Part shown: positions 1-64,000 of the stretch, one piece after another
Position numbering within the stretch: position 1 is the first letter of the stretch
Layout of the letters: the number at the start of each line of letters is the position of its first letter
Virus record (IMG/VR): IMGVR_UViG_3300035670_000008
Span: 152,564 to 216,563 of that record
DNA: 64,000 bases
Direction: 5' to 3' (one strand)
The notes under the pieces: generated by a model
Told to the model about the DNA's origin: nothing
The model's database searches: none
What the model saw: only the letters and a program-made list of their open reading frames with translations
Translations under genes and position numbers: made by a program

Positions 1-2
1 TC

Positions 3-152
3 GAGCCCGCTCGGTGTCCTGATTATCGTCTACCTTCTATCGGGGAAAACCTCTCTATTGAGAACAGTCCGGTAGCTGACACTAATCCGCCTCCCCCACC
101 GCTTTATAGTCCCCCTCTAATAGACCCACCGCCCAACGACTTCATCAATTGA
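3..152 (+). CDS. 3' end of an upstream gene (Pro-rich C-terminus), partial
   Basis: Open frame from the window edge, EPARCPDY...PPPPPLYSPPLIDPPPNDFIN, ending TGA at 150-152. Confidence 0.5.
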   Translation, partial: EPARCPDYRLPSIGENLSIENSPVADTNPPPPPLYSPPLIDPPPNDFIN

Positions 153-258
153 TTTGTTTTCTCCTGTTCCTTCTATGGTCTATGTGTAAGGTAGTCAATA
201 TGAATAGTATGGTTGCCGTACAGAACAGGCTTTATGTGTTTGTAGTATAGGTAAAAAG

Positions 259-3200
259 ATGGTAGATTACACGTTCCCTAACATTTCCTTTAACACCAGT
301 ATTATCGGCCCTGCACCGGCGCGTCCTGGTTGGCGCGACAAGTATGCCGTAATCGGTGAATTCAACCGCGGGCCTGTTGTCCCCGTTAACTCTTCTAACC
401 GCGCTGTATTAGCCTCTCTGTACGGAGAAGACACTAGCTCTGGGTCTATTGCCCTGCAGCAAGCGTTCCGTCAAGGTGCTACTAACGCGGTCGTTGCCCG
501 AGCTGTGCCGGATAGTTTGGCTAGCCAACTATACTTTGAGCTGTCTGGTCAAAGTACCTTCATCCAACCCAGCACCGGCTACGAAAGCTCTGTAGCTAAC
601 ACTGGTGTTCTAGACAGCTTCAACTCCACGACTGGGTTTAAGCTCACTCTAGACTACATCGGACGCCCCAAGTTTAACCGCACTAACTACGGTGGGGTTG
701 AGTCGAAGAACACACCGGTAGACCACCCCACTTTTGCGGGTCGTGCTCAAATGACCTATATGGTCACCCGTGTTCAGTCTGCTGACTCCGCCCAGCGTGT
801 TGTCTACGAAGACGATAACGAAGAACTTGAAATTACCCTACATAACAGCACTCGGGATGACTACCAACTCGTTACTTACGAAGAAGGTAACAACGAATAT
901 GTTGAGCAGTACATCAAGCCTGGTTTTACCATCCGCTCTTCCACCAGCGCTCAACAAGAAGGTTTAGTCATTGCGTCTAACCCGTTCACCTACGGCGAAG
1001 GTGTTAAAGCTGTTCTTGTTAAAGGACACTACAGCCCTGATGTTGCCTACACTGCTAACATCGTTTCTGCTAGCGGTCTTTACACCCTAACGGTTAGCGA
1101 CTTCCAGAAAGGTTCGGCTGCTGAGTCCCCCTCTCTGCCTATTCTGGCTGAAAGCGTTGCTTTAGTCGCTGGTACTGCTTACAAAGTAGATGCCACTGCT
1201 AGCAACGGGCCTAACATTGATGTGACGTTAGCCTCTAATGTTACCGCAGCTGCTAGCAGCGGTGCCCCTGTTTCTTTCGTCCCCCGCGTGAGCGCTGTTG
1301 CTCTCAACGGTGGTAATACCGAGATTACTTTAACAGGTGTGTTGGCTAACACCGATGTAGTCGTTGGCAGCAAAGTGAGCTTCTCCTCTAAAGAAAATGC
1401 TTACGAAGTAGCTACGATTCCGACTGTTTGGTCTAGTGGCAGTCAAGTAATCAGCATTACTGGTGATGTTCGCGCTACCGCTAAAGTGGGTGACTACGTG
1501 TTGGTGACCAGTGCTGACGCTACTGCGCAGATTGACACCTTCAAAGTTCACTTCCCCGCTAAAACCCAATACATCCTTGGCTACAACTTCCGTCCTTTGG
1601 ACAGCGGTTCTTTGGCTTCTAAGTTTGCAGACTACCGCTACTTCACGGTTGGCACTGCTTCCGCTCCAGTTCAATTCTACGATGGTTTCGTTAACTACCC
1701 TGTAGACAGCTATCTGGTTATCGAAGAAGGCAAAGGTGGGTCTTACCTCAAGATTCCTTACCAAACAGCTTTGGCTAACGTTCAAGAAGCTCAGCTTCTG
1801 AAGAGCGAGTACTTCGGCTTGGAGCTCCGCTTTGGTAAAGTTAACGATACTAAAGTCTACCTCGTCGAAAACAACATCTTCAACGTCTCGTTCGTTAAGA
1901 CCGAAGTGGTTGTTGGAGGTAAAGCTGGTTCTGAGACCGCTTACCCGAAAGGTACCGTCGGTACGACCATTCTCCGTGACCTGGAGTACGCCATCTACAG
2001 CGATGCCGCGTTCTCTTCGATGATTGCCGACGTGAAGACGGACATCTCCTTGGTGCCTTATAAGTTCACGGTTAACGCCGGTTTCGTTGGTGTAGACTCT
2101 AATCGTCTTCGCTGGAATCTAGAGCGCTATGTCGCTGGCCCTACAGGTGTGTTCTCTAGCAAAGCGTCTAACGTCGTTACCTTGGATGCTGTTCCCGATG
2201 TAGTATTAGCCAACCCGACCGACTACAAAGTCGTCATCGCTGATGTTGAGTACCCTGTAGCTAGCGCGACTTCTACTACGGTGACCTTAACTCTGACTGA
2301 CGTAGCGGTGCTGGATGCTTATGCCGCCGGCGACACTGTCCAGTTTGCGTCCCAGGAGCAAACCAAAGACATCCTCATCCGTCGTGGTACGACTGGTGAC
2401 TTTGATGTTACAGACTACGGAACGGATAAATTCTATGCCTTCACTGGCGGTCGGGATACTGCCTCCCACGCCTACGCCGATTTCTACGCCCTCAATGGTA
2501 AGTCCCTCCTCCGGGTGGTGGCTCTAAACCCTGGCGTCTACGGTAACAACCTGAAGGTCACGATTATCCCTGACCAAATCTCTGCCGACAGCGCCAAGTT
2601 CTATCTCCAAGTAGAAGACGTTAATCCTAACGTTACTTTGGGCGGGCCTAAAACCGAGCTGTGGTACCTCGACAACAAACAGGTTGATGCCAACACCGGG
2701 GTCTACCAAACAACCAAGGATTCCAACCTGATTCGCGCTTACTTCTTACCTGCGGTAGAGCCTATCAACATCACCAACCTCTTCAATATTATTGATGAAG
2801 GTTTGTTCAAAGCCCTGCCTCTCCGCATTGCACCTCCCTTGGAGTCTCAAGACAGCGTCTATGCCTCCGGGGCTACTAAAGTCAGCGCTCAAGGTTCTGC
2901 TTACATCAGCAGCGTTAAGCTGAGCGGCGGTACCGAGTTTGTTGACCCCGACCCCGCTGGTGCTGTGAAAGCTCGTAAAGATGGCTACCTAGCTGCCCTG
3001 CGCGCGATTGAGAAAGAAGATGTTGCTTGGGTGGTTATCGCTGGTATCTACTACGGCGACAACGACTACCGAGAAGTCTTTGAAGAACTCAAAGCTCAAT
3101 GCGAGCGTTCCACTACCCTGAACGGTCTCCGTCGTGGCGTAGTCAACCTCGCACCTAACGTGGCTCCCCGTCAAGCCTCTGTCCTGCGCGACCTTATCGC

Positions 3201-3846
3201 TAGCGATAAAATCGTTCAGGTGGCTGGCTCCATTCAAGGGGTTAACCTCAACGGTCAGGTTTACCAAAACCAAGGCTCGGCAGGTATCTACGTTGGACTT
3301 CGTTGCGCTCGTCCTCCTCATATTTCAACGCCGTCTACCTACGCTAGCGGGTCTGCTTACAACGTTACTTTCAGTAACATCAACAGCTCCCCCGATGTGT
3401 TAGATGCCTTCACCCGCGCCGGCACCGAAGTTATCTTCTATGATTCTGGTCTGAAGCTCTATAAGTTCTTGAACGGGGTTACCACCAGCAAAGACCCCAA
3501 CAAGAAATACGTCTGCGTCCTAGAAGTGTGGGATCAGATGAAGTCTGACCTGTACGACTACCTGCAGTGGGTGCGCTCTGAGCCTAACACCCGTGACCTG
3601 CAGCGGCGCGTATCTTCCTCTGTAGACGCTTACCTCCAAGATAAGTTCCGTAGCGACTGGTTCATCCGCATCGCTCCGACTATCTGCGGTCCTGAAAACA
3701 ATAGTGAAGCAGACATGATTCGCGGTCAGCTCAACATTACTGTTCGTGCGACGCCCACCTTCCCCGCTGACTTCATTAAAGTCAACGCGATTATGGATCT
3801 CTCCGAGACCTTCTCGCTCGACACCCAACCCATCAGTTCTTTCTAG
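259..3846 (+). CDS. Contractile tail sheath protein, enlarged (1195 aa)
   Basis: N-terminal sheath motif (AVIGEFNRGP...LYG...AFRQGATNAVVAR), central ALNPGVYGNNLKVTI, and sheath C-terminal domain (EPNT...ICGPENN...GQLNITVRATPTFPADFI); directly precedes a tube-like gene. Confidence 0.92.
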   Translation: MVDYTFPNISFNTSIIGPAPARPGWRDKYAVIGEFNRGPVVPVNSSNRAVLASLYGEDTSSGSIALQQAFRQGATNAVVARAVPDSLASQLYFELSGQSTFIQPSTGYESSVANTGVLDSFNSTTGFKLTLDYIGRPKFNRTNYGGVESKNTPVDHPTFAGRAQMTYMVTRVQSADSAQRVVYEDDNEELEITLHNSTRDDYQLVTYEEGNNEYVEQYIKPGFTIRSSTSAQQEGLVIASNPFTYGEGVKAVLVKGHYSPDVAYTANIVSASGLYTLTVSDFQKGSAAESPSLPILAESVALVAGTAYKVDATASNGPNIDVTLASNVTAAASSGAPVSFVPRVSAVALNGGNTEITLTGVLANTDVVVGSKVSFSSKENAYEVATIPTVWSSGSQVISITGDVRATAKVGDYVLVTSADATAQIDTFKVHFPAKTQYILGYNFRPLDSGSLASKFADYRYFTVGTASAPVQFYDGFVNYPVDSYLVIEEGKGGSYLKIPYQTALANVQEAQLLKSEYFGLELRFGKVNDTKVYLVENNIFNVSFVKTEVVVGGKAGSETAYPKGTVGTTILRDLEYAIYSDAAFSSMIADVKTDISLVPYKFTVNAGFVGVDSNRLRWNLERYVAGPTGVFSSKASNVVTLDAVPDVVLANPTDYKVVIADVEYPVASATSTTVTLTLTDVAVLDAYAAGDTVQFASQEQTKDILIRRGTTGDFDVTDYGTDKFYAFTGGRDTASHAYADFYALNGKSLLRVVALNPGVYGNNLKVTIIPDQISADSAKFYLQVEDVNPNVTLGGPKTELWYLDNKQVDANTGVYQTTKDSNLIRAYFLPAVEPINITNLFNIIDEGLFKALPLRIAPPLESQDSVYASGATKVSAQGSAYISSVKLSGGTEFVDPDPAGAVKARKDGYLAALRAIEKEDVAWVVIAGIYYGDNDYREVFEELKAQCERSTTLNGLRRGVVNLAPNVAPRQASVLRDLIASDKIVQVAGSIQGVNLNGQVYQNQGSAGIYVGLRCARPPHISTPSTYASGSAYNVTFSNINSSPDVLDAFTRAGTEVIFYDSGLKLYKFLNGVTTSKDPNKKYVCVLEVWDQMKSDLYDYLQWVRSEPNTRDLQRRVSSSVDAYLQDKFRSDWFIRIAPTICGPENNSEADMIRGQLNITVRATPTFPADFIKVNAIMDLSETFSLDTQPISSF

Positions 3847-3859
3847 AGCTTAATCTAGC

Positions 3860-3883
3860 GAGCGGTCGTAGCTACGACCGCTC
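3860..3883. repeat. Perfect 24-bp palindrome between sheath and tube genes
   Basis: GAGCGGTCGTAGCTACGACCGCTC equals its own reverse complement; no U-tract follows. Confidence 0.85.
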
Positions 3884-3918
3884 ATAGACATTTTCAGAAA
3901 TCTATGGAGTAAGAAGAT

Positions 3919-4686
3919 ATGCCTTCATTCATTACTAAAGCCGCTGTAAACAACGCGATTCTCGACCCTCTGCAGGGTTTTGACTGCGACGTATATATTC
4001 AAGACCAAGCTACTGGTAAACAGCTAGTTATCGGGCGTTTCACCAACTTCCAGTTCACGGTACGGAACACCACCGAGCCTTACATGGAGTTTAACCAACG
4101 GGTACCTCGTCTGCTGGATGGGGAGTTCCAATTTGGTTGGGTGCTAGAACGGGGTCTGATTGACGTCCGCTTCCTAGAAGATACCTTTGGTATGGTGTCT
4201 CTATCCCGGGAAATGCGTATCTCTCGTAGCCCCCGGTTCCAAATCACTGTGGAACTCAATGCCCCCGAGCTAGAGAACCCCAAAGAAGGTTCTGCCGACC
4301 AAAGCTCCCAAGAACTCCAAACCACTAGTGCTGTAACTAACCGGGTTACTCGGAAAGCCTCCGGTAAATACCGTCTGATTTACGCTAAAACAGACTCCTT
4401 TACCTTCGGCGCTATGGCTGGTCGGAACGTTATTGCTACCCGCTGGGAGGGCCTCTGTGAGGGTCTCTACTACAGTAACCAAGCCGATATCTGGCCTGGC
4501 GTTAACCTCGGCCCTGGCGTCGGTGTTAACTCCAACGGTGAGAAAAAGGTCATTACTGACGTTGAGCTTAAAGATCAGCCAGGCAGTAAAAAAGCGCCTA
4601 CTTGGGATGTCTTTGGTGCTCAAACAGGTGATGTAGCCATTGTAAACAATAGCAACCTAGGTCAAGAAGGAAATACCTTCGGCTAG
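3919..4686 (+). CDS. Tail tube protein
   Basis: Immediately after the sheath; tube-like pattern DPLQGF...IGRF...EPYMEFNQRVPRLLDGE...LERG. Confidence 0.8.
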   Translation: MPSFITKAAVNNAILDPLQGFDCDVYIQDQATGKQLVIGRFTNFQFTVRNTTEPYMEFNQRVPRLLDGEFQFGWVLERGLIDVRFLEDTFGMVSLSREMRISRSPRFQITVELNAPELENPKEGSADQSSQELQTTSAVTNRVTRKASGKYRLIYAKTDSFTFGAMAGRNVIATRWEGLCEGLYYSNQADIWPGVNLGPGVGVNSNGEKKVITDVELKDQPGSKKAPTWDVFGAQTGDVAIVNNSNLGQEGNTFG

Positions 4687-4705
4687 ACCCCCGATAAGAA
4701 GGATT

Positions 4706-4739
4706 GAACGCTCTATGCTAGAAATAGTATAGAGCGTTC
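4706..4739 (+). terminator. Long stem-loop after the tube gene (probable terminator or attenuator)
   Basis: GAACGCTCTATGCTA-GAAA-TAGTATAGAGCGTTC, a 15-bp stem with GNRA loop; U-tract is weak. Confidence 0.6.
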
Positions 4740-4756
4740 TACTATATAGAGGCCTT

Positions 4757-7700
4757 ATGTCCGAACGTGTCCAAGCTAAGCTAGAGCCAACTTTTGGGCT
4801 TGACCTTGGCGCCGCCTGCCATCAACAACAGCAAGCCCAATACCCAGTCTTTGTTGTTACCGACTTAGAGAACAAAATCATCTTCTCCAACGCAACGCTG
4901 TGGAAGCTGACGAAGGCGCGGACGAACATCAATCGCTATTGGCAGGCCAGCACAGCCTTCTTTCAATGCACAATCGAGCTGACGGACTTATCTCAACTCG
5001 TACCTTCCTGGCTAGCGCCTGGGTATAGACACCCCACCGTCGCGCGGACTAATATCCTGCCGTCACCTGAGAAGCCCGAAGAAGAAGAAGGAACGGAGGT
5101 GACGCCCACTCCAGTTACCCAACCTACACCTACTGGGTCGGGTACGATGCTGGGGTTTTATGAAGAAAGAAGAAAAGCTATAGCTGAGCTCCAGAGCGCT
5201 GGGGAGACCGCTGCCCCGTTAAAGGTAGAACCACATCCCGATGTACCTGAGGTTAAAGAGATTGTACAAACCCTCCAGGCTGAGTACTCGGCAGCTAATG
5301 GAGACTCAGCTAAGAAAGCCGCAGCGGCAACTAAGTACTACGGTGCCGTTCTAAAAGCCTACGACGCTGAGATTAGTAAGATTAAAGCGAATCAGCAGGG
5401 TACCGAAGCACCTACTTCTACTACGCCGGCTGCGTCCACTAATCAGTCAAGCACTTTGGTTCCTCCCATGAGCCAGAAAATAAAAGACGAGATTAGAAAA
5501 AATAAAGAGGAGTGGGATAGTAGAGTAGGTCCTGGTAAGGCGGTAGAGCTCTTTGATATAGAGGCCGTAAGAGAGGACATGCTTGCTAAAATAAGCCCGG
5601 AGTTAAAAGCGTATGGAGAGTCCCTACCCGACGTTGAACCTTACAAAAGTTTTACTTTTCTCGGAAAACTCTGGGAGGCACTTGAGTTATCAGAAGCAGG
5701 CGCTAGTGGCTCTCAACAGCAAACTAGCTCGATTCCATCCCAACAGGCTATTTCTGATGCTGTCGCTGAGTTTCCTCTAGCTCCCTACGATGAGATTTGC
5801 CTCTACGGTGGTTATCTAGACCGTCTCCGCGAGGCTACGACAACTGACATTGACCAGAACCGGCTGCTTCGCAAAGGCGTCTGGACAGTGGATACCATTA
5901 CCGTCAGTGGCAGTACCCCAACTGGGATTATCATTACGGTACAGTGCCGCGACCGGCTGAAGTATTTAATGGACACCTTCGGTAGCTACAATACCGCTGA
6001 GAGTTCAGAGTTCCTAACCCGAGACAGTAAGGAGTGGTATGCTTCAGCTAGAACTAATGTGATTCTAAACATCGCCCGCCGGGGCATAGGACATCTTACC
6101 TTTAATGGGCAAGAGCAGACCCTAGGGGGCCGGTTCATCCAGCAAGGGACTATTCTAGACATCCCTACAGCTGTAGATGGTCAGACTAGGATAGAAGGCT
6201 TTGACCCTTACTTCATGTATAAGAATGGAGAGACGTTATTTTTAGCGACGGGGTCACCTACAGCAAACCCAGATGGAAGCGCCTCGGTAACCACAGCAGG
6301 GCCCGCCGAATCCATTGACCTTAGTACTCCTGAAGGGGTGAAAAAGGCAGAGGAGAAGCTACAAGAGGTTAAGGAAAAAGCCCGCGCTCAATTAGAGACG
6401 ATTACTGACGAGGCTGAGAAAAAGGCAGCTCAAGAAGTCTTTGACCGAATAAACGCTTTACAGACAGGGCAAGACCTTCTTAATTACATAAAGAACTCCC
6501 CCAACCAGAATAGTGTCTTAGGCACTGATTTATCTAACAACCAGACGACTACTGCACAGCTCGGTGGCTCCCTGCGGGGCTCCGTAGTTAATGGCCCTCT
6601 GGCTAAAGAGATGAAGTTTAACATCGTTTCTGGCCGAGTTCCTTATGCAACAGGAGCAGACAGTTACTTCGGGTCGAACTTCATCGTAGCTGACCGGGTT
6701 CCTCTAGACTACATCAAGTTCTTATCACAACAGGAGCCCTGGCCAACGGAAGTGTTCCAAGACAGCCGCACTGGTGAGTTCTGGTACGCTCCTAGAGGAC
6801 TAGACCTCAGCGGGCTTTCAGACCGGAATCGGTTTTACCGGACATATTACTTCCGTAACTGGCCTAGTGATCTGGTGGCTAAGTCTGATGCCGCTCAGGC
6901 AAGTAAGAAAGCGTTGGCTGCCGTTCAAGCTCAAGGTGCCGAACTCGCTACCTACGACGATTTAATCAGTAAGATTACTAAGGCTTCAGCGGAGATAAAA
7001 CAATACGAGGACTGGCTTAACCAACCGTTTGGAGAAGACGCTGCTGAGATGACCCAACTCTACACCAACATGGGTAATATCATCTCAACCACTAAGTCCT
7101 TTGTTTATGAGAACAGTGTAGAAGACAGCGAACCCAGAAAGAAAATGGATCAGGCGGTTGCAGAGTGGATTGCATTAGCTCCTGTCCAAGATAAAGGCGT
7201 ATTTGTGTCTAAATCCCAAGCCATCCGAGGGATATTAACAGAACTACAAGACCTTTATAAACAAGAAGCCGAGGCACAAAGACAAACCGTTAGTGAACAA
7301 AAAAATGAGCTGACGGCGGCTACGGGGGCTGCTCCTGGTTTTACCAGCTCGGCTCCCCACCTAGCGCAGATGATTCATACCTTCCGGGAGGAAGTTTCTA
7401 ATGTGTCGGTACGAACTAATATCATCGTCCAAACCCACTCGCCTGCCTCTCCCGAAAACATCCAGCAGATTCTACATCTAACCGTTCAGCCTTGGTTTAT
7501 GCGGGGCAGGGCCTACCCAACTTCGTTCTTTACAGTGACAGACGACACCGCTGGGACTGTAGGGGGTGGGGGTAAGTCAGGTGCGTTGATTGCCTTGGCG
7601 ATGGCTTACGCCCGGGTTATTGCCAAGGAACTCCGCGTAGCCGCGGCAACTATCCTAGGAGATCCATCTTTCGTACCAGGGGAGGTCATCCAAGTTATTG

Positions 7701-8092
7701 GTTCCCCAATGAACCCCGATGCGCTAAAGCCAGAAAGTGCCTACTCTTGGGACAAAGACCGGGTAACGATTGTAGATATGAACCGGCAGTATGAAATTCT
7801 AGGCAACGAGCTGGCGGTGGTGGCTCAGAATGACAAGAATGATTGGATACCTACTGTAGACGTTGTGGAAAGCGGTGACGGGGCTTCTACGCCAAAACTC
7901 GTAGCTACACAGGCTGCGGAGAACGGCAAGGTGGATTTAAACACGGCTATCTCTAATGTGGAGAAAGGGATTAATTATATTACCTTTAAGCGGGAGCCTC
8001 CTTCTATCTGGCGGGTAGAAGGTGTCGTCGACCGCTTTATGGACGGCGTGCCAGGATACTATACCGAACTAGCTTTACTTAGTTGCTTTTAA
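4757..8092 (+). CDS. Baseplate hub-like protein (gp27/gpD-type) with large helical insertions
   Basis: Hub-like segments DEICLYGGY, ITVQCRDRLKYL, EVFQDSRTGEFWYAPR, ILGDPSFVPGEVIQV, WRVEGVVDRF...GYYTEL; located in the tail module. Confidence 0.65.
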   Translation: MSERVQAKLEPTFGLDLGAACHQQQQAQYPVFVVTDLENKIIFSNATLWKLTKARTNINRYWQASTAFFQCTIELTDLSQLVPSWLAPGYRHPTVARTNILPSPEKPEEEEGTEVTPTPVTQPTPTGSGTMLGFYEERRKAIAELQSAGETAAPLKVEPHPDVPEVKEIVQTLQAEYSAANGDSAKKAAAATKYYGAVLKAYDAEISKIKANQQGTEAPTSTTPAASTNQSSTLVPPMSQKIKDEIRKNKEEWDSRVGPGKAVELFDIEAVREDMLAKISPELKAYGESLPDVEPYKSFTFLGKLWEALELSEAGASGSQQQTSSIPSQQAISDAVAEFPLAPYDEICLYGGYLDRLREATTTDIDQNRLLRKGVWTVDTITVSGSTPTGIIITVQCRDRLKYLMDTFGSYNTAESSEFLTRDSKEWYASARTNVILNIARRGIGHLTFNGQEQTLGGRFIQQGTILDIPTAVDGQTRIEGFDPYFMYKNGETLFLATGSPTANPDGSASVTTAGPAESIDLSTPEGVKKAEEKLQEVKEKARAQLETITDEAEKKAAQEVFDRINALQTGQDLLNYIKNSPNQNSVLGTDLSNNQTTTAQLGGSLRGSVVNGPLAKEMKFNIVSGRVPYATGADSYFGSNFIVADRVPLDYIKFLSQQEPWPTEVFQDSRTGEFWYAPRGLDLSGLSDRNRFYRTYYFRNWPSDLVAKSDAAQASKKALAAVQAQGAELATYDDLISKITKASAEIKQYEDWLNQPFGEDAAEMTQLYTNMGNIISTTKSFVYENSVEDSEPRKKMDQAVAEWIALAPVQDKGVFVSKSQAIRGILTELQDLYKQEAEAQRQTVSEQKNELTAATGAAPGFTSSAPHLAQMIHTFREEVSNVSVRTNIIVQTHSPASPENIQQILHLTVQPWFMRGRAYPTSFFTVTDDTAGTVGGGGKSGALIALAMAYARVIAKELRVAAATILGDPSFVPGEVIQVIGSPMNPDALKPESAYSWDKDRVTIVDMNRQYEILGNELAVVAQNDKNDWIPTVDVVESGDGASTPKLVATQAAENGKVDLNTAISNVEKGINYITFKREPPSIWRVEGVVDRFMDGVPGYYTELALLSCF

Positions 8093-8095
8093 TTC

Positions 8096-9988
8096 ATGCT
8101 TAACACTGCTGACTCTTTCTATTTCTCCAACAAGCCGACCGACCAAGAGCGTTGGGTTAACAGTAACGACCAGAAGAACAACATCCAATACGAAGGGGTG
8201 GTTCAATCCATCACACCGCTAGGTTATTTAAATGGTACCTGCACGGTGTATATCCCTAACCTACGGATGTACGTTAAGTGCCAAACTAACTTTGGCTACA
8301 ACTCCTTCTACAGCGGTCAGACAGTCGCCTATAAACCAGGGGACTTCGTTCGAGTTAGCTTTGTTAATGGTAAGACCGAGCGTCCAACGATTATCGGAAG
8401 TCTTAGTAACCACCGCTCGGAGCGGTATATGTTGGGGGAAGGTAACCCAATCCCCAAGCATTGGACGTTTCAAGAAGACGGCGCATCAGCTACAGTCACC
8501 CCTAACGCTTATATCCCTGAGCTAGCCCGCTGGGGGTACCGGGCCACGGGGCAGGTCTTTGACTTCCCTGGGTTAATTAACCAGAACGTGCAGGGAAGTA
8601 ACTTCTACACGGAGATTCCTGGCTCAGCCGTCTGGGATTTACATGGTAGCTACCATATCTATCCGCTCGGGGAGCTAAACATCGCGGCGACCAAGCTAAA
8701 CATTAAAATCACCGCTCCAAGGGTAGACCCCGCGCTGTTCCCCTTAGAAGTACTGCAACATCGCATGAAGTACTTCCAGGACTTTGAAGGGAAGAACAAC
8801 CGATATTTCCTAGACAACACAGGTAACAAACTAACTCGCTATAACCTGGACGAACACTTCATCCCTATCTCCGCTGATATGGAGCTACAGCCAGGCCCTG
8901 ATATTAAGAAGGGCCTGATTGAAGAGGCGAAGAACGAAGTTAAGTCTGTTACGCACATGGAGAAGTGCATCGACCAGAACCGCTCCCAAGCTGAGTCCAT
9001 GTTCCAGCGAATATTCGGAGCGGTAGCTGGAGGTCTTTTAGGTAGCTTCGGCGGCGGGCTGGGCAACATCATTGATGTCGGAGACGATATTCTAAACGAT
9101 ATTCTGAATGCAGGTCTAGGGTGGGCTATCCAGCAAGTCAATGGAGCTCTACCAGACTGGATGCAGATTGGACTCAGTAATGGTGGTATTAGCGTTGGTC
9201 CAATTGGGATAGACCCTAAGACAGGTAATATTAGCCTAAACGGTCAGATATTCAGTTCCTTTATCAATGATGGGTTGGACTCGTTGAATAAAGTCTTCCC
9301 CAGTTGGTTAGGTATCAAGATATCAGCGGAGACCCTACAGATTGGTGGGCAGGATATCCCTTTAAGCGAGCTAGGTAAAGACGGCGGTAGTTTTACCGTC
9401 GGAGCCTTGGTTATCTCTAATCAAGGTGGGTCAGTAACCGTATCAGTCGATGGAGAGGTAGTCGCAGATATTACCCAAGCCGTTGGGACAATGGTTATGC
9501 AGGCAGGCACCGGTATTATTAACGGCGGGCTACGGCAATTAAACCAGAATTTACCGGCTGGCTTCCAGATGGGGGCTTCCTTAGGCAGTAACGGAATGCC
9601 GACCTTTAACCTTGGCCCTCTGAAAATGACACCTTTCGGCCCTAACGCAGGTATCTCTTTGGATAAGGCTGCCTTAGGTAAAGCGCTGGAGGGGCTGCTC
9701 GGAGGGTTGCTAGAGAAGTTCTTATCTCAACTGCCCTTACCGCTCCAGCTATTAGGTCGTGCGTTGTGGAACGAGATTAACTTTGGGGCTTTATTCTTAG
9801 ACGCTCCTAAAGAACCCGACGGCGCAGCTAACTCAGTAGAAGGGATTATCCGTTCTGGGCGCTATACTTGTGTTAGCGGGCCTATTGATTTTATCAACGT
9901 GCCCGTTACTATATCCCCACTTCCGCCGCCTTCCGCCTTTGACGTGGAGGAAGCTGGGATAGGTAATGACGCCAGCAACACCGCTTAA
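8096..9988 (+). CDS. Baseplate spike-like protein with N-terminal gp5/gpV-type OB fold and Gly-rich C-terminal half
   Basis: EGVVQSI...CTVYIP...YKPGDFVRVSFVNGKTERPTIIGSL resembles the gp5/VgrG OB-fold signature; follows the hub. Confidence 0.6.
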   Translation: MLNTADSFYFSNKPTDQERWVNSNDQKNNIQYEGVVQSITPLGYLNGTCTVYIPNLRMYVKCQTNFGYNSFYSGQTVAYKPGDFVRVSFVNGKTERPTIIGSLSNHRSERYMLGEGNPIPKHWTFQEDGASATVTPNAYIPELARWGYRATGQVFDFPGLINQNVQGSNFYTEIPGSAVWDLHGSYHIYPLGELNIAATKLNIKITAPRVDPALFPLEVLQHRMKYFQDFEGKNNRYFLDNTGNKLTRYNLDEHFIPISADMELQPGPDIKKGLIEEAKNEVKSVTHMEKCIDQNRSQAESMFQRIFGAVAGGLLGSFGGGLGNIIDVGDDILNDILNAGLGWAIQQVNGALPDWMQIGLSNGGISVGPIGIDPKTGNISLNGQIFSSFINDGLDSLNKVFPSWLGIKISAETLQIGGQDIPLSELGKDGGSFTVGALVISNQGGSVTVSVDGEVVADITQAVGTMVMQAGTGIINGGLRQLNQNLPAGFQMGASLGSNGMPTFNLGPLKMTPFGPNAGISLDKAALGKALEGLLGGLLEKFLSQLPLPLQLLGRALWNEINFGALFLDAPKEPDGAANSVEGIIRSGRYTCVSGPIDFINVPVTISPLPPPSAFDVEEAGIGNDASNTA

Positions 9989-10616
9989 GCCTATGCCCCT
10001 CACAGCGTTTACTAAGCCTTTAGAGTCTCACGTCTTAGCTCCGACTGGTACCATCTTGGAGGTCGTGCAGACCCCAGAGGATTTAGAGTTTTATATTGGT
10101 AATTTGCTGACTATCTACGGTGCTAGGCACGCAATGAAAGTTAGCTATACATTAAGTGAGTTTCATCAAACCTCCAGTCTGTACAGCTTCTTTGACTTAG
10201 TTAAGCTGGCTACCAACTTTGGCATGGCTTATACGATTACAGCTATTGGTATAGCTCTTGGAAGAGCTTTGGACGATGAGTTAGCTACGTTAGAGTTACT
10301 GTACCCAACTCAAACTTACGCGTATCAAGACATCCCGTCATTATCTGAGGTCAAGTTGGTCAGCTACAACGGTCAAGCCGATGGACTAGGTGAGATTCTA
10401 GAGTGGTTCGATTACGATAATATTCATCTGCCGGGGGCAGTCAACGATTTTAGTTATCTACTCAATTGGGTTGGCAAGCAAGAGCCCCTCTACAGCGCGT
10501 TCTTCCCTACGCCTTTTAGCCCCATCACTTTTACAATCGAGTTTTTGCACCTCACCTGTAAATTTCCTGTCACTCCTGAACTCACCGCTTACCTTAAGAA
10601 ACTCTACAATGCCTAA
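9966..10616 (+). CDS. Hypothetical virion-module protein
   Basis: 216-aa ORF overlapping both neighbours in the structural operon. Confidence 0.6.
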   Translation: MTPATPLKPMPLTAFTKPLESHVLAPTGTILEVVQTPEDLEFYIGNLLTIYGARHAMKVSYTLSEFHQTSSLYSFFDLVKLATNFGMAYTITAIGIALGRALDDELATLELLYPTQTYAYQDIPSLSEVKLVSYNGQADGLGEILEWFDYDNIHLPGAVNDFSYLLNWVGKQEPLYSAFFPTPFSPITFTIEFLHLTCKFPVTPELTAYLKKLYNA

Positions 10617-11721
10617 GTTCACCGAGATTCAAGAAAGAACACTCTACAGTATGGCGCCGTTGCCAGTGTCTCCCTTTGCTCAGCGGGCTGGCTACACAAA
10701 CCAGAGTCGGTATAAGACTGATCGAGACCGGGTACTGAGTATTACTTTAGGTCAACTAGAGTTGGTCGGGCTGCAAGAGCGGTACTTGGATAGCTATAAC
10801 GAGACAGACCAACCCTCAGTGCTACAATATCGAGACTTGATGCTAGCGAAGGCAATTGAGGCCTCTCTGTATAACACGCAGTTTGTGAATGGGGTCAACG
10901 GGGAGCTGACCTGGCACGCAAAGAAGACCTGGAACTACTACAGCTACAATGACATCTGGGAATACATTATGCCTGGGGAGATAGTAGACTACCCCTATCT
11001 GTGGGCGGGGTTAGGGTGTCCAGCTTACTACTTCTACTACTCCAAACCCAACCCAGAAGAAGGTCTAATTCGCTCCTACGAACGGCTGCTCACTTTCTTC
11101 TGGGCGACCTTTGCTTGTAGCCACAACACTCAAACTCCCCGCCAACGACTCCAGTATTTAATCGATTCGATTGGTCTAACTTCAGTATTTCTTAAAGAGC
11201 TTAATCTTTATAACGACCGGCTGGTGCCAACCGCTTATATGAAACGGAATAACCTGCCGAAGTTAACCCAACTAAAGCCCGCGTTGTTATTAAATCAATA
11301 CGAGTCAGAATACTTCGCTATCGTCTTAGAAGATGTTGAATCTGACTTTAAAGACCAGTTCAGTAAAGCTACCAAAGCTATTCTCTCGATGGCAAAGCCA
11401 GGAGGCTTAAGCTATATAGCTCAATTCTTTATCGTGGAGGCATATCTCAAGATAGCCAAACTTCTAACCTTAGACCGTAGCTACGGTCAGCTCCCTTTAA
11501 CCACCTACCTAAACTTAAACACTTTAGACGTTATCTCTAACTGTCAGGCTGTCGTTAGGTTGTTGAGCTTAGCTAACGACGCCTATACCATTCTGAATTG
11601 GTACGATAACAAGAAGAACGAGTTTCTAGAAAAGAACTTGTTGTTGTGGTTAGCTAATACCCCCGACCAAACCTTAGCCTACGACTCCGAATACAGACTG
11701 ACTAACTTTGATGGCAACTAA
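10609..11721 (+). CDS. Hypothetical virion-module protein
   Basis: Long ORF; ATG at 10609 (MPKFTEIQ) preferred over the TTG at 10471 because it couples to the upstream stop. Confidence 0.65.
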   Translation: MPKFTEIQERTLYSMAPLPVSPFAQRAGYTNQSRYKTDRDRVLSITLGQLELVGLQERYLDSYNETDQPSVLQYRDLMLAKAIEASLYNTQFVNGVNGELTWHAKKTWNYYSYNDIWEYIMPGEIVDYPYLWAGLGCPAYYFYYSKPNPEEGLIRSYERLLTFFWATFACSHNTQTPRQRLQYLIDSIGLTSVFLKELNLYNDRLVPTAYMKRNNLPKLTQLKPALLLNQYESEYFAIVLEDVESDFKDQFSKATKAILSMAKPGGLSYIAQFFIVEAYLKIAKLLTLDRSYGQLPLTTYLNLNTLDVISNCQAVVRLLSLANDAYTILNWYDNKKNEFLEKNLLLWLANTPDQTLAYDSEYRLTNFDGN

Positions 11722-14110
11722 ATTTACCGACTACTCCGTCCAAAGCCTCACCAAAACAAAGCCAACGATTAGTGGCAGCTCCTACGACACGACGTATGTG
11801 CTAGAGACCAGCGCGGCGACAACGCCAGGCAGTCCGGTAACCGTGACTGTCAGGGCCTACCCGCCGGTCAGCGACCTTAGTCAGCTTAAACTCGAGGCAG
11901 CAAACCCAACACTACAAGCAGCCATGGTGGCTACTAAATTCGTTCAGACAGAGAAGCCTGGGGTTTATCAGGCATCTGTCACAGTCAGTAAAGCACTGGA
12001 GCAAGGGTTAGAGCTATACGTTAGAGACACTAAAGGAAACCTAAGTAACGGTTCAGTGGTGTCTACGGTAAGCGCGCCAAAAGCAGAGGCCTCAAACTAC
12101 AACAATCAAGTGGTGAGCACCCTAAACCAAACCTCTGCGATGTCAGACGCGTCAGAGTCAAACAAGGCAAAAGCGGGCACCTACGATGCGGCTCTGAAAA
12201 AGTTAGGGATGAGTGAGCCGACTAGCCGGAGCACCCAGACGACTAAAGGGAGAACTGGCGGGGCGGTGGAAACCGCGGTAGCTGGATACCGATCGCTAGC
12301 AGAGGCCCTCGCAGCCAACCATAAGTATGATGAGTTCAGCAAGCTCCGGGTGTGGGTAAACCTTTCTAAACCGAAGAACTACCGGATTAAACGGCTTAAC
12401 GAGTATCGAACCGCTCTAGATAACTGTATGGAGCGACTAGCCGTAGTGATGCAGAACTACGACTACGTCGAGGTGGGGAGTAGCGTCAAAGACCATACCA
12501 ACGCGGAGAACTCCAACGCGCTGTCGTTTCGCTTCAATGCTGGTACGTTCTTTGATGTGTATTCACCTGCGTCAGTCTTTAACACGGAGTATCTGATTCA
12601 ATACTCCACGCGGGGCACCTTTCGCCAAACTGCCATCGACCAGCTCAGCAGTTTCTATACCTGGCATCGGGCTCAGAACAATATGGTTCACCAGGCTCGA
12701 GATTACTTCAACTACTCAACTCAGCACTCCTTTCTGGGCGGCAATATCAACACGACTATCTACCGAGATAAGAAGGAGCGGTACGAGTATCTAGTGACCC
12801 AGATCGGGCAAGTTAAAGGCGGCGAGAAAGTAGAGGGTAAACTGAGAAGCGCTTCTAAGAAGACGGCTGAATTTAACGGGCAGTCCGCCCAGCTACCTAG
12901 TATGGGAGGAAGCGAAAGCGGTGGTATGGGCGGCGGGGGTTTTACAGTTGAGGGAGCTTCAGACGTAGCTACAGATACGACACTACCCACCAGCTCTGCG
13001 ACTGAAGCAGCTGAGCCTACTGACGGCGTAAAAGGAAGTGCTTCCGGTGAAGCCGAGACAGTTGCTCCTGATAAAGTCTCGAACTGGGACATCAGCGTTA
13101 AGAACGACTTTAATCTCCAGTCTGTAGTTGGAGGAATTATCCAGCAAGCGAAGGATTTATTCTTCCAGCAAGCCAAGGCAATTATTCTCAAAGCCTCCGA
13201 GAGCTTATTCTTAAAGTCCTCTAAGCATGTCTGCATAGAGGCTAAACAAGACCTATACCTGAAAGCCGGCGGCACTCTTTACATCAACGCTGACAACTTA
13301 GTTATCCGTACCGTCAGCGGTAACATCCAACGGCTGGTGGGCTACGCTGGCATCGATGAATACGTAGAGAAGAACGGCATAGACCTGCTCAAGAATGAGG
13401 ACGGCGACCCTTATAAAGACGAGAACGGGGACTATATTACGATGGCTGGAGATGAAGCCGTCTCCGTTAAAATGCCTACTCCACAGAAAGGGACTATCGT
13501 TGAGTTTCTGAAGCCAGGCCCTATCTATGTACCGACGCCCAAATTAGTGGAGGGAGACAATAGCCTCTTTACAGACTTCCTTAAAGACATGAATCTAGAC
13601 CCCATTACTAACCTCACAGACATCCTAGACGGCAGTGCGCTAAGCGATGCGTTAGGGGACTCTCTGCTGAGCACTTTTGGGGAAGGAGACCTTGGTAAGT
13701 TTATTACTGACGTAGCCACCAGCGGGCTAGAGCAAATGCTGGACGCAGGGTTAGACGCACTACCTGGCGCAGGAGAGTTGTTAGATACCGTAGGTGACAT
13801 TAACGACCAGCTCAATGCCTTCGTCGATGAACTAATCGAGATTAAGAAGAGTTCGGTGGAGGTCGTAGGGCCTGACCTTAGCTACATCGTCACCTATAAG
13901 CTTCCAGAAGCGCCAGCTACTGCTGTAATAACTTACCCTACGGAGCTACTGGACTACCCGAAAGTTTCAGTACCTAAGCCTGCTTCTACTGGCAGTAACG
14001 ACCTTAGAAATATGCCCGTGTTACCTAAGGCTCGAATCGAACCCCTCTGGCAGAACGGGGTAGATATGAACACACCAACTACCCCAGCAGAGGGAACTCA
14101 AGATGCCTAA
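11711..14110 (+). CDS. Structural protein with a gp5-C-like beta-helix segment (spike needle candidate)
   Basis: About 8-residue periodic strands IILKASESLFLKSSKHVCIEAKQDLYLKAGGTLYINADNLVIRT; position in the baseplate cluster. Confidence 0.5.
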   Translation: MATKFTDYSVQSLTKTKPTISGSSYDTTYVLETSAATTPGSPVTVTVRAYPPVSDLSQLKLEAANPTLQAAMVATKFVQTEKPGVYQASVTVSKALEQGLELYVRDTKGNLSNGSVVSTVSAPKAEASNYNNQVVSTLNQTSAMSDASESNKAKAGTYDAALKKLGMSEPTSRSTQTTKGRTGGAVETAVAGYRSLAEALAANHKYDEFSKLRVWVNLSKPKNYRIKRLNEYRTALDNCMERLAVVMQNYDYVEVGSSVKDHTNAENSNALSFRFNAGTFFDVYSPASVFNTEYLIQYSTRGTFRQTAIDQLSSFYTWHRAQNNMVHQARDYFNYSTQHSFLGGNINTTIYRDKKERYEYLVTQIGQVKGGEKVEGKLRSASKKTAEFNGQSAQLPSMGGSESGGMGGGGFTVEGASDVATDTTLPTSSATEAAEPTDGVKGSASGEAETVAPDKVSNWDISVKNDFNLQSVVGGIIQQAKDLFFQQAKAIILKASESLFLKSSKHVCIEAKQDLYLKAGGTLYINADNLVIRTVSGNIQRLVGYAGIDEYVEKNGIDLLKNEDGDPYKDENGDYITMAGDEAVSVKMPTPQKGTIVEFLKPGPIYVPTPKLVEGDNSLFTDFLKDMNLDPITNLTDILDGSALSDALGDSLLSTFGEGDLGKFITDVATSGLEQMLDAGLDALPGAGELLDTVGDINDQLNAFVDELIEIKKSSVEVVGPDLSYIVTYKLPEAPATAVITYPTELLDYPKVSVPKPASTGSNDLRNMPVLPKARIEPLWQNGVDMNTPTTPAEGTQDA

Positions 14111-14372
14111 CGACCTACCTTATTCTGAATTAGCAGCCAACTCAGCTAAGCCTCTATCAACCGAGTACAAAGTCATTAAGCAAGACCGGAGTGTTGTTAC
14201 GGTAGTTCCACTGCGACCTCCTGCTGCTCAACTAACAGAGGGTCAGATTCTACAGTTCACGGATGAACTATCTGGGGTTGTGAAAAGACAGACTGCTACT
14301 AATACTTATGAAGTTCTACTACCCTTAGAAAGACCCGTCGTTACAGGGTCTCTGAAACGTCTAAGTTTGTAG
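14103..14372 (+). CDS. Small hypothetical baseplate-cluster protein
   Basis: 89-aa ORF overlapping the upstream stop. Confidence 0.55.
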   Translation: MPNDLPYSELAANSAKPLSTEYKVIKQDRSVVTVVPLRPPAAQLTEGQILQFTDELSGVVKRQTATNTYEVLLPLERPVVTGSLKRLSL

Positions 14373-14397
14373 TAGAACCTTAGAGCTAATTGAGTGT

Positions 14398-14913
14398 ATG
14401 ACCGCCTTAAAGAAGAGACTAGACTTATACGATGACGCGATTGGGGCGGACGTAGTTATAAGTTCAAACCGAGACTTACTCTTAGACGCCCAGGATGGTG
14501 ACTTAGCAACCGTAACTGGCTCGGCTGTCTTGGATATGGCTTTAAGGCGGCGGCTGTCCACTCCACTTAATGGGTACGCCCGGGTCGTCAAAACCAGTCG
14601 AGGATACGAGTATTTAGATGCTAGCTACGGCAGCCGTCTCTCTAACTTCCTTTCCGCCCCACTAACTGACCTCTCTCTACAAGAAGCAGTAGCCGCAGTC
14701 GAACAAGACGTAGTCAAAGATAATCGAGTCGCTGTCGCCCGTGGGGATGTGAATGAAGTCCAGCAGAATGGTTACACTATCGAGCTGTACTTCGCACCAA
14801 AGTCAATTAACGAAATTAAAGCTCAAGACAACACCGCTGGTAGCTACGCTCAGGACTCTGTATTCAATGCTCAAGTAGCAACTAATTATTCTTTAATCAT
14901 TCCTTTGTATTAA
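14398..14913 (+). CDS. Baseplate wedge protein, gp25/gpW-like
   Basis: DGDLATVTG...ALRRRLSTP...YGSRL...DNRV; directly upstream of a J-like gene. Confidence 0.8.
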   Translation: MTALKKRLDLYDDAIGADVVISSNRDLLLDAQDGDLATVTGSAVLDMALRRRLSTPLNGYARVVKTSRGYEYLDASYGSRLSNFLSAPLTDLSLQEAVAAVEQDVVKDNRVAVARGDVNEVQQNGYTIELYFAPKSINEIKAQDNTAGSYAQDSVFNAQVATNYSLIIPLY

Positions 14914-14914
14914 G

Positions 14915-15991
14915 ATGGCCTACACCCCTAAGACCATAGATGATGTTCAACAAGCCTACTTCCAAGCGTTAGCCGACGCCAACAGTCAGATTAGGATTGA
15001 TAAAACTCAGGGGTCGGTAGCCTATACCCTGGGACGGGCCTCCGCGGCAATCGCAGTACTTCAAGACCTAGAGCTTAAGCGGTTAGCAGACTCAATTAAT
15101 CTCTCAACTGCAGCGGGAGACCAGCTAGACTCTTTTAGCAGTTTTGGTATACGTCGGCTGCCTGCACAGTTCGCAACTGGGACAGTGTTGTGTCTATCCG
15201 AAGAAGAGCCGGCGGTCTTACAACCTAGAACGATTCTGACAGACATCTCGACCGGGTCTCAGTTTGTCACTAAGAACACTACCCCAATTATCGTCAGTTA
15301 CCTAGAAGTCTCCATTGCAATCACAGCGGTATCTACCGGGGCTGCCTATAACCTTTCGGCGGGCACGGTACTTTATGCAGCTGGACTGCCATATTTAAAG
15401 GCAACCGTGGGTACGATTCATACCCAGGAGAACGAGTATCTAGGTAGCTTGACGGGCGGCTCTTCTAGAGAAGACGACGATGCTTTCCGAAATCGGATTG
15501 CCAGTTGGCTGCTTAGCCACACTACAGCCAGTAAAGGCGTGGTTATTAACCGGCTGCTGTCCTTCCCTGGGGTTACCAGAGCCTATAGCTATACCAAAGC
15601 AGGTGGTGTTATTGAAATCTGGGTCGACTCGATTCAAACACTCAACGCTTCCCAGAAGTTGGAGCTGGTGAATTATCTCAAGCCTTATATCTCAGACGGG
15701 ATTATTGTTGCGCTCTCGCAGCTAACAACTGTCCCCGCCAATCTGGAGATAGACTTGATTCCGTTTTCAGCCGCGGATATGGCTGTGGTAGCCGCCCGGG
15801 TGCGTCAAGTAATTACTCAAGTAATCAGTCAACTAGAGGTCGGACAGACGCTGGCGCTTTCTGTCATCAATGAAGTTATTAAACCACTGGCGGCTAAAGC
15901 CATTGTTACCCAACCTAAGGCTGACATCATCTGTGGGTTGGGAGAAATACTAATCCCAGGCGAGATTATTGTCCGATACCCCATTAACTAA
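14915..15991 (+). CDS. Baseplate J-like wedge protein
   Basis: LSTAAGDQLD...GIRRLPAQFATG...AVSTGAAYN...GGSSREDDDAFRNRI...FPGVTRA. Confidence 0.88.
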   Translation: MAYTPKTIDDVQQAYFQALADANSQIRIDKTQGSVAYTLGRASAAIAVLQDLELKRLADSINLSTAAGDQLDSFSSFGIRRLPAQFATGTVLCLSEEEPAVLQPRTILTDISTGSQFVTKNTTPIIVSYLEVSIAITAVSTGAAYNLSAGTVLYAAGLPYLKATVGTIHTQENEYLGSLTGGSSREDDDAFRNRIASWLLSHTTASKGVVINRLLSFPGVTRAYSYTKAGGVIEIWVDSIQTLNASQKLELVNYLKPYISDGIIVALSQLTTVPANLEIDLIPFSAADMAVVAARVRQVITQVISQLEVGQTLALSVINEVIKPLAAKAIVTQPKADIICGLGEILIPGEIIVRYPIN

Positions 15992-15992
15992 A

Positions 15993-18569
15993 ATGTTTGA
16001 CTTAGATAATCGAAAGTTTCTAGAACTATCGCCCCTGTCCTACCATGAGGTGCTGTTAACCCACGCTGGGCAGATGGATTTATCTATAGCGGACTGCCTG
16101 TTCTTGGATTGGGACTTAACCACATTTGACCCTGACCTACCAGCTCGTTCAGTTACCTACGCTTACTTTAAGCAGCCCAACCAAGCAATCAAAATAGATT
16201 ATGCACCCTACAAAACAAACCTACGTTTGTCTCAGCCCGTTCGTCTATCCAGCAAAGCTCGGTTAAGCTCCTCTGTAGCCGCAGAGAACTATATTGTCGT
16301 CACGAACGCCGATGAGTCAGAGGTAGAGACCCGCTACGCTGTCTACCGTGAGCCAGAAGACTATAATCTCTTTACCTACAGCCGTCGTACCTCAATCGCC
16401 AGCGGGGTAGCTGAGTACATCTATCGAGATACTCAGACTGCTGAGGGTTTATTAACCTTAAAGACGATTAATAAGTTGCCCATCAGCAAAGCCTACACTT
16501 ACCTACTTAATGACGTTACAGCAGCAACTTATACTCAAGGCGCGCGGTACCAGGCATTATCTAAGCTTTACCAATCTGACGTTAGAGATGGGTTAGTCCC
16601 CAGCAGCAAAGTCCATGTTGATATGGGCTACAAGAACCCAGCTAACGTCGCCTGGGCGCTCTTCTACGCCTGCGCGGCTCAAGCAGACTTATATGTCCTT
16701 TTAATCCTACGGGGTTTGGTGGAAGAAGCTTTTCGGCGTGGCTACATCATTCGATTGGCAGAAGGGGAAATCGATATTAACCCAAACGCCTACTGGGGCT
16801 TTGAGCCTAGTTTTCTGCCCGGAGCCGCACAAGATGACTCTTTAAGAATCATCTCTGATAACGCCCTCCTAGGTTGGTCAGTCTGTTGCGCCATCCGTTA
16901 TCTACAAGACCGGCGACCGTTAGATTCAAATTTAATCATCGGGAAATATACAGACTTTGACGTGGCTTTAAAACAGTTCGTAAAGTCCATTGGCTTTCTT
17001 TGTGCCTACGCGGTATCCCCCGTTATCTGGTGGTCTTGCGAGCGATTTGAGTCCGGTGCTTTTAACTACGAGGCGGTCTCTCTTAAGGCGTCTTATTTAA
17101 CTGATATCTTCCTTAACGAGCTGCTTCAGATAACCTACGAGCCATTTATTCACAGCCAAGCCGCCCGGCTGCACGAAACGATTAGCTACAGCCCGGATGA
17201 CTTAACAAACGGCTTTTATACTGGGTTTGTAGACAACTCTCCTGATGCCCAAGTCTATCGTCTGTATTGGTATTGGAAGTATAACGAGCAGGTTCTGTCA
17301 GACCTTCTTGCTGAGTATATTCCCGGCGGGGTTAATGACTCCTACATTGCTTATTTATATTTAGCCACAGGGGAGACCCTCCCAGATTGGTTAGAGACTT
17401 TCTTAGATAGTAAACAGGATGTTATCTCCCCTGAGGAAGTAGACTCCCTTTACGACCTAGACTCACTTAGTTACCTGCCACTCTGTACTGGTGTGAGGGA
17501 GTATGCGATTAAAAGCTCTACTAACTTCTACTACTATGCTCACGAAGCTTCAGCCAAGGTTAGTTATTTACTGAGCGAGCTACGGCGGCTTTGGCCGGTA
17601 GGTTCTCAGTGGACTAACCTAGAGACGCTAATGACGGTCACCAGCGTCTTAGGGTCGATGCTCTACGCTGAAGCTAGTCTTTACTACGACTTCTACCTTC
17701 TGTATTTTCTAATCCGAGACGGATTATCGTTAGACCGTGCTCAAGGTGATCAAGCCTACGCGTGGGTGGACTTATTCCTAAGACCCAAGTCGATGACGAC
17801 AGATAAGTTCATTGCCGCCTTGGTATACGACTACTTAAATCGAGAGATTAATACCCACTCAGACCTGGAAGTGTTCCTGAGGGAATTCTTTAACCGACCG
17901 GAGTTAACGCTTAGCCATCCAACACCAAAACCCTACTCAGTCCTTAAAGACCCTTATCTAGTAGAGGATGACTTCTGGAACTACACTGCCGAGGTTAATG
18001 AGTTTAATACCTCGTACTTTACCGAGGTTGAAAACCGCTCTATTATTCACAAGCCCGGCTCGATTGTAGACACCTCAGAACTTTATACAATCGATACAGA
18101 CGACCGAGTGAATGCCTATGGTGGTTATGTCGAGCGGGTCGTCCCAGGCTTTCCCTACCGTAATTGCTTAGTGAGCTTCAATACCTTTAACTGCTCTGAT
18201 ACCATCCCGGTTAACTCTGAGTATTACGATATGCCGGTAACGGAGCGGCTTATGTACCGACCTTACCTATCAATCTCTGACCCAGACGCGCCTGAATGTA
18301 GCTACGACTATTGGTACAACCCAGACCTGTATGTTCTAGACGGGCCTTCAATGCTGAAGCCGTTAGACCTGTACGTCCCCAAATCCACCATCGACCTTAA
18401 TGGCCCTCTCTGTCCGTATTTAACAGAGGTGCTCCATAGCACAATGCCCGCCGGGCTTAGCTATAAAGTCTTAGCGACTAATTACTATATTGAAGTTAGG
18501 AACAAAGTCGTTACCGACATCTGGTTCTTTGACGACGCCGACGTATTGGAAAACACCGTCTTTACATAA
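15993..18569 (+). CDS. Large baseplate/tail protein (possible gpI-like wedge domain in the C-terminal half)
   Basis: Follows the J-like gene; LRRLWPVG...W and terminal MPAGLSYKV resemble gpI-type wedge proteins; ATG at 15993 preferred. Confidence 0.5.
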   Translation: MFDLDNRKFLELSPLSYHEVLLTHAGQMDLSIADCLFLDWDLTTFDPDLPARSVTYAYFKQPNQAIKIDYAPYKTNLRLSQPVRLSSKARLSSSVAAENYIVVTNADESEVETRYAVYREPEDYNLFTYSRRTSIASGVAEYIYRDTQTAEGLLTLKTINKLPISKAYTYLLNDVTAATYTQGARYQALSKLYQSDVRDGLVPSSKVHVDMGYKNPANVAWALFYACAAQADLYVLLILRGLVEEAFRRGYIIRLAEGEIDINPNAYWGFEPSFLPGAAQDDSLRIISDNALLGWSVCCAIRYLQDRRPLDSNLIIGKYTDFDVALKQFVKSIGFLCAYAVSPVIWWSCERFESGAFNYEAVSLKASYLTDIFLNELLQITYEPFIHSQAARLHETISYSPDDLTNGFYTGFVDNSPDAQVYRLYWYWKYNEQVLSDLLAEYIPGGVNDSYIAYLYLATGETLPDWLETFLDSKQDVISPEEVDSLYDLDSLSYLPLCTGVREYAIKSSTNFYYYAHEASAKVSYLLSELRRLWPVGSQWTNLETLMTVTSVLGSMLYAEASLYYDFYLLYFLIRDGLSLDRAQGDQAYAWVDLFLRPKSMTTDKFIAALVYDYLNREINTHSDLEVFLREFFNRPELTLSHPTPKPYSVLKDPYLVEDDFWNYTAEVNEFNTSYFTEVENRSIIHKPGSIVDTSELYTIDTDDRVNAYGGYVERVVPGFPYRNCLVSFNTFNCSDTIPVNSEYYDMPVTERLMYRPYLSISDPDAPECSYDYWYNPDLYVLDGPSMLKPLDLYVPKSTIDLNGPLCPYLTEVLHSTMPAGLSYKVLATNYYIEVRNKVVTDIWFFDDADVLENTVFT

Positions 18570-18572
18570 ACT

Positions 18573-21500
18573 ATGACTGTATCAGAAGACTACGAAGCGT
18601 TAAGAATACCAGTATTAGAAGGTATTAACGATGACCCCCAAGAGCCTAACTATTTAGACAACGGGCGGGGGTGTAATGGTTCTTACTATGTGCAACGCTA
18701 CAACGCACTGATTGATATTCTTAAGACGATTCCTGAAGGCCCTCCAGGTATCCAAGGGGAGCAGGGTATCCAAGGGGAGCAGGGTATCCAAGGTATTCAA
18801 GGTGAAGTTGGGCCAGAAGGCCCGCAAGGGGAGCAGGGTATAGCCGGTATTACTTGGCGAACCGGAGATGGTGCCCCGGATGACTCCTTGGGAGTAGACA
18901 ACGACTTGTATTTAGACTTGTTAACTGGGGATGTTTACAAGCGAATTAGCGGGGTTTACTACATCGTTCTTAATCTTATCGGGCCGGCTGGCCCAGAAGG
19001 GCCCCAAGGCGACCCTGGGTTAGACGGCTTGGATGGGATTGATGGCGCCACCATTCGCGTGGGTACCACCACTCCCGATAATGCTTTAGGGGAGAACGGG
19101 GATTACTATATTGTTTCTACGTCAGGTGACTTACATTTTAAGGACGGGGGTGCTTACTCAGTTGTAGCTAATCTGAGGGGGCCTCAAGGCGTTCAAGGTA
19201 TCCAAGGGGAGCAGGGTGTCCAAGGCGAGCCTGGAACTTCTATTACGGTCGTCGGAACGCTTACGGACGTAGGCGACCTTCCAGTAAGCTCTACGATCGG
19301 CAGCACCTACTTAGTTGGTGGAGAAGGCGGCGACCTTTATGTCTGGAGTGAAAACAGCACTTGGGTAAACCTAGGCCCGTTCCAAGGACCGCAAGGTATA
19401 CAAGGTGAGCAGGGTATACAAGGTATACAAGGTGAGCAGGGTATACAAGGTGAGCAGGGTATACAAGGTGAGCAAGGTCCTTCTGGAAACGTTTGGCGAA
19501 GCGGGCCTACCAACCCCTCTAATGACACTGGAGTAGATAACGACTACTACGTTAATACCACCAGCGGGGACGTCTTTAAGCGTATTGCTGGCACCTACGT
19601 TCTACAAGGCAACATTAAAGGGCCTATTGGCGACCCTGGCCCCCAAGGTGACCCTGGCGACCAAGGACCCCAAGGCCCCATCGGGGTAGCAGGAACTGTT
19701 TGGCGGAGTGCGGCTGGCGCTCCTAGTAATACCTTAGGAGTTGATGGCGACTACTATTTGAATACTTCTACCGGAGAAGTTTTAAGACGAACATCCGGTG
19801 TTTATGTATCACAAGGTAACATTAAAGGCCCTGTCGGCGACCAGGGTGTTCAAGGGCCTGAAGGTGTCGCTGGCCCTCAAGGCAACACTGGTATTCAAGG
19901 GCCAACCGGGCCTGCCGGGGATAAAGCCGGGGTCAAATATTACTACTCGTCTACCACAACAGATGCAGACCCCGGAAACGGAACGTTTCGCTTTAGCTCT
20001 ACTACCTTAGGAGCAATTACCTACCTTTATATTGACAACGCAGACTTTAATAATACTAACCAGACGCCTTGGTACAACGCCTGGGACGACTCTACCTCTA
20101 CTATCAAAGGCCAGCTTTATATTACAGGTAACACTGGCGGTAGCGCGGCAATGGCAGTGTTTAATATCACTGGGGATGTTATTATCTCCTCTGGTTACTA
20201 CAAAGTTCCAGTTTTAAACGTCACCGGTACTCTACCCGCTAATGGGGAGGTCTGCACGATTACTTTTGTACCTGCAGGCTACAAAGGCGACCAAGGTATT
20301 CAAGGTATTCAAGGTATTCAGGGAGAGACAGGCACTCAAGGGCTCCAAGGTAATCCGGGGGATAACGGAGCTACCGGCCCAGCTGGCCCAACAGGAGATA
20401 AAGGGGGTATTAAATATGTCTACTCCACGACGACCACAGACGCTGACCCTGGCAGTGGAATATTCCGGCTGAACAATTCGACGGTGAGTAGCGTCACCTT
20501 TATTTATATTGATAACGTTGACTCAGGTGGGGTCTCCCGAACAAACTGGTATGACACCTGGGACGACTCAACTTCCACAACCAAAGGGCAGCTCTACATT
20601 GCGGCTAACTCATCTAGTAACGCAACTCAATTGGTCTATAACGTTACTGCGATTACTGTAGCTAGTGGTTACTACAAGATAGCCGTCAGCTACGTTAGTG
20701 GGGTTAACACTTTATCGAATAGCGACGCTTGTACTTTAACCTTTGTGCCTACTGGAGCAAAAGGAGACCCGGGCCCCCAAGGGACTCAAGGGATTGACGG
20801 CCCTCCTGGTGACGGCGGTTACCGAGTTGGTCTACGGTATAACTTTTCTACTACGACTAACGCGACCGGAATCGCAGCGGGAACGATTCGGTACAACAGC
20901 TCAACAGTAAGCTCTGTAACAGTACTGTTCATTGCTAATACCGACGTTATGGGGCTTACCCAGAATACTTGGTTAGCGGGGTTAGACGACTCTACAAACA
21001 CTGGGAACCGGGGTCTCATCACCATCATGGGAGCCGACCCGACTAGCGCTACCGCGACGGTTTTCAAGGTAACAGGTTCAGCTACTGTTTTCTCTACCTA
21101 CACTTCTGTCGTAGTTACTTACGTTTCTGGAACTCGACCGGCGGACTCGCATGCTTTAGCCGTTCAGTTCAGCCCCTCTGGGGATCTTGGTCCGGTGGGC
21201 CCAGCTGGTGACGACGGAGCTACTGGCCCTGAGGGCCCTGCCGGCCCGGCAGGAACTACTGGCGCCACCGGGGCTGACGGCGGCTGGCAGAGTGCTCAAA
21301 CGATAACTACCTTCACAGCTAGCGGTAACTTAACATCTTCCCACGTTGGGCATTTAGTAAGAAGTAACACGGCTTCAAACATTACATTAACCATTACTCA
21401 ATTCACCCCAACTACAGGGGTTCATATTGACTTAATGCGTTATGGCACCGGCGGGCTGACGATTGCAGCTGCGTCCGGGGTAACAATTCGGAGTGTAGCT

Positions 21501-21593
21501 AGCTATAGAGGACTTAACTTCCAGTATTCCTGTGCGTCTTTAGTCCACTTAGGAAGTAACGAATGGTTATTGGCGGGAGACCTTAAAGCGTAG
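18573..21593 (+). CDS. Collagen-like tail fibre protein
   Basis: Multiple Gly-X-Y runs separated by repeated globular modules: WRxGxxxP...GVDxDYY...TGDV (x4) and [13 protein letters not shown]...DDST..KG (x3). Confidence 0.85.
19392..19478 (+). repeat. Tandem 9/18-bp repeats encoding GIQGEQ collagen triplets
   Basis: Repeated GGTATACAAGGTGAGCAG units; a related GGTATCCAAGGGGAGCAG repeat lies at about 18747-18795. Confidence 0.85.
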
Positions 21594-21596
21594 ACT

Positions 21597-22520
21597 ATGC
21601 CGTACTCTATCGGGTTTCACAAATTTAATCCCCCTTACTGGACACCACAAGGTGTTTACAGTGAATCGGGAGCTATCAGTCTGTGGTTGTCTGGAAATAC
21701 AGCTGACAACTATCAGGGAGCGTTGCCAACGACCATTACTAAAGATGGGGCCAATTATGTTTCTGCTTGGTCGAGTAGCTGGGGTGCAGCATTAACAAAT
21801 GCAGGCGGGACTTCTGTAAAACCATACGTTGTAGGCGGCAATAAATATATAACTTTTCCTAACAACACATTCCTAAACGTAGGGCAGGAGATAGTTATTA
21901 ACCCCTTGACGACGTCTAGCCCAGCGAATGATATCGTCGCCTTCTTTTTAGTAATTAGCATAAACGCGGCGTACTTTGGATACAACAAAAGTTGGTCGTT
22001 GCTTACTTCGTATAACCCTGCCGACCCGAATTACTTCCATTCATTTGTGTACCTACAATCCGACTCGACCGACCGGTTCTGGTTTGGTCAACGGGCTCAG
22101 ACATCGACAGCCTCTGGGCAGAATATTCAGAGTCAGATGTATAGTTCTTCTTTGATATTCAATGACAAATACACTCTTATTACCGGCTTTATTAATAACG
22201 ATAGCTCTACTTTCCAAGCGTCATCCTATTTCTATAACGTTGACGGCTATGGAAATCTAGTAAGTCAGACTACCAACATTACAGGAATATCTTCAGCTAA
22301 CTACAGTAACCTGACTGCTACTACTTTAAACACCATTCCTGGTGGGGACGCAACCACGCTGGGGTTAACTGGCTACTTTAACTGCCACGAACTATTACTG
22401 GCTGACCTAACCTACTCCTCTAATTTATTCACAAAGATAGAAGGGTCTATGGCTTGGAAGTACGGTATTCCTTTACCTAATACTCACCCCTACTATAGCT
22501 CTGCTCCTTTACTTGTTTAA
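21597..22520 (+). CDS. Putative fibre-associated adhesin with LamG/concanavalin-like fold
   Basis: SLWL...ITKDGANYVSAW at the start and KIEGSMAWKYGIPLPNTHPY..AP at the end, typical of phage lectin-like fibre modules; Asn/Ser/Thr-rich. Confidence 0.5.
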   Translation: MPYSIGFHKFNPPYWTPQGVYSESGAISLWLSGNTADNYQGALPTTITKDGANYVSAWSSSWGAALTNAGGTSVKPYVVGGNKYITFPNNTFLNVGQEIVINPLTTSSPANDIVAFFLVISINAAYFGYNKSWSLLTSYNPADPNYFHSFVYLQSDSTDRFWFGQRAQTSTASGQNIQSQMYSSSLIFNDKYTLITGFINNDSSTFQASSYFYNVDGYGNLVSQTTNITGISSANYSNLTATTLNTIPGGDATTLGLTGYFNCHELLLADLTYSSNLFTKIEGSMAWKYGIPLPNTHPYYSSAPLLV

Positions 22521-22525
22521 TTATT

Positions 22526-23332
22526 ATGACTGTATCTCCGATTGTTATACTAGGTGACCAATTTACAGGGAGTGGCTCCGACGACACCACCCAAAGCTTC
22601 CGTAAGTATAATAGCCATATACACTCCGTCGTCCGGGTGCCAGACTTTTTAGCCTACGACGTGGCTTTAGGAGATGAGGTATACCTCTATGATGTTAACG
22701 ACAGATTAGTTGTAGATGAGATTACCGCCCCCACAATTAGTTATCTATCTTCGTCGGAGCTGCGCATCTCAACGACGTTTAATCAGTCGTTGTCTAACAC
22801 GGTTCTTTATGTTAAAGCGCCTAAGGAAGAACCTCAGAATGCTGTGTTAATCACCGGAGTTGATATTGAGCAAGGCTCGAATCTAATTCGATTTAACCCC
22901 GCGTCAGCTAATGGTTTTGCCAGCACTGCACAGATAATCAGTCTATCCACCGACCAACACAACCACGTTTTTGCTATTCCTTCTGGTGTTGTGAATTATG
23001 AATATCCAGTGGTCTTTCCTTCTGCCAACAAGAGCTGGGTTAAGTCTTTATCTATCTCGCTTCACCATGGCACAGGTACTTTCCATTTGATAGCTAAGCG
23101 AGGAAGCACGGAACAGATACTAGCTAACATTGGAATCAACGACCCAGGCATTGTTTATAAGACCGACCTAACTGAGGACGAAATAGCTGACTCCTCTTTG
23201 GTATACCCTTCTGGATTGATGACAAAGGCCTTAGACGCCGATACTTATCTGAATTTCAAGGTTATTAGGACTGAACCTACCATGAGCTATGTTGTAGTTA
23301 GCATGTCCTTGGAAATACAGAAAGTAATATAA
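22526..23332 (+). CDS. Hypothetical virion-module protein
   Basis: 268-aa beta-rich ORF in the operon. Confidence 0.6.
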   Translation: MTVSPIVILGDQFTGSGSDDTTQSFRKYNSHIHSVVRVPDFLAYDVALGDEVYLYDVNDRLVVDEITAPTISYLSSSELRISTTFNQSLSNTVLYVKAPKEEPQNAVLITGVDIEQGSNLIRFNPASANGFASTAQIISLSTDQHNHVFAIPSGVVNYEYPVVFPSANKSWVKSLSISLHHGTGTFHLIAKRGSTEQILANIGINDPGIVYKTDLTEDEIADSSLVYPSGLMTKALDADTYLNFKVIRTEPTMSYVVVSMSLEIQKVI

Positions 23333-25114
23333 GTGGCTTTAGCTGACGGCAATTTAGATTTCGAGGGGTTCTTTACAGGTCTAGCCCAAGACTTGGAGAT
23401 GCAATTCTCTTCAAGTCTTGCGGCTACGAATATCATCGACTTCCTAGAGAACGAAGTGGATCAGGTCAGTTGGTTAGGTGAAGGTGGTAGTTTAACCCCG
23501 CAACAAATCACACTACTGAAGATATACGACGGGCTGGAGCTAGATGAAGAGGAGTTAGCTTTAGTTGAGGCTTGGAAAGCGCTAGACCGCACGACCTACG
23601 ATTTTGAACTAGGCCCTCGCAGACGACAAGCCTTCGTTATGGAAGCAGGTAGAAATGCGTCTAAGACGTTTATAGGTTCTATCATTTTAGGATACGAGTG
23701 GTACAAGCTTTGTATGATGTCAAATCCCCAGGCGTTCTTCAGGATTGCGGCGTCCACTCTTATCTCCATTTACTGTTTAGCCCCGGCAGCTACCCAAACG
23801 AAGAAGACTATCTTTGGTCAATCGAGAGCCTTCCTTAATTACATCCCCAAGATTAAACGTTTAATAGACAATAAGAGTATTATCGTCGGGGAAGAAGAAA
23901 TCAAATATCCAGAGAAGCTACTGTACGTCTATGCCGGGAACAGTAAAGGTAGCACTCAGGTGGGAAGCCGTGTGATCCTAATGGTAATGGACGAGGTCGC
24001 CCGCTTTGAGTCTAAAGACGGAGACTCCAACGCATTAGAACTGTGGTCTAACGTGGGTGTGTCCGGGATTACCTTTGGTGAGCACGCCCGGCGGGTGGCC
24101 ATCTCGTCTGCTTGGGAAGAAGGGGATGCTATCCAGAAGCTATGGAATGCTTCTAAGCTAGAGGATTCTTGGATCGGCTTCCGCTTCCGTACTTGGGATG
24201 TTAACCCCAAGATGGACAGGGATAACCCTATTATTGCAGCGGAGTATAACCTAGACGCTGCCCACGCCAAGCTTGAGTTTGAGGGTGACCGGTCGGCGAA
24301 CGCCTACTCATTCTTCCACGAAACGGAGGTTCACCGGGCCTTCAGAGGTAGAGTTGAGTGCGACATCCAAAGGGTTGATTATGGGGATGACCTCATCCGG
24401 CTGAAGGTCAACTCGGTGGTACCCGCTACCTATTTAACGTATATGCACCTCGACCCTGCTGTGGTGAGAGATGCCTATGCGATGGCGTTTGGCCATGGGA
24501 CTACAGACTCAGATGGACGTAAGGTCGTTGTGATTGACGGACTGGCCGCTTGGGAGCCGAAGCCTGGCCAAGCAGTAAGCTTACTCAACGTCTACGACAT
24601 CATCTATGGGGTTCACACCCAACGTCCGCTGTATAAGGTTACTACAGACCATGCACAACAAGCTGAGACGATTCAACGGCTGCGGATGAATGGGTTGAAC
24701 GCGAGTAGCATTTTCTTCTCCAATCGTATGCAGGTGGAGATATACGACGCTACTAGGAAGCTACTTCATGAGAACCGATTGATTTTACCTAAAGACTCTC
24801 CCTGGACGAACCTCCTTAAGCTAGAGATGATGACGGTTCAGTATGACCAACAAAAAGGTAAGATTTACCATAATGCGGACAGCTCGAAGGATTTAATTGA
24901 CTGCGTATGTTCTGTGGTCTGGCATATTGCAGGCAACCAAACAGGCACAGGTAACTCCGTTGTGGTCAACCGGAAGTCTAGACTAGGCAACAATCCTATT
25001 GACCGGTTTAGCCGTATAGAAGACGAAGACAGCTTCCAGACGAGCCGCCGAGAGTTGGTGTCTTCACTACGGAGCGGAGCGTCAGCCTCGTTGTTTGAAG
25101 AGTACGACTTCTAG
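23333..25114 (+). CDS. terL: Terminase large subunit
   Basis: Walker A-like AGRNASKT, Walker B ILMVMDE, motif III ISSA, RNase H-fold nuclease motifs YMHLDPA...DAYA and SKDLIDC; GTG start. Confidence 0.88.
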   Translation: MALADGNLDFEGFFTGLAQDLEMQFSSSLAATNIIDFLENEVDQVSWLGEGGSLTPQQITLLKIYDGLELDEEELALVEAWKALDRTTYDFELGPRRRQAFVMEAGRNASKTFIGSIILGYEWYKLCMMSNPQAFFRIAASTLISIYCLAPAATQTKKTIFGQSRAFLNYIPKIKRLIDNKSIIVGEEEIKYPEKLLYVYAGNSKGSTQVGSRVILMVMDEVARFESKDGDSNALELWSNVGVSGITFGEHARRVAISSAWEEGDAIQKLWNASKLEDSWIGFRFRTWDVNPKMDRDNPIIAAEYNLDAAHAKLEFEGDRSANAYSFFHETEVHRAFRGRVECDIQRVDYGDDLIRLKVNSVVPATYLTYMHLDPAVVRDAYAMAFGHGTTDSDGRKVVVIDGLAAWEPKPGQAVSLLNVYDIIYGVHTQRPLYKVTTDHAQQAETIQRLRMNGLNASSIFFSNRMQVEIYDATRKLLHENRLILPKDSPWTNLLKLEMMTVQYDQQKGKIYHNADSSKDLIDCVCSVVWHIAGNQTGTGNSVVVNRKSRLGNNPIDRFSRIEDEDSFQTSRRELVSSLRSGASASLFEEYDF

Positions 25115-25150
25115 CCACTAGGTTAGAGGTAGCTACCTCAGTACTAGACT

Positions 25151-25807
25151 ATGCCTAACGAGTCCAACCCTTATAGCCCTATACTACCGCCGCCGCAACC
25201 AAGTATTTGGCCTGCTACCTCTGAGGCTGAGATTCTTCAGACTGTCGAGACTCGATTAACCTATACACCGATTATTGTTCAGTTTGTACCCCCAATTCTT
25301 GACGCTGACAGTTCACCTTATACGGACAAACAACGTAAGCGTCGCTACGCCCTTAGAATTACTACGCCACCTAGCAACCGACCAGGAGAGTGGCAGTATA
25401 TCCCTGACAGCTACTACTATGAAATCCCAGAGGACGGGCTGCTTAGATTGCAGCTGGTGCCTTCCGACCGGTATCTACCAATCGGGCGTTACGTTGTAGA
25501 ATACTTCCGTATAGGTAAGCGGCTGCCCGTGTTGACCCAGCGGTGGATTGTTCCGAAGCCGCCGCCACTAGGCACCTTTGCATTTAACTACGAACTTCAA
25601 CCACCGGTGTTACCAATAGATGTCTGGAAAGTCACTAGCGTCTCCGCAGGTACGGAGTGGGTATCTAACTACAATTCCCTGACTTGGGGTACACCTCCTG
25701 CTGTAGGAGAAGTTGTTAATGTCAAATATCAGCGAGCTCTCACTTTAGATAAACTTATAGACTACGGTATCAATAACTTTAAAGAAACGGATCGGGTGCG
25801 CTATTAA
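25151..25807 (+). CDS. Hypothetical Pro-rich protein
   Basis: 218-aa ORF ending 2 nt before the giant gene. Confidence 0.65.
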   Translation: MPNESNPYSPILPPPQPSIWPATSEAEILQTVETRLTYTPIIVQFVPPILDADSSPYTDKQRKRRYALRITTPPSNRPGEWQYIPDSYYYEIPEDGLLRLQLVPSDRYLPIGRYVVEYFRIGKRLPVLTQRWIVPKPPPLGTFAFNYELQPPVLPIDVWKVTSVSAGTEWVSNYNSLTWGTPPAVGEVVNVKYQRALTLDKLIDYGINNFKETDRVRY

Positions 25808-25809
25808 AC

Positions 25810-28800
25810 ATGGCTATCGATTACATCGACGCGGTTGGCGGTAGACTCTCTGTTAAGCTTGAGAGCTCGCACCTAAACGAGTCTGCCGGTAATATGTCTA
25901 TCGGCGGTCAAGTCGAGCGCACTAAGGAAGACCCGTATGGTGTCGTTTCCTACATGCACGATACGAACAGGCTGGCTCGCTTTGTAGACGGCCTGCGGGA
26001 TATTGAAGTCATTCAGTTCGCAGCTCCGTTCAACAACATCCAACGTTCCGTTAGCCCCTCCCCAAATCCTTTAAGCAATATGCTGGAGGGGGCATACAAC
26101 AGCGCGAAATGGATGCAGGCACTGTTCCCTTCAGAAGTCAGTATGTTAATGAAGACTAAACAACTGAAGTCTTTGGAGACTGACCTCACTAACTTTGACA
26201 GTACTGTCCAGAATCCTATTAAACTATACGAAGCGAGAGAAGCATTACTTAACAACCAGATTCAAGCCAAGTACCATAAGAACAAGGATGGATCTTTCCC
26301 GGAAGTTACCGGGGCACAACTAGACCGTCTGCAGCACTCGAAGTTGTTAGAAGGTTTATACTCTAAGGAGAAACAAGCCCAACTACAAGCGGAGTTCAAA
26401 GAAAAAGGGTTTAACGTACAGGCCCCTACTGGAAAAGTACAAACAACCACAGCAATGTTTACCGATACCTCCTTTCTAGGGATATCGATTACAGGTTCTG
26501 GTGGAGCTTTAGGTAGCTACGAAGACTACACCTTAGGGTTTGAGAATCCGAATATCATTCGAGACTTAGCCTACTTTAGAGAAAACAAATCGACCATTGA
26601 TTACTACGAGCGAGAGCCCGTCCCCGGCGTTACGATTACAGGTAACCTCTCTATTTATAAGAAGCGGGTTGAAGCTTTAAGAGAAGCTAATGAGATTCAG
26701 CGCATCTTGGGGAAAGGTAAAGATGGATTGTTTGTCTACGTCGCCTCCCCTTCTATGGACTGGAATGAGCAACCACGGGAGCATAACTACCGGGACACTA
26801 TCCAGAGGAAGAACGTAGGTGCCTACATTAAGGAGCTGCAGAAAACTGGAACCCAGGGCATCTTAAGTTTAGGGATTGACAAGAAGCGGATTAACATCCC
26901 TGCTGGAGAGAAGACTAAACTTCTACAGAACGCTTACATTGGTGACTCTAGGTCTGGCCGGCGAGACCACGGAAACATGCAGTATATTAACTTGCGAGGT
27001 ACACCGAAAGACCGGATTAGCAAAGAGGCTCAAGAGGAGCTAGCCCGTAAAGGTCTACTGGACAAGGCGGTCAAAGGTATCTCTACTTTATCCATCGGAC
27101 AGTACCGGATTGTTGGGGACGAGTCGATTAACCAAGAGACGACCATCGATTTAAACAAAGTTAGTCCCGCGTATAGGGAGGCAGCAGAAGGTATTGCTCA
27201 AGGCAGCATCGGCGGGAAGAACTTCTACCAACTTAGGAAGGACGTAGCTAAGGAAGGTATTGCCGGCGCGCTGCTCCAAGAGTTTTACACTCCTACGTTT
27301 AGCGACCGGCAGAAGCGGGGCTGGGAGCAAGAAGGGTTGCTACCTAATATGCCGCTGTCTATGCCCGCCTCGTTCTTTAGATACTTCGAGCCGGGAACCA
27401 AAACCCGTATCTACACAGACCGCTTTAAAGCGCTAACCGGTTACCGCCCAGAAGGTGCTCAGGGCTACGTTCTTCGTACTTTAGATGAAAAACTTAGCGA
27501 CCCTGGGTTGGGCAACCAAATCAACTATATGTTCCGCCAGCGGGACTTGTACGAGGTGGGTAAAGGCGCGGTAGGAACATTAGCCGCGGGTGTAGGCCGG
27601 TTTATAGACACAGCCACTGGCTTCTACACTATGCAGACTATTAAGGCTCGGGAGTCTGGGCAACTTAGCGGCTCGTTACGCAAGCTGTATGAATCTAGAC
27701 AGCGAGACCCTTATGAACAGACTGAGAAGAGAGGCTTTTTCGAGAATCTTACTACTAAAGCTGTGGCTATCACTGGCTCTACTGCTACAGCTATGGCGTC
27801 TTACTTTGGGGTGACTCATGCTTATACGATGGCAAAAGCGGCGGTAGAGCAGGTTGGTGTGGACTATGTGCTTGACTCCATCGCCTCCGGGAAGGTCGGC
27901 GGAGCCAGTAAGTTATTTCTAGAACAACTCTTGGATGAATCTCATAGTAATTTGATTACCGGAGCTAACATCATTTATAACGCGGAGTCCGGTGCCCTCC
28001 GCACTATTGAGAACACAGGGAAGGCACTAGACGAGTACTTTGACTTGTCGACTCGGTCTAGTCTAAAAGCGCTTCAATTAGACGACGAGCTGGTCGATGA
28101 AGTCGTTAAGGAGTCTGATTTCATTGGTGGGATTAGAGGAAAAGGGATAGCCGCGCCGACGGAGCAGCAAGCTGTGCTTAATCTCATTGGCGAGCTAGAC
28201 ACCTCTGCCGCAGCTAGAGATAACACCGTAGCCGGGTTGGTTACTAAGAAACTAGAAGCTCGGTTAGCTGAGTTTGCTAAGAGACCTGGCACTGCGACTG
28301 GGGCGAAGCCACCAGCAGGTGAAATCAGGGGTTGGGTAACCGAAATCTATAAAGAGCTAGGAATCCACCGCGATGCTGGAACTATTGACTTAGGGCGTGG
28401 GGTAGACCACCCAACCATTGCCGCTAGAGTCCAGCAACCAGCGGGCTTCGTCAACATCGCCTCTGTCCGCCGTATGGATACTGGCAACCTCCATAATATG
28501 TTTATCCCTCTTCTGGACGAGGTTGTATTTGACAAAAATAACCAGCAGTACCGAACAGCAAAAGAGAACTTACTCCGGCTGGCTAAGGCCTCACCGATAC
28601 TGTCTTATAAACAAACCGCAAATAACTTATCAGCTGCTTCTGACCTTAAAATCTACAACTACGGCTACGAACGTATCCGACAACTAGCCGAGGTGTTTGA
28701 CGAACTAGCAGAACAACTCCCGGCTAACCCGTTGATGTGGATTAAGCCTATTCGTCAAGTCTTCATGGCTAATCCACTAACTGGAGGTCAAACCCGACAC

Positions 28801-31800
28801 AGCATCGAGGGTGGGGCGGAGACAACCTTAAGGTACACCTTTAAAGATTTGATTGGTCCTGGCTTCACTGGGTTAATTAACCTCCAAGGACAGATTACCC
28901 GGGAGCTCGTTAATATTAACAAGGTAGGGTTAGGGAAGCACCTGGAAGGTGGGTTCGACCTTATTAAACAAAGCAAGGAGCTTGTTCAGTCACAGAGTCA
29001 GTTAGTCGCTATCATCCAACAGTCCAACTCTGCTCAACAAGCAGTAGAGATGCTGGAAGGTTTTAACATAGGCGGCAATCTTACGGAACTTGGCGCCCGC
29101 AAAGAGTTTATCAGGAAGCAGAGTCGGTATGATGTCCTTCTCAGAGACCGCCGCCGGGACTACGAGGAGCTGTTAAAACAAGAGGGCGGCAATCCAGCCT
29201 TCAGTGGTTTAAGGAAAGGGTTGTTAGGTATCGGGACGGTACTGTTAGTAGACCGGCTGTTTGACACGTTCGTAATGCGTCCACAGGGGGTAGACCTCTT
29301 TGACAGTATTCTGTCGGATGTAATTGGCAGCCGCTCACCTGCAGTAGAAGGGCGAGAAGGAGACGCGGCCTTCCAATCGCTGTACGACACGGAATATAGT
29401 AACGCGTTGCCTAACATCGTTAAGTACCCGTCAGCTGCCGCAGGGTTCTTCATCGGTGGCCATATGTTCCCTAGCTACGAAGTAGCAGAGAGCAGTATCT
29501 ACACAGCGATGCGCTCCAAGTATGGTGAGCTAGGTGAGGCAGCTCTGTCTGGTACTAAGTTCACGCTGCAAGCTGAGGGTGACCGGGCTATAGCACTAGG
29601 TATTAATAAGCAGATTATCAAAACTAAGTTCGGTACGGCTGGGGCACTTCTAGGGGCCAGTGCTGCCTTGATTGGGTCTCAGTTATTAGCTAACTACGTG
29701 GCAGATGTAGCTAAGCCCGCAGTCAGAGGGTTTGATAATCTAGCCAGTTTAGCTACAGGTGTTTTCACTGGGCAATGGGGACGCTGGAGAGAGCCAGAAA
29801 GCGGGTTGGACGTTGACCCAGTGAAGGGCAGCGCCGCATCTGTGTTAGCTAAGTTAGTTCACTACAGTGTTCGAGGCCAAGCCAAAGGTTATAGAAAAGG
29901 CGGGCTTGTTACTGCGGAGCAGAAGACAGATACCTACTTGTTAGGGCTAACTGCTCAAAGCATGATGCAGTCAGACAGTAAGCCTCCTCAACTGTTTTAC
30001 TCTTTTGCTACCCAGATTGCTTCTCCCTTCTTCCAGTTCGCTTCGGTAGGTAAAGTAGACCCGGCCAAGAACACTATCAATCTCAACGCGGGGCTTCAGT
30101 TATTCCCGTTGTTGGGCGCTGGTTTAATGCTCCCGTCTCCACTAACACCAAAGGTAACTTATACCTCAGCGTTACCGACGAGGATGGTTGCCAACTACCT
30201 CAAGAAGTACCACGAAGGCGTTCGTTATCGATACGAACCGAACACCCTTGGGGAGATTCAAGAGCGGGAAGCTTTCCACCGGATGGAGGAGATTAATAAG
30301 CTGTCCTCAATGATGCTTGGTGGTGGAGTCAATCTTTCATTAGATACAAAGCCCTTAGTCTACCTAGCTATGTTAGGTGGGCTGCGAGACTTATCTGAAT
30401 CCAGTCTCGCCGCGTTTGAGCAAATGCAGGTAAATAACCGTGACCTGTCCCCAGATAAAGCGACTAAACTTTATAAAGAGTTGTCGAACTACGAGACATT
30501 ATTCCATGCCGGCAGAACTGGGTTTAACGTATTAGACACGATGTCTCGGGCGGCTTACTCCCTCCCGATGGTGATGCCGAACTACCTAGTTAAGTCGGCG
30601 ACTACACTACTTGGTGGCGCAGGACGTACCCAACATATCCTCGGCCCTATGGCCCGCCGAGCTAGCCCTTACCTCTTGGCTTTCGGTATCTTGGGGGCTT
30701 CGTTCCGCTTCAACGATAAAGCAATGGAATCGGAGCTGGTAACCTACGCAGACCTCCAGAAGCTCTTCAAGACGGGACAGTACGAAGGGCTCAACCAAAA
30801 ACTGATTGAGTCTCAAGGCATTAATCTTACCCAGACCGTAATTGGTTCTGCTTTATTAGGAGCTGCTATTTCCTCCTCTGGAGCCTTTGAGTCTGTCAGG
30901 AACTTTGGAGCTGCCTACGACCGGGTTCAGAAAATAACTGAGCAAGGAGGCCGGGCAGGATACATTGACCGCCAGAAACATAAGCTGTATAGCATGTGGA
31001 TGGAACACCTAGCTGAGAAGGGCACCGTTGGGCTACCCCTCGAGAGCGGGGTGGATTTAGTTATTGAGAGTATCAACACCCCATCGAAAGCTAGTGAGGC
31101 CTACGAGCAGATTTCTCGTAGACTGGTCGAGCCTGCCGAAGCAACCTTACAAACGCGACTCAGAGACCGTCAGTTAATTGAAGCCGCCCGGGAGATTGAT
31201 ATTCCTTTGGTTCGGACGATGCCAACTCGGTTAGGAATGTTAGCTCGACGAGTAGCTCCACTTGTGGTGGGCGCGATGGTAGTTAGCCAGATGTTGGCTA
31301 CGACGGATGGGTTTAAGCAGTCGCCTTGGATGTCTCTCATAAGAAACTTGACTGATACTGGTGCTGGTGATTTGTCAGCTGAGCAACGAGCGATGCTTAC
31401 TAAGCTAGGTATTAAGGAGCCGAAGTACCGACCCAAAGATTTAGGTCAAAGCTTCCGTAACATAGCGGATTATCTGGTCGGTGCTGCGATGACCCCCTTT
31501 GGAGGTAACACCTTTGGGCTCTACCAAGACAATCCAAACCCATTCAGCCCTATCCTAGGCCCGCTCGGGGTGTCTCTTGGTAGCCAGGATGACGTCCGTC
31601 CTTACCTTCAGTCTCAGTCGGTAGCCGCGGATATTAGTGGTTCGCTTTATCTCTTACCTGCAATGAGCGCTGGCATCTCAGAGGCGATGAACTTAGGGCC
31701 TCTGCTTAAGTATGCAGGTCAGCTAGAAACCCATCCAAAGGGGTCTCAGATTGCGAGAGCCCTTATTCGTGGTGCTGGATTAAGGACGAGAGCAGCTAAG

Positions 31801-34800
31801 TTCAAGGGCGGGCCTAGTCAACGGGAGATGCGAGCTGCGTCTAGTCCTGAGCTGCAAATGGCTTTGGTAAGGCGCTACGACCGACTGCGTCAACTCAGCT
31901 GGCAGACGGCTGGAGAACATCAATGGGATGTTCTAGCTGAGTTCCATCGGGCAGGTCGGATACTAGGCAATAATCAGAGGGGGACGATTCCAGGTGCTGA
32001 GATGAATGCGACTCGCCCGGCAACGACTATGATTTACGACACGCTGGGTAAACTTCATCTGATACCGGTACTGAATGACGGCACCTTCATTACACCAAGA
32101 AAGAACACGGAAACAGAGCTGCTGAAGTTCTTTAGGAACCTGATGTCTAGTGGCGCTGGTTATGGCCAAGGAGCAGCTGCGGACTTCTCTGCTGACGTGA
32201 CAGACACCCTCATCCGCCGCAGTCAAGACCGTGGCGGCGTGCCTGTACTAAGTTTCTTTAGTGGGCTATTCCAATATGCCTTTAATAGCTTCTATGATAA
32301 GAATACTGAAGAGATAGCGGCAGACTCTAATAACGTTATCGGGGCGGGCCTCATGGCCGGGGCGGCAATTGCCTTAGGTGCTTCGTTTGTTGGTACGACG
32401 TTCGCTACAGGTATACAACTTGTCGGTGCGTTAGCGGCGTTATCAGACCAAGGAAATATTAGTGACGTTCGCTCCAGCATTCGAGACCTCCGCCAAGGTG
32501 TTAAGAAGCGCCTCCGAAGAAGTACATTCTACATTGACCAAACAAACGACCGACTGGTTAGACCAGACGGGCATAATCGCATTCGTGCTTTGAAAGACCA
32601 CAATCTAACCGACGAGGCAGTAGAGCAGATTAACCAAGCACTGACCGGGCAAGGTCGCTACGGCGGTTACAGCCCGGGTAACGCTTTAGAGACTATTATC
32701 GACGCAGACTTACGTACGACGGCTAGCAAACTCGTTAACACTTATCATACAGGCGGCGGGCAGACCATCTCTACCACAGTGGTAGAAGAGGTTGACGCTC
32801 TAATTAAATCTCTAGATACTCAACTGACAGTGGTTGTTGGAGGGCAGCAAATTCATGTCGGAGATTTGCTAACCCCGACTGTAGCCGCGGAGGGAGCTAC
32901 AGAAGCCGTCGTGGCTCACTCGGTTGTTAAAGATAAAGCTCGGTTGAGCACCGAAATCTATGAGGTACTCACCAGTGGTAAATTCAAGGACACCCAACAA
33001 CTAGAGATAGAACGTATTCTCCTCGACCATATCGATCGGGGTCTCGCTGTGACGACCGCAGATGGTCGTTTTGAAGCCGCTCAAGCTACACCCAATGCGT
33101 ATCAACCGGAGGCTGCAGTTAGAGCTGAACAACAAGCCGCGGCCAAGAAAGCTGCGGAACAAGGCGTTCAAACTGTAGAAGCTTATGACCCCTCCGTTGG
33201 TTATTTACGCTCGAAGATACAAGCCAAGGGTTATAGCGGATTAATGGCTGAAGGGGCAGCTGGGGCTATGCGGGCAGCTGGGGAACTAATTAACCTTAAA
33301 GCTTACTACGAAATATTATCCTACACAGCTGCTATGGGCTCGTCTGACGTCTTCGACCGCAGACGATCGACTCAGGCAGCAGCCCAGAACACGATTCAAG
33401 CTTTTGGGATGATTATCCCAATGCAGTATGCTCTTAAAGCCGCTCAAGCAAGTCCTGGGGTGGCTATCACAGCTGCGCTAACCGCTGCGGTAATTGGTGG
33501 GGCTGCTTTAGGGAATAAGCAGGTAAGAGATACTTTAGGGAATATATTCAAGCCGGTCTTTAGCTTCGGGGATAAGTATGTTTATAAGCCAGCGGTTCAA
33601 GGTTTAGCTGGTATATACGACGCGGTAACCACAGCAGCGCCTTTCATCCCTCAAGTCTTGAGACCTATCGCGGCGGTCTTCGATCCTATCTTCAGCAATA
33701 TGCGGTCGGCTGCTGGTAACGACCCAGCCTTAAGTATGTTGGCTAACTTCTTTGTGCCTGAGGGTGTCGAGCAGTTCTACCAGCGTAATGCTGAAATAAA
33801 AGGTCGAACTACGCCGTGGGGAGAAGCGCAGGAGTTTTATTCCAATAAAGAGCTCGGTCAATACTACTTGTCTAAAATGGCGTCTAGGCGGCGGAGAGGG
33901 CGTTCTATTAATGCAGGTATAGACAGCGACCTACTCCACCCCTTCATGCAAGGTAAGCAGGTAGATATTCAGTATATGAATATCTTTGCTGACCGGTATC
34001 TCGGCGGTGATGGCCGAATTATGGAGCAGTTCCAAACCGACCGCCAGATGAGCAACCTACTGTTAATGGCGATCCAACGGCGTCAAGGAATGATCGACCA
34101 GTATGCTGAAGGCTCTTATATGCGGAAGCCTTACACCAAAGAGAATGTTCATCATTACTTCTCTACTGCTTTAGCTTTGTCCAAGTTTAGCTACGCTCAG
34201 ACGGGAAGCTTTATTGAAGCTCCAATTAACCAAGCGGCACGAGGTATAGGTACAACTCTCGGAGCACTCCAGTATGTTAGCGAGTTAATCCCATCAGAGG
34301 TTGGCACAAAGATTAAGCAGGGTACTGTTGGGGCAGGTATCGGCTTTATGGTAGGTGCGCAGTTGAGCCATCTTGGTAAGGACGAGGGTGAGCGCCGTCA
34401 GTACGCAGCAATTGGAGGTTCTGTTGGCGCCACAGTCGGAGGAGCCGGTTCTGTTATCTTGGCACCATCTGCCCAACATCTTGCTCGTCGGGCTTTCGTC
34501 GCGCTTAAGAAAGACAAGACTGTTAGAGCGATCGCTGGTGGTGTAGCGACAGGCGCTAAGTATCTAACTAAGCAAGCTGGTAACGCATTAGGTATGGCAG
34601 GGAGATGGTTAAATAAAGCTGCTCCTTACCTTACGTTTGGTGCGTTGACAACAGCGGCTGTGTACACCAACTATGACTTCCTAGCCAATCTGGTGGATGG
34701 GGATGACCGACATAAAAAAGGTCCACTTTATAATCCTCTACTGAAGATGGGTGTATCTGCCGGCGTAGGCGCTACAACTACCTTACTCGGATTTACCGCA

Positions 34801-37800
34801 GTACTTGGTAAGAACAGTAATATCTTAGCTAGCCGGTTAGGTAAAGCTACCGGTGGGGTCTTCCGAGCCGGCGGCAAAGGCGCTAACGTTTTGCTTCTAA
34901 CGGGTCTAACTAACTTCTTACTGACAAATAACGTTACTGGCGCGTTACCTAAAACGGCTCTCCGGTCAGCTTACACCGCTTTGAACATTGGAAGAGAAGA
35001 AGACTTTGAGAACTACTACTCTAGCGGGGCTGCTGCCGCTTCTTTGGTTACTGGTGTAGTTACGCCCCCGGTCACTAATTGGATACATGGAAATTATAAG
35101 AGACAACTAACCGGTCTTTTAACGCCGGAGCTCAACACGATAGGCCCAGCTTCAGCTATACCAGTAGATGAGTCTCAACGAGCTATGGCATTGGTAACTA
35201 AACTTCAAGGAGACTTAGACTTCGTTGAAGGGCGAACCTCCATGAAACCGGTGAACACCACGGCTAAGATGGCGCGGTTGTTGGGCATTGCGGAAGACGC
35301 AGTTGTACAGACTAATTTAGAGGAAGAGTATCTTAACGTTTTAAGTAATAAACAGTTAGCACTACGCCATGCTAGAAGTTTAGTAGACGCCAATCTCCAA
35401 CATGGTTTTATCCACGAGGGACTGCGCTCTATTCGCGCGGTGGCTAGAGTATCTGGGCACATCGGAACCTTAGGGTTAGGTTACTTCCTTAAAGGGTTGT
35501 CTTCATCTAACTCAGTGCCTCTTTCTGTATTGGCGATGATTATGGGGGGTCTTGGTGGATTTGGATATCAGCATGTTAACGCCAAGACTGCTAATGACCG
35601 TAGTTGGGTAAATTACATGGGCGCCGGTCTAGCCGGCGGCTACGCGGCGGGGACCGCAGCTGGTTTAGTAACTAGTTTTGGTTCTGGTAATCTACCTAGC
35701 GTGCCGTTATCGAAATATCCGCAACGCTTGATGAACCTGTTCGCTCGGATAGTTAAAGCGATAGATAAGGGCGACGTGGATGACGCTATCTCTACAAAGG
35801 CTCTACCTAAGTGGCTTGACGACATTCAGGGTTTCTCCCAGAAGCTTCTACAAGACCCCAGAAGTGCCGGGCTTAGTGAGTCCGTGAACCTGAAGAGCGT
35901 CGGGACTAAAGTCGATTGGTTCAAACTAAGCAATAAAGTCTTGCCGGTAGCCGCGTTCTCTATAGACGTATTGAACCTTTACACCAGCGTTAACCAAATT
36001 AACAACCTTCAATATGGTAGGTCGCAGGCTCAATTCCAGCAGGCTTACAGCTCGTATCAATCTACAATATCCACTATTGCCTTTAGCGCTCTAATGGGTA
36101 TTGCGGCAAGGAACACTTCCTTCAGCCGGATTCTTGGCGGTACTCTCCAAGCCGGGCAGTTGGGGTATAAACGAGGATTGGATGAGTCAGATAACGCCTA
36201 CGCTGACGCAATGGTGGACAACGTTGCTTATCAAACCAGTAAGCGTAAGCAGACTATGCTAGCGCTTGGAGCAGGAGGATTATCCGCCCTTTCAGTAAGC
36301 ATCAGCGCTTTAAGAGCTAACCCTTCATTTGCGCAACGGGTGTTGCCCAAATCGTTAGTGGCTTTAGGTAGCCGTCCGCTGGCTCAATCTGCAGCTCAGC
36401 AGATAGATGACTTTGGTATGCCTGTTGTACAGACGGCCTTTACTGCTTACGGGCTGCACCGGGTCGCTAAACCCTATGAGCAGCGGTATGAGCACAGCTC
36501 GAACGTTAGCTACCAGATGGCGCAACGTCGGGGTGAGTTGATGTCTTTAGTGTTGTTCGCTACTGGCAGTGCGTTATTGGCTAGGAAGCCGTCTACGAAG
36601 CTTGGCGCGGCGGTTACGAAATACATCCCAGGTTTAGGAGCTATCGGGGCAGGGGCTCTAAAAGACCTCTATACGAAGGACTCGTTCTACCAGTACGAAG
36701 CAATGTTCTTGAAGTCTGGTATTACTAATGACTATGCCAAGAACATCATTGCTACGAAGGCGGCTGAAAGTACTGACGACAACCTAGGCATCACGCTTGG
36801 ATTAACCACTCTTGCATCGATTGGCTTATTGGTAGCTACTAAAGGTAAATATAAAGGCCCTATACTAGCAGCGCCGGCGGTTGTGGCGTCTGGTTTGGGC
36901 TACTACAACTACAGCAGCACCATACATGGAGAGATTAACGAGCGGAAGCAGTATGAAGAAACAGGCGGCTTAAAACCAGAAGAGGTAGCTGAGTACCAAG
37001 AGTGGCGGAGCAGTGGGGAGCTATACCCTTCCCGCTGGAAGAACACCCGCCAGGGCGTCAACTACCAGAAGTATAAGGAGGCTGAAAGACGCCGTATTAC
37101 TAACTTTAACCTTAACTACAACGCGCCAGTGAGACGTGGCTACGGCTTTACTCCAGCGCCGGTAGACGCCAAATCCATCCCTGACTTCGTCCTACGAGCA
37201 GCAGCGATGGAGTCCCACGCTAAAGCAATTGAAAACCACAAGGCAAACCCCGTGGTTCTCGGAGCTAGCGCGGCTGGATTAGGTTTAGCTACCTGGATTG
37301 TTGGTACCTCTCGGATACCCACCTTAAACGTAATCCCGGCGGCTGGGAAGCATTATCTATCTAGCTGGAAGACCGCCGTTCCGTTTGGCACCCACGTCGG
37401 TACCAATCTAATTGAACCAGTTATTACAGGAGTAGCAATTGCGGCAGAGCAGCGTAAGATTAACGACCTCTCGAAGGTACCGATTAGTGTAGGTATTGCT
37501 GGGGAGATGCAAGCGGTTAGACAGTCTGTGGACATCACGACGGCTCAAGATAAGATGACCTTCCTAGCTTTGATGTCCCAGCTACCGCTTAGCGGGGAGA
37601 CGACTCTAGGTAGTATCGTCCGGGGCGGTTTAGTCCACGGGATTGGACATGCAATCTTCGAGTCGAATATCGGCATGGTTAGAGAGCGGGAGTTTAAACA
37701 GCGGGTCAAAGTGCTAGCTGAAGCCCGGGCTAAAGGTGTCAAAGTTAATAGTGCTCTGCTCAGTAAAGCTGTTAAAGCCCAGGCTACCACGGATGAGGGG

Positions 37801-40800
37801 CACGCGATAGCTGCGACTTTAGGAATTGGACAGACGGCGACCAAGCTATTCATGGGCGGTAATGTCAACGCGGCTTCCTCTATTAATGCTTCGGTAGAGG
37901 GCGCGGTATCCTTCCTTGGAATTAAAGCAGTCATCAACCGAGCGATTGGTAAGCGTCGGTTTGATAACGTCGTACTGAACCGGTCTACTAGAGATGACGG
38001 GAGAGTTCTAGATTCAGAGCCCGTGGCTAACGTCGTTAAACAATCAGCAGGCCCGACTGGCTCGAAGAGTAGCTTCGAGGATGATTACTTAACCAACCCA
38101 TATATGTTGGAAGCCGGCGCTACGATTGGTGCCTACGCGCTTATCACTTTGGGTTCTAGTTACCTGGCGGCTAGAGCTACGAAGAAGGCAGCCTCTATTG
38201 CTTTAAACAAAGCCAAGCAACTGCTAGAAGAAAGGAAGCTCGCGGCTGAGCCTTCTGTTACGACGACAGCGGCGGAGCCAGCTGTTGCTGAGCCGTCTCC
38301 TTTGGCGTCTCCCGAACCCGCGGTTAGCGCAGATACCTCGGCTAAGGGAGTTTCTACAGTAATGGACTTATATGAGGAGACCGCTCCAAGTCCCCTTGCC
38401 TCAGCTGAACCACCAGTCGGTAAGCCTAGTTACAGCGCGGACACCTCAGGACAGGGTGTGTCGGCTGTGCTTGACCTGTATGAGTCTATTACTCCACAGA
38501 CTCCTGCTCCAGAGACAGTAGCTAAACCGATCGTTACTGCAGAGCCGCCGTCTACTTCTAGTCAGGACGTTATTAATAAGGTGACTAATCCCGAGCCGCC
38601 TACTCCTACACCAACTGTTACAGCTCCTCCATCTCCTGAACCGACAGGGCCTAGTAAGCTTGAGTCACGCAAACCACGCTTTGGTCAAATTGACCCTAAC
38701 TTAAAAGGTAATATATCAACTGGTAAGAAGCAGGCATTAACCGCCGGTAAATTCCTGTTAGGGACTTCAACTGATGACCATCTATCTAGTAGTCTTGTTT
38801 CATTGAATAGAGCTATTAACCAAGTTCAAAATGCTGGCTTTGCTAGTTTAGGCCCTGCAGGAGCCAGTCGTTACGGACAGTTAATGGGTGAGCGGCAGGC
38901 TATCTTATTGGAGCAGCGCCGTCGGCAGCAACAAGCTAGCCAACAGGTCATTGAAACTGTTGCTGCCGAACCAGAGATTACACCTAAACCTTTAGAGCAG
39001 CCTGCTCCGCCGCAGCCGACCAAGCCTATTCCTACTACTCCTAAAGAGCCAACTGTCGAGCCATCTTTGTTGGACACGACTAAAGCAGCTGACTATTTAC
39101 CAGTACCTATCTATGAATCGTTTACTGACACATCTTTCTTAAGTAGAACTTCTGGTAAACAAACTACTTTAGGCAGACAGAAGTTCCTTATGGCGGGTGG
39201 GTACATGAGTACGAATAGTTACTCTAATGTACCGGAGTTAGAGCGGGCTGGCGGAAAGGATAGTGCTGATATTAATAAAGGTGACCTAAGTATTAGAGTT
39301 AGTATAAAGGCACAGACTGTAAAAGACGGTAAACGTGTTGATATAGACAATCCTTATATCAACATACAACATATATGGAATATAGCCAACGATGAATACG
39401 GACGGGGTGGGGTCATTACCCGTGACTACATATTAGAAATAAACTCTTTTCCTGGGGCAACGGTAGAAGAGAAAGCTAAAAGTGCTTACGCTTACTTCGA
39501 GCAGCAGTACGCGCGCCGGATGCAGGAACTTCGTAGCTCCAATCCAGCAGCTATCGATAAATACATGGCGGATGCCGGCCACGGCGATTATCTTTCTTGG
39601 GATTATAACAACCGGCAGGGTGATGAAGGGTTCTTGTTTAAACATGAAATTAATCCTACAGGAGCAGTTGGTAAAGTTACACCTCCGGTAGAAAACCCTA
39701 CTCTACCTAAACCCCCACAACCACAACCAACAAAAACGTCGGATAGGACGGCATTACTAAATATATATGAAACATCCACTAGTGGTGTAGAAGGTTCTGG
39801 TAGTAGAGATTACGATTATACTCTCCCACGCGGTTATGGGATTACGTATGGTAATAAACCTAGTGGACTAGACAAGGACAAGTTTGTTGAACGTTTAGAT
39901 GTAGATTTTAAAGAAAGAGAAGGTGGTTATAGAAAAATAGACCTTTTAGGAACTAAGGTTGAGGCTAGAACTGCGGCTTTAGCATTAAAACCTATGGAGG
40001 TGTTTAATACTTCTGGTATTTACACACAAACCAAAAATGGTAAACAGCTTAAAGTTGCTTATGTCTCTACTATGTTAGGGATGGCTTCTGATGTCAGCGA
40101 AAAGGACGCTCGGAAGATGGTTTATCATAGGGATTATTTTGCTGAAATCAAGCCCGAACAAGATGAGCAAGTTGTTTTACGGCAACTGCAAGCTCAATAT
40201 GTTGAAGCAGTTGAGTGGGCTAAGATTAACGCTCCTGACCAAATTAAAGATGGGCATCTAGTCCCACGTCCTGAAGGGAAATTTGTTCCTATTGATTTAA
40301 GTAATGTAGGAGGTTTGCATACTACAATCCCACAGCAAGATGGTGGTTTCATCAAACCTGTTCCGTTACCAACTAGTGCGGAGCGTCAGGTCTTAAGTCA
40401 ACAGCGCGCCGACCGGGTGCGCCGTGGGCAAGCTAAAGGCATTGATTACCAAATGATGCTGATGGACATGGTCTATGGCAAGGCTAAAGAAAGTGTCACC
40501 GGCGTCATTAGCAAAGCTAAGGAGATTAGTCAATCCTTCGTATCTGGAGTCGGTCGAGCCGTCCGGGGTACAGCTAACCAAGCCTGGGACGGTTGGAGTA
40601 TCTTCGACCGATTAGAAGGCCTCGACGCTCGCTTTGGCAACCAAGGTATGGGTGGTGGGGCTGGATTCTGGACTCGCTTTGGTCAAAGCGCTAAGTACGA
40701 ACTTAGCGGCAGGGGGATCGTTGAAGGGGGTTTTGGTATCGGTCGAAATGCTCAAACCGGCAAGGTTGGTATCCAAGGTAAAGGCGGCGCGATGGCCCTT

Positions 40801-43800
40801 GCTGGCATGGGGCTACAACTAGCTGACGATATCCTGACGTTAGACTGGAGCCGCAAGAACTTTGCTAAGTCGTTAGGTACGGTAGCGAAGAATCAAGCCA
40901 CGTCGTTAGCTGCTGGGGTAGCCTTCGGGTTGGTGACAGCTGGGCTGGGGGCCCTAGCGTTGTCTTCTGTACCGGCGTTAGCTGCGCTGGGGATTGTGGG
41001 TAGCGCTGTGTTGATGGGCTATGGAATCTACTCGCTAGCTGACCAAGGCTTCAAGGTTGGTGGTAAAGCCTGGGAGAAATTCGTCCTGAAGCGGAAGCGC
41101 ACAGCAGAAGAGCAGAAGGTTTACGAGCAACAGAGCCAAGTTCTATCGATGGGCTTTGGAGTTGGGACTTTTGTTTACGCAGGCTACAACCAAATTAAGA
41201 GTCTTCAGGGCGCCCGTCGGGCGGCTAGCGTAGTCAACCAAGCACCGGTCGTTCCGACTGTTCCCGTTCGCCAGGCAGTAGATGTAATAGACGACGTAGC
41301 TCCGAGAACTCCTGTCAACCCAACTAGAAGCGGGTCGGTGCTGAAGACCGCGGGTAAAGCCGTCAAGGTAGCCAGCACAATGTACAGTGTCTATCAGATT
41401 GGTACCGGGCTACACCAAGCTTTCACTGGTAAGACTGAACAAGCAAAAGACCAAGGTCGTCGTCAAGCCGTTCGGGAAATCGGTGGATTGATTGGGATGC
41501 GAGCTGGTGCCAAGGTCGGGGGCTACGTCGGTCGTGCTGGCGGCACGGCTGTGACAGCTAACCCCACCGGGGCTATCGTTGGTGACGTCGCTGGCCAAGC
41601 GGTCGGTGGATATATTGGCTACCAAGGCGGCTCTAACATCGCTGAGCAGATGTACGACAACGCGATGGAGATGATGTATGGCAAGATGAACCAACGCCAG
41701 CGTCAAGAGGCAGTTGATAAGGAAGTCAAGCGCCGCTCAGCTGGCAGTCAATATAACTTGGAGGCTATCCAAGGTAAAGAACAGAAGGTCGCTAAACAGA
41801 TAGAACGCCCGCGGGCTTGGTGGCGGTCGGACGAGGAAGATACTCCCTGGTGGAAGAAACTACTGCAAACCATTGGCAAGGGTGTAGAAGCGTTAGGTAA
41901 CTTTCTAACTAGGACTAAGAACGCTGCCTTAGACGCTGCTGATGCTTTAAGTAATTGGGCAACAGGCGGCGTTCCACTTAGTTCTGACGCTTTAATCAGT
42001 GGTAATTTAAGAGCGGCTAACAGTCGGGGTACATCTATTATCCAGGCTGCTCAAATATTAGGCATTAATCCCTTAGACTTGGCCACTATTGTTGAATTTG
42101 AGTCAGACGGAAACCCCCATATTCGGGGAGGGGCTGGCGGTAACTATATTGGGTTGATACAGTTTGGACCTAACGAACGTAAGAAATATGGTTATCACTC
42201 CAAGATGACTTTTGAAGAGCAAATGTTAGGGCCCGTCGTTAACTACTTTAAAGACCGCTTTAAATCGGCTGGGATGTCGACGGAAGGGGCTTCGTTAGAG
42301 GATTTATATACCACAGTGTTAGCAGGTAATCCTAAGGCTAACCGAGGTTCTAGGGATGCTTTTGGTACTAGTCCGCGCTCAGGTGTTCGTAAGATGACGG
42401 CTCCGGGGGCCGACCGGGATATCGCTCTACAGAAGTACTTTATTGTTGATGGTACACTTAACGCCCCTACAGGGTTCCAAGTTCCTAGTGGTGCTCGTTG
42501 GGCTAGTTCGATGGGCGTAAGAGATGCCAAGACATTGGCTCAATTACCTCAACGAACGGGAGGTAATGCTTATGGAATGAGAATTCATCCTACTCAAGGT
42601 AGACGTAAACTTCACGCTGGGGAAGACTACGCATTTCCGATTGGAACTCCGTTATCGACAGCGACGCCGGCTGTGGTTGTGTTTGCTGGTATGTTAGGTA
42701 ATGCAGGCAACACTGTTGTTCTTAGACACTCAAACGGCACCTACACTCGTTCGTTACACATGGATAAGATTTCGGTCAAGGCAGGTGACGTCTTGATGCC
42801 CAACCAAATGTACGGCACGGTTGGCACTACTGGGGATTCAACAGGCCCTCACCTCCACTTTGAGGAAGGGTCGTGGGATAGTAAAACCAATAGGTTTAAA
42901 GCCAAGCCCCCAACTGACTTAGGCCGTAAGTCAATTCAGGTTGGAGGTAAAACAGTTAAGGTTCAGGCAACACCGCCGACTAGCCCACAGGATTACTTCA
43001 ACAAGGTTGCTCCTATTCAGTCTGGTCAAACCCAATCTCAACAGATTATTACCCGTACTGAGCGGAAGTCTACTAAAGTAGGCGGGGTTACTCACTATGC
43101 CTACACCAACACCACCCAGAAGCTAGTGACAATAGCTGACAGTCAAGTGATCGGTAAGCAAAAACAACAGCTGAACGAAACAACAGCTAAACAAGTCAAT
43201 AAGATGCTAGCTGAGTTGAAGGCTGCAACCGGCGTTGACCTTTGGATCCTCTCTGGATATCGCAGCGTTGAGTATCAGCAAGAGCTATGGAATAAGAAGA
43301 AAAGAGAAGGTAAGAGCGACGCGGTTATTGCTAAGTCATTAGCTATACCTGGCTTTAGTGAACACCATACTGGAGACGCTTTTGATATTTCGCTGCAGGG
43401 CCAAGCGAACCTAACTGCTGAGCAGTGGGCCAGTAATCCAAAGTTAAGGGAAGCGCGCGCTTGGTTAGATAAGAACCAATCTAAGTACGGATTTGAAACT
43501 TCTTTCTTACCAGGCAATAAAGAGAACGTTGTGTCTGAGCCTTGGCATTTACGGTATGTAGGCCCTGGCTCTGAGTACGCCCGTCAAATCAAAACTAACG
43601 TAACGACGAGTCAGCAGGTTATTAATCAAGTCCAAGGCGGAACGACCACCCAGCAGGTTGCGTTAAACCAACAGCAACTCACCCAAGGTATTGAAGCCAT
43701 CCGTAAAAAATACGGTCTACAGTCTATCTATGCCCAAACTAAAGGTGGGGTAACTGTAGGTACAGTTGATAAGAATAAACCAGCGGTGGTTTCTAGCGCT

Positions 43801-46641
43801 TCAATGGGTAAACTTCCCATTGCTTTGTTGGTTCCATTGGTGAATCAACGGCTTAAGTCGGGTGGTCAAGAACTTGATCGATTGATTAAGATCGACACTA
43901 AGTTGGTGTATGAACATGATGGAGTTCGTTCGGACAACGAGCTAGCCAAACTGACCGTCAAGAGAGGCTATACTTCTATCCGTCGGTTGACCCAGACGAT
44001 GTTAAAAGATTCCAGCAACACCGCCGCTAACATTTTAATTAAGGAAGTGTTGGGTGGGGATAAAGCGGCGACGCAGCTAGCTAAGCAGTACTACAAAGAT
44101 AACCAAATACAGATTGGTTACTACGGTGGTGACACTCGTAAGCGGATGGGCGGTACGTCAGCGGCTAAAGCCACCACCAAGTCTTTGTTCCAAGCTTGGA
44201 CAGAAATTCGACGGGGTAAAGGTGCTTACTTTGATGTAGCTAACCAAGCGCTGTCTGACCCTGGTCGTTTTAAACTACTAGGCGATACTTCCACAGCGTC
44301 TAAGATTGGAGTTACTTCCTCGGTATTAGGTAACGCCGGGACTTACTCCGGTGGTGAAATTTTAGTCTTTGACTTCGGCAGTAATAAAGACCACCGTGAC
44401 CCTAATAATCAGCGTCGTTTAGCTCAGGCAGCAGCTGAGGTCAACGCTTTGTTGGGTAAACGAACGACGGTGCAAGTAGCCAATCCATCTGCCCAGTATC
44501 AACAACAGCAGGCTCAACGGAATGTTAGCTACATTCCAGGGGTTGGCGCGGGTCGGTCGAGAATTGTAACCAGCCCCGCAAGTGGTGTAGTTACTAATAG
44601 AAATGACCCGGACAGCCGCGAGTTCGTAACGGGGAGTGATATTCAAATAGGCGGTATCCGTAACGGCGTGCCAATTTGGAATCCCATCCAAGGATTGACC
44701 CAGGTTAAGCCTAATAGCTTCCAAGGTCGAGGCAGAGGTAGAAGCGGAAAAGGTTGGGGTAACTTGACTCGCTACCGGATTGACTTAGGTAACAACCGAG
44801 TCGTAGAGATGTTGCTCGGTCACGGTGATCGCCCCTTTGAGGATTATATGGGTCAAGGCGGTATTGTACCATTCGCCTTACTTGGTTACCAAGGGGATAC
44901 AGGGCACGCAACAGGACCCCACGCTACTACTTCTTATAAACCGGTTAAGGGAACTAACGCGACTGCGGCTGACGCAAGATTAGTTGAACGCATGGTTCAG
45001 AATGCGTGGACCAGTAGAGGGTCTTGGGTTCGTGTCAACGGCGAGTGGCGTTTGGTTAAGTTGAACCAGGCCCAGCAGATGGGGTTACTTAATGGTACTC
45101 AACCTTCAGTTCAACCAAGTCAAACGGTTAAACCCCAACCAGTTAGTCAACCTGCTCGTAGCCAACAACAACTCAAGCAATCGTACCAACCTGCTGGTGA
45201 CTTCAAGCGAGTCAAAGCTAGTTACTACGGCGGTACCCAATTCCATGGTAAGCGAACGGCTTCAGGGGAAATCTACAACCAAAACGCGTTGACGGTAGCG
45301 GTTCCCCGGGATAAGCGGAATAGACCCATCATACCGTTTGGAACCGTCTTAGAAGTTATTAACCCAGCTAATGGCAAACGAGTCTTAGTTAAGGTTACTG
45401 ATACTGGTTCGTTTGGCAGTATGGGAAGAGGGTTAGACTTAAGCGTAGCCGCGGCTACAGCACTAGGTACGATTAAAGCTGGGGTGGCTAATGTTCAGTA
45501 TCGGATTGTCAAGCCTGTGGCTAACGCTAAACCACAAGAGCCAAAACTAGAGCTGCCTACTACTAAACCAAGTGATTGGGCTCCTCTTGTACCAAAGGCT
45601 GCGCCGCCGCCTGCTCCCAAACCTAAACCCAAGTTCAATATCTTTGACCCTAGAACCTGGCTAAGAAGCGAAGGGGTAAGACCTCAACAGACTTCTAACC
45701 CCGTAGCTACGATTAAATCTCCTGTCATAGAGGAACAGCAAAAAGGGGGTGATAACATGGTTCCTAGACAACGAATGGAGCCGGTGCTGGTCGCTGGGGA
45801 TTTATCTAAGCTTTCTGGTATTTTGCCTCCGGCAGATAAACTGCCTACGGCTAGTAACGTCTGGGGGATGCCTGGTCATCGGCCTGCGCCGACGGGTAAC
45901 TATCATGACTACGGCAAGCGCCCGCCGCAAAGAGAGGGCCCCATTTGGGGTCAGGCTGGTAGCAGACCGGAGCAGACCGGTAGCTACCAAGATTGGGAGC
46001 GGATACCCCAGCGTGACCGGACTACGCCGCCAGTACCTACGGTGCCGGGGCATCGTCCAGAGATATGGGATATTCTTCCCCCATTGGGGAATATTCCTGG
46101 AACGGTGGATATTCGTAACCCTAAAGCTAAGCCGACGATTCCGCCCAGTGAATGGGGAGTCGTTAAACCTAAGGCAAAGCCGAAAGTAAAAGCGACCCCC
46201 ACGCCTAGCCCGGCTCGTATTGAAGTGCCTATCGGAATGCCCAAAGCGGTGCTTGGACTAGCCGGTGTGCTAGCTAACGCAGTCGGGAAGAACTTTAACG
46301 CCGAGTTGGTGACGGAAGCCCAGGAGCTTTTGAATGATGCGGCGCAGGCAGCTGTGAGTTATGTAGAGCAAATTAAGGAGGCTAAGGCGGCGGCGATTCT
46401 TTCTTTAGAGCACCCACAGACGTTAGCTGGAGTTCGTCCGAGTAATCAACGTGGGCAGGAGGTTCGCACTAAGAAACAAGAGATAGTTGCTAGCTACGAA
46501 GACGGGAAGATTTATATTGGTCAGCAGATTCCTACTGAAGCAGTGCAGGCTCAGTTAGCCAACCGGGATATTAAGGTTCCGGTTCGTCCCGAGCACGAGC
46601 GAGCTGCCGCTCCACGGATGATGAATACGAAAGCAGACTAG
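25810..46641 (+). CDS. Giant (6943 aa) tape-measure-like/ejection protein with six C-terminal cell-wall-enzyme domains
   Basis: Uninterrupted ORF; long Ala/Gly-rich helical region with hydrophobic segments; C-terminal lysozyme-like, M23, VanY/M15B, beta-lactamase-like, second M23 and RlpA-DPBB motifs. Confidence 0.8.
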   Translation: MAIDYIDAVGGRLSVKLESSHLNESAGNMSIGGQVERTKEDPYGVVSYMHDTNRLARFVDGLRDIEVIQFAAPFNNIQRSVSPSPNPLSNMLEGAYNSAKWMQALFPSEVSMLMKTKQLKSLETDLTNFDSTVQNPIKLYEAREALLNNQIQAKYHKNKDGSFPEVTGAQLDRLQHSKLLEGLYSKEKQAQLQAEFKEKGFNVQAPTGKVQTTTAMFTDTSFLGISITGSGGALGSYEDYTLGFENPNIIRDLAYFRENKSTIDYYEREPVPGVTITGNLSIYKKRVEALREANEIQRILGKGKDGLFVYVASPSMDWNEQPREHNYRDTIQRKNVGAYIKELQKTGTQGILSLGIDKKRINIPAGEKTKLLQNAYIGDSRSGRRDHGNMQYINLRGTPKDRISKEAQEELARKGLLDKAVKGISTLSIGQYRIVGDESINQETTIDLNKVSPAYREAAEGIAQGSIGGKNFYQLRKDVAKEGIAGALLQEFYTPTFSDRQKRGWEQEGLLPNMPLSMPASFFRYFEPGTKTRIYTDRFKALTGYRPEGAQGYVLRTLDEKLSDPGLGNQINYMFRQRDLYEVGKGAVGTLAAGVGRFIDTATGFYTMQTIKARESGQLSGSLRKLYESRQRDPYEQTEKRGFFENLTTKAVAITGSTATAMASYFGVTHAYTMAKAAVEQVGVDYVLDSIASGKVGGASKLFLEQLLDESHSNLITGANIIYNAESGALRTIENTGKALDEYFDLSTRSSLKALQLDDELVDEVVKESDFIGGIRGKGIAAPTEQQAVLNLIGELDTSAAARDNTVAGLVTKKLEARLAEFAKRPGTATGAKPPAGEIRGWVTEIYKELGIHRDAGTIDLGRGVDHPTIAARVQQPAGFVNIASVRRMDTGNLHNMFIPLLDEVVFDKNNQQYRTAKENLLRLAKASPILSYKQTANNLSAASDLKIYNYGYERIRQLAEVFDELAEQLPANPLMWIKPIRQVFMANPLTGGQTRHSIEGGAETTLRYTFKDLIGPGFTGLINLQGQITRELVNINKVGLGKHLEGGFDLIKQSKELVQSQSQLVAIIQQSNSAQQAVEMLEGFNIGGNLTELGARKEFIRKQSRYDVLLRDRRRDYEELLKQEGGNPAFSGLRKGLLGIGTVLLVDRLFDTFVMRPQGVDLFDSILSDVIGSRSPAVEGREGDAAFQSLYDTEYSNALPNIVKYPSAAAGFFIGGHMFPSYEVAESSIYTAMRSKYGELGEAALSGTKFTLQAEGDRAIALGINKQIIKTKFGTAGALLGASAALIGSQLLANYVADVAKPAVRGFDNLASLATGVFTGQWGRWREPESGLDVDPVKGSAASVLAKLVHYSVRGQAKGYRKGGLVTAEQKTDTYLLGLTAQSMMQSDSKPPQLFYSFATQIASPFFQFASVGKVDPAKNTINLNAGLQLFPLLGAGLMLPSPLTPKVTYTSALPTRMVANYLKKYHEGVRYRYEPNTLGEIQEREAFHRMEEINKLSSMMLGGGVNLSLDTKPLVYLAMLGGLRDLSESSLAAFEQMQVNNRDLSPDKATKLYKELSNYETLFHAGRTGFNVLDTMSRAAYSLPMVMPNYLVKSATTLLGGAGRTQHILGPMARRASPYLLAFGILGASFRFNDKAMESELVTYADLQKLFKTGQYEGLNQKLIESQGINLTQTVIGSALLGAAISSSGAFESVRNFGAAYDRVQKITEQGGRAGYIDRQKHKLYSMWMEHLAEKGTVGLPLESGVDLVIESINTPSKASEAYEQISRRLVEPAEATLQTRLRDRQLIEAAREIDIPLVRTMPTRLGMLARRVAPLVVGAMVVSQMLATTDGFKQSPWMSLIRNLTDTGAGDLSAEQRAMLTKLGIKEPKYRPKDLGQSFRNIADYLVGAAMTPFGGNTFGLYQDNPNPFSPILGPLGVSLGSQDDVRPYLQSQSVAADISGSLYLLPAMSAGISEAMNLGPLLKYAGQLETHPKGSQIARALIRGAGLRTRAAKFKGGPSQREMRAASSPELQMALVRRYDRLRQLSWQTAGEHQWDVLAEFHRAGRILGNNQRGTIPGAEMNATRPATTMIYDTLGKLHLIPVLNDGTFITPRKNTETELLKFFRNLMSSGAGYGQGAAADFSADVTDTLIRRSQDRGGVPVLSFFSGLFQYAFNSFYDKNTEEIAADSNNVIGAGLMAGAAIALGASFVGTTFATGIQLVGALAALSDQGNISDVRSSIRDLRQGVKKRLRRSTFYIDQTNDRLVRPDGHNRIRALKDHNLTDEAVEQINQALTGQGRYGGYSPGNALETIIDADLRTTASKLVNTYHTGGGQTISTTVVEEVDALIKSLDTQLTVVVGGQQIHVGDLLTPTVAAEGATEAVVAHSVVKDKARLSTEIYEVLTSGKFKDTQQLEIERILLDHIDRGLAVTTADGRFEAAQATPNAYQPEAAVRAEQQAAAKKAAEQGVQTVEAYDPSVGYLRSKIQAKGYSGLMAEGAAGAMRAAGELINLKAYYEILSYTAAMGSSDVFDRRRSTQAAAQNTIQAFGMIIPMQYALKAAQASPGVAITAALTAAVIGGAALGNKQVRDTLGNIFKPVFSFGDKYVYKPAVQGLAGIYDAVTTAAPFIPQVLRPIAAVFDPIFSNMRSAAGNDPALSMLANFFVPEGVEQFYQRNAEIKGRTTPWGEAQEFYSNKELGQYYLSKMASRRRRGRSINAGIDSDLLHPFMQGKQVDIQYMNIFADRYLGGDGRIMEQFQTDRQMSNLLLMAIQRRQGMIDQYAEGSYMRKPYTKENVHHYFSTALALSKFSYAQTGSFIEAPINQAARGIGTTLGALQYVSELIPSEVGTKIKQGTVGAGIGFMVGAQLSHLGKDEGERRQYAAIGGSVGATVGGAGSVILAPSAQHLARRAFVALKKDKTVRAIAGGVATGAKYLTKQAGNALGMAGRWLNKAAPYLTFGALTTAAVYTNYDFLANLVDGDDRHKKGPLYNPLLKMGVSAGVGATTTLLGFTAVLGKNSNILASRLGKATGGVFRAGGKGANVLLLTGLTNFLLTNNVTGALPKTALRSAYTALNIGREEDFENYYSSGAAAASLVTGVVTPPVTNWIHGNYKRQLTGLLTPELNTIGPASAIPVDESQRAMALVTKLQGDLDFVEGRTSMKPVNTTAKMARLLGIAEDAVVQTNLEEEYLNVLSNKQLALRHARSLVDANLQHGFIHEGLRSIRAVARVSGHIGTLGLGYFLKGLSSSNSVPLSVLAMIMGGLGGFGYQHVNAKTANDRSWVNYMGAGLAGGYAAGTAAGLVTSFGSGNLPSVPLSKYPQRLMNLFARIVKAIDKGDVDDAISTKALPKWLDDIQGFSQKLLQDPRSAGLSESVNLKSVGTKVDWFKLSNKVLPVAAFSIDVLNLYTSVNQINNLQYGRSQAQFQQAYSSYQSTISTIAFSALMGIAARNTSFSRILGGTLQAGQLGYKRGLDESDNAYADAMVDNVAYQTSKRKQTMLALGAGGLSALSVSISALRANPSFAQRVLPKSLVALGSRPLAQSAAQQIDDFGMPVVQTAFTAYGLHRVAKPYEQRYEHSSNVSYQMAQRRGELMSLVLFATGSALLARKPSTKLGAAVTKYIPGLGAIGAGALKDLYTKDSFYQYEAMFLKSGITNDYAKNIIATKAAESTDDNLGITLGLTTLASIGLLVATKGKYKGPILAAPAVVASGLGYYNYSSTIHGEINERKQYEETGGLKPEEVAEYQEWRSSGELYPSRWKNTRQGVNYQKYKEAERRRITNFNLNYNAPVRRGYGFTPAPVDAKSIPDFVLRAAAMESHAKAIENHKANPVVLGASAAGLGLATWIVGTSRIPTLNVIPAAGKHYLSSWKTAVPFGTHVGTNLIEPVITGVAIAAEQRKINDLSKVPISVGIAGEMQAVRQSVDITTAQDKMTFLALMSQLPLSGETTLGSIVRGGLVHGIGHAIFESNIGMVREREFKQRVKVLAEARAKGVKVNSALLSKAVKAQATTDEGHAIAATLGIGQTATKLFMGGNVNAASSINASVEGAVSFLGIKAVINRAIGKRRFDNVVLNRSTRDDGRVLDSEPVANVVKQSAGPTGSKSSFEDDYLTNPYMLEAGATIGAYALITLGSSYLAARATKKAASIALNKAKQLLEERKLAAEPSVTTTAAEPAVAEPSPLASPEPAVSADTSAKGVSTVMDLYEETAPSPLASAEPPVGKPSYSADTSGQGVSAVLDLYESITPQTPAPETVAKPIVTAEPPSTSSQDVINKVTNPEPPTPTPTVTAPPSPEPTGPSKLESRKPRFGQIDPNLKGNISTGKKQALTAGKFLLGTSTDDHLSSSLVSLNRAINQVQNAGFASLGPAGASRYGQLMGERQAILLEQRRRQQQASQQVIETVAAEPEITPKPLEQPAPPQPTKPIPTTPKEPTVEPSLLDTTKAADYLPVPIYESFTDTSFLSRTSGKQTTLGRQKFLMAGGYMSTNSYSNVPELERAGGKDSADINKGDLSIRVSIKAQTVKDGKRVDIDNPYINIQHIWNIANDEYGRGGVITRDYILEINSFPGATVEEKAKSAYAYFEQQYARRMQELRSSNPAAIDKYMADAGHGDYLSWDYNNRQGDEGFLFKHEINPTGAVGKVTPPVENPTLPKPPQPQPTKTSDRTALLNIYETSTSGVEGSGSRDYDYTLPRGYGITYGNKPSGLDKDKFVERLDVDFKEREGGYRKIDLLGTKVEARTAALALKPMEVFNTSGIYTQTKNGKQLKVAYVSTMLGMASDVSEKDARKMVYHRDYFAEIKPEQDEQVVLRQLQAQYVEAVEWAKINAPDQIKDGHLVPRPEGKFVPIDLSNVGGLHTTIPQQDGGFIKPVPLPTSAERQVLSQQRADRVRRGQAKGIDYQMMLMDMVYGKAKESVTGVISKAKEISQSFVSGVGRAVRGTANQAWDGWSIFDRLEGLDARFGNQGMGGGAGFWTRFGQSAKYELSGRGIVEGGFGIGRNAQTGKVGIQGKGGAMALAGMGLQLADDILTLDWSRKNFAKSLGTVAKNQATSLAAGVAFGLVTAGLGALALSSVPALAALGIVGSAVLMGYGIYSLADQGFKVGGKAWEKFVLKRKRTAEEQKVYEQQSQVLSMGFGVGTFVYAGYNQIKSLQGARRAASVVNQAPVVPTVPVRQAVDVIDDVAPRTPVNPTRSGSVLKTAGKAVKVASTMYSVYQIGTGLHQAFTGKTEQAKDQGRRQAVREIGGLIGMRAGAKVGGYVGRAGGTAVTANPTGAIVGDVAGQAVGGYIGYQGGSNIAEQMYDNAMEMMYGKMNQRQRQEAVDKEVKRRSAGSQYNLEAIQGKEQKVAKQIERPRAWWRSDEEDTPWWKKLLQTIGKGVEALGNFLTRTKNAALDAADALSNWATGGVPLSSDALISGNLRAANSRGTSIIQAAQILGINPLDLATIVEFESDGNPHIRGGAGGNYIGLIQFGPNERKKYGYHSKMTFEEQMLGPVVNYFKDRFKSAGMSTEGASLEDLYTTVLAGNPKANRGSRDAFGTSPRSGVRKMTAPGADRDIALQKYFIVDGTLNAPTGFQVPSGARWASSMGVRDAKTLAQLPQRTGGNAYGMRIHPTQGRRKLHAGEDYAFPIGTPLSTATPAVVVFAGMLGNAGNTVVLRHSNGTYTRSLHMDKISVKAGDVLMPNQMYGTVGTTGDSTGPHLHFEEGSWDSKTNRFKAKPPTDLGRKSIQVGGKTVKVQATPPTSPQDYFNKVAPIQSGQTQSQQIITRTERKSTKVGGVTHYAYTNTTQKLVTIADSQVIGKQKQQLNETTAKQVNKMLAELKAATGVDLWILSGYRSVEYQQELWNKKKREGKSDAVIAKSLAIPGFSEHHTGDAFDISLQGQANLTAEQWASNPKLREARAWLDKNQSKYGFETSFLPGNKENVVSEPWHLRYVGPGSEYARQIKTNVTTSQQVINQVQGGTTTQQVALNQQQLTQGIEAIRKKYGLQSIYAQTKGGVTVGTVDKNKPAVVSSASMGKLPIALLVPLVNQRLKSGGQELDRLIKIDTKLVYEHDGVRSDNELAKLTVKRGYTSIRRLTQTMLKDSSNTAANILIKEVLGGDKAATQLAKQYYKDNQIQIGYYGGDTRKRMGGTSAAKATTKSLFQAWTEIRRGKGAYFDVANQALSDPGRFKLLGDTSTASKIGVTSSVLGNAGTYSGGEILVFDFGSNKDHRDPNNQRRLAQAAAEVNALLGKRTTVQVANPSAQYQQQQAQRNVSYIPGVGAGRSRIVTSPASGVVTNRNDPDSREFVTGSDIQIGGIRNGVPIWNPIQGLTQVKPNSFQGRGRGRSGKGWGNLTRYRIDLGNNRVVEMLLGHGDRPFEDYMGQGGIVPFALLGYQGDTGHATGPHATTSYKPVKGTNATAADARLVERMVQNAWTSRGSWVRVNGEWRLVKLNQAQQMGLLNGTQPSVQPSQTVKPQPVSQPARSQQQLKQSYQPAGDFKRVKASYYGGTQFHGKRTASGEIYNQNALTVAVPRDKRNRPIIPFGTVLEVINPANGKRVLVKVTDTGSFGSMGRGLDLSVAAATALGTIKAGVANVQYRIVKPVANAKPQEPKLELPTTKPSDWAPLVPKAAPPPAPKPKPKFNIFDPRTWLRSEGVRPQQTSNPVATIKSPVIEEQQKGGDNMVPRQRMEPVLVAGDLSKLSGILPPADKLPTASNVWGMPGHRPAPTGNYHDYGKRPPQREGPIWGQAGSRPEQTGSYQDWERIPQRDRTTPPVPTVPGHRPEIWDILPPLGNIPGTVDIRNPKAKPTIPPSEWGVVKPKAKPKVKATPTPSPARIEVPIGMPKAVLGLAGVLANAVGKNFNAELVTEAQELLNDAAQAAVSYVEQIKEAKAAAILSLEHPQTLAGVRPSNQRGQEVRTKKQEIVASYEDGKIYIGQQIPTEAVQAQLANRDIKVPVRPEHERAAAPRMMNTKAD
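42030..42430 (+). other. Lysozyme-like/lytic transglycosylase domain in the giant protein
   Basis: AAQILGINPLDLATIVEFES...YIGLIQFG...LEDLYTTVLAGNP (catalytic ES and GLxQ motifs). Confidence 0.7.
42560..42890 (+). other. Peptidase M23 domain in the giant protein
   Basis: GMRIHP...HAGED (HxxxD)...GNTVVLRH...LHM...STGPHLHFE (HxH). Confidence 0.9.
43150..43570 (+). other. VanY-like (M15B) D-Ala-D-Ala carboxypeptidase domain in the giant protein
   Basis: SGYRS..YQ, PGFSEHHTGDAFD (SxHxxGxAxD), EPWHLRYVG (ExxH). Confidence 0.9.
43700..44460 (+). other. Class A beta-lactamase-like/serine D,D-peptidase domain in the giant protein
   Basis: ASMGK (SxxK), DSSNTAAN (SxN), SKIG (KTG-like), in the correct order and spacing. 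Confidence 0.75.
44560..44960 (+). other. Second, divergent M23-like domain in the giant protein
   Basis: GSDI...GWGN...LLGH...LLGYQGDTGHATGPHAT; the first Zn-binding His and the last His appear substituted. Confidence 0.6.
45200..45510 (+). other. RlpA-like double-psi beta-barrel lytic transglycosylase domain in the giant protein
   Basis: ASYYG..FHGKRTASGE.YNQNALT.A...PFGT.LEV.N..NGK.VLVKVTDTG...RGLDLS.AAA..LG. Confidence 0.9.
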
Positions 46642-47105
46642 ACTTTAGTCTTTGTCTTCTTAGTAGTAGCGCCGGCCATGAACTTAGCGGCTCGGTCAGA
46701 TATACCCAACTGCTCGGGAGTCAGATTACCTCTAGTAAGTGCGTCGGCAATGTTCTGCTCGCGGGGAATCCATTGCATACTCCAACTCTCGAAGCAACTA
46801 AGTAGGTCTTTTGCGTAGGTGAGGGCAATATACAGATGAGCTTGTTTGGTATTCCAGTCACCGTTGGTGCATTTAACCACTAAGTCGCTATCTCCGTAGA
46901 TTTCGATGTCTCGAACGCCATGCTCGATAGCTTTGGTTAGCCCTAGGATTAGCCCACCGAACTCAGCGCTGTTGTTGGTGCCTGTGCCCATGAACTGGGA
47001 GTATTCGTGTTTTGTATCGTCTGGGGTAATTAAGACAGCGCCCGCGGTGCAATGGCCCGGGTTACTCGGTGCGGCGCTGCCATCAAAGAATAGAATTGCT
47101 TTCAT
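46638..47105 (-). CDS. rnhA: Ribonuclease HI
   Basis: FFDGS...NPG, TNNSAEF, YGDSDLV, WIPREQN.AD, supplying the DEDD catalytic residues. Confidence 0.92.
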   Translation of the reverse strand: MKAILFFDGSAAPSNPGHCTAGAVLITPDDTKHEYSQFMGTGTNNSAEFGGLILGLTKAIEHGVRDIEIYGDSDLVVKCTNGDWNTKQAHLYIALTYAKDLLSCFESWSMQWIPREQNIADALTRGNLTPEQLGISDRAAKFMAGATTKKTKTKV

Positions 47106-47115
47106 ATACCTCTAG

Positions 47116-47158
47116 AAAAAAAGATGATAAACCTGTTTTGTATAATGCACAAAACAGG
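47116..47158 (-). terminator. Intrinsic terminator between the 379-aa ORF and RNase H
   Basis: Minus strand CCTGTTTTGT-GCATTAT-ACAAAACAGG followed by TTTATCATCTTTTTTT. Confidence 0.55.
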
Positions 47159-47177
47159 CTTGATGTGGCTAACTAAG

Positions 47178-48317
47178 TTAGGCTGTTTGTAGGATGTTGT
47201 CGAACTTAACTGGGATTTCATCGACGTGGCAGTCGTCTGCAATTAACGCTTTAATTCCTTTAGCTAAACCTTCAGCAGCTTCGACAGACTCAAATAGAAT
47301 CGCGTCGTCAATGTCTTGACTGAAACTCAGCTTTAACGACTTGTCTAAAGCTGTCTTGAGAACTTTGGCGTTAAGATACCAAGTTTTACTCTGACGGTCG
47401 CAGAGGATTGTGTGCCCGGTACGATTCACCTCGAAACTAGTTCCGTCGGCATTAGCGTACTGAGATAAGAAGTCTTTAAGTTGCTTAGCTTCGTTATAGG
47501 GCATCAAAAACCGTTTCTGCCAATCGTCATCAAACACAATGCCGCTATCTGTCATAGACATCCAGCTCCAGGATTGGTTCTTCACCCGAGCTACCGTGAA
47601 TTGAGATTGATTAAACGCTTTGGTCGGTAGTTTATCGTCAGCCGGTAAGCTCTCTACCTGCGTAGCGTTTAGCTCTGAGCCACCTTTGATTAGTCCAAAG
47701 TCATACCCTAACCGGGCGGCTAATGCTTTAACGCCGCTACGCATCTGGTTATCGGTTAAGTTTACAGACCCCCGCCGCCGCTTAGCTAGCTCTAACTGAA
47801 CGATCAAGTTCCACTCTTCACAGGTATAGTGTGGGTTCTTTTTCGGCGCTCCGTTTACAGCTCCAGTACTTAAGCATAAAGTAATGCCATAGAGACCTGT
47901 AGTTGTATAGTATTTGATCGGGCGCGACTCACCTTTTGAGCTAACCCAGATGGACTCAGCCAGGAAATCGTAGGCTTTGATTAGATCTTCTGGTAGGTAC
48001 CCGTAACCCTCTTCTATGGTTCCGGTGATATAGTCTTTGTACCGCTGGCAGACGGAGTTCACTCGCACTTGCAGAAGAGTGCTTACTTTTTTATCAGTCG
48101 ATAGACGCAAGCCTAATAGGTCTAACCACTCTGTTTTAGTGAAAGGCCCTTGTCCAGCAATAGTGGAGAGAGGGTCAATTTCTAAGTTTTTAACGGTAGT
48201 GTAGGTTAGCCGCAGCTGCTCTACAGTCATTTCATTTAGAGTAATTCCCTTTCTTCCTCTGTAGGGAATCCACTTAATCTGTCCGGTTAGTTCTTTTAAT
48301 TTTTCGATGGATAACAC
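47178..48317 (-). CDS. Hypothetical protein (379 aa)
   Basis: Long ORF with GTG start and AGGAGG Shine-Dalgarno just upstream. Confidence 0.75.
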   Translation of the reverse strand: MLSIEKLKELTGQIKWIPYRGRKGITLNEMTVEQLRLTYTTVKNLEIDPLSTIAGQGPFTKTEWLDLLGLRLSTDKKVSTLLQVRVNSVCQRYKDYITGTIEEGYGYLPEDLIKAYDFLAESIWVSSKGESRPIKYYTTTGLYGITLCLSTGAVNGAPKKNPHYTCEEWNLIVQLELAKRRRGSVNLTDNQMRSGVKALAARLGYDFGLIKGGSELNATQVESLPADDKLPTKAFNQSQFTVARVKNQSWSWMSMTDSGIVFDDDWQKRFLMPYNEAKQLKDFLSQYANADGTSFEVNRTGHTILCDRQSKTWYLNAKVLKTALDKSLKLSFSQDIDDAILFESVEAAEGLAKGIKALIADDCHVDEIPVKFDNILQTA

Positions 48318-48384
48318 AGTGACCTCCTATGCGTATAGGTAACTAAATCTGAACTAATTGTGTATTGTACTTATCTTTTTTTGT

Positions 48385-48654
48385 ATGACTACGTCCCCGA
48401 TTCCCTTACCTTCCGGCACAATTACGGTTGACCCTGCTTTGTTGACTATCCTGTCTCAAATGGGGCCTTTACCTGCGCCTTATACGTCTACCACAACTAC
48501 AACTACGATCACTACAAGCACCACCAGCCCGTTGATGGCTCAACTGTTACTACAACAGCAGCTACAACAACAGTCTCAGCAACTTGCTCAGTCTACCCAG
48601 TATGTAACCCCGACTACTACAACTGAGCCTACGCCCGTTAATCCAGTTCCCTAG
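48385..48654 (+). CDS. Small Thr/Gln/Pro-rich low-complexity protein
   Basis: ATG at 48385 (MTTSPIPLPSG...), poly-Thr and poly-Gln tracts; lone + strand ORF followed by a bidirectional terminator. Confidence 0.5.
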   Translation: MTTSPIPLPSGTITVDPALLTILSQMGPLPAPYTSTTTTTTITTSTTSPLMAQLLLQQQLQQQSQQLAQSTQYVTPTTTTEPTPVNPVP

Positions 48655-48713
48655 GTTAACAAGCTAAATTAGTAGTAGTCCCCGTCAAGACAAGACAGCG
48701 ATTAGAGAACAGG

Positions 48714-48751
48714 AAAAAGACCTTGGGTAGAGAAGCCACCAAGGTCTTTTT
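48714..48751. terminator. Bidirectional intrinsic terminator closing the Ubl operon
   Basis: AAAAAGACCTTGG-GTAGAGAAGCCA-CCAAGGTCTTTTT, with A-tract and T-tract flanks. Confidence 0.8.
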
Positions 48752-48753
48752 GT

Positions 48754-49461
48754 TTAAAGGAACCGACCTTCAGTCGCCAGGGTTAATTGAGCGCCGTTAT
48801 AGTTGAGCCTAAATGGCAACGGCTTGTTTTCTAGCAGCGCGTAGACAACTTCATTAGTCATTAATGCACTGGCAAAGTTGGCGTTGATTAATTGAGGGCT
48901 GGACACGGCTTCGTAGCCGCAGCTACCACGGGGCTGGTCGCTAGGGCGCTCGTAGTTGGTAGCTACGTCAAAGGGGTGAACCGGACGAAGTTTACCCTCC
49001 ACGCGGGAGTACCATAAGCAGGTAGCAGTATGGAAGTCGTTACCTGGTAGGACGCAGGCGAAGTCCAATACTGGGTCGAGGTCGTCTAGGTCTTTGATAA
49101 CTTCGTTACGGGCGGACTCAGAGTCAACGGCTAAGACTACCAGCACCGCGCCGGGTTCGTCGCAGTGAGTAGTGTACTCTTCCAGCTGGGTACGGAACTT
49201 GTGCCGCCTTACGAAGTCTGGTACCGCGCTAATATTACAGACGGACTCCAGTCTTTTAGCAGCAGCGGCAGCTTTGTTTATACCTACGAAGGCAGGGTCG
49301 AATAATTGCCTTACACTATTAGACGATTCATACTCGTCGCCGTCATACACACAGACGTTCTTGGTGCCTTCCTTGTGATAGGCTAACAGCCGGACTAAAG
49401 GCTCTAATAGAATCGAACCGGTTCCACCGGCGCCGATGACATGACAGCTAGAAAATTTCAT
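48754..49461 (-). CDS. E1-like ThiF-family ubiquitin-activating enzyme (PRTRC-ThiF type)
   Basis: VIGAGGTG nucleotide-binding loop, YDGD.YESSN..RQ, G.NKA, AVD...AR, candidate catalytic GSC and QLINAN. Confidence 0.88.
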   Translation of the reverse strand: MKFSSCHVIGAGGTGSILLEPLVRLLAYHKEGTKNVCVYDGDEYESSNSVRQLFDPAFVGINKAAAAAKRLESVCNISAVPDFVRRHKFRTQLEEYTTHCDEPGAVLVVLAVDSESARNEVIKDLDDLDPVLDFACVLPGNDFHTATCLWYSRVEGKLRPVHPFDVATNYERPSDQPRGSCGYEAVSSPQLINANFASALMTNEVVYALLENKPLPFRLNYNGAQLTLATEGRFL

Positions 49462-50392
49462 TCTTGGCTCCTAAGATTTCAAATTTGGATTTAGTGGATA
49501 AGGTTTTTGAGTAAAGCACCAAGTCGCGGCAGGTCGTTAAGTACCCGCTGGGAGTTTTCTTTATCCAGCCGACCACGTAGGTTTTATCTGGTTTAGGCCG
49601 GTAGTGGTAACTTAAAGGGACTGTCTCGAACAGTTTCCCACGGTCAGCGACCACCATCGCTTGTGGTCTTTTGGTAGCGACTTTCAGAGTTAGGTCTGGA
49701 GCCCGGAAGGAAGTGGCTTCTTCTAGACTAAGGTGCGGCGGGGTGGGACTGGTTCGCTGGGCATACTCTTCATGGTCGTAGCTACTAAGTAGAAGTTCCG
49801 TGCTGCGGTCGTTTGTCCCCTGGGCCAGGTCTCGGTTAAAGTTGCTGGTGAAGAACGTATTGAACGCTTCCAGGTGGTCACGCGGCCGTTCTGCCCTACC
49901 CCAACAAATTTCACCATCGCGGTAAACGTTAGCTAACCGGTAGGGCACGTAGGTGCCGTCTTTGGTAACCGCAAATAGTTTCCAGCTTCCATGGTATATA
50001 GACATCAAAGACTTCGGAACGTGGATAGTCTTTGTGCCGTATAAGTGCTCTTCAACTGTGCATCCCAACCTGCATTTGTTGTCAAATACGCGGAGTGTGC
50101 CACCATCGCAAAGCTCACACTCGTCCATGAAGGCTCTCCTATGTGTCTGCAGTACGGAGAATTTGTAATCGGCCCGCTCGAAGCCAGTTGTCTTGATAAA
50201 CAACTTAGTAATGTCATCTATAGGTTTGTAATAGAAACAACCTTTGCAGGTCTCTTCAAACGAGTCTTGGCTGTTATAGCGGATGTCAATGCTGAAGGGG
50301 TCAAACAAGCAGGAGATTTTTATCCTGTTGCTTTTGTTGATACTAAGAATGGCCCCCGCCGCGATGGACGGGAACCGAAGCACTTTGAACAT
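49448..50392 (-). CDS. Prokaryotic E2 family D-like conjugating enzyme (copy 2)
   Basis: PYRLANVYRDGEICWG...FNTFFTSNFNRDL; Cys near 49905. Confidence 0.75.
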   Translation of the reverse strand: MFKVLRFPSIAAGAILSINKSNRIKISCLFDPFSIDIRYNSQDSFEETCKGCFYYKPIDDITKLFIKTTGFERADYKFSVLQTHRRAFMDECELCDGGTLRVFDNKCRLGCTVEEHLYGTKTIHVPKSLMSIYHGSWKLFAVTKDGTYVPYRLANVYRDGEICWGRAERPRDHLEAFNTFFTSNFNRDLAQGTNDRSTELLLSSYDHEEYAQRTSPTPPHLSLEEATSFRAPDLTLKVATKRPQAMVVADRGKLFETVPLSYHYRPKPDKTYVVGWIKKTPSGYLTTCRDLVLYSKTLSTKSKFEILGAKNEIF

Positions 50393-50393
50393 A

Positions 50394-51584
50394 TCAGTAT
50401 AGGCAGGTGTTGATGATGTCTTCAGCTACAGGCATATAGACGTTCAAGTCTAGCTTCTGTGCTAACAGCGCAGCTAGCAACTCTTGACCGCGGGGACAAG
50501 CCATTAGAGCGTCGGCGTAGATATCCAAGTTGGTTAGAATATCTTTCAGTGTTTCCTTCTCTTCACCGTTCAGGTCAACGGTTCGCTGGTCACGGAAGTT
50601 CTTGAACTCAACTTCGTGCTTGAGTTCATGTTTGATGTCCTTCTCGTAATCGCGGAACTTATTAGCCTGGTTGGTGTAGGTATAGTTCCCGTACCAGCCG
50701 GCATTGTAGTAGGTGTCGTCCCAATCATCCCACTCGTCGATACCATAGAGCTGGTCGCGGGGCATGAGGGTAACATTCTTCGGGCCTTTGTACTTGGTAA
50801 CCCAGGAGTTAGCGCCGACGCCACGATAAGAGTAAGCAGTAGCTCTGGTAACGTAGGTGCTGGCTAACGAAGAAATCTCTGCTACCTTGCTGTCGTAAAT
50901 AGTCATCACCTTGCATTTGTCGTTCGAGCCGACGGTGGCTACGCCATCCAGGTTTAACAACAAGTCAGGCCGGAAGATATACCGCTTTTTGTTTAAGACG
51001 ATGGAGCAGCAGATGTCGAACGAATGCGGGGTAATCATTCCGATGGTGCAGTGCATCCCCGGTACGCCCAGTTCGCCTTGGTCATCCCGCCCGCTCCAAA
51101 AGGCGCTCATTGAGTTGTGAGAATGGATCGACCCGGAATGACAGTAGCCTTCCGGTGGAAATACCGTGTATTCTTCCCCTGTAAATAAGTCGCAGCTGTG
51201 GGTCGTAACGGCGTCTACAGTGACGCTAGTCACCGACTGCATCGGCACGACGACTTTCCACTGGCTGGGGTCATCTACTCCGCGCAGCAGGCACACTTGC
51301 ACTTCGGTGCTCCCGACGACGTAGGCGGAGCCATTGGTCGACATGTAGCTACGGAAGAAGGTGACAATGCCCTGGAGTAAGTGGAAAGGTAGACGGTCGA
51401 ACTGTTCTTTTAGCCACATGTAATCGACTTCGGCGGGCTTGTCGACTCCTTTCGGGTCTTTGATAGGCACGTAGTATTCACCCCAGTAGTTACTCTTCTG
51501 GAGTTTGAAGCAGCCGTCCTTCGTCCGAATGAACGGGGCTTTCTCTGTTTCTTTCACCGGTGCGGTGGTTAATGTTTGAGTCAT
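50394..51584 (-). CDS. JAB/JAMM metalloisopeptidase (Prok-JAB/PRTRC-A type)
   Basis: TEV...VVVPMQSVT...GSIHSHNSMSAFWSGRDD (E...HxH-x7-S-x2-D). Confidence 0.88.
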   Translation of the reverse strand: MTQTLTTAPVKETEKAPFIRTKDGCFKLQKSNYWGEYYVPIKDPKGVDKPAEVDYMWLKEQFDRLPFHLLQGIVTFFRSYMSTNGSAYVVGSTEVQVCLLRGVDDPSQWKVVVPMQSVTSVTVDAVTTHSCDLFTGEEYTVFPPEGYCHSGSIHSHNSMSAFWSGRDDQGELGVPGMHCTIGMITPHSFDICCSIVLNKKRYIFRPDLLLNLDGVATVGSNDKCKVMTIYDSKVAEISSLASTYVTRATAYSYRGVGANSWVTKYKGPKNVTLMPRDQLYGIDEWDDWDDTYYNAGWYGNYTYTNQANKFRDYEKDIKHELKHEVEFKNFRDQRTVDLNGEEKETLKDILTNLDIYADALMACPRGQELLAALLAQKLDLNVYMPVAEDIINTCLY

Positions 51585-51600
51585 AGTTTAGTAGGCTCCG

Positions 51601-53166
51601 TTAGAAGGTTGCTAGTTGCTCTTGCTGCTCTTGCTGCTGCCGCTCTCTCATCAACTGTTTTAGTTCAGCCATGGTGAAATACCCCAGTCCGCTTACAGAG
51701 TTGATTTCATTAGCTTCTAGACCAGTCTCTTCTTGAATTAGTTGGCAGTACATCAAGGCCTGCTCTAAGATGTAATGCTGTTTTTCTCTTGACGACCATT
51801 CCTCAGATACTTCAGAGTCCACAGTTGGAACCTCAGCGGCTTCTAGTTTTTTCTGTAGCCGCTCCTGGATTTTGTCAGTCTTTGCTGCGTTTGCTTTAAG
51901 TTTGTTGAGGTCGATAACCTTTAGGTCACTCAACTTACCATCAGCTAAGAAACGAACCAATGCTTTCCCCGTTGAGTTATTCACTTTGTACACAAACGCC
52001 AGGCTGAAGCTAATGTAGTTTGTGAAAGAGAATCTAACAGAGCAGTCGTAGACTGGGTACGGTCGGAACTTTAAGGACATTTCGTTCTTTAAAGAGCCGG
52101 TTACAGGTAACAAAGGAGACTGGCACATCAATAGCCCAATTACGTCGTTGTCGGCGTAGTCACAGTCGTATGAGCCGTCGTAAAGAGTAAAGCCTTTTTC
52201 CAGGTGGTTTAGGAAACTCTCGTTGGCGGTGAAGCGGTAGTAGTGTTCGACCTTGGGGTGACGGTCGTCGTCGCTCGGGTTATACACCAAAGACGGGGTT
52301 CCTTCATCGTCGTCTTCGTCTTCGTACTCCCGGTTTTCGGAGTCGTACGGCGCGTACGAATCGTTGTACTCATGGGGAACCAAGTCGTAGTTGAAGGAGC
52401 TACTGAAGTAAGTAGCGTAGGCACCGCGGGGGTCGTAGGGACGTCCCTGCTCACCCCAGCAGACGTCTCCATCGCCGTATACGTTACCCAACAAGTAAGG
52501 TACCCCGATAGCTGTGACAGTCTTTACTTCTTGGTCGTTGAAGGTCTTTACTTTTTCCTCTATGTCCCGTATGGCGAAGACCTTAAAGTTACCACAACCA
52601 ACTTCTTCGGCGTTGATACGTCTTAAATCTACTGTGCTCTGCCACAGTAAGTTAGGTACTCTTAGATTCACGGCGGCAGAGAAGGTCTCTCCAGCCCGGC
52701 ATGGCTTACCATCTCTCAGGCTTTGCTCTTCTTCTATGCCGAGTAGGTGGCTATTCGACAGACCTGGGCAAGCGTTGGGTAACTTACGGAAGTATTCTTG
52801 GTAATAGGGGGTGAAGTCTACCCAACCCAACATTGCCCTGATTTGGTCTTCTTTTGAGCGGTTGAGCAGGTAAGTTCTGCGGGAATAGAAGCTGCCAGTT
52901 GTGCTGCGAAGGGTTCTATTAAAGAACGCTTCATCGTCGTTGAGTTTCTTTGTTAAATGGGTTTTGATGGCGTCCGCTGCTTTGCTACGAGCGTTCTGGC
53001 TGCACTGTCTACAGCGGTTTGCAGTGATATCACAGAGGAGTTCGTCGTCTAGCAGGATTTCTTTCTCTTCTGCTTCAGTGACGTTATAAACCACCAGCGA
53101 GCTGTTATTCGCTAGCACGTTAACAAAGACAGTCTTAGTGCCTTTCGGGAAATAGAAAACTTTCAT
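51601..53166 (-). CDS. Prokaryotic E2 family D-like conjugating enzyme (copy 1, 521 aa with extensions)
   Basis: PYLLGNVYGDGDVCWG...YATYFSSSFNYDL; Cys near 52460. Confidence 0.75.
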   Translation of the reverse strand: MKVFYFPKGTKTVFVNVLANNSSLVVYNVTEAEEKEILLDDELLCDITANRCRQCSQNARSKAADAIKTHLTKKLNDDEAFFNRTLRSTTGSFYSRRTYLLNRSKEDQIRAMLGWVDFTPYYQEYFRKLPNACPGLSNSHLLGIEEEQSLRDGKPCRAGETFSAAVNLRVPNLLWQSTVDLRRINAEEVGCGNFKVFAIRDIEEKVKTFNDQEVKTVTAIGVPYLLGNVYGDGDVCWGEQGRPYDPRGAYATYFSSSFNYDLVPHEYNDSYAPYDSENREYEDEDDDEGTPSLVYNPSDDDRHPKVEHYYRFTANESFLNHLEKGFTLYDGSYDCDYADNDVIGLLMCQSPLLPVTGSLKNEMSLKFRPYPVYDCSVRFSFTNYISFSLAFVYKVNNSTGKALVRFLADGKLSDLKVIDLNKLKANAAKTDKIQERLQKKLEAAEVPTVDSEVSEEWSSREKQHYILEQALMYCQLIQEETGLEANEINSVSGLGYFTMAELKQLMRERQQQEQQEQLATF

Positions 53167-53182
53167 AGTTTAGAAAGGAAGT

Positions 53183-53219
53183 AAAAAAAGAGAAGACCCC
53201 GCGTTAGCAGGGCCCTCTC
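53183..53219 (-). terminator. Intrinsic terminator between Ubl and the first E2 gene
   Basis: Minus strand GAGAGGGCCCTGC-TAAC-GCGGGGTCTTCTC followed by T7. Confidence 0.7.
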
Positions 53220-53239
53220 AGTAGTAACAACTCTTTTGA

Positions 53240-53584
53240 CTACGCGCCTTTGGTGTCCGCGCTGGCAGAGGCGGTGACTAGTTCACCCGGTTTGGGGACG
53301 TAGTCTTTGGAGACGTAGGTGGTCTGAATCTTGAAGTTCAGCCGGCTGACGTCGCTGACGCCAATGGAGCCACGGTACTCCTGCACGATTTGCTGCAGGG
53401 TTTTGGTGCCGTCCACCGTAGCCACGAACTCTTCGGTTCCGTAGCGGACGATGATTTGGGACTCAGGATTGAACTGCTCTTCAGTGAACTCACCTTCGTC
53501 GAAATCGGGCTCGAAGTCCGCGAAGAGTTCTTCTTCGGGAGCTTCGGTGGAGTTAACGGGAGCGTTGGTTTCGTAATCAGACAT
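53240..53584 (-). CDS. Ubiquitin-like (beta-grasp) modifier protein with acidic N-terminal extension
   Basis: Beta-grasp pattern IIVRYG...ATVDGTKTLQQIVQEY...LNFKI...YVPKPGELVT; C-terminus DTKG-A; first gene of an E2/JAB/E2/E1 operon; GAGGA Shine-Dalgarno. Confidence 0.75.
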   Translation of the reverse strand: MSDYETNAPVNSTEAPEEELFADFEPDFDEGEFTEEQFNPESQIIVRYGTEEFVATVDGTKTLQQIVQEYRGSIGVSDVSRLNFKIQTTYVSKDYVPKPGELVTASASADTKGA

Positions 53585-53752
53585 GGGAAATCCTCAATGT
53601 TGGTAATGGACAGAATGTTTCTAGCACTTCTAATGCTTAAGCTTCGGCAATAAAATTAGGGCATACAGTTATTGCATTCTTGTTTCTTCTTGCTTTCTAT
53701 TCGCTCTTTTCCGTGGCTTCGTGTGTAAGCTCTGAGAAACCCCAGAGAACTC

Positions 53753-54088
53753 TTAGAATTCTAGCACAAACTCGCAAGCTAGTCCGCTAGTCTGGAAAAG
53801 CACATGCCATTTGACGGTGTCGTTTAGCTCCTCTATGTCCCAGTAGTAGGACAGGTCTAGCATTAGATGCTTGTATTCCTGCCGGCTACCATCTGGGGCT
53901 TTGTGGAAACACCTTAAGCAGGTGTATAACGTCTTGTTGACATCCAAGCGGTCTAGCAGTTCCTCGGTAGTTAGATACTCAGGTTCTAACGTTGTTAAGA
54001 GGATGTAGCTACGCACGAAGGAGGTAACAACGTCTTGTGGGGTTATAGTTGGCATTGGTACCTCGTATGTTGACGAACCGTTCGTCAC
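53753..54088 (-). CDS. Hypothetical protein
   Basis: 111-aa ORF overlapping the upstream ORF stop. Confidence 0.55.
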   Translation of the reverse strand: MTNGSSTYEVPMPTITPQDVVTSFVRSYILLTTLEPEYLTTEELLDRLDVNKTLYTCLRCFHKAPDGSRQEYKHLMLDLSYYWDIEELNDTVKWHVLFQTSGLACEFVLEF

Positions 54089-54348
54089 TCTGAGAAGAAC
54101 TCTTTGTAATACATCAACCCGTTGATAACACCATTGACGCCAATCTTCCCAGTCGGGCTGATGTAGATTTGAAGCAACCGGTCAAGTACTTCGATGTACT
54201 CTAAGGCTTTGTTGGCTGGCTCAGTGTTCAACCCTACCAAGTAAAGCAACTTCGATTTGGTCTGCTGGCTTTTGGCTTTTTTCTGTAGCTTCTGGAAGTA
54301 ATCTTGGAGGGCGTCGAATGTACTCGGCATAGTTCTTCTAGGTCTCAA
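54085..54348 (-). CDS. Hypothetical protein
   Basis: 87-aa ORF; true start may be the internal ATG (MPSTF). Confidence 0.5.
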   Translation of the reverse strand: MRPRRTMPSTFDALQDYFQKLQKKAKSQQTKSKLLYLVGLNTEPANKALEYIEVLDRLLQIYISPTGKIGVNGVINGLMYYKEFFSE

Positions 54349-54403
54349 GTAAACGGTATATTTCGCTACATTTATAATAGGTATTCCTCAATGGTAGGTG
54401 GGT

Positions 54404-54526
54404 ATGAATATTAAGGTAGACAGCCGCTTGAGAAAGCAGAATGCTGAATCGCTTCGTCGCAAGGAAGCGGCTCTAGAACGGCTACGGGTGCGGGTCAAGC
54501 AGGACTTTTCTACGAGCCGCGGATAG
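54404..54526 (+). CDS. Small basic helical peptide (40 aa)
   Basis: MNIKVDSRLRKQNAESLRRKEAALERLRVRVKQDFSTSRG; AGGTGG upstream and TATAAT at about 54373; not in the ORF track. Confidence 0.35.
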   Translation: MNIKVDSRLRKQNAESLRRKEAALERLRVRVKQDFSTSRG

Positions 54527-54671
54527 CTTTAACCGGGGAGTCGACGCTTAACCCAAGCTTCTGTCGGTTCTCGGTGTAGCGTTTGATAGCTCCATCTTCA
54601 TCGTCGGCTTGGACAAAACTCAAAATGGTAGGTGGGTCAACTTGGGCGTCGATGATTTTGTAGAAGGGCAT
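54510..54671 (-). CDS. Small hypothetical protein (53 aa)
   Basis: MPFYKIIDAQVDPPTILSFVQADDEDGAIKRY...; below the ORF-track cutoff. Confidence 0.5.
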   Translation of the reverse strand: MPFYKIIDAQVDPPTILSFVQADDEDGAIKRYTENRQKLGLSVDSPVKAIRGS

Positions 54672-54721
54672 AGTTTAAACAGCTAAGTGTGTCACCTTAG
54701 TACTATGGCACATTTCTTAAG

Positions 54722-54751
54722 AAAAAGTGAAGGGGGCGCATAGGCACCCCC
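54722..54751 (-). terminator. Terminator ending the tmRNA/tRNA transcript
   Basis: Minus strand GGGGGTGC-CTAT-GCGCCCCC followed by TTCACTTTTT. Confidence 0.7.
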
Positions 54752-54910
54752 GGTGACCTAGTTGGGTAACAAGGTTAGGTCAGACCCCGTCATTCATACC
54801 GCAACAGCGGTACGTTTGAAAGCAACCACTTGGTTGGCATTTGTTGTTTGCTCATCCGAGCAGGCTTCATCGTAGTGCCATCCTTTACCAATCGAAACCG
54901 TTGCATCCCC
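54732..54910 (-). ncRNA. ssrA: tmRNA coding piece (5' half of a permuted two-piece tmRNA)
   Basis: Begins GGGGAUG-CAACGGUUUCGA (tmRNA 5' end and D-loop analogue); tag ORF 54838-54794 reads ANQVVAFKRTAVAV*; pairs with the piece at 55064 onward; 3' end approximate. Confidence 0.85.
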
Positions 54911-54911
54911 G

Positions 54912-54987
54912 TGGTACAGGGTACAGGAGTTGAACCTGTCTAAGCGGAATTATGAGTTCCGTGCCTAAACCGCTCGGCCAACCCTGC
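54912..54987 (-). tRNA. tRNA with CAU anticodon (probably Ile2/lysidine type, otherwise elongator Met)
   Basis: GCAGGGU/ACCCUGU acceptor stem, anticodon arm CGGAA-CUCAUAA-UUCCG, T-loop GUUCAAC, encoded CCA; lacks the initiator GGG/CCC anticodon stem. Confidence 0.9.
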
Positions 54988-54991
54988 AAGG

Positions 54992-55062
54992 CACCTCCTG
55001 AAGGAATCGAACCCTCGTATTCGGTTTTGGAGACCGACGTTCTACCACTGAACTAAGGAGAT
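54992..55062 (-). tRNA. tRNA-Trp (CCA anticodon)
   Basis: AUCUCCU/AGGAGGU acceptor stem, G73 discriminator, anticodon arm UCGGU-CUCCAAA-ACCGA, T-loop GUUCGAU; followed by CCU rather than CCA. Confidence 0.92.
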
Positions 55063-55063
55063 T

Positions 55064-55130
55064 TGGTGGAGATGGGGAGAGTCGAACTCCCGTCTTGGCA
55101 ACCAGCCGCTACGACTATCCCAGTTTAAAG
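55064..55130 (-). ncRNA. ssrA: tmRNA acceptor piece (3' half of a permuted two-piece tmRNA)
   Basis: Ends GAC-GGGAG-UUCGACU-CUCCC-CAUCUCC-A-CCA; CAUCUCC pairs with GGGGAUG giving G3.U70 and A73; 5' end uncertain. Confidence 0.85.
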
Positions 55131-55160
55131 ACGTATGGAAGGTCTATTGTTATTTTAGCT

Positions 55161-55559
55161 TTAATTAGATTTAGCTTCTAGTATTTTAGTGGCTTTTGCA
55201 GCTAGCTTCTCAAAGACCTCCGCGGGGAGACTTTCTTGGCAGACAATCATAAAGACTTTACGGAACTCTTTAGTGCTGCTGTAAATAGCTGCGTTGGACC
55301 TTTTTCTTTCTCTTAGCCGTCTTTCCTTTTCGAGTTGCACCCGCTTAAGGCTGGAAATCCGGTAGCGTTTCGCTGACTTTGCTCGGGCTTCCCATTCTTT
55401 GTCGTTCTGCCCTCTTACTTCAGCGTATTCCAGGTGTGTATTGATGGTAGCTATCTCTTCGTGTAGCTGCAGTTCTAAGTCCTCCAGCTCCTCTTCTGAT
55501 AGCTCTTGAGTGTTTAATGTGTTAGGGGGCTGTTTTGACAGTCCACTTAAGTTATCCAT
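55161..55559 (-). CDS. Hypothetical coiled-coil protein
   Basis: 132-aa helical ORF overlapping the upstream stop. Confidence 0.65.
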   Translation of the reverse strand: MDNLSGLSKQPPNTLNTQELSEEELEDLELQLHEEIATINTHLEYAEVRGQNDKEWEARAKSAKRYRISSLKRVQLEKERRLRERKRSNAAIYSSTKEFRKVFMIVCQESLPAEVFEKLAAKATKILEAKSN

Positions 55560-56160
55560 GGGTTTTAAGGTGGTCTAAGAACAAAGCTAAGCAGCTAACT
55601 AAGTCTTCTAGTCCCTTAGCAAGCTTACTGTCTAACGCCTCTTCGATGGCTTCTCTTTCAACTTCACACCACAAGTCTTCTACCTGACGGTACAACTTAT
55701 CATCGTCAGATACTATGTAGGACTCGTATAATTTTGGATGGTTACTCTTTAACCACTCGTCCTTGATAGTTGAGTATTCTTCTTCTACTTCTTTAACGAG
55801 TCCGTTTCTATACACTGCTTTGCCGGTGAAGTCGCATCCAGGTTCGTCGTAGGTGAGTACAATAACAGCGTCAGGGAATTGTTTAGAGATAGCGTTAAAC
55901 CCTGCTGAAGGAGGCGACCAGGGAGTCCAACAGGATATCTCTACACAGTCGTCGCTGCTGGAGTAAGTGGGTTCTTGCAAGTCCCATTTAGTCCCCCAAT
56001 TATCATAACGCCAGTCGACAGTATCTTCTCTGGGCGGCGGCACGAAGATGCTTAGTAACCCAAAATCTTCTTTATAGTTTTTGAGGATGCTATCAAACGT
56101 GCGTTTCTGCTCGGCAGTTAGGTTGTAGATGCGGATGGAGTTGTTGCAATAGTTAGGCAT
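55552..56160 (-). CDS. DUF1281/YubB-like ferredoxin-fold protein
   Basis: MPNYCNN...DWRYDNWGTKWD...TPWSPP...YDEPGCDF.G. Confidence 0.75.
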   Translation of the reverse strand: MPNYCNNSIRIYNLTAEQKRTFDSILKNYKEDFGLLSIFVPPPREDTVDWRYDNWGTKWDLQEPTYSSSDDCVEISCWTPWSPPSAGFNAISKQFPDAVIVLTYDEPGCDFTGKAVYRNGLVKEVEEEYSTIKDEWLKSNHPKLYESYIVSDDDKLYRQVEDLWCEVEREAIEEALDSKLAKGLEDLVSCLALFLDHLKTHG

Positions 56161-56164
56161 TGCT

Positions 56165-56434
56165 CTAAGGTTTAATCACTTTATCTTTGTAAGTTTCCCA
56201 GTACTTTTTATCCATCTCTGAGTCGTTCAAAGCTGGGGGTTGGTAGAATCTAATGTCTTCCCCGCGGTCATTAGTAGTGTAGCCACCTAGGTGTGAAGTG
56301 TCCCTGGTCTTAACGTCTATTAAGTAAGGGCTACCGCAGCAGCCGCAGCCTTCAATAGCCACGCCATACTTTAGTGTCAGTTCCCGCAATCCTAATAGGA
56401 AGTTAATTTGATTTCGTTTTAGTTTTGAACTCAT
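56165..56434 (-). CDS. Small hypothetical protein with GCGCCGSP motif
   Basis: ATG at 56434 (MSSKLKR) overlapping the upstream stop; Cys cluster. Confidence 0.6.
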   Translation of the reverse strand: MSSKLKRNQINFLLGLRELTLKYGVAIEGCGCCGSPYLIDVKTRDTSHLGGYTTNDRGEDIRFYQPPALNDSEMDKKYWETYKDKVIKP

Positions 56435-56883
56435 AGGTCGGTTAGCTCCAAAATGGCTTTGGCTATAGCCCGTGCGGTTTCGGTGTCCATTCCTATTAAC
56501 TTCTCTTTGGGGCGGTTTGGCTCGGCGTAGTAAATAGTAATTCCTTCTACTCCAACGTCTTGCCAAGCGTTGGTGATGATATGGCTCCACCCACGTTTGT
56601 TATTCAGCTCGATAGAGTGGGTGACCGTGATGTTATCGTTAGATTGTGACATAGGTTTAGGTTGGGTTAGCGTAGATAAGTTGGCTGGTTGGTAGCTACT
56701 GACTCCTTGGGAGTACCAGATGTACTTGGCATCTATCCACTGGTCGCCCAACTTGTAGCTAACTTTACCTTCGTAGTAGTCGTAGTCTATGTCCTGGATA
56801 GTGGCTATCTTGACGTAGTTTAAGTCGTCGGGGATTTGGTAGCACACAACCTCCCCGACTTTATATACAGGTGTTAGTTTCAT
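56431..56883 (-). CDS. Hypothetical protein
   Basis: ATG at 56883 (MKLTPVYKVGEV) coupled to the upstream stop. Confidence 0.55.
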   Translation of the reverse strand: MKLTPVYKVGEVVCYQIPDDLNYVKIATIQDIDYDYYEGKVSYKLGDQWIDAKYIWYSQGVSSYQPANLSTLTQPKPMSQSNDNITVTHSIELNNKRGWSHIITNAWQDVGVEGITIYYAEPNRPKEKLIGMDTETARAIAKAILELTDL

Positions 56884-57092
56884 CTCTGTAGCTTCTGAAA
56901 GAGTTGCTTGAACTGGTCTGCAGTTAGAGTCAAAGGACTTATTGTCCCCTGTAGGTAAACGTTCCAAGTTTTGTCTAGGTTTCTTTTGGCACCGGCAAAC
57001 TTAAGCGCGTTGATAACACACACGACTTCGTTATCTTTGTCTGCTATAACAACCGGTACTACCAGCGGCTGGCTTTCTTCTATGGTAAACAT
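56880..57092 (-). CDS. Small hypothetical protein
   Basis: 70-aa ORF in a tightly packed array. Confidence 0.55.
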   Translation of the reverse strand: MFTIEESQPLVVPVVIADKDNEVVCVINALKFAGAKRNLDKTWNVYLQGTISPLTLTADQFKQLFQKLQR

Positions 57093-57317
57093 TTATGTCT
57101 CCTCGATAGCTACTAATACAGACGAGTTGAGCAGTTCGCACAGGGCCTCCAGCTCGTCATCCTGAGGGTTGGGGAAGGATTCAACCCACCATTCCCAATC
57201 AACGCTGGAGCGGTCGGCTTGGGCGTGGCGGAGCGCCGCTAACACAATAGCCACTTGGCGGTCGGTTAGCTGTGTAACCCAGGCTGTGTTGGAGATGGCG
57301 TTGATTTGGATTGGCAT
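57093..57317 (-). CDS. Small hypothetical protein
   Basis: 74-aa ORF abutting the next gene. Confidence 0.55.
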   Translation of the reverse strand: MPIQINAISNTAWVTQLTDRQVAIVLAALRHAQADRSSVDWEWWVESFPNPQDDELEALCELLNSSVLVAIEET

Positions 57318-57685
57318 GGTTGGTAGTGGTCAGTGAACACAACAGGACGTATCCATTCGACGTCGTTGGGTCGAAGGATAAAGTCTGGGTTCAATCCTAG
57401 CTTCTTAGCCATTGTTTTAGCATCGACAGTCAGCTGCTCGCTGTAGCTAAGGCTGTAGCCACTAATTTTGACGTGGGAGTACTGCGATTGAACGACTGCC
57501 TCTAATAACATCTTGGTCGTTCTGCCAGTGTTCCGCAGCAGATCTCTAATATCGCCGTACAGTATCTTTTCGGCTGCTTTAAGTGGGTTGGAGACATCTT
57601 GTATTTGTAGCTCCGCGTACTCGTCGAAAGGAAGTAACCCTAAACGCTCGCGGGCTTCGTCAAAGGTTAGAAGTTTACTATTCAT
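57266..57685 (-). CDS. Hypothetical protein
   Basis: ATG at 57685 (MNSKLLTF) overlapping the upstream stop; contains RNTGRTT. Confidence 0.55.
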   Translation of the reverse strand: MNSKLLTFDEARERLGLLPFDEYAELQIQDVSNPLKAAEKILYGDIRDLLRNTGRTTKMLLEAVVQSQYSHVKISGYSLSYSEQLTVDAKTMAKKLGLNPDFILRPNDVEWIRPVVFTDHYQPCQSKSTPSPTQPGLHS

Positions 57686-57938
57686 CGTTGTCTGACTCGT
57701 GGTAGGTAGGCCCGCTATCCGTGGCATCAAAGAATCTCTTAACGGCGTCTTCCATAAGTTCCGTCTTTGTGATTTCTATTTTTGGCATTACTTCAAATTC
57801 CAGCGCGGTCAGTATACAGGCTTCCGCTTCTTCCTGCAGCTCCGCTTGGTTTTCTTCTGTGTTAGAGAGATTACTTGGCATCAGGAACTTTAGGGTAACT
57901 GCGTGCTGGTATTTGTAGGCTTCTGCTAAAGGTTGCAT
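57678..57938 (-). CDS. Small hypothetical protein
   Basis: 86-aa ORF in the packed array. Confidence 0.55.
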   Translation of the reverse strand: MQPLAEAYKYQHAVTLKFLMPSNLSNTEENQAELQEEAEACILTALEFEVMPKIEITKTELMEDAVKRFFDATDSGPTYHESDNDE

Positions 57939-57942
57939 TGGT

Positions 57943-58173
57943 TTACTCCCGGTAGCCGTTAACGATTTCTAGGAATGCGTCGGCATCCCCACCTATTCTT
58001 TCCGAGTATAGAAGGTCTCCCCCCGTCGGTATGTAGATTTCTACTCCACATTCCGTTTTCTTGATAAAGGCGTGGAGCTCTTCCAAGGTCTTTAACTCAA
58101 TAACTTCCCCTTCGTTGGGTAGGTCAGGTTTTTTTGCAACACTTGTGTTTGTGTATTGGATTATGTACTTCAT
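57943..58173 (-). CDS. Small protein, paralog of 58178-58459
   Basis: MKYIIQYTN...LKTLEE...LEIVNGYRE. Confidence 0.7.
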   Translation of the reverse strand: MKYIIQYTNTSVAKKPDLPNEGEVIELKTLEELHAFIKKTECGVEIYIPTGGDLLYSERIGGDADAFLEIVNGYRE

Positions 58174-58177
58174 GCTG

Positions 58178-58459
58178 TTACTCTCGGTATCCATTGTAGA
58201 CTTCAATCCAAGGCATCGATTCCCATTCTTCGGGTAAGCGTATACGGTGGCAGTCTTCTAACTCTTCGTCTGTGTGTAGATCATAAAGTTCAGTCCAACT
58301 GGGTCGGTACCCTTCTTCGTGGAGAATGACTTCATCTCCTACCCTTTTGACTAGAGCTTGAAAATCTTCTGCGGTCTTTAAGTAAACCATGGAGCCCTCC
58401 GGCGGAAGGCCCTGCTTTCTAGCCTCGTAGTTGTTGCTGTAGGTAATTAGATATCTCAT
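58178..58459 (-). CDS. Small protein, paralog of 57943-58173
   Basis: MRYLITYSN...LKTAED...IEVYNGYRE; GAGG Shine-Dalgarno. Confidence 0.7.
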   Translation of the reverse strand: MRYLITYSNNYEARKQGLPPEGSMVYLKTAEDFQALVKRVGDEVILHEEGYRPSWTELYDLHTDEELEDCHRIRLPEEWESMPWIEVYNGYRE

Positions 58460-58519
58460 GCTACCTCTAAAAGTGAGTCCATGTTTTTTTACAGTCGGGG
58501 CAGTAGAGCCGTTGGGTAA

Positions 58520-59203
58520 TCACCAATTTTGGCTCTTTAAATAATCAGCTACTTCCACCTTGCGGCTGTCAGGTTGTTCTTCCCTGACTGCTCCGCAGCG
58601 GTCACACTTATCTTCTGTGTTGGGGTGTATGTAATTATGCTCACACTCACAATCCCAGTATTGAGAAGTAGTTTCGCACAGCGGGTAGAGGTTAGGTCTG
58701 TTGACTTTAACCCACTGTTCTAAAGCTGTAGCTCCTACTTTCATTAGGATTTCAACATCGTTGCCATTTAAGCTTTGACATACCGCGTGTTTGTAAAGCG
58801 GCTGCAACTCTTCCAAATGGACGTCTTCGCCTTTGATGAAGTAGTTTACTAAGTCTTTGCTTGTACCATCGTTCAGTAACTTTAGGATGTCGCTGTCTGT
58901 AGCGGCGTATTCCAACCAAAGGTTAATACTAATGTAAGTTACCTTTTGAAGGTCGGAGGTGAAACAAGTAGCCATTACATTTGGAACAGTCTTAGGCTGC
59001 AGCGGTGGCGCCGGTAGTTTTGTGTGTTTTACTAGGCTGTCTACCAACACAGTCAGTACTTCAACTGCCTGAGTCAAGTCCGACAGTTTGTCTTCAATCC
59101 GACGTCGGTTGGTATCGTCAACCCAACTATTTTCGTCCTGCGCGTGTCGAAGTCGCCTTAACTCTCTTTCGAGTATATCTATAGGGTCTTGTATGTGGTT
59201 CAT
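58520..59203 (-). CDS. Hypothetical protein with C-terminal Zn-ribbon-like motif
   Basis: YWDCEC..NYIH...KCDRCGA.REEQPDSR. Confidence 0.65.
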   Translation of the reverse strand: MNHIQDPIDILERELRRLRHAQDENSWVDDTNRRRIEDKLSDLTQAVEVLTVLVDSLVKHTKLPAPPLQPKTVPNVMATCFTSDLQKVTYISINLWLEYAATDSDILKLLNDGTSKDLVNYFIKGEDVHLEELQPLYKHAVCQSLNGNDVEILMKVGATALEQWVKVNRPNLYPLCETTSQYWDCECEHNYIHPNTEDKCDRCGAVREEQPDSRKVEVADYLKSQNW

Positions 59204-59204
59204 G

Positions 59205-59414
59205 TCAATCCTCGGAATAAACGATAGGTGGACGTAGTTCTAATTTGCGGATATGCCCGGTGATGCGCTTCGACGTAGGCCCTGTAGCTACAACGGTACC
59301 TGGGCTAATTCCAACCCAGAAAGCGTGGATGCTCCGCACTTCTTCCAGTGCTTCTTTGAGCGCAGGCTCTGGTAGATCTTCTAGCAACGCTAGGATTTGT
59401 TCTTTCACTGACAT
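59205..59414 (-). CDS. Small hypothetical protein
   Basis: 69-aa ORF in the packed array. Confidence 0.55.
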   Translation of the reverse strand: MSVKEQILALLEDLPEPALKEALEEVRSIHAFWVGISPGTVVATGPTSKRITGHIRKLELRPPIVYSED

Positions 59415-59788
59415 ACAGGTACCTGCTGATTCAGGAAGCAGTAGATAGCTTCCTCTAGGTACTCAATAAAGTCTTCGTCACCATCGGCTGTCCAGGGGTC
59501 AAGGACGTTAACTTCTAGGCCACAGATTAGACTTGCTGCTGCAGCTACGAAGTAGGTGTCTATCTTGGTGCTATCAGATTCTTCCACTATGACCTTTAAC
59601 GTTAGGCAAGTCAGGGTGGAGTCTTCAAACATTAGGTCAACGCTAAGGATGTCACCCCACCAGGGGCAGCTGTTGTTAAGCAGCTTGCTGATAGCTTCCC
59701 GGTGGGCGGCGACGGCGGTGTGGTCTTGGTCAATAGCAGCTACTTGAATAGCTTTCAAGCCAGCGGCCACTTTGGTATATAGCTTCAT
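59405..59788 (-). CDS. Hypothetical protein
   Basis: 127-aa ORF. Confidence 0.6.
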   Translation of the reverse strand: MKLYTKVAAGLKAIQVAAIDQDHTAVAAHREAISKLLNNSCPWWGDILSVDLMFEDSTLTCLTLKVIVEESDSTKIDTYFVAAAASLICGLEVNVLDPWTADGDEDFIEYLEEAIYCFLNQQVPVCQ

Positions 59789-59794
59789 TCTTAT

Positions 59795-60028
59795 CTAGAG
59801 CGTCCTTAAATCGAATTGTTGGGCTGGCTCGATTTTAACGTCTTCAAGCCCCAAGACGCGCCTAACAGCTTCTATTAGATAGTCTTCGTAATGCTCGGTT
59901 AACTTATCGTTGAGCTCCGAAGCAATCTGTTCAAACTGCTCGTCGGTGATTAGGCTGGGGTCGTAGTTAAACGATTTCAGCTCGTCGTCATCTAATAGGA
60001 TGACCTTGAATGACCGGAGTTCTTTCAT
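59795..60028 (-). CDS. Small acidic protein, paralog of 60025-60228
   Basis: LDDDEL...YDP..ITDEQFEQIA...YLIEAV. Confidence 0.7.
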   Translation of the reverse strand: MKELRSFKVILLDDDELKSFNYDPSLITDEQFEQIASELNDKLTEHYEDYLIEAVRRVLGLEDVKIEPAQQFDLRTL

Positions 60029-60228
60029 AGGCTTCGGGTTTCGACACTGGTGGCGTGGTCGACCGCTTCGATGATATATTCACCTAACACAGTGTCTAGC
60101 GCCTCGCTGATGTAGCGCGCAATTTCTTCAAACTGTGTGTCAGTGATAGCCCAAGGATTGTAGCCTAACATCAATAGGTCTTCGTCTTCTAAGTGGACGA
60201 TTGCTTTTGAACGAGGTGTAGTTGTCAT
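60025..60228 (-). CDS. Small acidic protein, paralog of 59795-60028
   Basis: LEDEDL...YNP..ITDTQFEEIA...YIIEAV. Confidence 0.7.
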   Translation of the reverse strand: MTTTPRSKAIVHLEDEDLLMLGYNPWAITDTQFEEIARYISEALDTVLGEYIIEAVDHATSVETRSL

Positions 60229-60230
60229 AG

Positions 60231-60512
60231 TTAGTATGCTGCTTTGATTTGCTGTAGTAGCTCGGCGCGGGTCATACGACCGTAGTACTTAATTTTAACT
60301 TCCCGAGCCTTGACGCGTAGCTGCCGGATTGTTAGTGAGTCCAACGCTACTGTTTCTTTTTTGGCTTTCGCTTTGCTTTTTTCAGTCGCTTCATTGGGTA
60401 CGCTGGTTCCCAGTTGTGGACTCCCAGCGAACGCGGCGGGTGCTTTGTAGTGCTCTAGGATAATACCAATCACTAGAGCATAGAGAAGAATAGATACGAT
60501 TAGTTCTTGCAT
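60231..60512 (-). CDS. Membrane-anchored protein with Rho N-terminal (HEH) domain
   Basis: N-terminal hydrophobic helix LIVSILLYALVIGIIL; C-terminal LDSLTIRQLRVKAREVKIKYYGRMTRAELLQQI. Confidence 0.7.
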   Translation of the reverse strand: MQELIVSILLYALVIGIILEHYKAPAAFAGSPQLGTSVPNEATEKSKAKAKKETVALDSLTIRQLRVKAREVKIKYYGRMTRAELLQQIKAAY

Positions 60513-60527
60513 ACTTAGTTAATAGTT

Positions 60528-60588
60528 AAAAAAAGAAAGGCTGGAGGTTGGGATTCCAGCCCATCGAAAGGAGGAGAACAACTGAACC
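60528..60588 (-). ncRNA. Candidate ~60-nt small RNA with anti-Shine-Dalgarno motif
   Basis: TATAAT at 60600-60595, then UCUCCUCCUUUC, then a terminator GGCUGGA-loop-UCCAGCC-UUUCUUUUUUU; no ORF. Confidence 0.45.
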
Positions 60589-60712
60589 GCCGATATTATA
60601 AGCCTCGGACGCGGGCCTGCTTTTCTGCTTGCCTTCCCTCTGCTTTTTTCAGTCGCTTCTTGGCCTACCTAGGCTAAATGTAGAGATAGGTTCTATATAA
60701 ATATTTATTTAG

Positions 60713-61705
60713 ATGTCTACAATCACTGCAGTCGCTAGCGACGGTATTAGCTTAATTCACTTAGAAGGCACTGGGGAAGGGACGGTTCAAAGTCCGTTTA
60801 AACCCAAACACACGCTGCCTGATGGCGCGGCTACGGCTGCTGGTCAGAATGACATTATCGCTCAACTAACTGACCTTAACGAAGCTCTGGGGGCTACCCT
60901 AACAGTTGACACTACGCTAGAGCCCCTTACTGATGCTCAACTCCGGGCACAGCCGGTTCCGGTCACAGGTACAGTTACCTTAGATTCTTCCAGTCTGACT
61001 GCTCTAGAAAACATTACTGTAACGGTCGGGGCAGCGGTTGAGATTAATAACGATGCTGGTAACCCTATCCCGGCTAGCGTGGCTACACTGCCGTTGCCGG
61101 ATGGTGCTGCTACCGCAGCTAACCAAGCTACTATCATTGGGCACATTGACGGTATTGAAACGCTGCTCGGTGGGACTTTAACAGTTTCTACTGGGCTGAC
61201 GCCTCTTACAGACGCACAGCTGCGGGCAGAGCCAGTTTCTGTTAGCGCTACGGTTGGACAGCTGCCGGCTTCCTTAGGACAAAAGGTTAAAGCTGAAAGC
61301 ACTTCAGTGGTGTTAGCTTCTGACAGCGACCTTAACTTAACCTTTGACTCTACAGCGTTTACGTTTAGAGATACGGGTCTATCCAATACAGCTGTTGCGA
61401 TTAAGTCCGCCGCTGGAGATATCTTAGGTTGGAATTTCATCAACCCCAATACTGTACCGGTCTATATCAAGTTCTATAACGTCGCCGCTGGCTCTGTAGT
61501 TGTAGGTACGACGGCTCCCTTTGCAGTTCTATTTGTGCCGAAAGGGGACGCTACATCCCCTGGAGTTGTATACGAAAAGGTGGATGTTACTTCTGCTGCT
61601 TATAAGCTAAGCACAGCAATCTCCGTAGCTGTGGTAACTGGGTTAGCTGATAACTCAACCACTGCACCAGCTACTGCTATTTATAGCGAGGTCTTCTACC
61701 GATGA
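60713..61705 (+). CDS. Ala/Thr-rich virion decoration or fibre-like protein
   Basis: Internal duplication LPDGAATAA.Q...PLTDAQLRA.PV.V; beta-rich C-terminal domain. Confidence 0.65.
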   Translation: MSTITAVASDGISLIHLEGTGEGTVQSPFKPKHTLPDGAATAAGQNDIIAQLTDLNEALGATLTVDTTLEPLTDAQLRAQPVPVTGTVTLDSSSLTALENITVTVGAAVEINNDAGNPIPASVATLPLPDGAATAANQATIIGHIDGIETLLGGTLTVSTGLTPLTDAQLRAEPVSVSATVGQLPASLGQKVKAESTSVVLASDSDLNLTFDSTAFTFRDTGLSNTAVAIKSAAGDILGWNFINPNTVPVYIKFYNVAAGSVVVGTTAPFAVLFVPKGDATSPGVVYEKVDVTSAAYKLSTAISVAVVTGLADNSTTAPATAIYSEVFYR

Positions 61706-62280
61706 ACGTAATTATCCAACCGACATCCTATAATTTACCCAACGGGGCACGAATAAACGGGGTGGAGCATATCTATCAAACTTCTAAGCCTACTACACGG
61801 GTAGATGGTAGTGCCTTGGTTGCTAGTGATAGATGGTGGAAGACTAATGATGGAACTGAGTGGTTTTGGAATGGGACATATTGGTTGAGTTCTTTTCGTT
61901 TTCGTACCTGGACAGGTAGACTATCTGCTTCTGCAACTGCGGCGGTAAGTCTGACAGCTGGTAGCACACTGCCCGCAGATTTTTTTGTGCATTCGATTTC
62001 ATTGAGCACTTCCGGTGTACACACCTTGACAGATCATTATACTTTTGAGTTTGGGTACGGAGCACTAGCAAGCCCCGCTAGTTACTTTTCTAACTCTTTA
62101 ATATCAACCGAGTCTTTTCCAAATACGGCAGAATATGTCATCGCTATAAACCAATTTAATGGTGGGATAGTGGGGAATGGACGCAATCACCAAACGATGA
62201 GATTTAATATTGTAAAAGTAGGAACCCCTAGCACCCTGCTGTATTCTGTCGAATACCTTTACTCTCATGTATTTCTATGA
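61702..62280 (+). CDS. Short tail-fibre-like protein
   Basis: DRWWKTNDGTEWFWNGTYWLS fibre-type motif; ATGA overlap; AT-richer than flanks. Confidence 0.55.
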   Translation: MNVIIQPTSYNLPNGARINGVEHIYQTSKPTTRVDGSALVASDRWWKTNDGTEWFWNGTYWLSSFRFRTWTGRLSASATAAVSLTAGSTLPADFFVHSISLSTSGVHTLTDHYTFEFGYGALASPASYFSNSLISTESFPNTAEYVIAINQFNGGIVGNGRNHQTMRFNIVKVGTPSTLLYSVEYLYSHVFL

Positions 62281-62747
62281 AACGTAACTCTACCATTCTC
62301 TACTTAACCTCCCCCGGTGCAACAACCCCCCTCCCCTGGGTAAGCAACTCTCCCGACTTCACCGACTTCACCGAACCAACCCTCTCAGTCCTCCAACAAT
62401 CCTGGCAAGACTTTCTTGACAGTGGAGAAGAGTTAGAAGTCATCCCCGATCCTGAGCCGATACCAGAACCTGTTGTCCCTAACTGGGATGGATTCAATGC
62501 TTATATGCTGACCGACATCACGTTTAAGAGTTATCGTGATACGGTGAGAGCAATTGACGGTGATTTGAATGCCGCATTGTTCAACGCTTATGCTTTGATT
62601 GAACGTAATGGGGTGGGTGCATTTACTCTCGTTTGGGGCCAGTGGGTACAGCTGTCTAGTATTACAACACAACACAAAAACACAATTGCCGCCGTAGCAG
62701 AATCTTTTAACCTACCTATTGAGTTTGTTAATTTAATTAGAGCTTAA
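62277..62747 (+). CDS. Putative fibre-associated or chaperone protein
   Basis: W..FL...PDPEPIPEP..PNWDGF...AESFNLP; ATGA overlap. Confidence 0.55.
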   Translation: MKRNSTILYLTSPGATTPLPWVSNSPDFTDFTEPTLSVLQQSWQDFLDSGEELEVIPDPEPIPEPVVPNWDGFNAYMLTDITFKSYRDTVRAIDGDLNAALFNAYALIERNGVGAFTLVWGQWVQLSSITTQHKNTIAAVAESFNLPIEFVNLIRA

Positions 62748-62750
62748 TAT

Positions 62751-62903
62751 ATGTCTTTTATTTACTCGCCGCCACCAACAATCCCGCCCCAAACCGAAGA
62801 AGTAGTATTTGTCGTAGCTACGGCAGATAACGACGCCGCGGTCAAAGCTGGTATCCCGGGTATCCTAGCAATGCCTTACACGCTACAGCAGCAACTCGAA
62901 TAG
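62751..62903 (+). CDS. Small ORF (50 aa), possibly a gene remnant
   Basis: MSFIYSPPPTIPPQTEEVVFVVATADN...; starts 3 nt after the previous stop and overlaps the convergent gene. Confidence 0.35.
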   Translation: MSFIYSPPPTIPPQTEEVVFVVATADNDAAVKAGIPGILAMPYTLQQQLE

Positions 62904-63344
62904 AATGACTCTTAAAGTAGTAAGGTCTTTCTCCGGCAGCTTAGAGACGGCTTCACGTACAGTAATAGATGAGTCTTCACCTTTACCTACCAACTCGTTT
63001 TTTATATCCGCCCATGCCCATGCCGTAGGTGGGAGTTGGTGCTTTAGTGCTTTACTAGCTAAAGTAATACTCCCAGCTTCGAGGTCTTTCTTCATTAGAA
63101 AAATGCACCAAGCTTCGACTAAAGTAGCCGCTTCGTCAAAGGTCATCATATTCAATGGAATGTTTAGGAACTTATCCAGCGGGGTGACCTTAAGTTCTTC
63201 CGCAGGCAGTGGTTCTTCTAGGGCTGCTTTTTCCTTGTTTCGTAGGTAGTTAACCACACCCGTCAGTGCCCCTAAGACGTCTGGGTCTTGGTTACACCAC
63301 AGGTGTTCGTGGATAGTGTTTAAGTCTGCTTTGTGTAGTTCCAT
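62883..63344 (-). CDS. Hypothetical protein
   Basis: 153-aa ORF. Confidence 0.6.
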   Translation of the reverse strand: MELHKADLNTIHEHLWCNQDPDVLGALTGVVNYLRNKEKAALEEPLPAEELKVTPLDKFLNIPLNMMTFDEAATLVEAWCIFLMKKDLEAGSITLASKALKHQLPPTAWAWADIKNELVGKGEDSSITVREAVSKLPEKDLTTLRVILFELLL

Positions 63345-63347
63345 GAG

Positions 63348-63671
63348 TTAATTCCAAGTGACTCCAAGCATTAACATAGGGTTGAATTTCTTTTCTGGTG
63401 CTAGCTTGTAGAGCCTAATGATTAGCTCCTCTAACGCCCAGGTAACGTCCGGTTCATCTACCATACGGTGTAGGCATAGGTCTTGCTAATGTACGTGGGC
63501 TAGTGTTAGCCCAATATGGGTGTAGCTGCATTTATGGCTTTCAGATGGGCCGTATACCTCTAGCTTTAAACTTTCAGCCGCTTCCCACATGGCTTCTTTA
63601 TTCATATCTTTGCTAAAGACTTCATTAATAGGCACTGCTACCATTAAGTAAGCTGTTGTGCTGTAGCTCAT
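63348..63671 (-). pseudogene. ORF interrupted by an in-frame TAG (63488-63486)
   Basis: After the TAG the frame stays open for 45 codons to TAA at 63350-63348, 3 nt before the next ATG. Confidence 0.55.
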
Positions 63672-64000
63672 TAATACCTCCGGTTGTATTGTCTTTCACG
63701 CCAGCAGTCAGACTGGAAGTCCGACTCGCGGTAGTAGGCGTCGGTGGGCTCCCCGTCTTCGTCCAGGTAACCTAGTTCTTTCAGCCGCGCCTGCTCGGTT
63801 TCGTAGGCAGCCACCTCCAGTAGCTTTTCTTCTTCAGGAGATAGCGGCTGCCATACATCGTCATCGATACCTAGCGGCGGGTCAGGCTCAGCAATAGCGT
63901 TGTAGAGTTCGTCCCAATGTTCATCGGCGAAGGTATACTTCAGCCCGCAGTTGCCGCAAACTTCTTCTTCATTTAGGACTATCCACTCGTCGTGTTTACA
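63671..64000 (-). CDS. Partial acidic protein with CxxC motif (5' end outside the window)
   Basis: Open frame CKHDEW...VCGNCG...RQYNRRY*, with TAATG coupling to the next gene. Confidence 0.6.
   Translation of the reverse strand, partial: CKHDEWIVLNEEEVCGNCGLKYTFADEHWDELYNAIAEPDPPLGIDDDVWQPLSPEEEKLLEVAAYETEQARLKELGYLDEDGEPTDAYYRESDFQSDCWRERQYNRRY

What the first reader, a model, noticed from the sequence alone, without database searches (positions are those of the whole stretch)
49448..53166. Two divergent E2-like paralogs with different long flanks and no E3
Seen: both keep the Cys-containing core but differ outside it (521 aa with CRQC, an acidic loop and a coiled-coil tail; 314 aa with CKGC and CELC). 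No RING or HECT-like gene is nearby. Inference: each E2 selects its own substrates through fused extensions, or they act as a relay or heterodimer in which one behaves like an E3.
Basis: partly seen in the sequence, partly recalled or inferred. Interest (0 to 1): 0.6.

Follow-up and report, generated by a model that had tools for sequence, protein, structure and literature searches.

The report
Phage ubiquitin-like operon with two E2s
A 217-kb phage, probably of cyanobacteria, carries a complete ubiquitin-like protein-tagging operon with two different conjugating enzymes instead of the usual one; related phages share this layout, and its targets are unknown.

Summary
Both ORFs (minus strand, 521 aa and 314 aa) belong to the prokaryotic E2 family Pfam Prok-E2_D. 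Both keep the family's invariant Asn-x7-Cys active-site spacing, which is the same as in canonical E2s.

They sit in a tight five-gene operon:
- a ubiquitin-like precursor (114 aa, ending Lys-Gly plus one variable residue);
- E2-long;
- a JAB/JAMM peptidase with an intact motif;
- E2-short;
- a minimal ThiF-type E1 (235 aa).

No RING, HECT or ParB gene was found in the phage record.

The N-terminal 190-260 residues, including CRQC and CKGC, are homologous (hhalign 99%). Only the C-terminal parts are unrelated.

The two-E2 layout recurs in six divergent phage lineages. All 43 other related loci examined carry one E2 (11 viral contigs, 30 bacterial genome loci, and the closer relatives L010 and L015). 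Both E2s are under purifying selection but evolve much faster than the Ubl, E1 and JAB.

Best reading: one Ubl and one E1 feed two active E2s that act as their own E3s, each choosing targets through its own C-terminal domain. A relay or heterodimer is neither supported nor excluded. Targets and biological role are unknown. I rate it a new variant of a known kind, the PRTRC-like cassettes.

The parts
53240..53584 (-). Ubiquitin-like modifier precursor, 114 aa. It has an acidic/aromatic N-terminal tail (about 1-43), a beta-grasp core (about 44-113), an invariant C-terminal Lys-Gly (G113) and one variable last residue.
   Evidence: The C-terminus ends ..KG plus A, N, C, Y, Y or N in six lineages. 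For residues 42-114, every named cluster among the ten nearest rows to the Atlas's own model (seven of them) is a beta-grasp family (ThiS, Ub-RnfH, RBD, UBX, ubiquitin/Rad60-SLD, Ub-Mut7C, DUF2604; the first six as I know them, DUF2604 not checked), TM 0.73-0.82. It is 76-81% identical between phages whose E2-long is only about 30% identical. There is no Pfam or PDB sequence hit. It is the only copy in the genome.
53183..53219 (-). Terminator-like GC-rich hairpin plus a T-run between the Ubl gene and E2-long; probably an attenuator that keeps Ubl in excess over the enzymes.
   Evidence: 13-bp stem with 8 GC pairs, followed by T7. A hairpin plus T-run sits at the same place in L006, L004, L003, L010 and L013, with different stem sequences. 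Function is inferred.
51601..53166 (-). E2-long, 521 aa. Order of parts: N-terminal beta domain; Cys-rich module (C52, C55, C133, C156) with a helical insert; E2 core (N228, C236 at window 52453-52485); acidic loop 266-305; beta-rich C-terminal domain; poorly conserved helical tail.
   Evidence: Orthologues pass Prok-E2_D. hhalign to E2-short gives 99%. Only two full-length representatives turned up among 1.84 billion proteins, plus fragments. The AF2 model has low confidence (pLDDT 54).
50394..51584 (-). JAB/JAMM metallopeptidase, 396 aa, with a complete motif (E94; H154-x-H156-x7-S164-x2-D167, window 51084-51125). The N-terminal domain has invariant R20 and W34. About 190 aa of C-terminal extension follow.
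   Evidence: Alignment; motif checked. Hits to Prok-JAB and PRTRC_A are weak. An N-terminal domain with a conserved Arg and Trp is described for the JAB of operon type 6d in PMC1779556.
49448..50392 (-). E2-short, 314 aa. Order of parts: N-terminal beta domain; Cys-rich module (C49, C52, C92, C95, C107); E2 core (N155, C163 at window 49898-49930); C-terminal domain with a well-conserved last 54 residues. Its start lies 1 nt after the JAB stop, and its end overlaps the E1 start by 14 nt.
   Evidence: Prok-E2_D 26.8 bits against a cut-off of 25. Alignment; junctions. Full-length orthologues in L013, L029 and L031 score 120-148 bits over the whole profile.
48754..49461 (-). Minimal ThiF-type E1, 235 aa. 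It has the Gly-rich nucleotide loop (residues 10-15, window 49417-49434) and invariant Cys residues including C181. It has no rhodanese, UFD or fused E2 domain.
   Evidence: ThiF PF00899, E 3e-14. The best NCBIfam hit is PRTRC_ThiF at 61.7 bits, below the 144.75 cut-off. The best PDB relatives are UBA5 and the NEDD8 E1. It is 62-97% identical across lineages.

Best explanation
This is a phage-encoded ubiquitin-like conjugation operon of the PRTRC-like (Prok-E2_D) kind in which one modifier and one E1 serve two catalytically competent E2s.

Proposed steps:
1. The Ubl gene is transcribed in excess, because a conserved terminator-like hairpin follows it.
2. The JAB peptidase removes the single residue after Gly113.
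3. The minimal ThiF-type E1 adenylates that Gly.
4. The Ubl is passed as a thioester to Cys236 of E2-long or Cys163 of E2-short.
5. Each E2 acts as its own E3. It binds its targets through its own, unrelated C-terminal domain and transfers the Ubl to them.
6. The JAB may also reverse the mark.

What is shown: gene content, order and coupling; family membership; retention of active-site residues; purifying selection; recurrence of the two-E2 layout in related phages.

What is inferred: every chemical step, the parallel rather than serial use of the two E2s, and the existence of distinct target sets.

The targets are unknown. The operon lies among small early-type genes, and in relatives it sits next to nucleotide-metabolism, NblA and sigma-factor genes. 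I therefore favour host or replication proteins over virion parts.
For: Operon anatomy:
- Five adjacent minus-strand genes with 1-nt spacing (JAB/E2-short) or a 14-nt overlap (E2-short/E1).
- E2 family: Prok-E2_D hits; 37 of 45 relatives also hit it.
- N, C and G are invariant in 100 relatives, and both paralogs carry them. The Asn-x7-Cys spacing is that of canonical E2s (sequence plus established E2 knowledge).
- The JAMM motif is intact.
- The Ubl model is beta-grasp, and every lineage ends KG plus one variable residue.

Both E2s are functional genes:
- dN/dS is 0.21 and 0.19 against a close relative.
- Both are kept in six lineages: the window clade, L004, L003, L013, L029 and L031.

Specificity role:
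- Identity between the window and L004 is Ubl 81%, E1 77%, JAB 63%, E2-short 43% and E2-long 30%.
- The C-terminal parts are unrelated.
- No RING or HECT was found.

One E2 is enough for the family's chemistry: 11 other viral loci, 30 bacterial loci, L010 and L015 all carry a single E2 with JAB and E1.
Against: - Nothing here shows charging, conjugation or any substrate.
- The E2 folds could not be confirmed. The AF2 models had pLDDT 47 and 54, and fold searches were empty.
- The strict adjacency and overlap of E2-short with E1 in every two-E2 lineage could mean E2-short is the only E2 the E1 loads, which would favour a relay.
- The two paralogs differ at a family-conserved position after the active-site loop. 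It is R or K in 76 of 100 members; E2-long has R247 and E2-short has L174 preceded by H173. They may therefore differ in chemistry and not only in targets.
- No RNA data exist for this phage.
Confidence: 0.5

Rival explanations
1. Serial relay. The E1 loads E2-short, which passes the Ubl by transthiolation to Cys236 of E2-long. E2-long then acts like a HECT/RBR-type catalytic E3 and uses its large C-terminal region to bind substrates.
For: The E2-short gene overlaps the E1 gene in every two-E2 lineage: by 14 nt in the window, L004 and L013, and by 4 nt in L029 and L031. This recalls the fused E2-E1 proteins of other bacterial operons (PMC1779556). E2-long carries the larger, faster-evolving extension.
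Against: L010 has Ubl, E2-long, JAB and E1 but no E2-short in 97.5 kb, so E2-long is presumably loaded directly there. That record is 66% complete. Single-E2 loci are the rule in the family. The complex prediction for E2-long with E2-short gave no verdict, which counts neither way.
Confidence: 0.2
2. Obligate heterodimer in the manner of Ubc13-Mms2. One paralog is a non-catalytic cofactor that positions an acceptor, for example for Ubl chain building.
For: Two paralogs of one fold are encoded in one operon. The Ubl has several invariant Lys residues that could be chain acceptors.
Against: Neither paralog has lost the catalytic Cys or Asn in any orthologue, unlike UEV or RWD proteins. No interface was predicted, but that run gave no verdict.
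Confidence: 0.08
3. The cassette does not tag proteins. The Ubl/E1 pair could serve as a sulfur carrier, or the Ubl could be an assembly chaperone processed by the JAB, like the lambda tail assembly protein I with gpK. The E2-like proteins would then have another role.
For: ThiS/MoaD-type Ubls with E1 and JAB exist in sulfur pathways and in phage tail modules (PMC1779556). The cassette lies next to the 6,943-aa virion-type gene in the window, L004 and L006.
Against: The E1 has no rhodanese domain. Two E2s with invariant Asn-x7-Cys are hard to explain without thioester transfer. In L010, L013 and L031 the cassette is not next to structural genes.
Confidence: 0.1
4. A redundant or decaying duplicate: one E2 is dispensable.
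For: Most relatives manage with one E2.
Against: Both genes are intact and under purifying selection. Both are retained across lineages whose orthologues are only 30-43% identical. They never pair as sisters in the tree.
Confidence: 0.04

Closest known systems
PRTRC cassette (ParB-related, ThiF-related cassette; operon type 6d of Iyer, Burroughs and Aravind 2006, PMC1779556) on plasmids and integrative elements
   Same: It has the same four protein kinds: a small Ubl with a C-terminal Gly, a Prok-E2_D-type E2 lacking the HP of the HPN motif, a JAB with an N-terminal domain carrying a conserved Arg and Trp, and a ThiF-type E1. The best NCBIfam hits for three of the proteins are PRTRC_B, PRTRC_A and PRTRC_ThiF.
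   Different: All three scores are far below the curated cut-offs (16.8 vs 131, 18.1 vs 102, 61.7 vs 145). There is no ParB in the genome. No alpha-helical partner protein was recognised. There are two E2s instead of one. The element is a phage. The E2s carry a Cys-rich N-terminal module and long C-terminal domains.
Single-E2 E2-JAB-E1 modules in other viral contigs and in cyanobacterial, Chloroflexota and Lachnospiraceae genomes
   Same: They share the E2 core signature and gene order.
   Different: They have one E2 of about 220-290 aa and a larger E1 (250-470 aa). The window's clade adds a second E2 between JAB and E1 and enlarges the first to about 500-527 aa.
Bil, CBASS Cap2/Cap3 and Bub bacterial ubiquitination-like defence pathways
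   Same: They follow the same E1/E2/Ubl/peptidase logic without a separate E3, with the E2 contacting the target directly (my reading of the Bil and CBASS literature; Bub from PMC11601596).
   Different: Those are host defence systems with one E2. Bub uses oxyester chemistry. PADLOC models match only the E1 region weakly, and neither E2 at all.
Eukaryotic E2/E3 hybrid enzymes (UBE2O, BIRC6) and the Ubc13-Mms2 pair
   Same: This is an analogy of mechanism only: an E2 core fused to large substrate-binding regions, or two E2-fold proteins working together.
   Different: There is no sequence relationship beyond the E2 fold family. Neither paralog here is Cys-less. This rests on my knowledge and was not tested.

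Membership tests
Pfam Prok-E2_D (PF14460), UBC-like E2 superfamily | Match to the family model at or above the gathering score (25 bits) | tested here: met
   E2-short scores 26.8 bits. The window's E2-long has no hit itself, but its orthologues score 42.7 and 33.3 bits. E2-long aligns to E2-short at 99% by hhalign.
Pfam Prok-E2_D (PF14460), UBC-like E2 superfamily | Conserved catalytic Cys, with the Asn eight residues upstream as in canonical E2s | tested here: met
   N228/C236 and N155/C163 are present, and both positions are invariant in 100 relatives.
Pfam Prok-E2_D (PF14460), UBC-like E2 superfamily | E2 (UBC) three-dimensional fold | tested here: inconclusive
   The AF2 models have pLDDT 46.7 and 54.4. 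Foldseek found nothing. The predicted order of secondary structure (four-strand meander, Cys loop, helices) is compatible only.
Pfam Prok-E2_D (PF14460), UBC-like E2 superfamily | Gene neighbourhood with a Ubl, an E1 and a JAB | tested here: met
PRTRC system (NCBIfam TIGR03735-03737 etc. plus ParB) | Proteins reach the curated cut-offs of PRTRC_A, PRTRC_B and PRTRC_ThiF | tested here: not met
   18.1 vs 101.8, 16.8 vs 131.45 and 61.7 vs 144.75 bits.
PRTRC system (NCBIfam TIGR03735-03737 etc. plus ParB) | An associated ParB homologue | tested here: not met
   There is no ParB_N match in the 216.6-kb record, while 11 of 14 control genomes ring.
PRTRC system (NCBIfam TIGR03735-03737 etc. plus ParB) | JAB with an N-terminal domain bearing a conserved Arg and Trp (PMC1779556) | tested here: met
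   R20 and W34 are invariant in five lineages. Their equivalence to the published positions was not checked by alignment.
Inactive E2 variants (UEV / RWD type) | Loss of the catalytic Cys | tested here: not met
   Both paralogs keep the Cys in every orthologue.
RING / HECT E3 ligases | A RING or HECT domain in the operon or genome | tested here: not met
   None was found in 19 neighbouring ORFs or in the whole record. The four-Cys module of the E2s has too few ligands for a binuclear RING; that last point is an inference.
Known anti-phage Ubl systems (CBASS Cap2/Cap3 and others in PADLOC 2.0) | Match of the E2 proteins to the defence-system models | tested here: not met
   Neither E2 has a PADLOC hit. 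Only the E1 matches the E1 part of the E1-E2 models, at E 4e-7. Bil and Bub may be missing from this 2023 library.

The most novel reading that the evidence does not exclude
A clade of large phages, probably cyanophages, runs its own ubiquitin-like system on the host. It would use a near-invariant modifier with an acidic tail and two E2 enzymes that double as E3s, each aimed at a different set of host (or defence) proteins. That would make it a viral protein-tagging takeover mechanism in prokaryotes, with the fast-evolving E2 extensions as the arms-race surface.
Probability: 0.3. Interest if true: 0.85.

Novelty: new variant of a known kind. Interest (0 to 1): 0.6.

Why it matters
I know of no experimentally defined function for PRTRC-type Ubl/E1/E2/JAB cassettes, and none turned up in the paper searches. 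The bacterial ubiquitin-like systems studied so far are host defences with one E2.

Here the whole machinery is on the phage side. The modifier is conserved like ubiquitin: about 80% identical where the E2s are 30-43% identical. A natural split into two E2s recurs in six lineages.

That gives a compact five-gene system in which E2-encoded substrate choice without an E3 can be tested directly. It also gives a handle on what phages tag in their hosts.

Tried and rejected
Searches and predictions that gave nothing usable:
- Structure prediction of both E2s from 4-5-row alignments gave low-confidence models, and both prediction jobs were then spent.
- Foldseek against the PDB gave nothing at E <= 0.001.
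- VIA-align wide on the E2-long model gave only a weak COMM-domain-like match for residues 358-521 (Z 6.2, 63 residues, below the tool's stated noise level of 7-8). It is a lead for an oligomerisation element at most.
- The Atlas search of E2-long 300-521 gave nothing usable.
- Complex prediction on E2-long plus E2-short returned 'no answer' (ipSAE 0.00). I do not count it for or against binding. Two earlier tries found the machine busy.
- PDB sequence searches with the E2, Ubl and JAB profiles found no relatives.
- PHROGs gave nothing for either E2, and PADLOC gave nothing for them.
- blastn of the operon against GenBank phages found no match.
- The first locus scan used patterns from the acidic Ubl tail and found nothing.
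- Paper searches found no study of phage PRTRC-like or two-E2 cassettes.

Ideas tested and dropped:
- The careful tree does not resolve deep branches. E2-long is one clade (89/96), but the seven E2-short-type rows are recovered as one group in only 12% of bootstrap trees. I therefore rest E2-short orthology on full-length profile matches, not on the tree.
- I considered that His173 of E2-short is the 'downstream His' of PRTRC E2s. I dropped it as unproven, because that column is His in only 9 of 100 family members.

Not run: read laying, because no RNA run holds the region.
Full report
WHERE THE WINDOW COMES FROM

The window is the last 64 kb of a 216,563-bp IMG/VR virus record that CheckV rates 96% complete. 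The record encodes NblA, a phycobilisome-degradation protein, at 42.5 bits, over the Pfam cut-off; among the control genomes only Synechococcus rings. I read this as a large cyanophage, which is an inference. The DNA occurs in subsurface, soil and freshwater metagenomes, and no RNA run holds it.

THE OBSERVATION

Both ORFs are real and lie on the minus strand: E2-long at 51601-53166 (521 aa) and E2-short at 49448-50392 (314 aa).

The shared core is 55% identical over 42 residues, E 8e-13. The genome holds only these two copies.

E2-short passes the Pfam Prok-E2_D gathering score. The window's E2-long has no Pfam hit, but its orthologues pass at 42.7 and 33.3 bits.

A profile search of 1.84 billion representative proteins found 224 relatives. 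Only two are full-length E2-long representatives, apart from fragments; the rest share the core. Of 45 proteins tested, 37 hit Prok-E2_D.

In 100-row alignments only three residues are invariant, in an N-x7-C-x-G pattern. Both window proteins have them: N228/C236/G238 and N155/C163/G165. The Asn-to-Cys spacing equals that of the HPN...C active site of canonical E2s, as I know it. The fold itself could not be confirmed, because the models had pLDDT 47 and 54 and fold searches were empty.

CORRECTION TO 'DIFFERENT FLANKS'

hhalign aligns E2-long 1-264 with E2-short 2-191 at 99% probability, E 3e-18. This span covers an N-terminal beta domain, the first CxxC (CRQC falls on CKGC), a second Cys pair and the core. 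E2-long has an extra helical insert.

Four Cys are invariant before the core in E2-long (C52, C55, C133, C156), and five in E2-short. About 45% of the wider family has a CxxC plus at least two further Cys in this region. I infer a single zinc site, which is too small to be a RING.

Only the C-terminal parts are unrelated (hhalign probability 0.1%).

THE OPERON

The two E2s are part of five tightly packed genes:
- A 114-aa protein at 53240-53584.
- E2-long.
- A 396-aa JAB with the full JAMM motif and an N-terminal domain with invariant Arg and Trp.
- E2-short.
- A 235-aa ThiF-type E1 whose start overlaps the end of E2-short by 14 nt.

The 114-aa protein is the modifier:
- For residues 42-114, every named cluster among the nearest rows to its Atlas model is a beta-grasp family (ThiS, Ub-RnfH, ubiquitin/Rad60-SLD and others), TM 0.73-0.82.
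- In six lineages it ends in an invariant Lys-Gly followed by one variable residue. This is the pattern of a precursor trimmed by a peptidase.
- It also carries a conserved acidic/aromatic N-terminal tail.

A GC-rich hairpin plus T-run follows its gene in all six lineages, with different stem sequences. That suggests the Ubl is made in excess of the enzymes.

No RING, HECT or ParB was found.

RELATIVES

The same five-gene order occurs in:
- close relatives L006, L007 and L008;
- a 104-kb metagenome contig (L004);
- a 6-kb contig (L003).

More distant phage contigs also have two E2s:
- L013: E2 of 272 aa, a 175-aa ORF, Ubl, JAB, E2-short type, E1.
- L031: NblA, E2 of 360 aa, split JAB, E2-short type, E1, with the Ubl 7 kb away.
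- L029: partial E2, split JAB, E2-short type, E1.

The E2 next to the E1 in these three matches the whole E2-short profile at 120-148 bits.

Two closer relatives have a single E2:
- L010 has Ubl, E2-long, JAB and E1 but no E2-short in 97.5 kb; the record is 66% complete.
- L015 has JAB, one E2 and E1.

Eleven other viral loci and thirty bacterial genome loci all have one short E2 followed by E1, with a JAB detected between them in most (7 of 11 viral loci, 16 of 30 bacterial); the bacterial ones come from cyanobacteria, Chloroflexota and Lachnospiraceae.

In the tree, E2-long forms a clade (89/96) and never pairs with E2-short. Deeper branches are unresolved. The two-E2 layout is therefore an old, retained feature of one phage group, not a recent tandem copy.

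RATES

- Between the window and L004, identity is Ubl 81%, E1 77%, JAB 63%, E2-short 43% and E2-long 30%.
- Against the close relative L006, dN/dS is 0.06-0.11 for E1, Ubl and JAB, 0.19 for E2-short, and 0.21 for E2-long (0.50 in its tail).

Both E2s are constrained, and both are the variable members of the set. That is what one expects of the parts that meet changing partners.

MECHANISM

I propose one Ubl, one E1 and one trimming or deconjugating JAB feeding two active E2s, each of which chooses targets through its own C-terminal domain without an E3. Only the anatomy and conservation are shown; the chemistry and the parallel use are inferred.

The main rival is a relay from E2-short to E2-long. 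The conserved E2-short/E1 overlap favours it, and L010 weakens it. A Cys-less cofactor model does not fit. The complex prediction gave no verdict.

The two paralogs also differ at a conserved position after the active-site loop. It is R or K in 76 of 100 family members; E2-long has R247, and E2-short has H173-L174. They may therefore differ in chemistry too.

COMPARISON WITH KNOWN SYSTEMS

The nearest described system is the PRTRC cassette, operon type 6d of PMC1779556. It shares the four protein kinds and the JAB N-terminal Arg/Trp. This cassette fails every curated PRTRC cut-off, lacks ParB, sits on a phage and has two enlarged E2s.

It is not a PADLOC-listed defence system. Bub pathways use oxyester chemistry and one E2 (PMC11601596).

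I found no paper on phage cassettes of this type.

VERDICT

This is a new variant of a known kind. Interest is 0.6.

Noticed in passing
window 25810-46641 (+): A single 6,943-aa ORF ends 4 nt inside the convergent RNase H gene. Relatives have 6,860-7,866-aa versions whose products hit Peptidase_M23, VanY and DPBB_1. It is probably a giant virion-associated, cell-wall-degrading protein.
   Followed up: partly
L031:9526-9815 (also the gap L029:2255-2716): In two related phage contigs the JAB gene is split exactly at the HxH motif by about 300-460 nt. In L031 the insert matches the group I intron model RF00028 over its full length, at 26 bits and E 1.2e-4 (below the gathering score of 50). The exons were not joined.
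   Followed up: partly
G000:C1:75983-76297 (outside the window; loci L032, L033): There are two adjacent NblA-domain matches over the Pfam cut-off in the window's own genome. L031 also has an NblA gene directly upstream of its first E2. This points to a cyanobacterial host.
   Followed up: partly
window 53456-53584 (-), Ubl residues 1-43: The modifier carries a strongly acidic, aromatic N-terminal tail with an LF..(F/Y)E..F motif conserved in six lineages. E2-long has its own conserved acidic loop (52252-52371). The purpose is unknown.
   Followed up: no
window 47178-48317 (-) and 46638-47105 (-): A 379-aa protein with no family hit and an RNase H (RVT_3/RNase_H) gene follow the E1 on the same strand. 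The 379-aa gene is kept in L006 but not in L004, so it is probably not part of the cassette.
   Followed up: partly
window 55552-56160 (-) and 60231-60512 (-): Among the small upstream genes, one has a DUF1281_C (Api92-like ferredoxin-like) domain and one has a Rho_N domain. The other eight scanned have no Pfam hit.
   Followed up: no
L013:1-4366 and L031:15544-16752: The related phage contigs carry ribonucleotide reductase genes interrupted by inteins with LAGLIDADG endonucleases (L013) and an IS605 OrfB/Cas12f-like TnpB gene (L031).
   Followed up: no
window 51601-52092 (-), E2-long residues 358-521: There is a weak structural resemblance of the low-confidence model to COMM domains, including a bacterial COMMD-like protein (Z 6.2, rmsd 2.5, 63 residues). 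This is below the tool's noise level and is only a lead for an oligomerisation element.
   Followed up: no

What the first reader, a model, noticed from the sequence alone, without database searches (positions are those of the whole stretch)
53183..53584. Ubl has a masked C-terminal glycine, an acidic leader and its own terminator
Seen: the C-terminus is ...ADTKG-A, so one Ala caps the Gly; the first ~40 aa are strongly acidic with spaced Phe residues (EEELFADFEPDFDEGEFTEEQF); a hairpin plus T7 separates the Ubl gene from the enzymes. Known: JAB proteases mature Ubl precursors to expose Gly, and PRTRC-type Ubls end in TKG. Inference: the JAB gates activation, the modifier is made in excess over the enzymes as expected for a consumed tag, and the acidic tail may be the functional payload (nucleic-acid mimic or recruitment motif).
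Basis: partly seen in the sequence, partly recalled or inferred. Interest (0 to 1): 0.65.

Follow-up and report, generated by a model that had tools for sequence, protein, structure and literature searches.

The report
Phage ubiquitin-like tag with capped glycine
A large phage, probably of cyanobacteria, carries its own ubiquitin-like tagging kit, and its small tag protein has a capped C-terminal glycine, a conserved acidic tail and its own transcription terminator, in a rare family that has not been described.

Summary
All three observations hold. The 114-aa ORF (53584-53240, minus strand) ends ...SASADTKG-A. Its first 41 residues carry net charge -15, with no Lys or Arg and six aromatic residues. 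A 13-bp hairpin plus T7 follows it, 16 nt before the next ATG.

With a 12-sequence alignment it folds as a ubiquitin/SUMO-like beta-grasp. Only about a dozen relatives turned up among 15 billion proteins, all on large phage contigs. They keep D-[TS]-K-[G/A], followed by 0-4 variable residues (A, N, C, Y, VV, KENV), which is the pattern of a cleaved cap. All keep the acidic, aromatic leader. Eight of ten loci keep a hairpin plus T-run with unrelated stems.

The neighbouring JAB protease has an intact JAMM motif. It is predicted to bind the Ubl with the tail in its active site (ipSAE 0.68, best control 0.00). A short ThiF-type E1 and two cysteine-bearing E2-like proteins complete the cassette.

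The cassette is a distant relative of PRTRC but not a member: there is no PRTRC_C match, no ParB, and the enzymes score below the family cut-offs. Vibrio phage D69 has a parallel cassette with a triple-repeat precursor whose repeats end in TKG.

JAB "gating", the excess of modifier over enzymes and the leader as "payload" are plausible but untested.

The parts
53240..53584 (-). Ubl precursor gene: 114 aa plus TAG
   Evidence: ORF. The MSA-based AF2 model has pLDDT about 85 over residues 41-108 with a b-b-a-b-b-b order. Foldseek top hits are SUMO/Smt3 (target-normalised TM about 0.7) and bacterial BilA 8tyx_A. VIA-align gives Z 8-10 to ubiquitin-like folds.
53591..53595 (-). GAGGA Shine-Dalgarno, 6 nt before the Ubl ATG
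   Evidence: The next gene (521 aa) has no comparable motif; its upstream sequence is TTTCTAAACT-ATG.
53462..53584 (-). Acidic, aromatic leader (residues 1-41). The conserved core is residues 17-41, E-L-F-x-D-[FY]-E-P-x-F-D-x-G-x-F-T-E-E-x-F-N-P-E.
   Evidence: Net charge -15, no Lys or Arg, six aromatics; all 12 family members have an acidic leader with no Lys or Arg. The model gives low pLDDT here, so it is probably disordered.
53261..53461 (-). Beta-grasp domain (residues 42-108)
53246..53260 (-). Flexible tail A-D-T-K-G (residues 109-113). K112 is invariant; G113 is Gly in 10 of 12 relatives and Ala in 2.
   Evidence: Alignment A2. Tail residues 106-112 contact the JAB active-site residues in the predicted complex.
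53243..53245 (-). Cap codon GCG (Ala114) after the presumed activation Gly
   Evidence: This position is A, A, N, C, Y, N, N, KENV or VV in relatives, and absent in two.
53183..53219 (-). Intrinsic-terminator-like hairpin (53219-53190) plus T7 (53189-53183)
   Evidence: Hairpins with other stem sequences sit at the same place in L002-L006, L014 and L017.
51601..53166 (-). 521-aa E2-like protein: a four-Cys cluster (C52, C55, C133, C156), an E2-D-like core NVYGDGDVCWG (228-238, Cys236), and a variable C-terminal half
   Evidence: Alignment A5. Homologues carry precomputed Prok-E2_D hits. It is a paralogue of the 314-aa E2 over about 42 aa at 50% identity. It evolves fast: 31-33% identity in loci where the Ubl is 80-84% identical.
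50394..51584 (-). 396-aa JAB/JAMM metallopeptidase
   Evidence: Weak Prok-JAB and PRTRC_A hits. E94, H154, H156, S164 and D167 are invariant in five homologues. Predicted complex with the Ubl: ipSAE 0.68, best control 0.00.
49448..50392 (-). 314-aa Prok-E2_D-type E2 with motif NVYRDGEICWG (155-165) and N-terminal CxxC pairs
   Evidence: Pfam PF14460, 26.8 bits against a cut-off of 25. This gene is absent from L005 and L014.
48754..49461 (-). 235-aa ThiF-type E1 with GAGGTG loop at residues 10-15
   Evidence: Pfam ThiF 53.2 bits. The best NCBIfam model is PRTRC_ThiF, 61.7 bits against a cut-off of 144.75. The nearest plasmid homologues are PRTRC ThiF proteins at 26-31% identity.

Best explanation
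The ORF encodes the modifier of a phage-borne ubiquitin-like conjugation cassette (Ubl, large E2-like protein, JAB, E2, short E1).

Proposed sequence of events:
1. The Ubl is made as a precursor in which one residue (Ala114) blocks the carboxylate of Gly113.
2. The co-encoded JAMM peptidase grips the beta-grasp, threads the S-A-S-A-D-T-K-G tail into its zinc site and removes the cap. It probably also reverses conjugates.
3. The ThiF-type E1 adenylates Gly113.
4. The Ubl passes to the conserved Cys of the N-V-Y-x-D-G-x-[IV]-C-W-G motif in the E2-like proteins.
5. The fast-evolving 521-aa E2-like protein, with its four-Cys cluster and variable C-terminal half, most likely chooses the target.

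The Ubl gene has a strong ribosome-binding site and ends in a strong hairpin plus U-tract. There is no room for a promoter before the next ATG, so the enzyme genes are most simply reached by read-through. This would give much modifier and little enzyme.

The 41-residue polyanionic, lysine-free leader with fixed aromatic positions stays on the mature tag. It most likely acts as a short docking motif, and it would add a charge of -15 to whatever is tagged.

Shown by sequence or computation: the fold, the cap variability, the JAMM motif, the predicted JAB-Ubl interface, and conservation of the terminator and the leader. Inferred: cleavage, adenylation, thioester transfer, read-through, and the role of the leader.
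For: - Fold.
- Family alignment with an invariant K and a near-invariant G, followed by 0-4 variable residues.
- JAMM motif invariant.
- JAB(1-245) with Ubl(38-114): ipSAE 0.68 (runs 0.63, 0.68, 0.69), best of 3 controls 0.00. That mark was reached by 58 of 80 solved complexes and 2 of 110 mismatched pairs. Partner pLDDT was at least 84, and the runs agree in at least 57% of contacts. The interface includes tail residues 106-112 and JAB residues 96, 98, 151-154 and 166-167.
- Experimental precedent for a bacterial JAB DUB exposing the Ubl's C-terminal Gly: BilC on BilA (10.1101/2023.09.26.559546).
- E1 and E2 assignments.
- Synteny Ubl / E2-like / JAB / (E2) / E1 in L002, L003, L004, L005 and L014.
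- Terminator. A hairpin plus T-run with unrelated stem sequence occurs in 8 of 10 loci, and the next ATG lies within about 24 nt of the T-run (under 20 nt in five of the six) in the six syntenic loci, window included.
- No sigma-70-like promoter on the minus strand between 53166 and 53584.
- Strong SD for the Ubl and none for the 521-aa gene.
- In the sigma-adjacent subgroup the Ubl gene lies 5-7 kb from JAB-E2(-E1), so it is an independent transcription unit there too.
- Leader conserved in all 12 members, with no Lys or Arg.
- Independent parallel in Vibrio phage D69: three repeats each ending [KR]TGTKG plus a 5-aa tail, an acidic and Phe-rich linker before repeat 3, a terminator after the gene, then E2_D, JAB and ThiF genes.
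Against: - There is no direct evidence for cleavage, adenylation, conjugation or termination. No RNA run holds the sequence.
- One relative (P0011) has no cap, yet its phage still encodes the JAB, so cap removal cannot be the only role of the JAB.
- Two relatives have Ala in place of Gly (P0010 ends ..NSKA; P0013 ends ..DSKAVV).
- The Ubl has no sequence match to Pfam Prok_Ub, PRTRC_C, PHROGs, PADLOC or PDB. Its identification rests on a model built from a shallow 12-sequence alignment (mean pLDDT 71).
- The complex prediction used my own shallow alignments, and it may partly reflect what the model remembers of solved JAB-Ubl complexes.
- The target and the biological role are unknown.
Confidence: 0.68

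Rival explanations
1. The cap is incidental and the JAB is essentially a deconjugase. On this reading the extra residue is a tolerated, neutrally drifting appendix that is removed with no regulatory consequence, or by host peptidases. Activation is not 'gated'.
For: A cap-less member (P0011, ends ..DTKG) coexists with JAB, E2 and ThiF genes in L012. Cap length ranges from 0 to 4 residues. The predicted interface fits isopeptide cleavage as well as it fits precursor processing.
Against: Ten of twelve members carry at least one residue after the G/A position. Known E1 chemistry needs a free C-terminal carboxylate on the Gly (established knowledge), so the cap must come off before use whichever enzyme removes it.
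Confidence: 0.3
2. The hairpin is not a ratio-setting attenuator. It could be a full stop, with the enzyme genes driven by a phage-specific promoter inside the 3' end of the Ubl gene. Or it could be a 3' stabiliser, processing site or translational occluder of the 521-aa gene's start.
For: The phage encodes its own sigma-70-family factor, so its promoters may escape the consensus scan. In the sigma-adjacent subgroup the enzyme genes are separate transcription units anyway.
Against: Only 16 nt separate the T-run from the next ATG here, and at most about 24 nt (under 20 nt in four of five) in the five other syntenic loci. The stem sequence turns over while the hairpin-plus-T-run form is kept, as expected of a terminator. 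The same layout follows the Vibrio phage D69 poly-Ubl gene.
Confidence: 0.2
3. The cassette is a phage-carried defence or superinfection-exclusion system. Like bacterial Bil, it would tag a rival phage's structural protein rather than serve the phage's own takeover of its host.
For: The bacterial Ubl/E1/E2/JAB systems studied so far (Bil, type II CBASS) act in anti-phage defence. The 521-aa and 314-aa E2-like proteins evolve much faster than the Ubl and E1, as arms-race specificity factors would.
Against: There are no PADLOC hits beyond the generic E1 Rossmann fold. The Ubl family is kept down to about 30% identity in large phage contigs, often at a fixed position next to the phage sigma-factor gene. 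That looks like a lineage core function. The JAB was not found in 185,579 species genomes, so there is no bacterial reservoir in the collections searched.
Confidence: 0.2
4. The small protein is a ThiS/MoaD-like sulfur carrier for a thio-modification, using the E1 only, and not a protein modifier.
For: ThiF-family E1s with small beta-grasp partners are mostly sulfur-transfer pairs in bacteria (PMC1779556). The E1 also gives weak hits to ThiF and MoeB models.
Against: Two E2-like proteins with an invariant Cys motif and a JAB peptidase sit in the same operon. The tail has a single Gly preceded by Lys, not GG. No sulfurtransferase or rhodanese gene was seen in the cassette.
Confidence: 0.05

Closest known systems
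PRTRC cassette (ParB-related, ThiF-related cassette; NCBIfam TIGR03734-TIGR03742; operon class 6d of Iyer et al. 2006, PMC1779556)
   Same: It combines a small Ubl, a JAB (protein A), a Prok-E2_D-type E2 (protein B) and a short ThiF of about 240 aa. The E1's best model and nearest plasmid homologues are PRTRC ThiF. The Ubl tail ends in K-G, with or without extra residues. PRTRC_C examples end ..KTKG..AKG-NHA..VKG plus 64 aa, and ..ANG.
   Different: All enzyme scores are far below the family cut-offs: 61.7 against 144.75, 18.1 against 101.8, and 16.8 against 131.45. There is no PRTRC_C or Prok_Ub match, although the positive controls do match. There is no ParB anywhere in the phage, and no D, E or F proteins. 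The Ubl has a 41-aa acidic leader, there is an extra 521-aa E2-like protein, and the host replicon is a lytic-type large phage rather than a plasmid or ICE.
Bil (bacterial ISG15-like) BilABCD anti-phage systems
   Same: It has separate Ubl, E2, JAB and E1 genes. The JAB DUB pre-processes the Ubl to expose its C-terminal Gly and also cleaves conjugates. The model matches BilA by fold (8tyx_A target-normalised TM 0.69; 8tyz_B Z 8.1). Bil and Bub Ubls also carry diverse N-terminal extensions.
   Different: There is no sequence similarity to solved Bil proteins. The E1 is only 235 aa. The E2 is of the Prok-E2_D type with Zn-like Cys clusters. The system is encoded by a phage, not a bacterial defence island. 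The N-terminal extension is acidic and aromatic, a type not among those listed (N/G-rich, coiled-coil, DUF1508).
Eukaryotic ubiquitin/SUMO precursors
   Same: The fold is closest to SUMO/Smt3, which also has a disordered N-terminal tail. The active Gly is masked by one or a few variable residues removed by a protease. By my own recall, not tested here, polyubiquitin genes end in one extra residue and SUMO precursors in 2-11.
   Different: The tail has a single Gly preceded by Lys (D-T-K-G), not GG. The processing enzyme is predicted to be a JAMM metalloprotease rather than a Cys protease. There is no sequence relationship.
Vibrio phage D69 cassette (OZ195729.1, all genes annotated hypothetical)
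   Same: A large phage with the layout Ubl gene, terminator, then Prok-E2_D, Prok-JAB and ThiF-like genes. The Ubl repeats end in TGTKG, and the last is followed by a 5-aa tail. An acidic, Phe-spaced segment (DEDEFEDEDDFLEDEGDF) precedes the last repeat.
   Different: It is a 263-aa triple-repeat precursor rather than a single domain. It shows no significant profile match to this family. Its fold was not tested. It lacks a 521-aa-type E2-like protein.

Membership tests
Ubiquitin-like beta-grasp superfamily | b-b-a-b-b(-b) beta-grasp fold | tested here: met
   MSA-based AF2 model: pLDDT about 85 over residues 41-108. Foldseek E about 2.5e-4 to 1e-3 against SUMO, ubiquitin and BilA, target-normalised TM up to 0.71. 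VIA Z 8-10.5. Viral Ub-like hits.
Conjugatable Ubl modifier | Flexible C-terminal tail ending in, or processable to, a conserved Gly | tested here: met
   D-[TS]-K-G is kept in 10 of 12 members (Ala in 2), followed by 0-4 variable residues. The tail has low pLDDT.
Conjugatable Ubl modifier | Actual cleavage, adenylation and conjugation to targets | not testable with these tools
   Needs biochemistry. Only a predicted JAB-Ubl complex is available.
JAMM/MPN+ metallopeptidase | Motif E ... H-x-H-x(7)-S-x(2)-D | tested here: met
   E94 and H154SHNSMSAFWSGRD167 are invariant in five homologues. Pfam Prok-JAB scores only 14 bits against a cut-off of 25.
PRTRC system | PRTRC_C (TIGR03738) / Pfam Prok_Ub (PF14454) Ubl | tested here: not met
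   No hit at E <= 0.1 for the Ubl and none in the six-frame phage genome at E <= 1. True PRTRC_C controls score 31.8-107.6 bits (TIGR03738) and 41-96 bits (PF14454). hhalign probability below 1%.
PRTRC system | PRTRC ParB-family protein in the cassette | tested here: not met
   No TIGR03734 match in the whole 216.5-kb record at E <= 1.
PRTRC system | ThiF, protein A and protein B above the NCBIfam cut-offs | tested here: not met
   61.7 against 144.75, 18.1 against 101.8, and 16.8 against 131.45 bits. They are the best-hitting models, so the relationship is distant.
Bil (BilABCD) | Separate Ubl, E2, JAB and E1 genes in one locus | tested here: met
Bil (BilABCD) | Sequence homology of the components to Bil proteins | tested here: not met
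   Profile searches of the PDB, which holds Bil structures 8tyx and 8tyz, find nothing for the JAB or the Ubl, and only a Rossmann-region hit for the E1. PADLOC gives only generic E1-E2 hits. No Bil-specific HMM was available.
Intrinsic (Rho-independent) terminator | G+C-rich hairpin immediately followed by a U-tract on the coding strand | tested here: met
   The form is conserved in 8 of 10 loci.
Intrinsic (Rho-independent) terminator | Transcript 3' ends at the U-tract, with partial read-through | not testable with these tools
   No RNA runs hold this sequence.

The most novel reading that the evidence does not exclude
Large phages of cyanobacteria, and independently some Vibrio phages, run their own ubiquitin-like conjugation pathway. 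Its modifier would be a 'conjugatable polyanion': the lysine-free, -15-charged leader with aromatic anchors is covalently planted on host or rival-phage proteins. There it would switch off nucleic-acid binding or recruit a partner, for example in the transcription machinery, given the recurrent adjacency to the phage sigma-factor gene. That would be a virus-encoded offensive use of ubiquitin-type tagging in prokaryotes.
Probability: 0.15. Interest if true: 0.85.

Novelty: new variant of a known kind. Interest (0 to 1): 0.6.

Why it matters
The prokaryotic ubiquitin-like conjugation systems studied so far (type II CBASS, Bil, Bub) belong to the bacterium, and CBASS and Bil have been shown to act against phages. 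Here a complete Ubl / E1 / E2 / JAB set sits in phage genomes. Its modifier family matches no Pfam, NCBIfam, PHROGs or PADLOC model and no paper I could find.

The family shows three readable design features: a variable cap after the activation Gly, a conserved acidic and aromatic leader, and its own terminator.

A parallel cassette in culturable Vibrio phages makes the question 'what does a phage tag, and why?' open to experiment.

One practical point follows from standard trypsin specificity and was not tested here. Because the tail is ..T-K-G, trypsin would leave a single Gly remnant (+57.02 Da) on modified lysines. That mass equals the iodoacetamide adduct, so proteomics must avoid that reagent.

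Tried and rejected
- Megablast of the 5-kb cassette and tblastn of the Ubl against 50,697 phage records: no match.
- Pfam, NCBIfam, PHROGs and PADLOC scans of the Ubl: nothing meaningful. The EntFM and PhpK hits are far below cut-off and were dismissed.
- Single-sequence AF2: too poor to use (pLDDT 48). It was replaced by the MSA-based model.
- Four long hits of the exhaustive HMMER search (P0005, P0006, P0007, P0009) are repeat proteins that match only through summed weak repeats. I rejected them as false positives.
- hhalign of the family profile against PRTRC_C proteins and against the D69 poly-Ubl: not significant. Kinship with those is therefore claimed only from motifs and gene context.
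- PDB sequence searches for the Ubl and the JAB: nothing.
- JAB profile against IMG/VR: only the two contigs already known. Against one genome for each of 185,579 species: nothing.
- Search of the phage's six frames for the leader motif: one other hit, inside a 4,243-aa ORF, judged to be chance.
- Sequencing-run search: six DNA metagenome runs (subsurface, soil, freshwater) and no RNA. Read laying was not used because contigs cannot show transcript ends.
- ESM Atlas look-alikes of the 521-aa protein: scores at or below 0.84, so leads only. The Prok-E2_D clusters they point to are largely viral.
- The idea that the 95-aa protein in the D69 cassette is its Ubl was dropped after translation. The 263-aa protein fits instead.
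Full report
WHERE IT IS

The window is the last 64 kb of a 216.5-kb IMG/VR virus record that is estimated 96% complete and has 48.9% G+C. The finding is a minus-strand ORF at 53584-53240 encoding 114 aa. It heads a co-oriented gene row:
- Ubl, 53584-53240
- hairpin plus T7, 53219-53183
- 521-aa protein, 53166-51601
- 396-aa protein, 51584-50394
- 314-aa protein, 50392-49448
- 235-aa protein, 49461-48754

OBSERVATION

The protein ends ...S-A-S-A-D-T-K-G-A. Gly113 is at 53248-53246, Ala114 at 53245-53243 and TAG at 53242-53240.

Residues 1-41 have net charge -15, 37% Asp+Glu and no Lys or Arg. Aromatics sit at Y4, F21, F24, F28, F33 and F38. The remaining 73 residues are electrically neutral.

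The hairpin has 13 pairs, 8 of them G-C, with loop TAAC, and is followed directly by T7. The 76-nt stretch folded around it has MFE -27.6 kcal/mol, z = -3.9, and none of 200 shuffles folds as well. In the whole phage genome only 22 sites on both strands combine a hairpin of -14 kcal/mol or better with an immediate T5+ run. This site is the third strongest, and the only one on the minus strand between 46000 and 64000. The next ATG (53166) lies 16 nt after the T-run.

WHAT THE PROTEIN IS

No Pfam, NCBIfam, PHROGs or PADLOC model matches it, and no PDB sequence does either.

A word search found three close relatives at 80-96% identity. An exhaustive HMMER search of 1.84 billion cluster representatives added eight true distant relatives of 101-124 aa. 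Four long repeat proteins in that list are false positives. The family is therefore rare.

With the 12-sequence alignment, AlphaFold2 gives pLDDT of about 85 for residues 41-108, with strands 43-48 and 51-56, a helix at 63-74, and strands 82-86, 89-91 and 102-107, followed by a floppy tail.
- Foldseek's best PDB matches are SUMO/Smt3 (target-normalised TM up to 0.71), other ubiquitin-like proteins and bacterial BilA 8tyx_A.
- VIA-align gives Z 8-10.5 against ubiquitin-like folds, including 8tyz_B.
- The viral structure library returns ubiquitin and SUMO-like proteins.

The protein is a beta-grasp Ubl. That rests on a shallow alignment, but the answer is the same in three libraries.

THE C-TERMINUS

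Across the family K112 is invariant. Position 113 is Gly in 10 of 12 members and Ala in 2. What follows is A, A, N, C, Y, N, N, KENV, VV, or nothing in two members.

A fixed D-[TS]-K-G followed by unconstrained residues is what one expects of a cap that is cut off before use. Processing of a bacterial Ubl by its operon's JAB protease to expose the Gly has been shown for BilC and BilA (10.1101/2023.09.26.559546).

The neighbouring 396-aa protein has the full JAMM signature: E94 and H154-S-H156-x7-S164-x2-D167, invariant in five homologues down to 33% identity.

A complex prediction of JAB(1-245) with Ubl(38-114) scored ipSAE 0.68 (three runs: 0.63, 0.68, 0.69). The best of three controls scored 0.00. 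That mark was reached by 58 of 80 solved complexes and 2 of 110 mismatched pairs. Partner pLDDT was at least 84, and the runs agree in at least 57% of contacts. The confident interface includes Ubl residues 106-112 and JAB residues 96, 98, 151-154 and 166-167, which is the active-site region. This supports recognition. It cannot tell precursor cleavage from deconjugation, it used my own shallow alignments, and it may partly reflect the model's memory of solved JAB-Ubl complexes.

Against 'gating' as the JAB's sole purpose, the cap-less member P0011 sits in a phage contig that still has JAB, E2-like and ThiF genes (L012).

THE ENZYMES

The 235-aa protein is a ThiF-type E1 (Pfam ThiF 53 bits; GAGGTG at residues 10-15). 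Its best NCBIfam model is PRTRC_ThiF, at 61.7 bits against a cut-off of 144.75. Its nearest plasmid homologues are annotated PRTRC ThiF proteins at 26-31% identity.

The 314-aa protein passes the Pfam Prok-E2_D cut-off (26.8 against 25). It carries N-V-Y-R-D-G-E-I-C-W-G and CxxC pairs.

The 521-aa protein is a paralogue of the 314-aa protein over the same core, N-V-Y-G-D-G-D-V-C-W-G at 228-238. It has four invariant cysteines (C52, C55, C133, C156) and a poorly conserved C-terminal half.

The 521-aa protein evolves fast. In loci where the Ubl is 80-84% identical and the E1 is 77% (in L003, where the whole row is held), it is only 31-33% identical and the 314-aa E2 is 42%. That suits a specificity factor.

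L005 and L014 have only Ubl, large E2-like protein, JAB and E1, so that is the minimal set.

EXPRESSION ARCHITECTURE

A hairpin followed by a T-run sits after the Ubl stop in the window and in L002, L003, L004, L005, L006, L014 and L017, with unrelated stem sequences. L012 has a 17-bp hairpin with a weaker T-tract. L016 has none.

In the six syntenic loci, window included, the next ATG follows the T-run within about 24 nt (under 20 nt in five of them). No sigma-70-like promoter was found on the minus strand inside the Ubl gene. The Ubl has a GAGGA ribosome-binding site 6 nt before its ATG, while the 521-aa gene has none.

The simplest reading is a leaky terminator plus unequal translation starts, giving much modifier and little enzyme.

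In a second branch of the family (L006, L012, L017/L018 and the P0014 contig) the Ubl gene is a separate unit several kb from JAB-E2(-E1). That agrees with the Ubl being expressed independently.

No RNA data exist for this sequence. Termination and read-through remain inferred.

THE LEADER

All 12 members have an acidic leader of 24-53 residues with no Lys or Arg. A conserved core has the form aromatic-E-[EP]-[DEN]-[FW]-x-[DE], followed by a second [LF]-E-E-x-F-[ND]-P module next to strand 1.

Fixed aromatic positions in a disordered polyanion suggest a docking motif rather than bulk charge alone. The absence of lysine means the leader cannot itself be an acceptor site. Whether it binds the cassette's own enzymes, a host protein or nucleic-acid-binding surfaces is untested. 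I rank 'docking motif retained on the mature tag' first and 'DNA mimic' as a possibility.

AN INDEPENDENT PARALLEL

The E1 also hits Vibrio phages D69, D181 and D148. In D69, where all genes are annotated hypothetical, the region encodes:
- a 263-aa protein
- two small proteins
- a Prok-E2_D-like protein (20.5 bits)
- a Prok-JAB protein (35.5 bits; PRTRC_A 72 bits)
- a ThiF-like protein

.

The 263-aa protein is three repeats of about 60 aa, each ending [KR]-T-G-T-K-G. The last is followed by INYSK. The linker before repeat 3 reads ADEDEFEDEDDFLEDEGDFGNEE. Its gene is followed by a GC-rich hairpin plus U-run. There is no significant profile match to the window's family and I could not fold the protein, so I treat this as an analogous, possibly distantly related, system. 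It does independently tie together T-K-G ends, a need for endoproteolytic processing, an acidic and Phe-spaced segment ahead of a Ubl unit, and a terminator after the modifier gene.

COMPARISON WITH KNOWN SYSTEMS

The cassette works like a Bil- or PRTRC-type Ubl pathway.

It is not a PRTRC member. It has no PRTRC_C or Prok_Ub match, while true PRTRC_C controls do match. No ParB is present in the phage. The A, B and ThiF scores are far below the cut-offs.

Four examples end ..ANG..AKG-NHA..KTKG, and ..VKG followed by 64 more residues.

It is not a Bil member by sequence. Its E1 is much shorter. Its leader type is not among the N-terminal extensions catalogued for Bil and Bub Ubls.

Literature searches found no description of phage-encoded cassettes of this kind.

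HOST AND HABITAT

Relatives carry NblA and CpeT genes, which points to phages of cyanobacteria. The DNA occurs in subsurface, soil and freshwater metagenomes. The JAB was not found in one genome for each of 185,579 species.

VERDICT

This is a new, rare, phage-borne variant of a known kind of system. The biological target and the leader's job are the open and interesting parts.

Noticed in passing
L023 (Vibrio phage D69, OZ195729.1 record 169062-179478, reverse complement): 1394-2185, 3188-3877, 3893-4963, 5196-5951: A culturable 187-kb Vibrio phage carries a parallel cassette, all annotated hypothetical. A 263-aa triple-repeat protein has repeats ending [KR]TGTKG, a 5-aa tail, and an acidic, Phe-rich linker before repeat 3. 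It is followed by a terminator-like hairpin and then Prok-E2_D-like, Prok-JAB and ThiF-like genes. Phages D181 and D148 give the same E1 hit.
   Followed up: partly
L006 8001-10497; L012 8001-9461; L017 8001-10233; L018 6445-8677; P0014 contig (no DNA held): In the more distant branch of the Ubl family, the Ubl gene lies directly upstream of a phage sigma-70-family gene, or one gene upstream of it. JAB, E2 and E1 lie 5-7 kb away. The window's own phage has its sigma-70 gene elsewhere (G000:C1:85413-85622, locus L009). A functional link between the Ubl and the sigma factor is possible but was not tested.
   Followed up: partly
window 25810-46641 (+): A single 6,943-aa ORF converges on the RNase H gene, which together with a 379-aa ORF lies downstream of the E1. 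Its homologue in L003 (6,860 aa) has precomputed Peptidase_M23, VanY and DPBB_1 hits. It is probably a giant virion-associated, cell-wall-degrading protein.
   Followed up: no
window 53620-53700 (-), upstream of the Ubl gene: A purine-rich stretch (GAAAAGAGAAAAG..GCAAGAAGA) and a conserved block CTTATGaCCTAAgTxTATT lie 60-110 nt upstream of the ATG, and an ATTAGAAG box about 40 nt upstream. All are shared by the window, L002, L003 and L004 (alignment A4). This may be a phage-specific promoter; no sigma-70 consensus was found.
   Followed up: partly
window 51601-53166 (-) compared with 53240-53584 (-): Evolutionary rates inside one operon differ widely. Against L003 and L004 the Ubl is 80-84% identical, the E1 77% (L003 only), the JAB about 60%, the 314-aa E2 42% (L003 only) and the 521-aa E2-like protein 31-33%.
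   Followed up: partly
window 46638-47105 (-): An RNase H gene (Pfam RVT_3 and RNase_H) lies downstream of the cassette and is kept in L002 and L003. The 379-aa ORF between it and the E1 (47178-48317) has no family match and is present only in the closest relative, L002.
   Followed up: no
window 53167-53176 and 51585-51594 (-): The 521-aa gene and the JAB gene share the same unusual start context, CTAAACT-ATG, with no adjacent Shine-Dalgarno motif (the JAB has only a distant GGAG, 13 nt upstream). The E1 has AGGAG 6 nt upstream.
   Followed up: no

What the first reader, a model, noticed from the sequence alone, without database searches (positions are those of the whole stretch)
54722..55130. 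Circularly permuted two-piece tmRNA whose intervening segment is two tRNA genes
Seen on the minus strand in transcription order: tmRNA 3' acceptor piece ending ...CAUCUCCACCA (55064), 1 nt, tRNA-Trp, 4 nt, tRNA-CAU with CCA, 1 nt, tmRNA 5' piece starting GGGGAUG (54910), tag ORF, terminator. The pieces pair: a 7-bp acceptor stem with G3.U70 and A73 (Ala identity), UUGGUAA/UUGCCAA, and CUACGAU/GUCGUAG. Known: permuted two-piece tmRNAs occur in alphaproteobacteria, some betaproteobacteria and the Prochlorococcus/Synechococcus lineage, normally with a short disposable spacer; some phages carry tmRNA. Inference: tRNA maturation (RNase P and 3' trimming) excises the spacer, so one precursor yields two tRNAs plus both tmRNA halves. 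I know of no described example of this nesting, and standard annotators would probably report only the tRNAs.
Basis: partly seen in the sequence, partly recalled or inferred. Interest (0 to 1): 0.88.

Follow-up and report, generated by a model that had tools for sequence, protein, structure and literature searches.

The report
Phage two-piece tmRNA enclosing two tRNAs
A large cyanobacterial virus carries a split ("two-piece") ribosome-rescue RNA gene whose disposable middle segment has been replaced by two complete tRNA genes, a rare layout that ordinary tRNA-cutting enzymes should resolve into four RNAs from one transcript.

Summary
On the minus strand lie a tmRNA acceptor piece ending in CCA at 55064, 1 nt, tRNA-Trp, 4 nt, tRNA(CAU) with CCA, 1 nt, and a tmRNA coding piece starting at 54910, followed by a 14-codon tag ORF, a pseudoknot and a terminator hairpin. 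ARAGORN calls a permuted tmRNA that encloses both tRNAs. Rfam RF04321 scores 86.8 bits (threshold 47, E 3e-15). The in-silico rejoined gene is called a standard tmRNA with the same tag.

The window is the last 64 kb of a 216-kb uncultured myovirus contig, distantly like Microcystis and Microcoleus phages. The tmRNA is a very divergent relative of the picocyanobacterial permuted lineage.

The layout is rare but not unique. A related contig has the same order, although HNH endonuclease genes interrupt it. Two marine cyanophage contigs nest a tRNA-Asn in the same position. A 2025 tmRNA database paper notes one MAG with a tRNA-Ala in the intervening segment.

Processing by RNase P and 3' trimming, alanylation and tagging are inferred, not shown.

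Verdict: a real feature and a new variant of a known kind, of moderate interest.

The parts
55122..55127 (-). Candidate -10-like hexamer TAAACT. It is placed so that transcription would start about at the first paired base of the acceptor piece. This is inferred only.
   Evidence: Read from the sequence. The simple sigma-70 scan found no full -35/-10 promoter on this strand between 55160 and 56300. The leader 55150-55116 is 100% identical in the relative L043.
55064..55116 (-). tmRNA acceptor (3' tRNA-like) piece. It holds the P2b strand GUCGUAG (55115-55109), the P2a strand UUGCCAA (55101-55095), the T arm (55091-55075, loop UUCGACU), the acceptor 3' strand (55074-55068), A73 (55067) and encoded CCA (55066-55064). 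The 5' end is uncertain; ARAGORN starts the gene at 55156.
   Evidence: ARAGORN; Rfam RF04321 alignment; direct reading.
55063..55063 (-). 1-nt spacer (A) between the acceptor piece's CCA and tRNA-Trp +1.
54992..55062 (-). tRNA-Trp (anticodon CCA), with A1-U72 and G73. CCA is not fully encoded: CC is followed by UU.
   Evidence: ARAGORN; Rfam tRNA at 65.8 bits.
54988..54991 (-). 4-nt spacer CCUU between tRNA-Trp's discriminator base and tRNA(CAU) +1.
54912..54987 (-). tRNA with anticodon CAU and encoded CCA (54914-54912). It is elongator-type: it lacks the three G-C pairs of an initiator anticodon stem. Met versus Ile2 (lysidine) is not resolved. The D arm looks class-II-like but the variable loop is short.
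   Evidence: ARAGORN; Rfam tRNA at 54.4 bits; direct reading of the stems.
54911..54911 (-). 1-nt spacer (C) between tRNA(CAU)'s CCA and tmRNA G1.
54725..54910 (-). tmRNA coding (5' tRNA-like plus mRNA-like) piece. It holds the acceptor 5' strand GGGGAUG (54910-54904), the GGUUUCGA motif (54899-54892), the P2a strand (54891-54885), the P2b strand (54875-54869), a hairpin (54861-54850), the tag ORF, a pseudoknot (about 54789-54754) and a terminal hairpin.
   Evidence: Rfam RF04321; beta and cyano model alignments; blastn at 74-81% identity over 54-97 nt to Prochlorococcus two-piece tmRNAs.
54794..54838 (-). Tag reading frame. The resume codon is GCC, and the frame encodes ANQVVAFKRTAVAV followed by UGA.
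   Evidence: ARAGORN; Rfam alignment of the resume region.
54722..54751 (-). Terminator-like hairpin (8 pairs, 7 of them G-C) followed by a T run. This is the 3' end of the precursor and coding piece.
   Evidence: The hairpin is kept in L043 despite sequence changes.

Best explanation
This is a genuine phage-borne, circularly permuted (two-piece) tmRNA gene of the cyanobacterial type. Two functional-looking tRNA genes fill its normally disposable intervening segment.

One transcript ends at the hairpin at 54751-54732. It starts either at a -10-like element just upstream of 55116 or further upstream, in which case it also carries the preceding ORFs. It folds as a fully nested structure: the tmRNA acceptor stem and the two P2 helices close a loop that holds two cloverleaves.

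Host RNase P would cut at the 5' ends of tRNA-Trp, tRNA(CAU) and the tmRNA coding piece. That leaves 3' trailers of only 1 nt (A), 4 nt (CCUU) and 1 nt (C). These would be trimmed by 3' exonucleases or RNase Z, with CCA completed on tRNA-Trp by the CCA-adding enzyme.

The products would be tRNA-Trp, tRNA(CAU), the acceptor piece and the coding piece. The two tmRNA pieces stay base-paired through 21 intermolecular pairs. The complex would be charged with alanine (G3.U70, A73), bind host SmpB, and add the tag A-ANQVVAFKRTAVAV to nascent chains on stalled ribosomes during infection.

Shown: the gene anatomy, its model scores, its recurrence in a related phage, and the same kind of nesting in another cyanophage lineage. 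Inferred: transcription as one unit, the cleavage sites, charging, SmpB binding and tagging.
For: - ARAGORN calls a permuted tmRNA with both tRNAs inside.
- Rfam RF04321 scores 86.8 bits against 47, E 3e-15, across the full model, with the 153-nt insert falling exactly at the loop position.
- The IVS-deleted construct and the re-permuted construct are both still called tmRNA with the same tag.
- The identity and signature elements are all present: G3.U70, A73, encoded CCA, the T loop UUCGACU, GGUUUCGA, resume codon GCC and an in-frame stop.
- The canonical nested fold is feasible, at -137.7 kcal/mol against an unconstrained minimum of -145.4.
- The coding piece is 74-81% identical over 54-97 nt to Prochlorococcus two-piece tmRNAs. 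It shares only the universal 19-22 nt with one-piece cyanobacterial tmRNAs.
- The related contig L043 has the same gene order and the same junctions. Its tmRNA parts are 244/244 nt identical and tRNA-Trp is 72/73, while flanking DNA is 74-89% identical.
- Independent nesting exists elsewhere. L186 and L257 carry cyano_tmRNA (99.8 and 121 bits) with the layout CCA, then A, then tRNA-Asn, then 4 nt (UCAU, read in L257), then GGGG. They differ by a compensatory change at acceptor pair 5:68.
- That permuted tmRNA precursors are cut by tRNA processing enzymes is stated in PMC11915505.
Against: - There is no expression, end-mapping or charging data.
- No sigma-70-like promoter was found on the strand.
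- Thermodynamic co-folding of the mature pieces recovers the acceptor stem and T arm but not the P2 helices. Its interaction energy is no better than shuffles, z = -0.4.
- The clade-specific Rfam models are below threshold: beta scores 63 against 84, and cyano scores lower.
- The tag ends in AVAV rather than the usual xAA.
- No SmpB gene was seen among the window ORFs tested, so function depends on the host's SmpB.
- In the only close relative (L043), HNH endonuclease genes interrupt the acceptor piece and tRNA(CAU), so the gene may be dispensable.
- The perfect conservation could partly reflect recent homing-associated gene conversion rather than selection.
- Only two sequences of this lineage exist, so there is no covariation within it.
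Confidence: 0.75

Rival explanations
1. This is a decaying or dispensable tmRNA relic. The gene was acquired from a host, tRNA genes later landed in its spacer, and it is no longer used. Only the two tRNAs matter to the phage.
For: In the one close relative (L043), HNH_3 endonuclease genes on the opposite strand split both the acceptor piece's T arm and tRNA(CAU). There is no room for a ribozyme and no Rfam intron hit. The tag has an atypical C-terminus, AVAV. The clade-specific models are below threshold.
Against: Every identity and signature element of a tmRNA is intact in the window. No substitution occurs in 244 nt of tmRNA sequence between two phages whose flanks differ by 11-26%. In contrast, the disrupted tRNA(CAU) halves have diverged to 92-94% identity. 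The tag frame is open with a proper stop.
Confidence: 0.13
2. The RNA is made but acts as a modulator rather than a normal rescuer. It might titrate host SmpB or compete with host tmRNA, as proposed for the tRNA-like-domain-only molecule of mycobacteriophage DS6A. Alternatively, it might add a tag with an altered degron that changes the fate of rescued proteins.
For: Phage tRNA-like-domain-only tmRNA and its inhibitory effect are described in PMC4131195 and PMC11915505. The tag ends in VAV rather than the usual AA. The tmRNA is very divergent from any sampled cellular tmRNA, at about 56% identity.
Against: A complete, conserved tag ORF, the upstream resume-region motif and the pseudoknot are all kept. 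A pure decoy would not need them.
Confidence: 0.1
3. This is a false positive: tRNA-like sequences within a tRNA cluster are being mistaken for tmRNA halves.
For: tmRNA finders are known to give false hits on tRNAs (PMC4131195, PMC11915505).
Against: The match covers the full 213-position model at 86.8 bits and includes the non-tRNA parts: the GGUUUCGA motif, both P2 helices, the resume region and the tag. There is homology to Prochlorococcus tmRNA in the mRNA-like part. The re-permuted join is called a standard tmRNA.
Confidence: 0.02

Closest known systems
Cyanobacterial two-piece (circularly permuted) tmRNA, Rfam RF01851, covered by the general model RF04321
   Same: The acceptor piece lies upstream of the coding piece on one strand. 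Shared features are the acceptor stem with G3.U70 and A73, the T arm, the GGUUUCGA motif, two P2 helices between the pieces, a hairpin before the resume codon, a tag of the AN..V.F.R type, a 3' pseudoknot and a terminal hairpin.
   Different: The intervening segment is 153 nt and consists of two tRNA genes, instead of the few to about 20 nt seen in the cellular genes sampled here. CCA is encoded. The sequence is only about 56% identical to the cellular genes. The clade model does not reach its threshold.
Permuted tmRNA with a tRNA-Ala gene in its intervening sequence, from a nominally archaeal MAG (GCA-2688965 sp002688965.2), noted in PMC11915505
   Same: A complete, high-scoring tRNA gene sits inside the intervening sequence of a permuted tmRNA.
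   Different: That case has one tRNA rather than two, sits in a MAG rather than a phage, and was mentioned in one sentence as unique without analysis. I could not fetch it for comparison.
Marine T4-like cyanophage permuted tmRNAs: S-SSM7 and Sf-FS3 (cultured), and L186, L257 and L015 (uncultured)
   Same: These are phage-borne cyano-type two-piece tmRNAs embedded in tRNA clusters. L186 and L257 nest a tRNA-Asn with the same kind of CCA-plus-A junction as the window.
   Different: They belong to a different phage group and carry a different tRNA (one tRNA-Asn). Their tmRNA sequence is closer to the cellular consensus, at 100-143 bits on RF01851. The cultured members have a short intervening segment of about 5 nt with no encoded CCA in S-SSM7, and none has a nested tRNA.
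Phage two-piece tmRNAs in general, such as the OM43 phage Melnitz and pelagiphages (PMC9004378)
   Same: They are permuted tmRNAs carried by aquatic phages. Proposed roles are keeping the hijacked translation machinery running or tagging host proteins.
   Different: Those are alphaproteobacterial-type. Their long intervening segments hold no tRNA: none of about 220 other viral loci examined did.
Spacer tRNAs in bacterial rRNA operons, and polycistronic tRNA arrays (established knowledge)
   Same: tRNAs embedded between two parts of a larger structured precursor act as built-in RNase P and 3'-processing sites, so one transcript yields several stable RNAs.
   Different: In those cases the flanking RNAs (16S, 23S) are separate molecules that do not have to re-associate. 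Here the two flanking pieces must pair to form a single functional RNA.

Membership tests
Circularly permuted (two-piece) tmRNA | The acceptor (3' tRNA-like) piece is encoded upstream of the coding (5' tRNA-like plus tag) piece on the same strand. | tested here: met
   The acceptor piece ends at 55064 and the coding piece starts at 54910, both on the minus strand.
Circularly permuted (two-piece) tmRNA | A 7-bp acceptor stem forms between the pieces, with G3.U70 and A73 (alanine identity) and a 3' CCA position. | tested here: met
   54910-54904 pairs with 55074-55068, including G3.U70. A73 is at 55067 and CCA is encoded at 55066-55064.
Circularly permuted (two-piece) tmRNA | A T arm with a T-loop consensus, and the 5' GGUUUCGA (D-loop analogue) motif. 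| tested here: met
   The T arm is GGGAG, loop UUCGACU, CUCCC at 55091-55075. GGUUUCGA is at 54899-54892.
Circularly permuted (two-piece) tmRNA | P2 helices join the two pieces beyond the tRNA-like domain. | tested here: met
   Two 7-bp helices can be written, and the model aligns them. They are not recovered by minimum-energy co-folding. There is no covariation within this lineage because only two near-identical sequences exist.
Circularly permuted (two-piece) tmRNA | A tag reading frame with an alanine resume codon and a stop, encoding a hydrophobic C-terminal degron. | tested here: met
   The resume codon is GCC, followed by 14 codons and UGA. The C-terminus is AVAV rather than the usual xAA, so degron strength is unknown.
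Circularly permuted (two-piece) tmRNA | The covariance-model score is above the curated threshold. | tested here: met
   RF04321 scores 86.8 bits against 47.
Circularly permuted (two-piece) tmRNA | The precursor is cleaved into two pieces, charged with alanine, bound by SmpB and active in trans-translation. | not testable with these tools
   This needs RNA end mapping, in vitro RNase P and AlaRS assays, and tagging assays.
Cyanobacterial permuted tmRNA clade (RF01851) | The clade-specific covariance model scores above its threshold of 70 bits. | tested here: not met
   In the window the best clan model is beta_tmRNA at 63 bits (threshold 84), and cyano scores lower. On L043's coding piece, cyano scores 42.7 bits. 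The long insert is penalised, and I could not score the spliced sequence with Infernal.
Cyanobacterial permuted tmRNA clade (RF01851) | Sequence kinship to picocyanobacterial two-piece tmRNAs rather than to the beta or alpha clades or to one-piece genes. | tested here: inconclusive
   Mean identity is 56% to 102 cyanobacterial genes against 50% to 12 betaproteobacterial genes. blastn finds 74-81% identity over 54-97 nt only to Prochlorococcus. In the tree the window sits on a very long branch with no supported placement.
Group I intron-interrupted tmRNA (intron form) | [quoted passage not shown] | tested here: not met
   The window has no insert in the T loop. The insert in L043's T arm is almost entirely an antisense HNH ORF, with no Rfam intron hit at E < 0.1.

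The most novel reading that the evidence does not exclude
In cyanophages the intervening segment of permuted tmRNA is a recurrent landing site for tRNA genes, and in relatives for homing-endonuclease cassettes. The nested tRNAs are not passive cargo. They are the processing signals that define both inner ends of the tmRNA, replacing spacer removal and coupling the output of tRNA-Trp, tRNA(CAU) and tmRNA from one precursor. A further corollary is that the two halves can be released before they pair, so the tmRNA must assemble in trans. The HNH-split relative might then still work as a three-part RNA or as one that retains the insert.
Probability: 0.25. Interest if true: 0.75.

Novelty: new variant of a known kind. 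Interest (0 to 1): 0.55.

Why it matters
Two-piece tmRNA is a textbook case of a circularly permuted RNA gene. Its intervening segment has been treated as throw-away spacer.

This locus shows, with two tRNAs in one lineage and one tRNA in a second, that the spacer can hold functional genes. It also shows that tRNA punctuation alone can supply every inner processing site. That makes a natural four-in-one stable-RNA operon.

The locus offers a simple experimental system for asking two questions. Do the tmRNA halves have to fold in cis before cleavage? And how does RNase P choose among three adjacent tRNA-like substrates?

It adds to the evidence that aquatic phages commonly carry tmRNA. It also exposes an annotation gap: the tmRNAs of the cultured cyanophages S-SSM7 and Sf-FS3 are unannotated and overlapped by "hypothetical protein" calls.

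The finding does not open a long-standing question, and one precedent is already in print.

Tried and rejected
**1. Independent permutation of a one-piece gene.** The idea was that a tandem duplication of tmRNA plus neighbouring tRNAs, followed by loss of the outer halves, would create a nested layout at birth. I rejected it provisionally. The coding piece shares the pre-resume hairpin region with Prochlorococcus two-piece tmRNAs but only the universal termini with one-piece cyanobacterial tmRNAs.

**2. Thermodynamic support for pairing between the pieces.** RNAcofold gave no signal above shuffles, and the minimum-energy fold of the precursor is not the canonical one. I treat this as uninformative, not as negative evidence.

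**3. Metagenome scan with the 5'-piece 19-mer.** It returned 113 loci and no relative. They are one-piece tmRNAs or chance matches, and L124 lies inside a CDS.

**4. First genome-contig scan.** It returned nothing.

**5. Second genome-contig scan.** I designed the pattern badly. It is therefore not a survey of nesting in cellular genomes, and I reused it only as a reference set.

**6. Neighbour-protein searches.** The 202-aa DUF1281_C protein found 20 distant viral loci, and none of the eight scanned has a tRNA or tmRNA.

**7. Apparent extra cases.** L015 and L009 looked like further examples but are not.

**8. Group I intron explanation for L043's inserts.** Rejected.

**9. Lineage tree.** The window sits on a branch too long for any supported placement.
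Full report
**1. What is there**

- The acceptor piece ends with its acceptor 3' strand (55074-55068), A73 (55067) and an encoded CCA (55066-55064).
- One base (A, 55063) follows.
- tRNA-Trp, anticodon CCA, occupies 55062-54992.
- Four bases (CCUU) follow.
- A tRNA with anticodon CAU occupies 54987-54915, with its own encoded CCA at 54914-54912.
- One base (C, 54911) follows.
- The tmRNA 5' end, GGGGAUG, starts at 54910.

The 7-bp acceptor stem contains G3.U70. Two further 7-bp helices join the pieces: 54891-54885 with 55101-55095, and 54875-54869 with 55115-55109.

Downstream lie several more elements:
- a small hairpin at 54861-54850;
- the resume codon GCC at 54838;
- a 14-codon tag, ANQVVAFKRTAVAV, with stop codon UGA at 54796-54794;
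- an H-type pseudoknot at about 54789-54754;
- a G+C-rich hairpin with a T run at 54751-54722, which the terminator scan also picks up.

**2. Is it more than chance?**

- ARAGORN reports a permuted tmRNA at 54703-55156 with this tag. It also reports the two tRNAs inside it, and these are the only tRNAs in the 64-kb window.
- Rfam 15's general permuted model RF04321 matches end to end at 86.8 bits (gathering score 47, E 3e-15). The 153-nt tRNA block is placed as an insertion at the loop between the two acceptor strands.
With the intervening segment deleted, or replaced by 10 nt, the gene is still called a permuted tmRNA.
- With the coding piece joined to the acceptor piece (54910-54732 plus 55130-55064), it is called a standard one-piece tmRNA. 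The tag is identical in every case.
- A structure constrained to the three cloverleaf-type domains plus the P2 helices is fully nested. It costs -137.7 kcal/mol against an unconstrained minimum of -145.4.
- Plain thermodynamics is otherwise uninformative. Co-folding the mature pieces finds the acceptor stem and T arm but prefers an alternative partner for the P2 strands. The interaction energy is no better than shuffles, z = -0.4.

**3. Context**

- The window is the last 64 kb of a 216,563-bp JGI contig (Ga0310129_0000034, which is IMGVR_UViG_3300035670_000008). Loci fetched from that contig are identical to the window.
- It encodes a tail sheath, a baseplate wedge, tail fibres and a 6,943-residue ORF.
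- The tail sheath finds only the Microcystis Ma-LMM01 group and a Microcoleus phage, at 27-29% identity. This is therefore an uncultured large myovirus, probably of a freshwater cyanobacterium.
- The same phage, with identical DNA, also turns up in a Logan assembly of SRR10854513.
- Upstream of the tmRNA lies a 132-aa ORF that ends at 55161. No full sigma-70-type promoter is found on the strand. A -10-like TAAACT at 55127-55122 would start transcription at about the first paired base of the acceptor piece, but that is only a reading of the sequence.
- None of the ten window ORFs of 140-220 residues that I tested is SmpB. The RNA would have to use the host's SmpB.

**4. Which tmRNA lineage?**

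The clade-specific Rfam models do not reach threshold. In the window, beta_tmRNA scores 63 bits against 84, and cyano scores lower. On the relative's coding piece alone, cyano_tmRNA scores 42.7 bits against 70.

The evidence still leans towards the cyanobacterial permuted lineage:
- The coding piece aligns at 74-81% over 54-97 nt with Prochlorococcus two-piece tmRNAs. The aligned region runs from the 5' end through the pre-resume hairpin to the resume codon.
- With one-piece cyanobacterial tmRNAs it shares only the universal 19-22 nt termini.
- Against a reference set of 120 cellular permuted genes, mean identity is 56% to cyanobacterial genes and 50% to betaproteobacterial genes.
- In a tree, however, the phage gene sits on a very long branch with no supported placement.

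I therefore call it a highly divergent relative of the cyanobacterial permuted lineage. I do not claim clade membership. I also reject, provisionally, the idea that it is a fresh permutation of a one-piece gene.

**5. Relatives and recurrence**

*A related contig with the same layout.* One other viral contig (IMGVR_UViG_3300047551_002099; loci L043 and L044) encodes an 85%-identical copy of the 521-aa neighbour protein. It has the same order and the same junctions: acceptor piece, A, tRNA-Trp, CCUU, tRNA(CAU), C, coding piece.

The tmRNA parts are 244/244 nt identical to the window. tRNA-Trp is 72/73, while flanking genes are 74-89% identical.

That allele is interrupted twice:
- About 530 nt sit between the AAGACGG segment and the T stem of the acceptor piece.
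- About 690 nt sit right after the anticodon of tRNA(CAU).

Each insert carries an HNH_3 endonuclease gene on the opposite strand. The second insert also carries an 89-nt tRNA-like gene with anticodon CAU and a long variable arm. There is no room for a ribozyme and no Rfam intron hit.

So the nested layout predates the split of these two phages. The relative is either a very recent knockout or works in some unknown split form. The perfect conservation argues for purifying selection, but gene conversion associated with the homing endonucleases cannot be excluded.

*How common is nesting in viral contigs?* I scanned IMG/VR for CCA-encoding permuted tmRNAs with intervening segments of 70-200 nt. 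I then ran ARAGORN on every intervening segment.

Of 225 loci, only three have genuinely nested tRNAs: the window's own contig, L186 and L257. The other loci that were scanned carry alphaproteobacterial-type tags and tRNA-free spacers.

*The second nested lineage.* L186 and L257 are marine cyanophage contigs with cyano_tmRNA scores of 99.8 and 121 bits. Their order is tRNA-Tyr, tRNA-Thr, acceptor piece ending in CCA, A, tRNA-Asn, 4 nt (UCAU, read in L257), coding piece. The two differ by a compensatory change at acceptor pair 5:68, G-C against A-U.

Their cultured relatives S-SSM7 and Sf-FS3 carry the same tmRNA with a short spacer of about 5 nt and no nested tRNA. In S-SSM7 no CCA is encoded. 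In GenBank these genes are unannotated and overlapped by hypothetical-protein calls.

Nesting has therefore arisen at least twice in cyanophages, with different tRNAs.

**6. Literature**

- Phage tmRNAs are known (PMC4131195). These include two-piece forms, which are enriched in aquatic phages (PMC9004378).
- The 2025 database paper notes, as a "unique feature" among 97,179 sequences, one permuted tmRNA in a nominally archaeal MAG with an intact tRNA-Ala in its intervening sequence.
- Full-text searches found no paper describing nested tRNAs in a phage tmRNA.
- The guess that annotators would miss the gene is wrong for ARAGORN and Rfam 15. It is right in practice for the GenBank records of related phages.

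**7. Mechanism**

*Shown:* the anatomy, the scores and the recurrence.

*Inferred from established tRNA and tmRNA biology:*
- RNase P cuts 5' of tRNA-Trp, of tRNA(CAU) and of tmRNA G1.
- The remaining 3' trailers of A, CCUU and C are trimmed, and CCA is completed on tRNA-Trp.
- The two tmRNA pieces stay paired, are alanylated through G3.U70 and A73, bind host SmpB and tag stalled chains.

One consequence is worth testing. The first RNase P site lies upstream of the coding piece, so the acceptor piece could be released before its partner is transcribed. The halves would then have to find each other in trans.

*Rivals:* a dispensable relic (about 0.13), a decoy or altered-degron modulator (about 0.10), and a false positive (about 0.02).

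**8. Verdict**

The core interpretation is supported as far as sequence analysis can go, and two side claims are corrected. This is a new variant of a known kind: a phage two-piece tmRNA with two nested tRNAs.

It has one brief published precedent for a single nested tRNA. Interest is moderate at 0.55: a neat and rare gene architecture with a clean experimental handle, but not a new kind of system.

Noticed in passing
L043 62-592 and 733-1426 (IMGVR_UViG_3300047551_002099): In the window's closest relative, two HNH_3 homing-endonuclease genes on the opposite strand interrupt the tmRNA acceptor piece at the base of its T stem and tRNA(CAU) right after the anticodon. The tmRNA parts nevertheless remain 244/244 nt identical to the window.
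   Followed up: partly
L043 1336-1424: An 89-nt tRNA-like gene with anticodon CAU and a long (class II) variable arm is carried in the second HNH insert. It may replace the disrupted tRNA(CAU). Its amino-acid identity is unknown.
   Followed up: no
L279 (S-SSM7, GU071098 about 20967-21318) and L278 (Sf-FS3, PV340856 about 20801-21128): Cultured marine cyanophages carry cyano-type permuted tmRNA genes (RF01851 at 109 and 143 bits). These are not annotated in GenBank and are overlapped by hypothetical-protein CDS calls.
   Followed up: partly
L186 6834-7095 and L257 2147-2577: Marine cyanophage contigs carry a tRNA-Asn nested in the intervening segment of a cyano-type permuted tmRNA. This is an independent second case of the same architecture. 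The two nested forms encode CCA, whereas the un-nested relative S-SSM7 does not.
   Followed up: yes
window 25810-46641 (+): A single ORF of 6,943 residues follows the tail and baseplate genes. It is presumably a giant virion or fibre protein.
   Followed up: no
window 48754-50392 (-): Adjacent genes hit the ThiF (E1-like) and Prok-E2_D (E2-like) families. This is a ubiquitin-like conjugation pair in a phage.
   Followed up: no
window 46638-47105 (-): A 155-aa RNase H-like protein (Pfam RVT_3 and RNase_H).
   Followed up: no
L401 (Microcystis phage MaAM05, MW495066 35694-39758): The tRNA-Trp that is 91% identical to the window's lies next to secE, nusG, rplK and rplA. That is a typically bacterial arrangement, found here inside a 274-kb record deposited as a phage.
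   Followed up: no
L280 1302-1512 (Synechococcus phage S-B05): A manA RNA motif (RF01745, 82.5 bits) sits between tRNA genes of the phage's tRNA cluster.
   Followed up: no
L124 about 380-1165: A tRNA-like gene appears to be split by an insert of about 700 nt that holds an ORF. It looks like an intron-containing tRNA, in a bacterial metagenome contig that matched the search pattern only by chance.
   Followed up: no
L404 position 1 (Logan SRR10854513), which corresponds to window about 54767: An independent assembly of the same phage breaks its contig inside the tmRNA 3' domain. This may reflect strain variation at this locus, such as alleles with HNH inserts.
   Followed up: no
window 54672-54719 (-): The 48-nt spacer downstream of the terminator hairpin is 47/48 identical in L043, although the next ORF is only 80% identical. 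This is unexplained.
   Followed up: no
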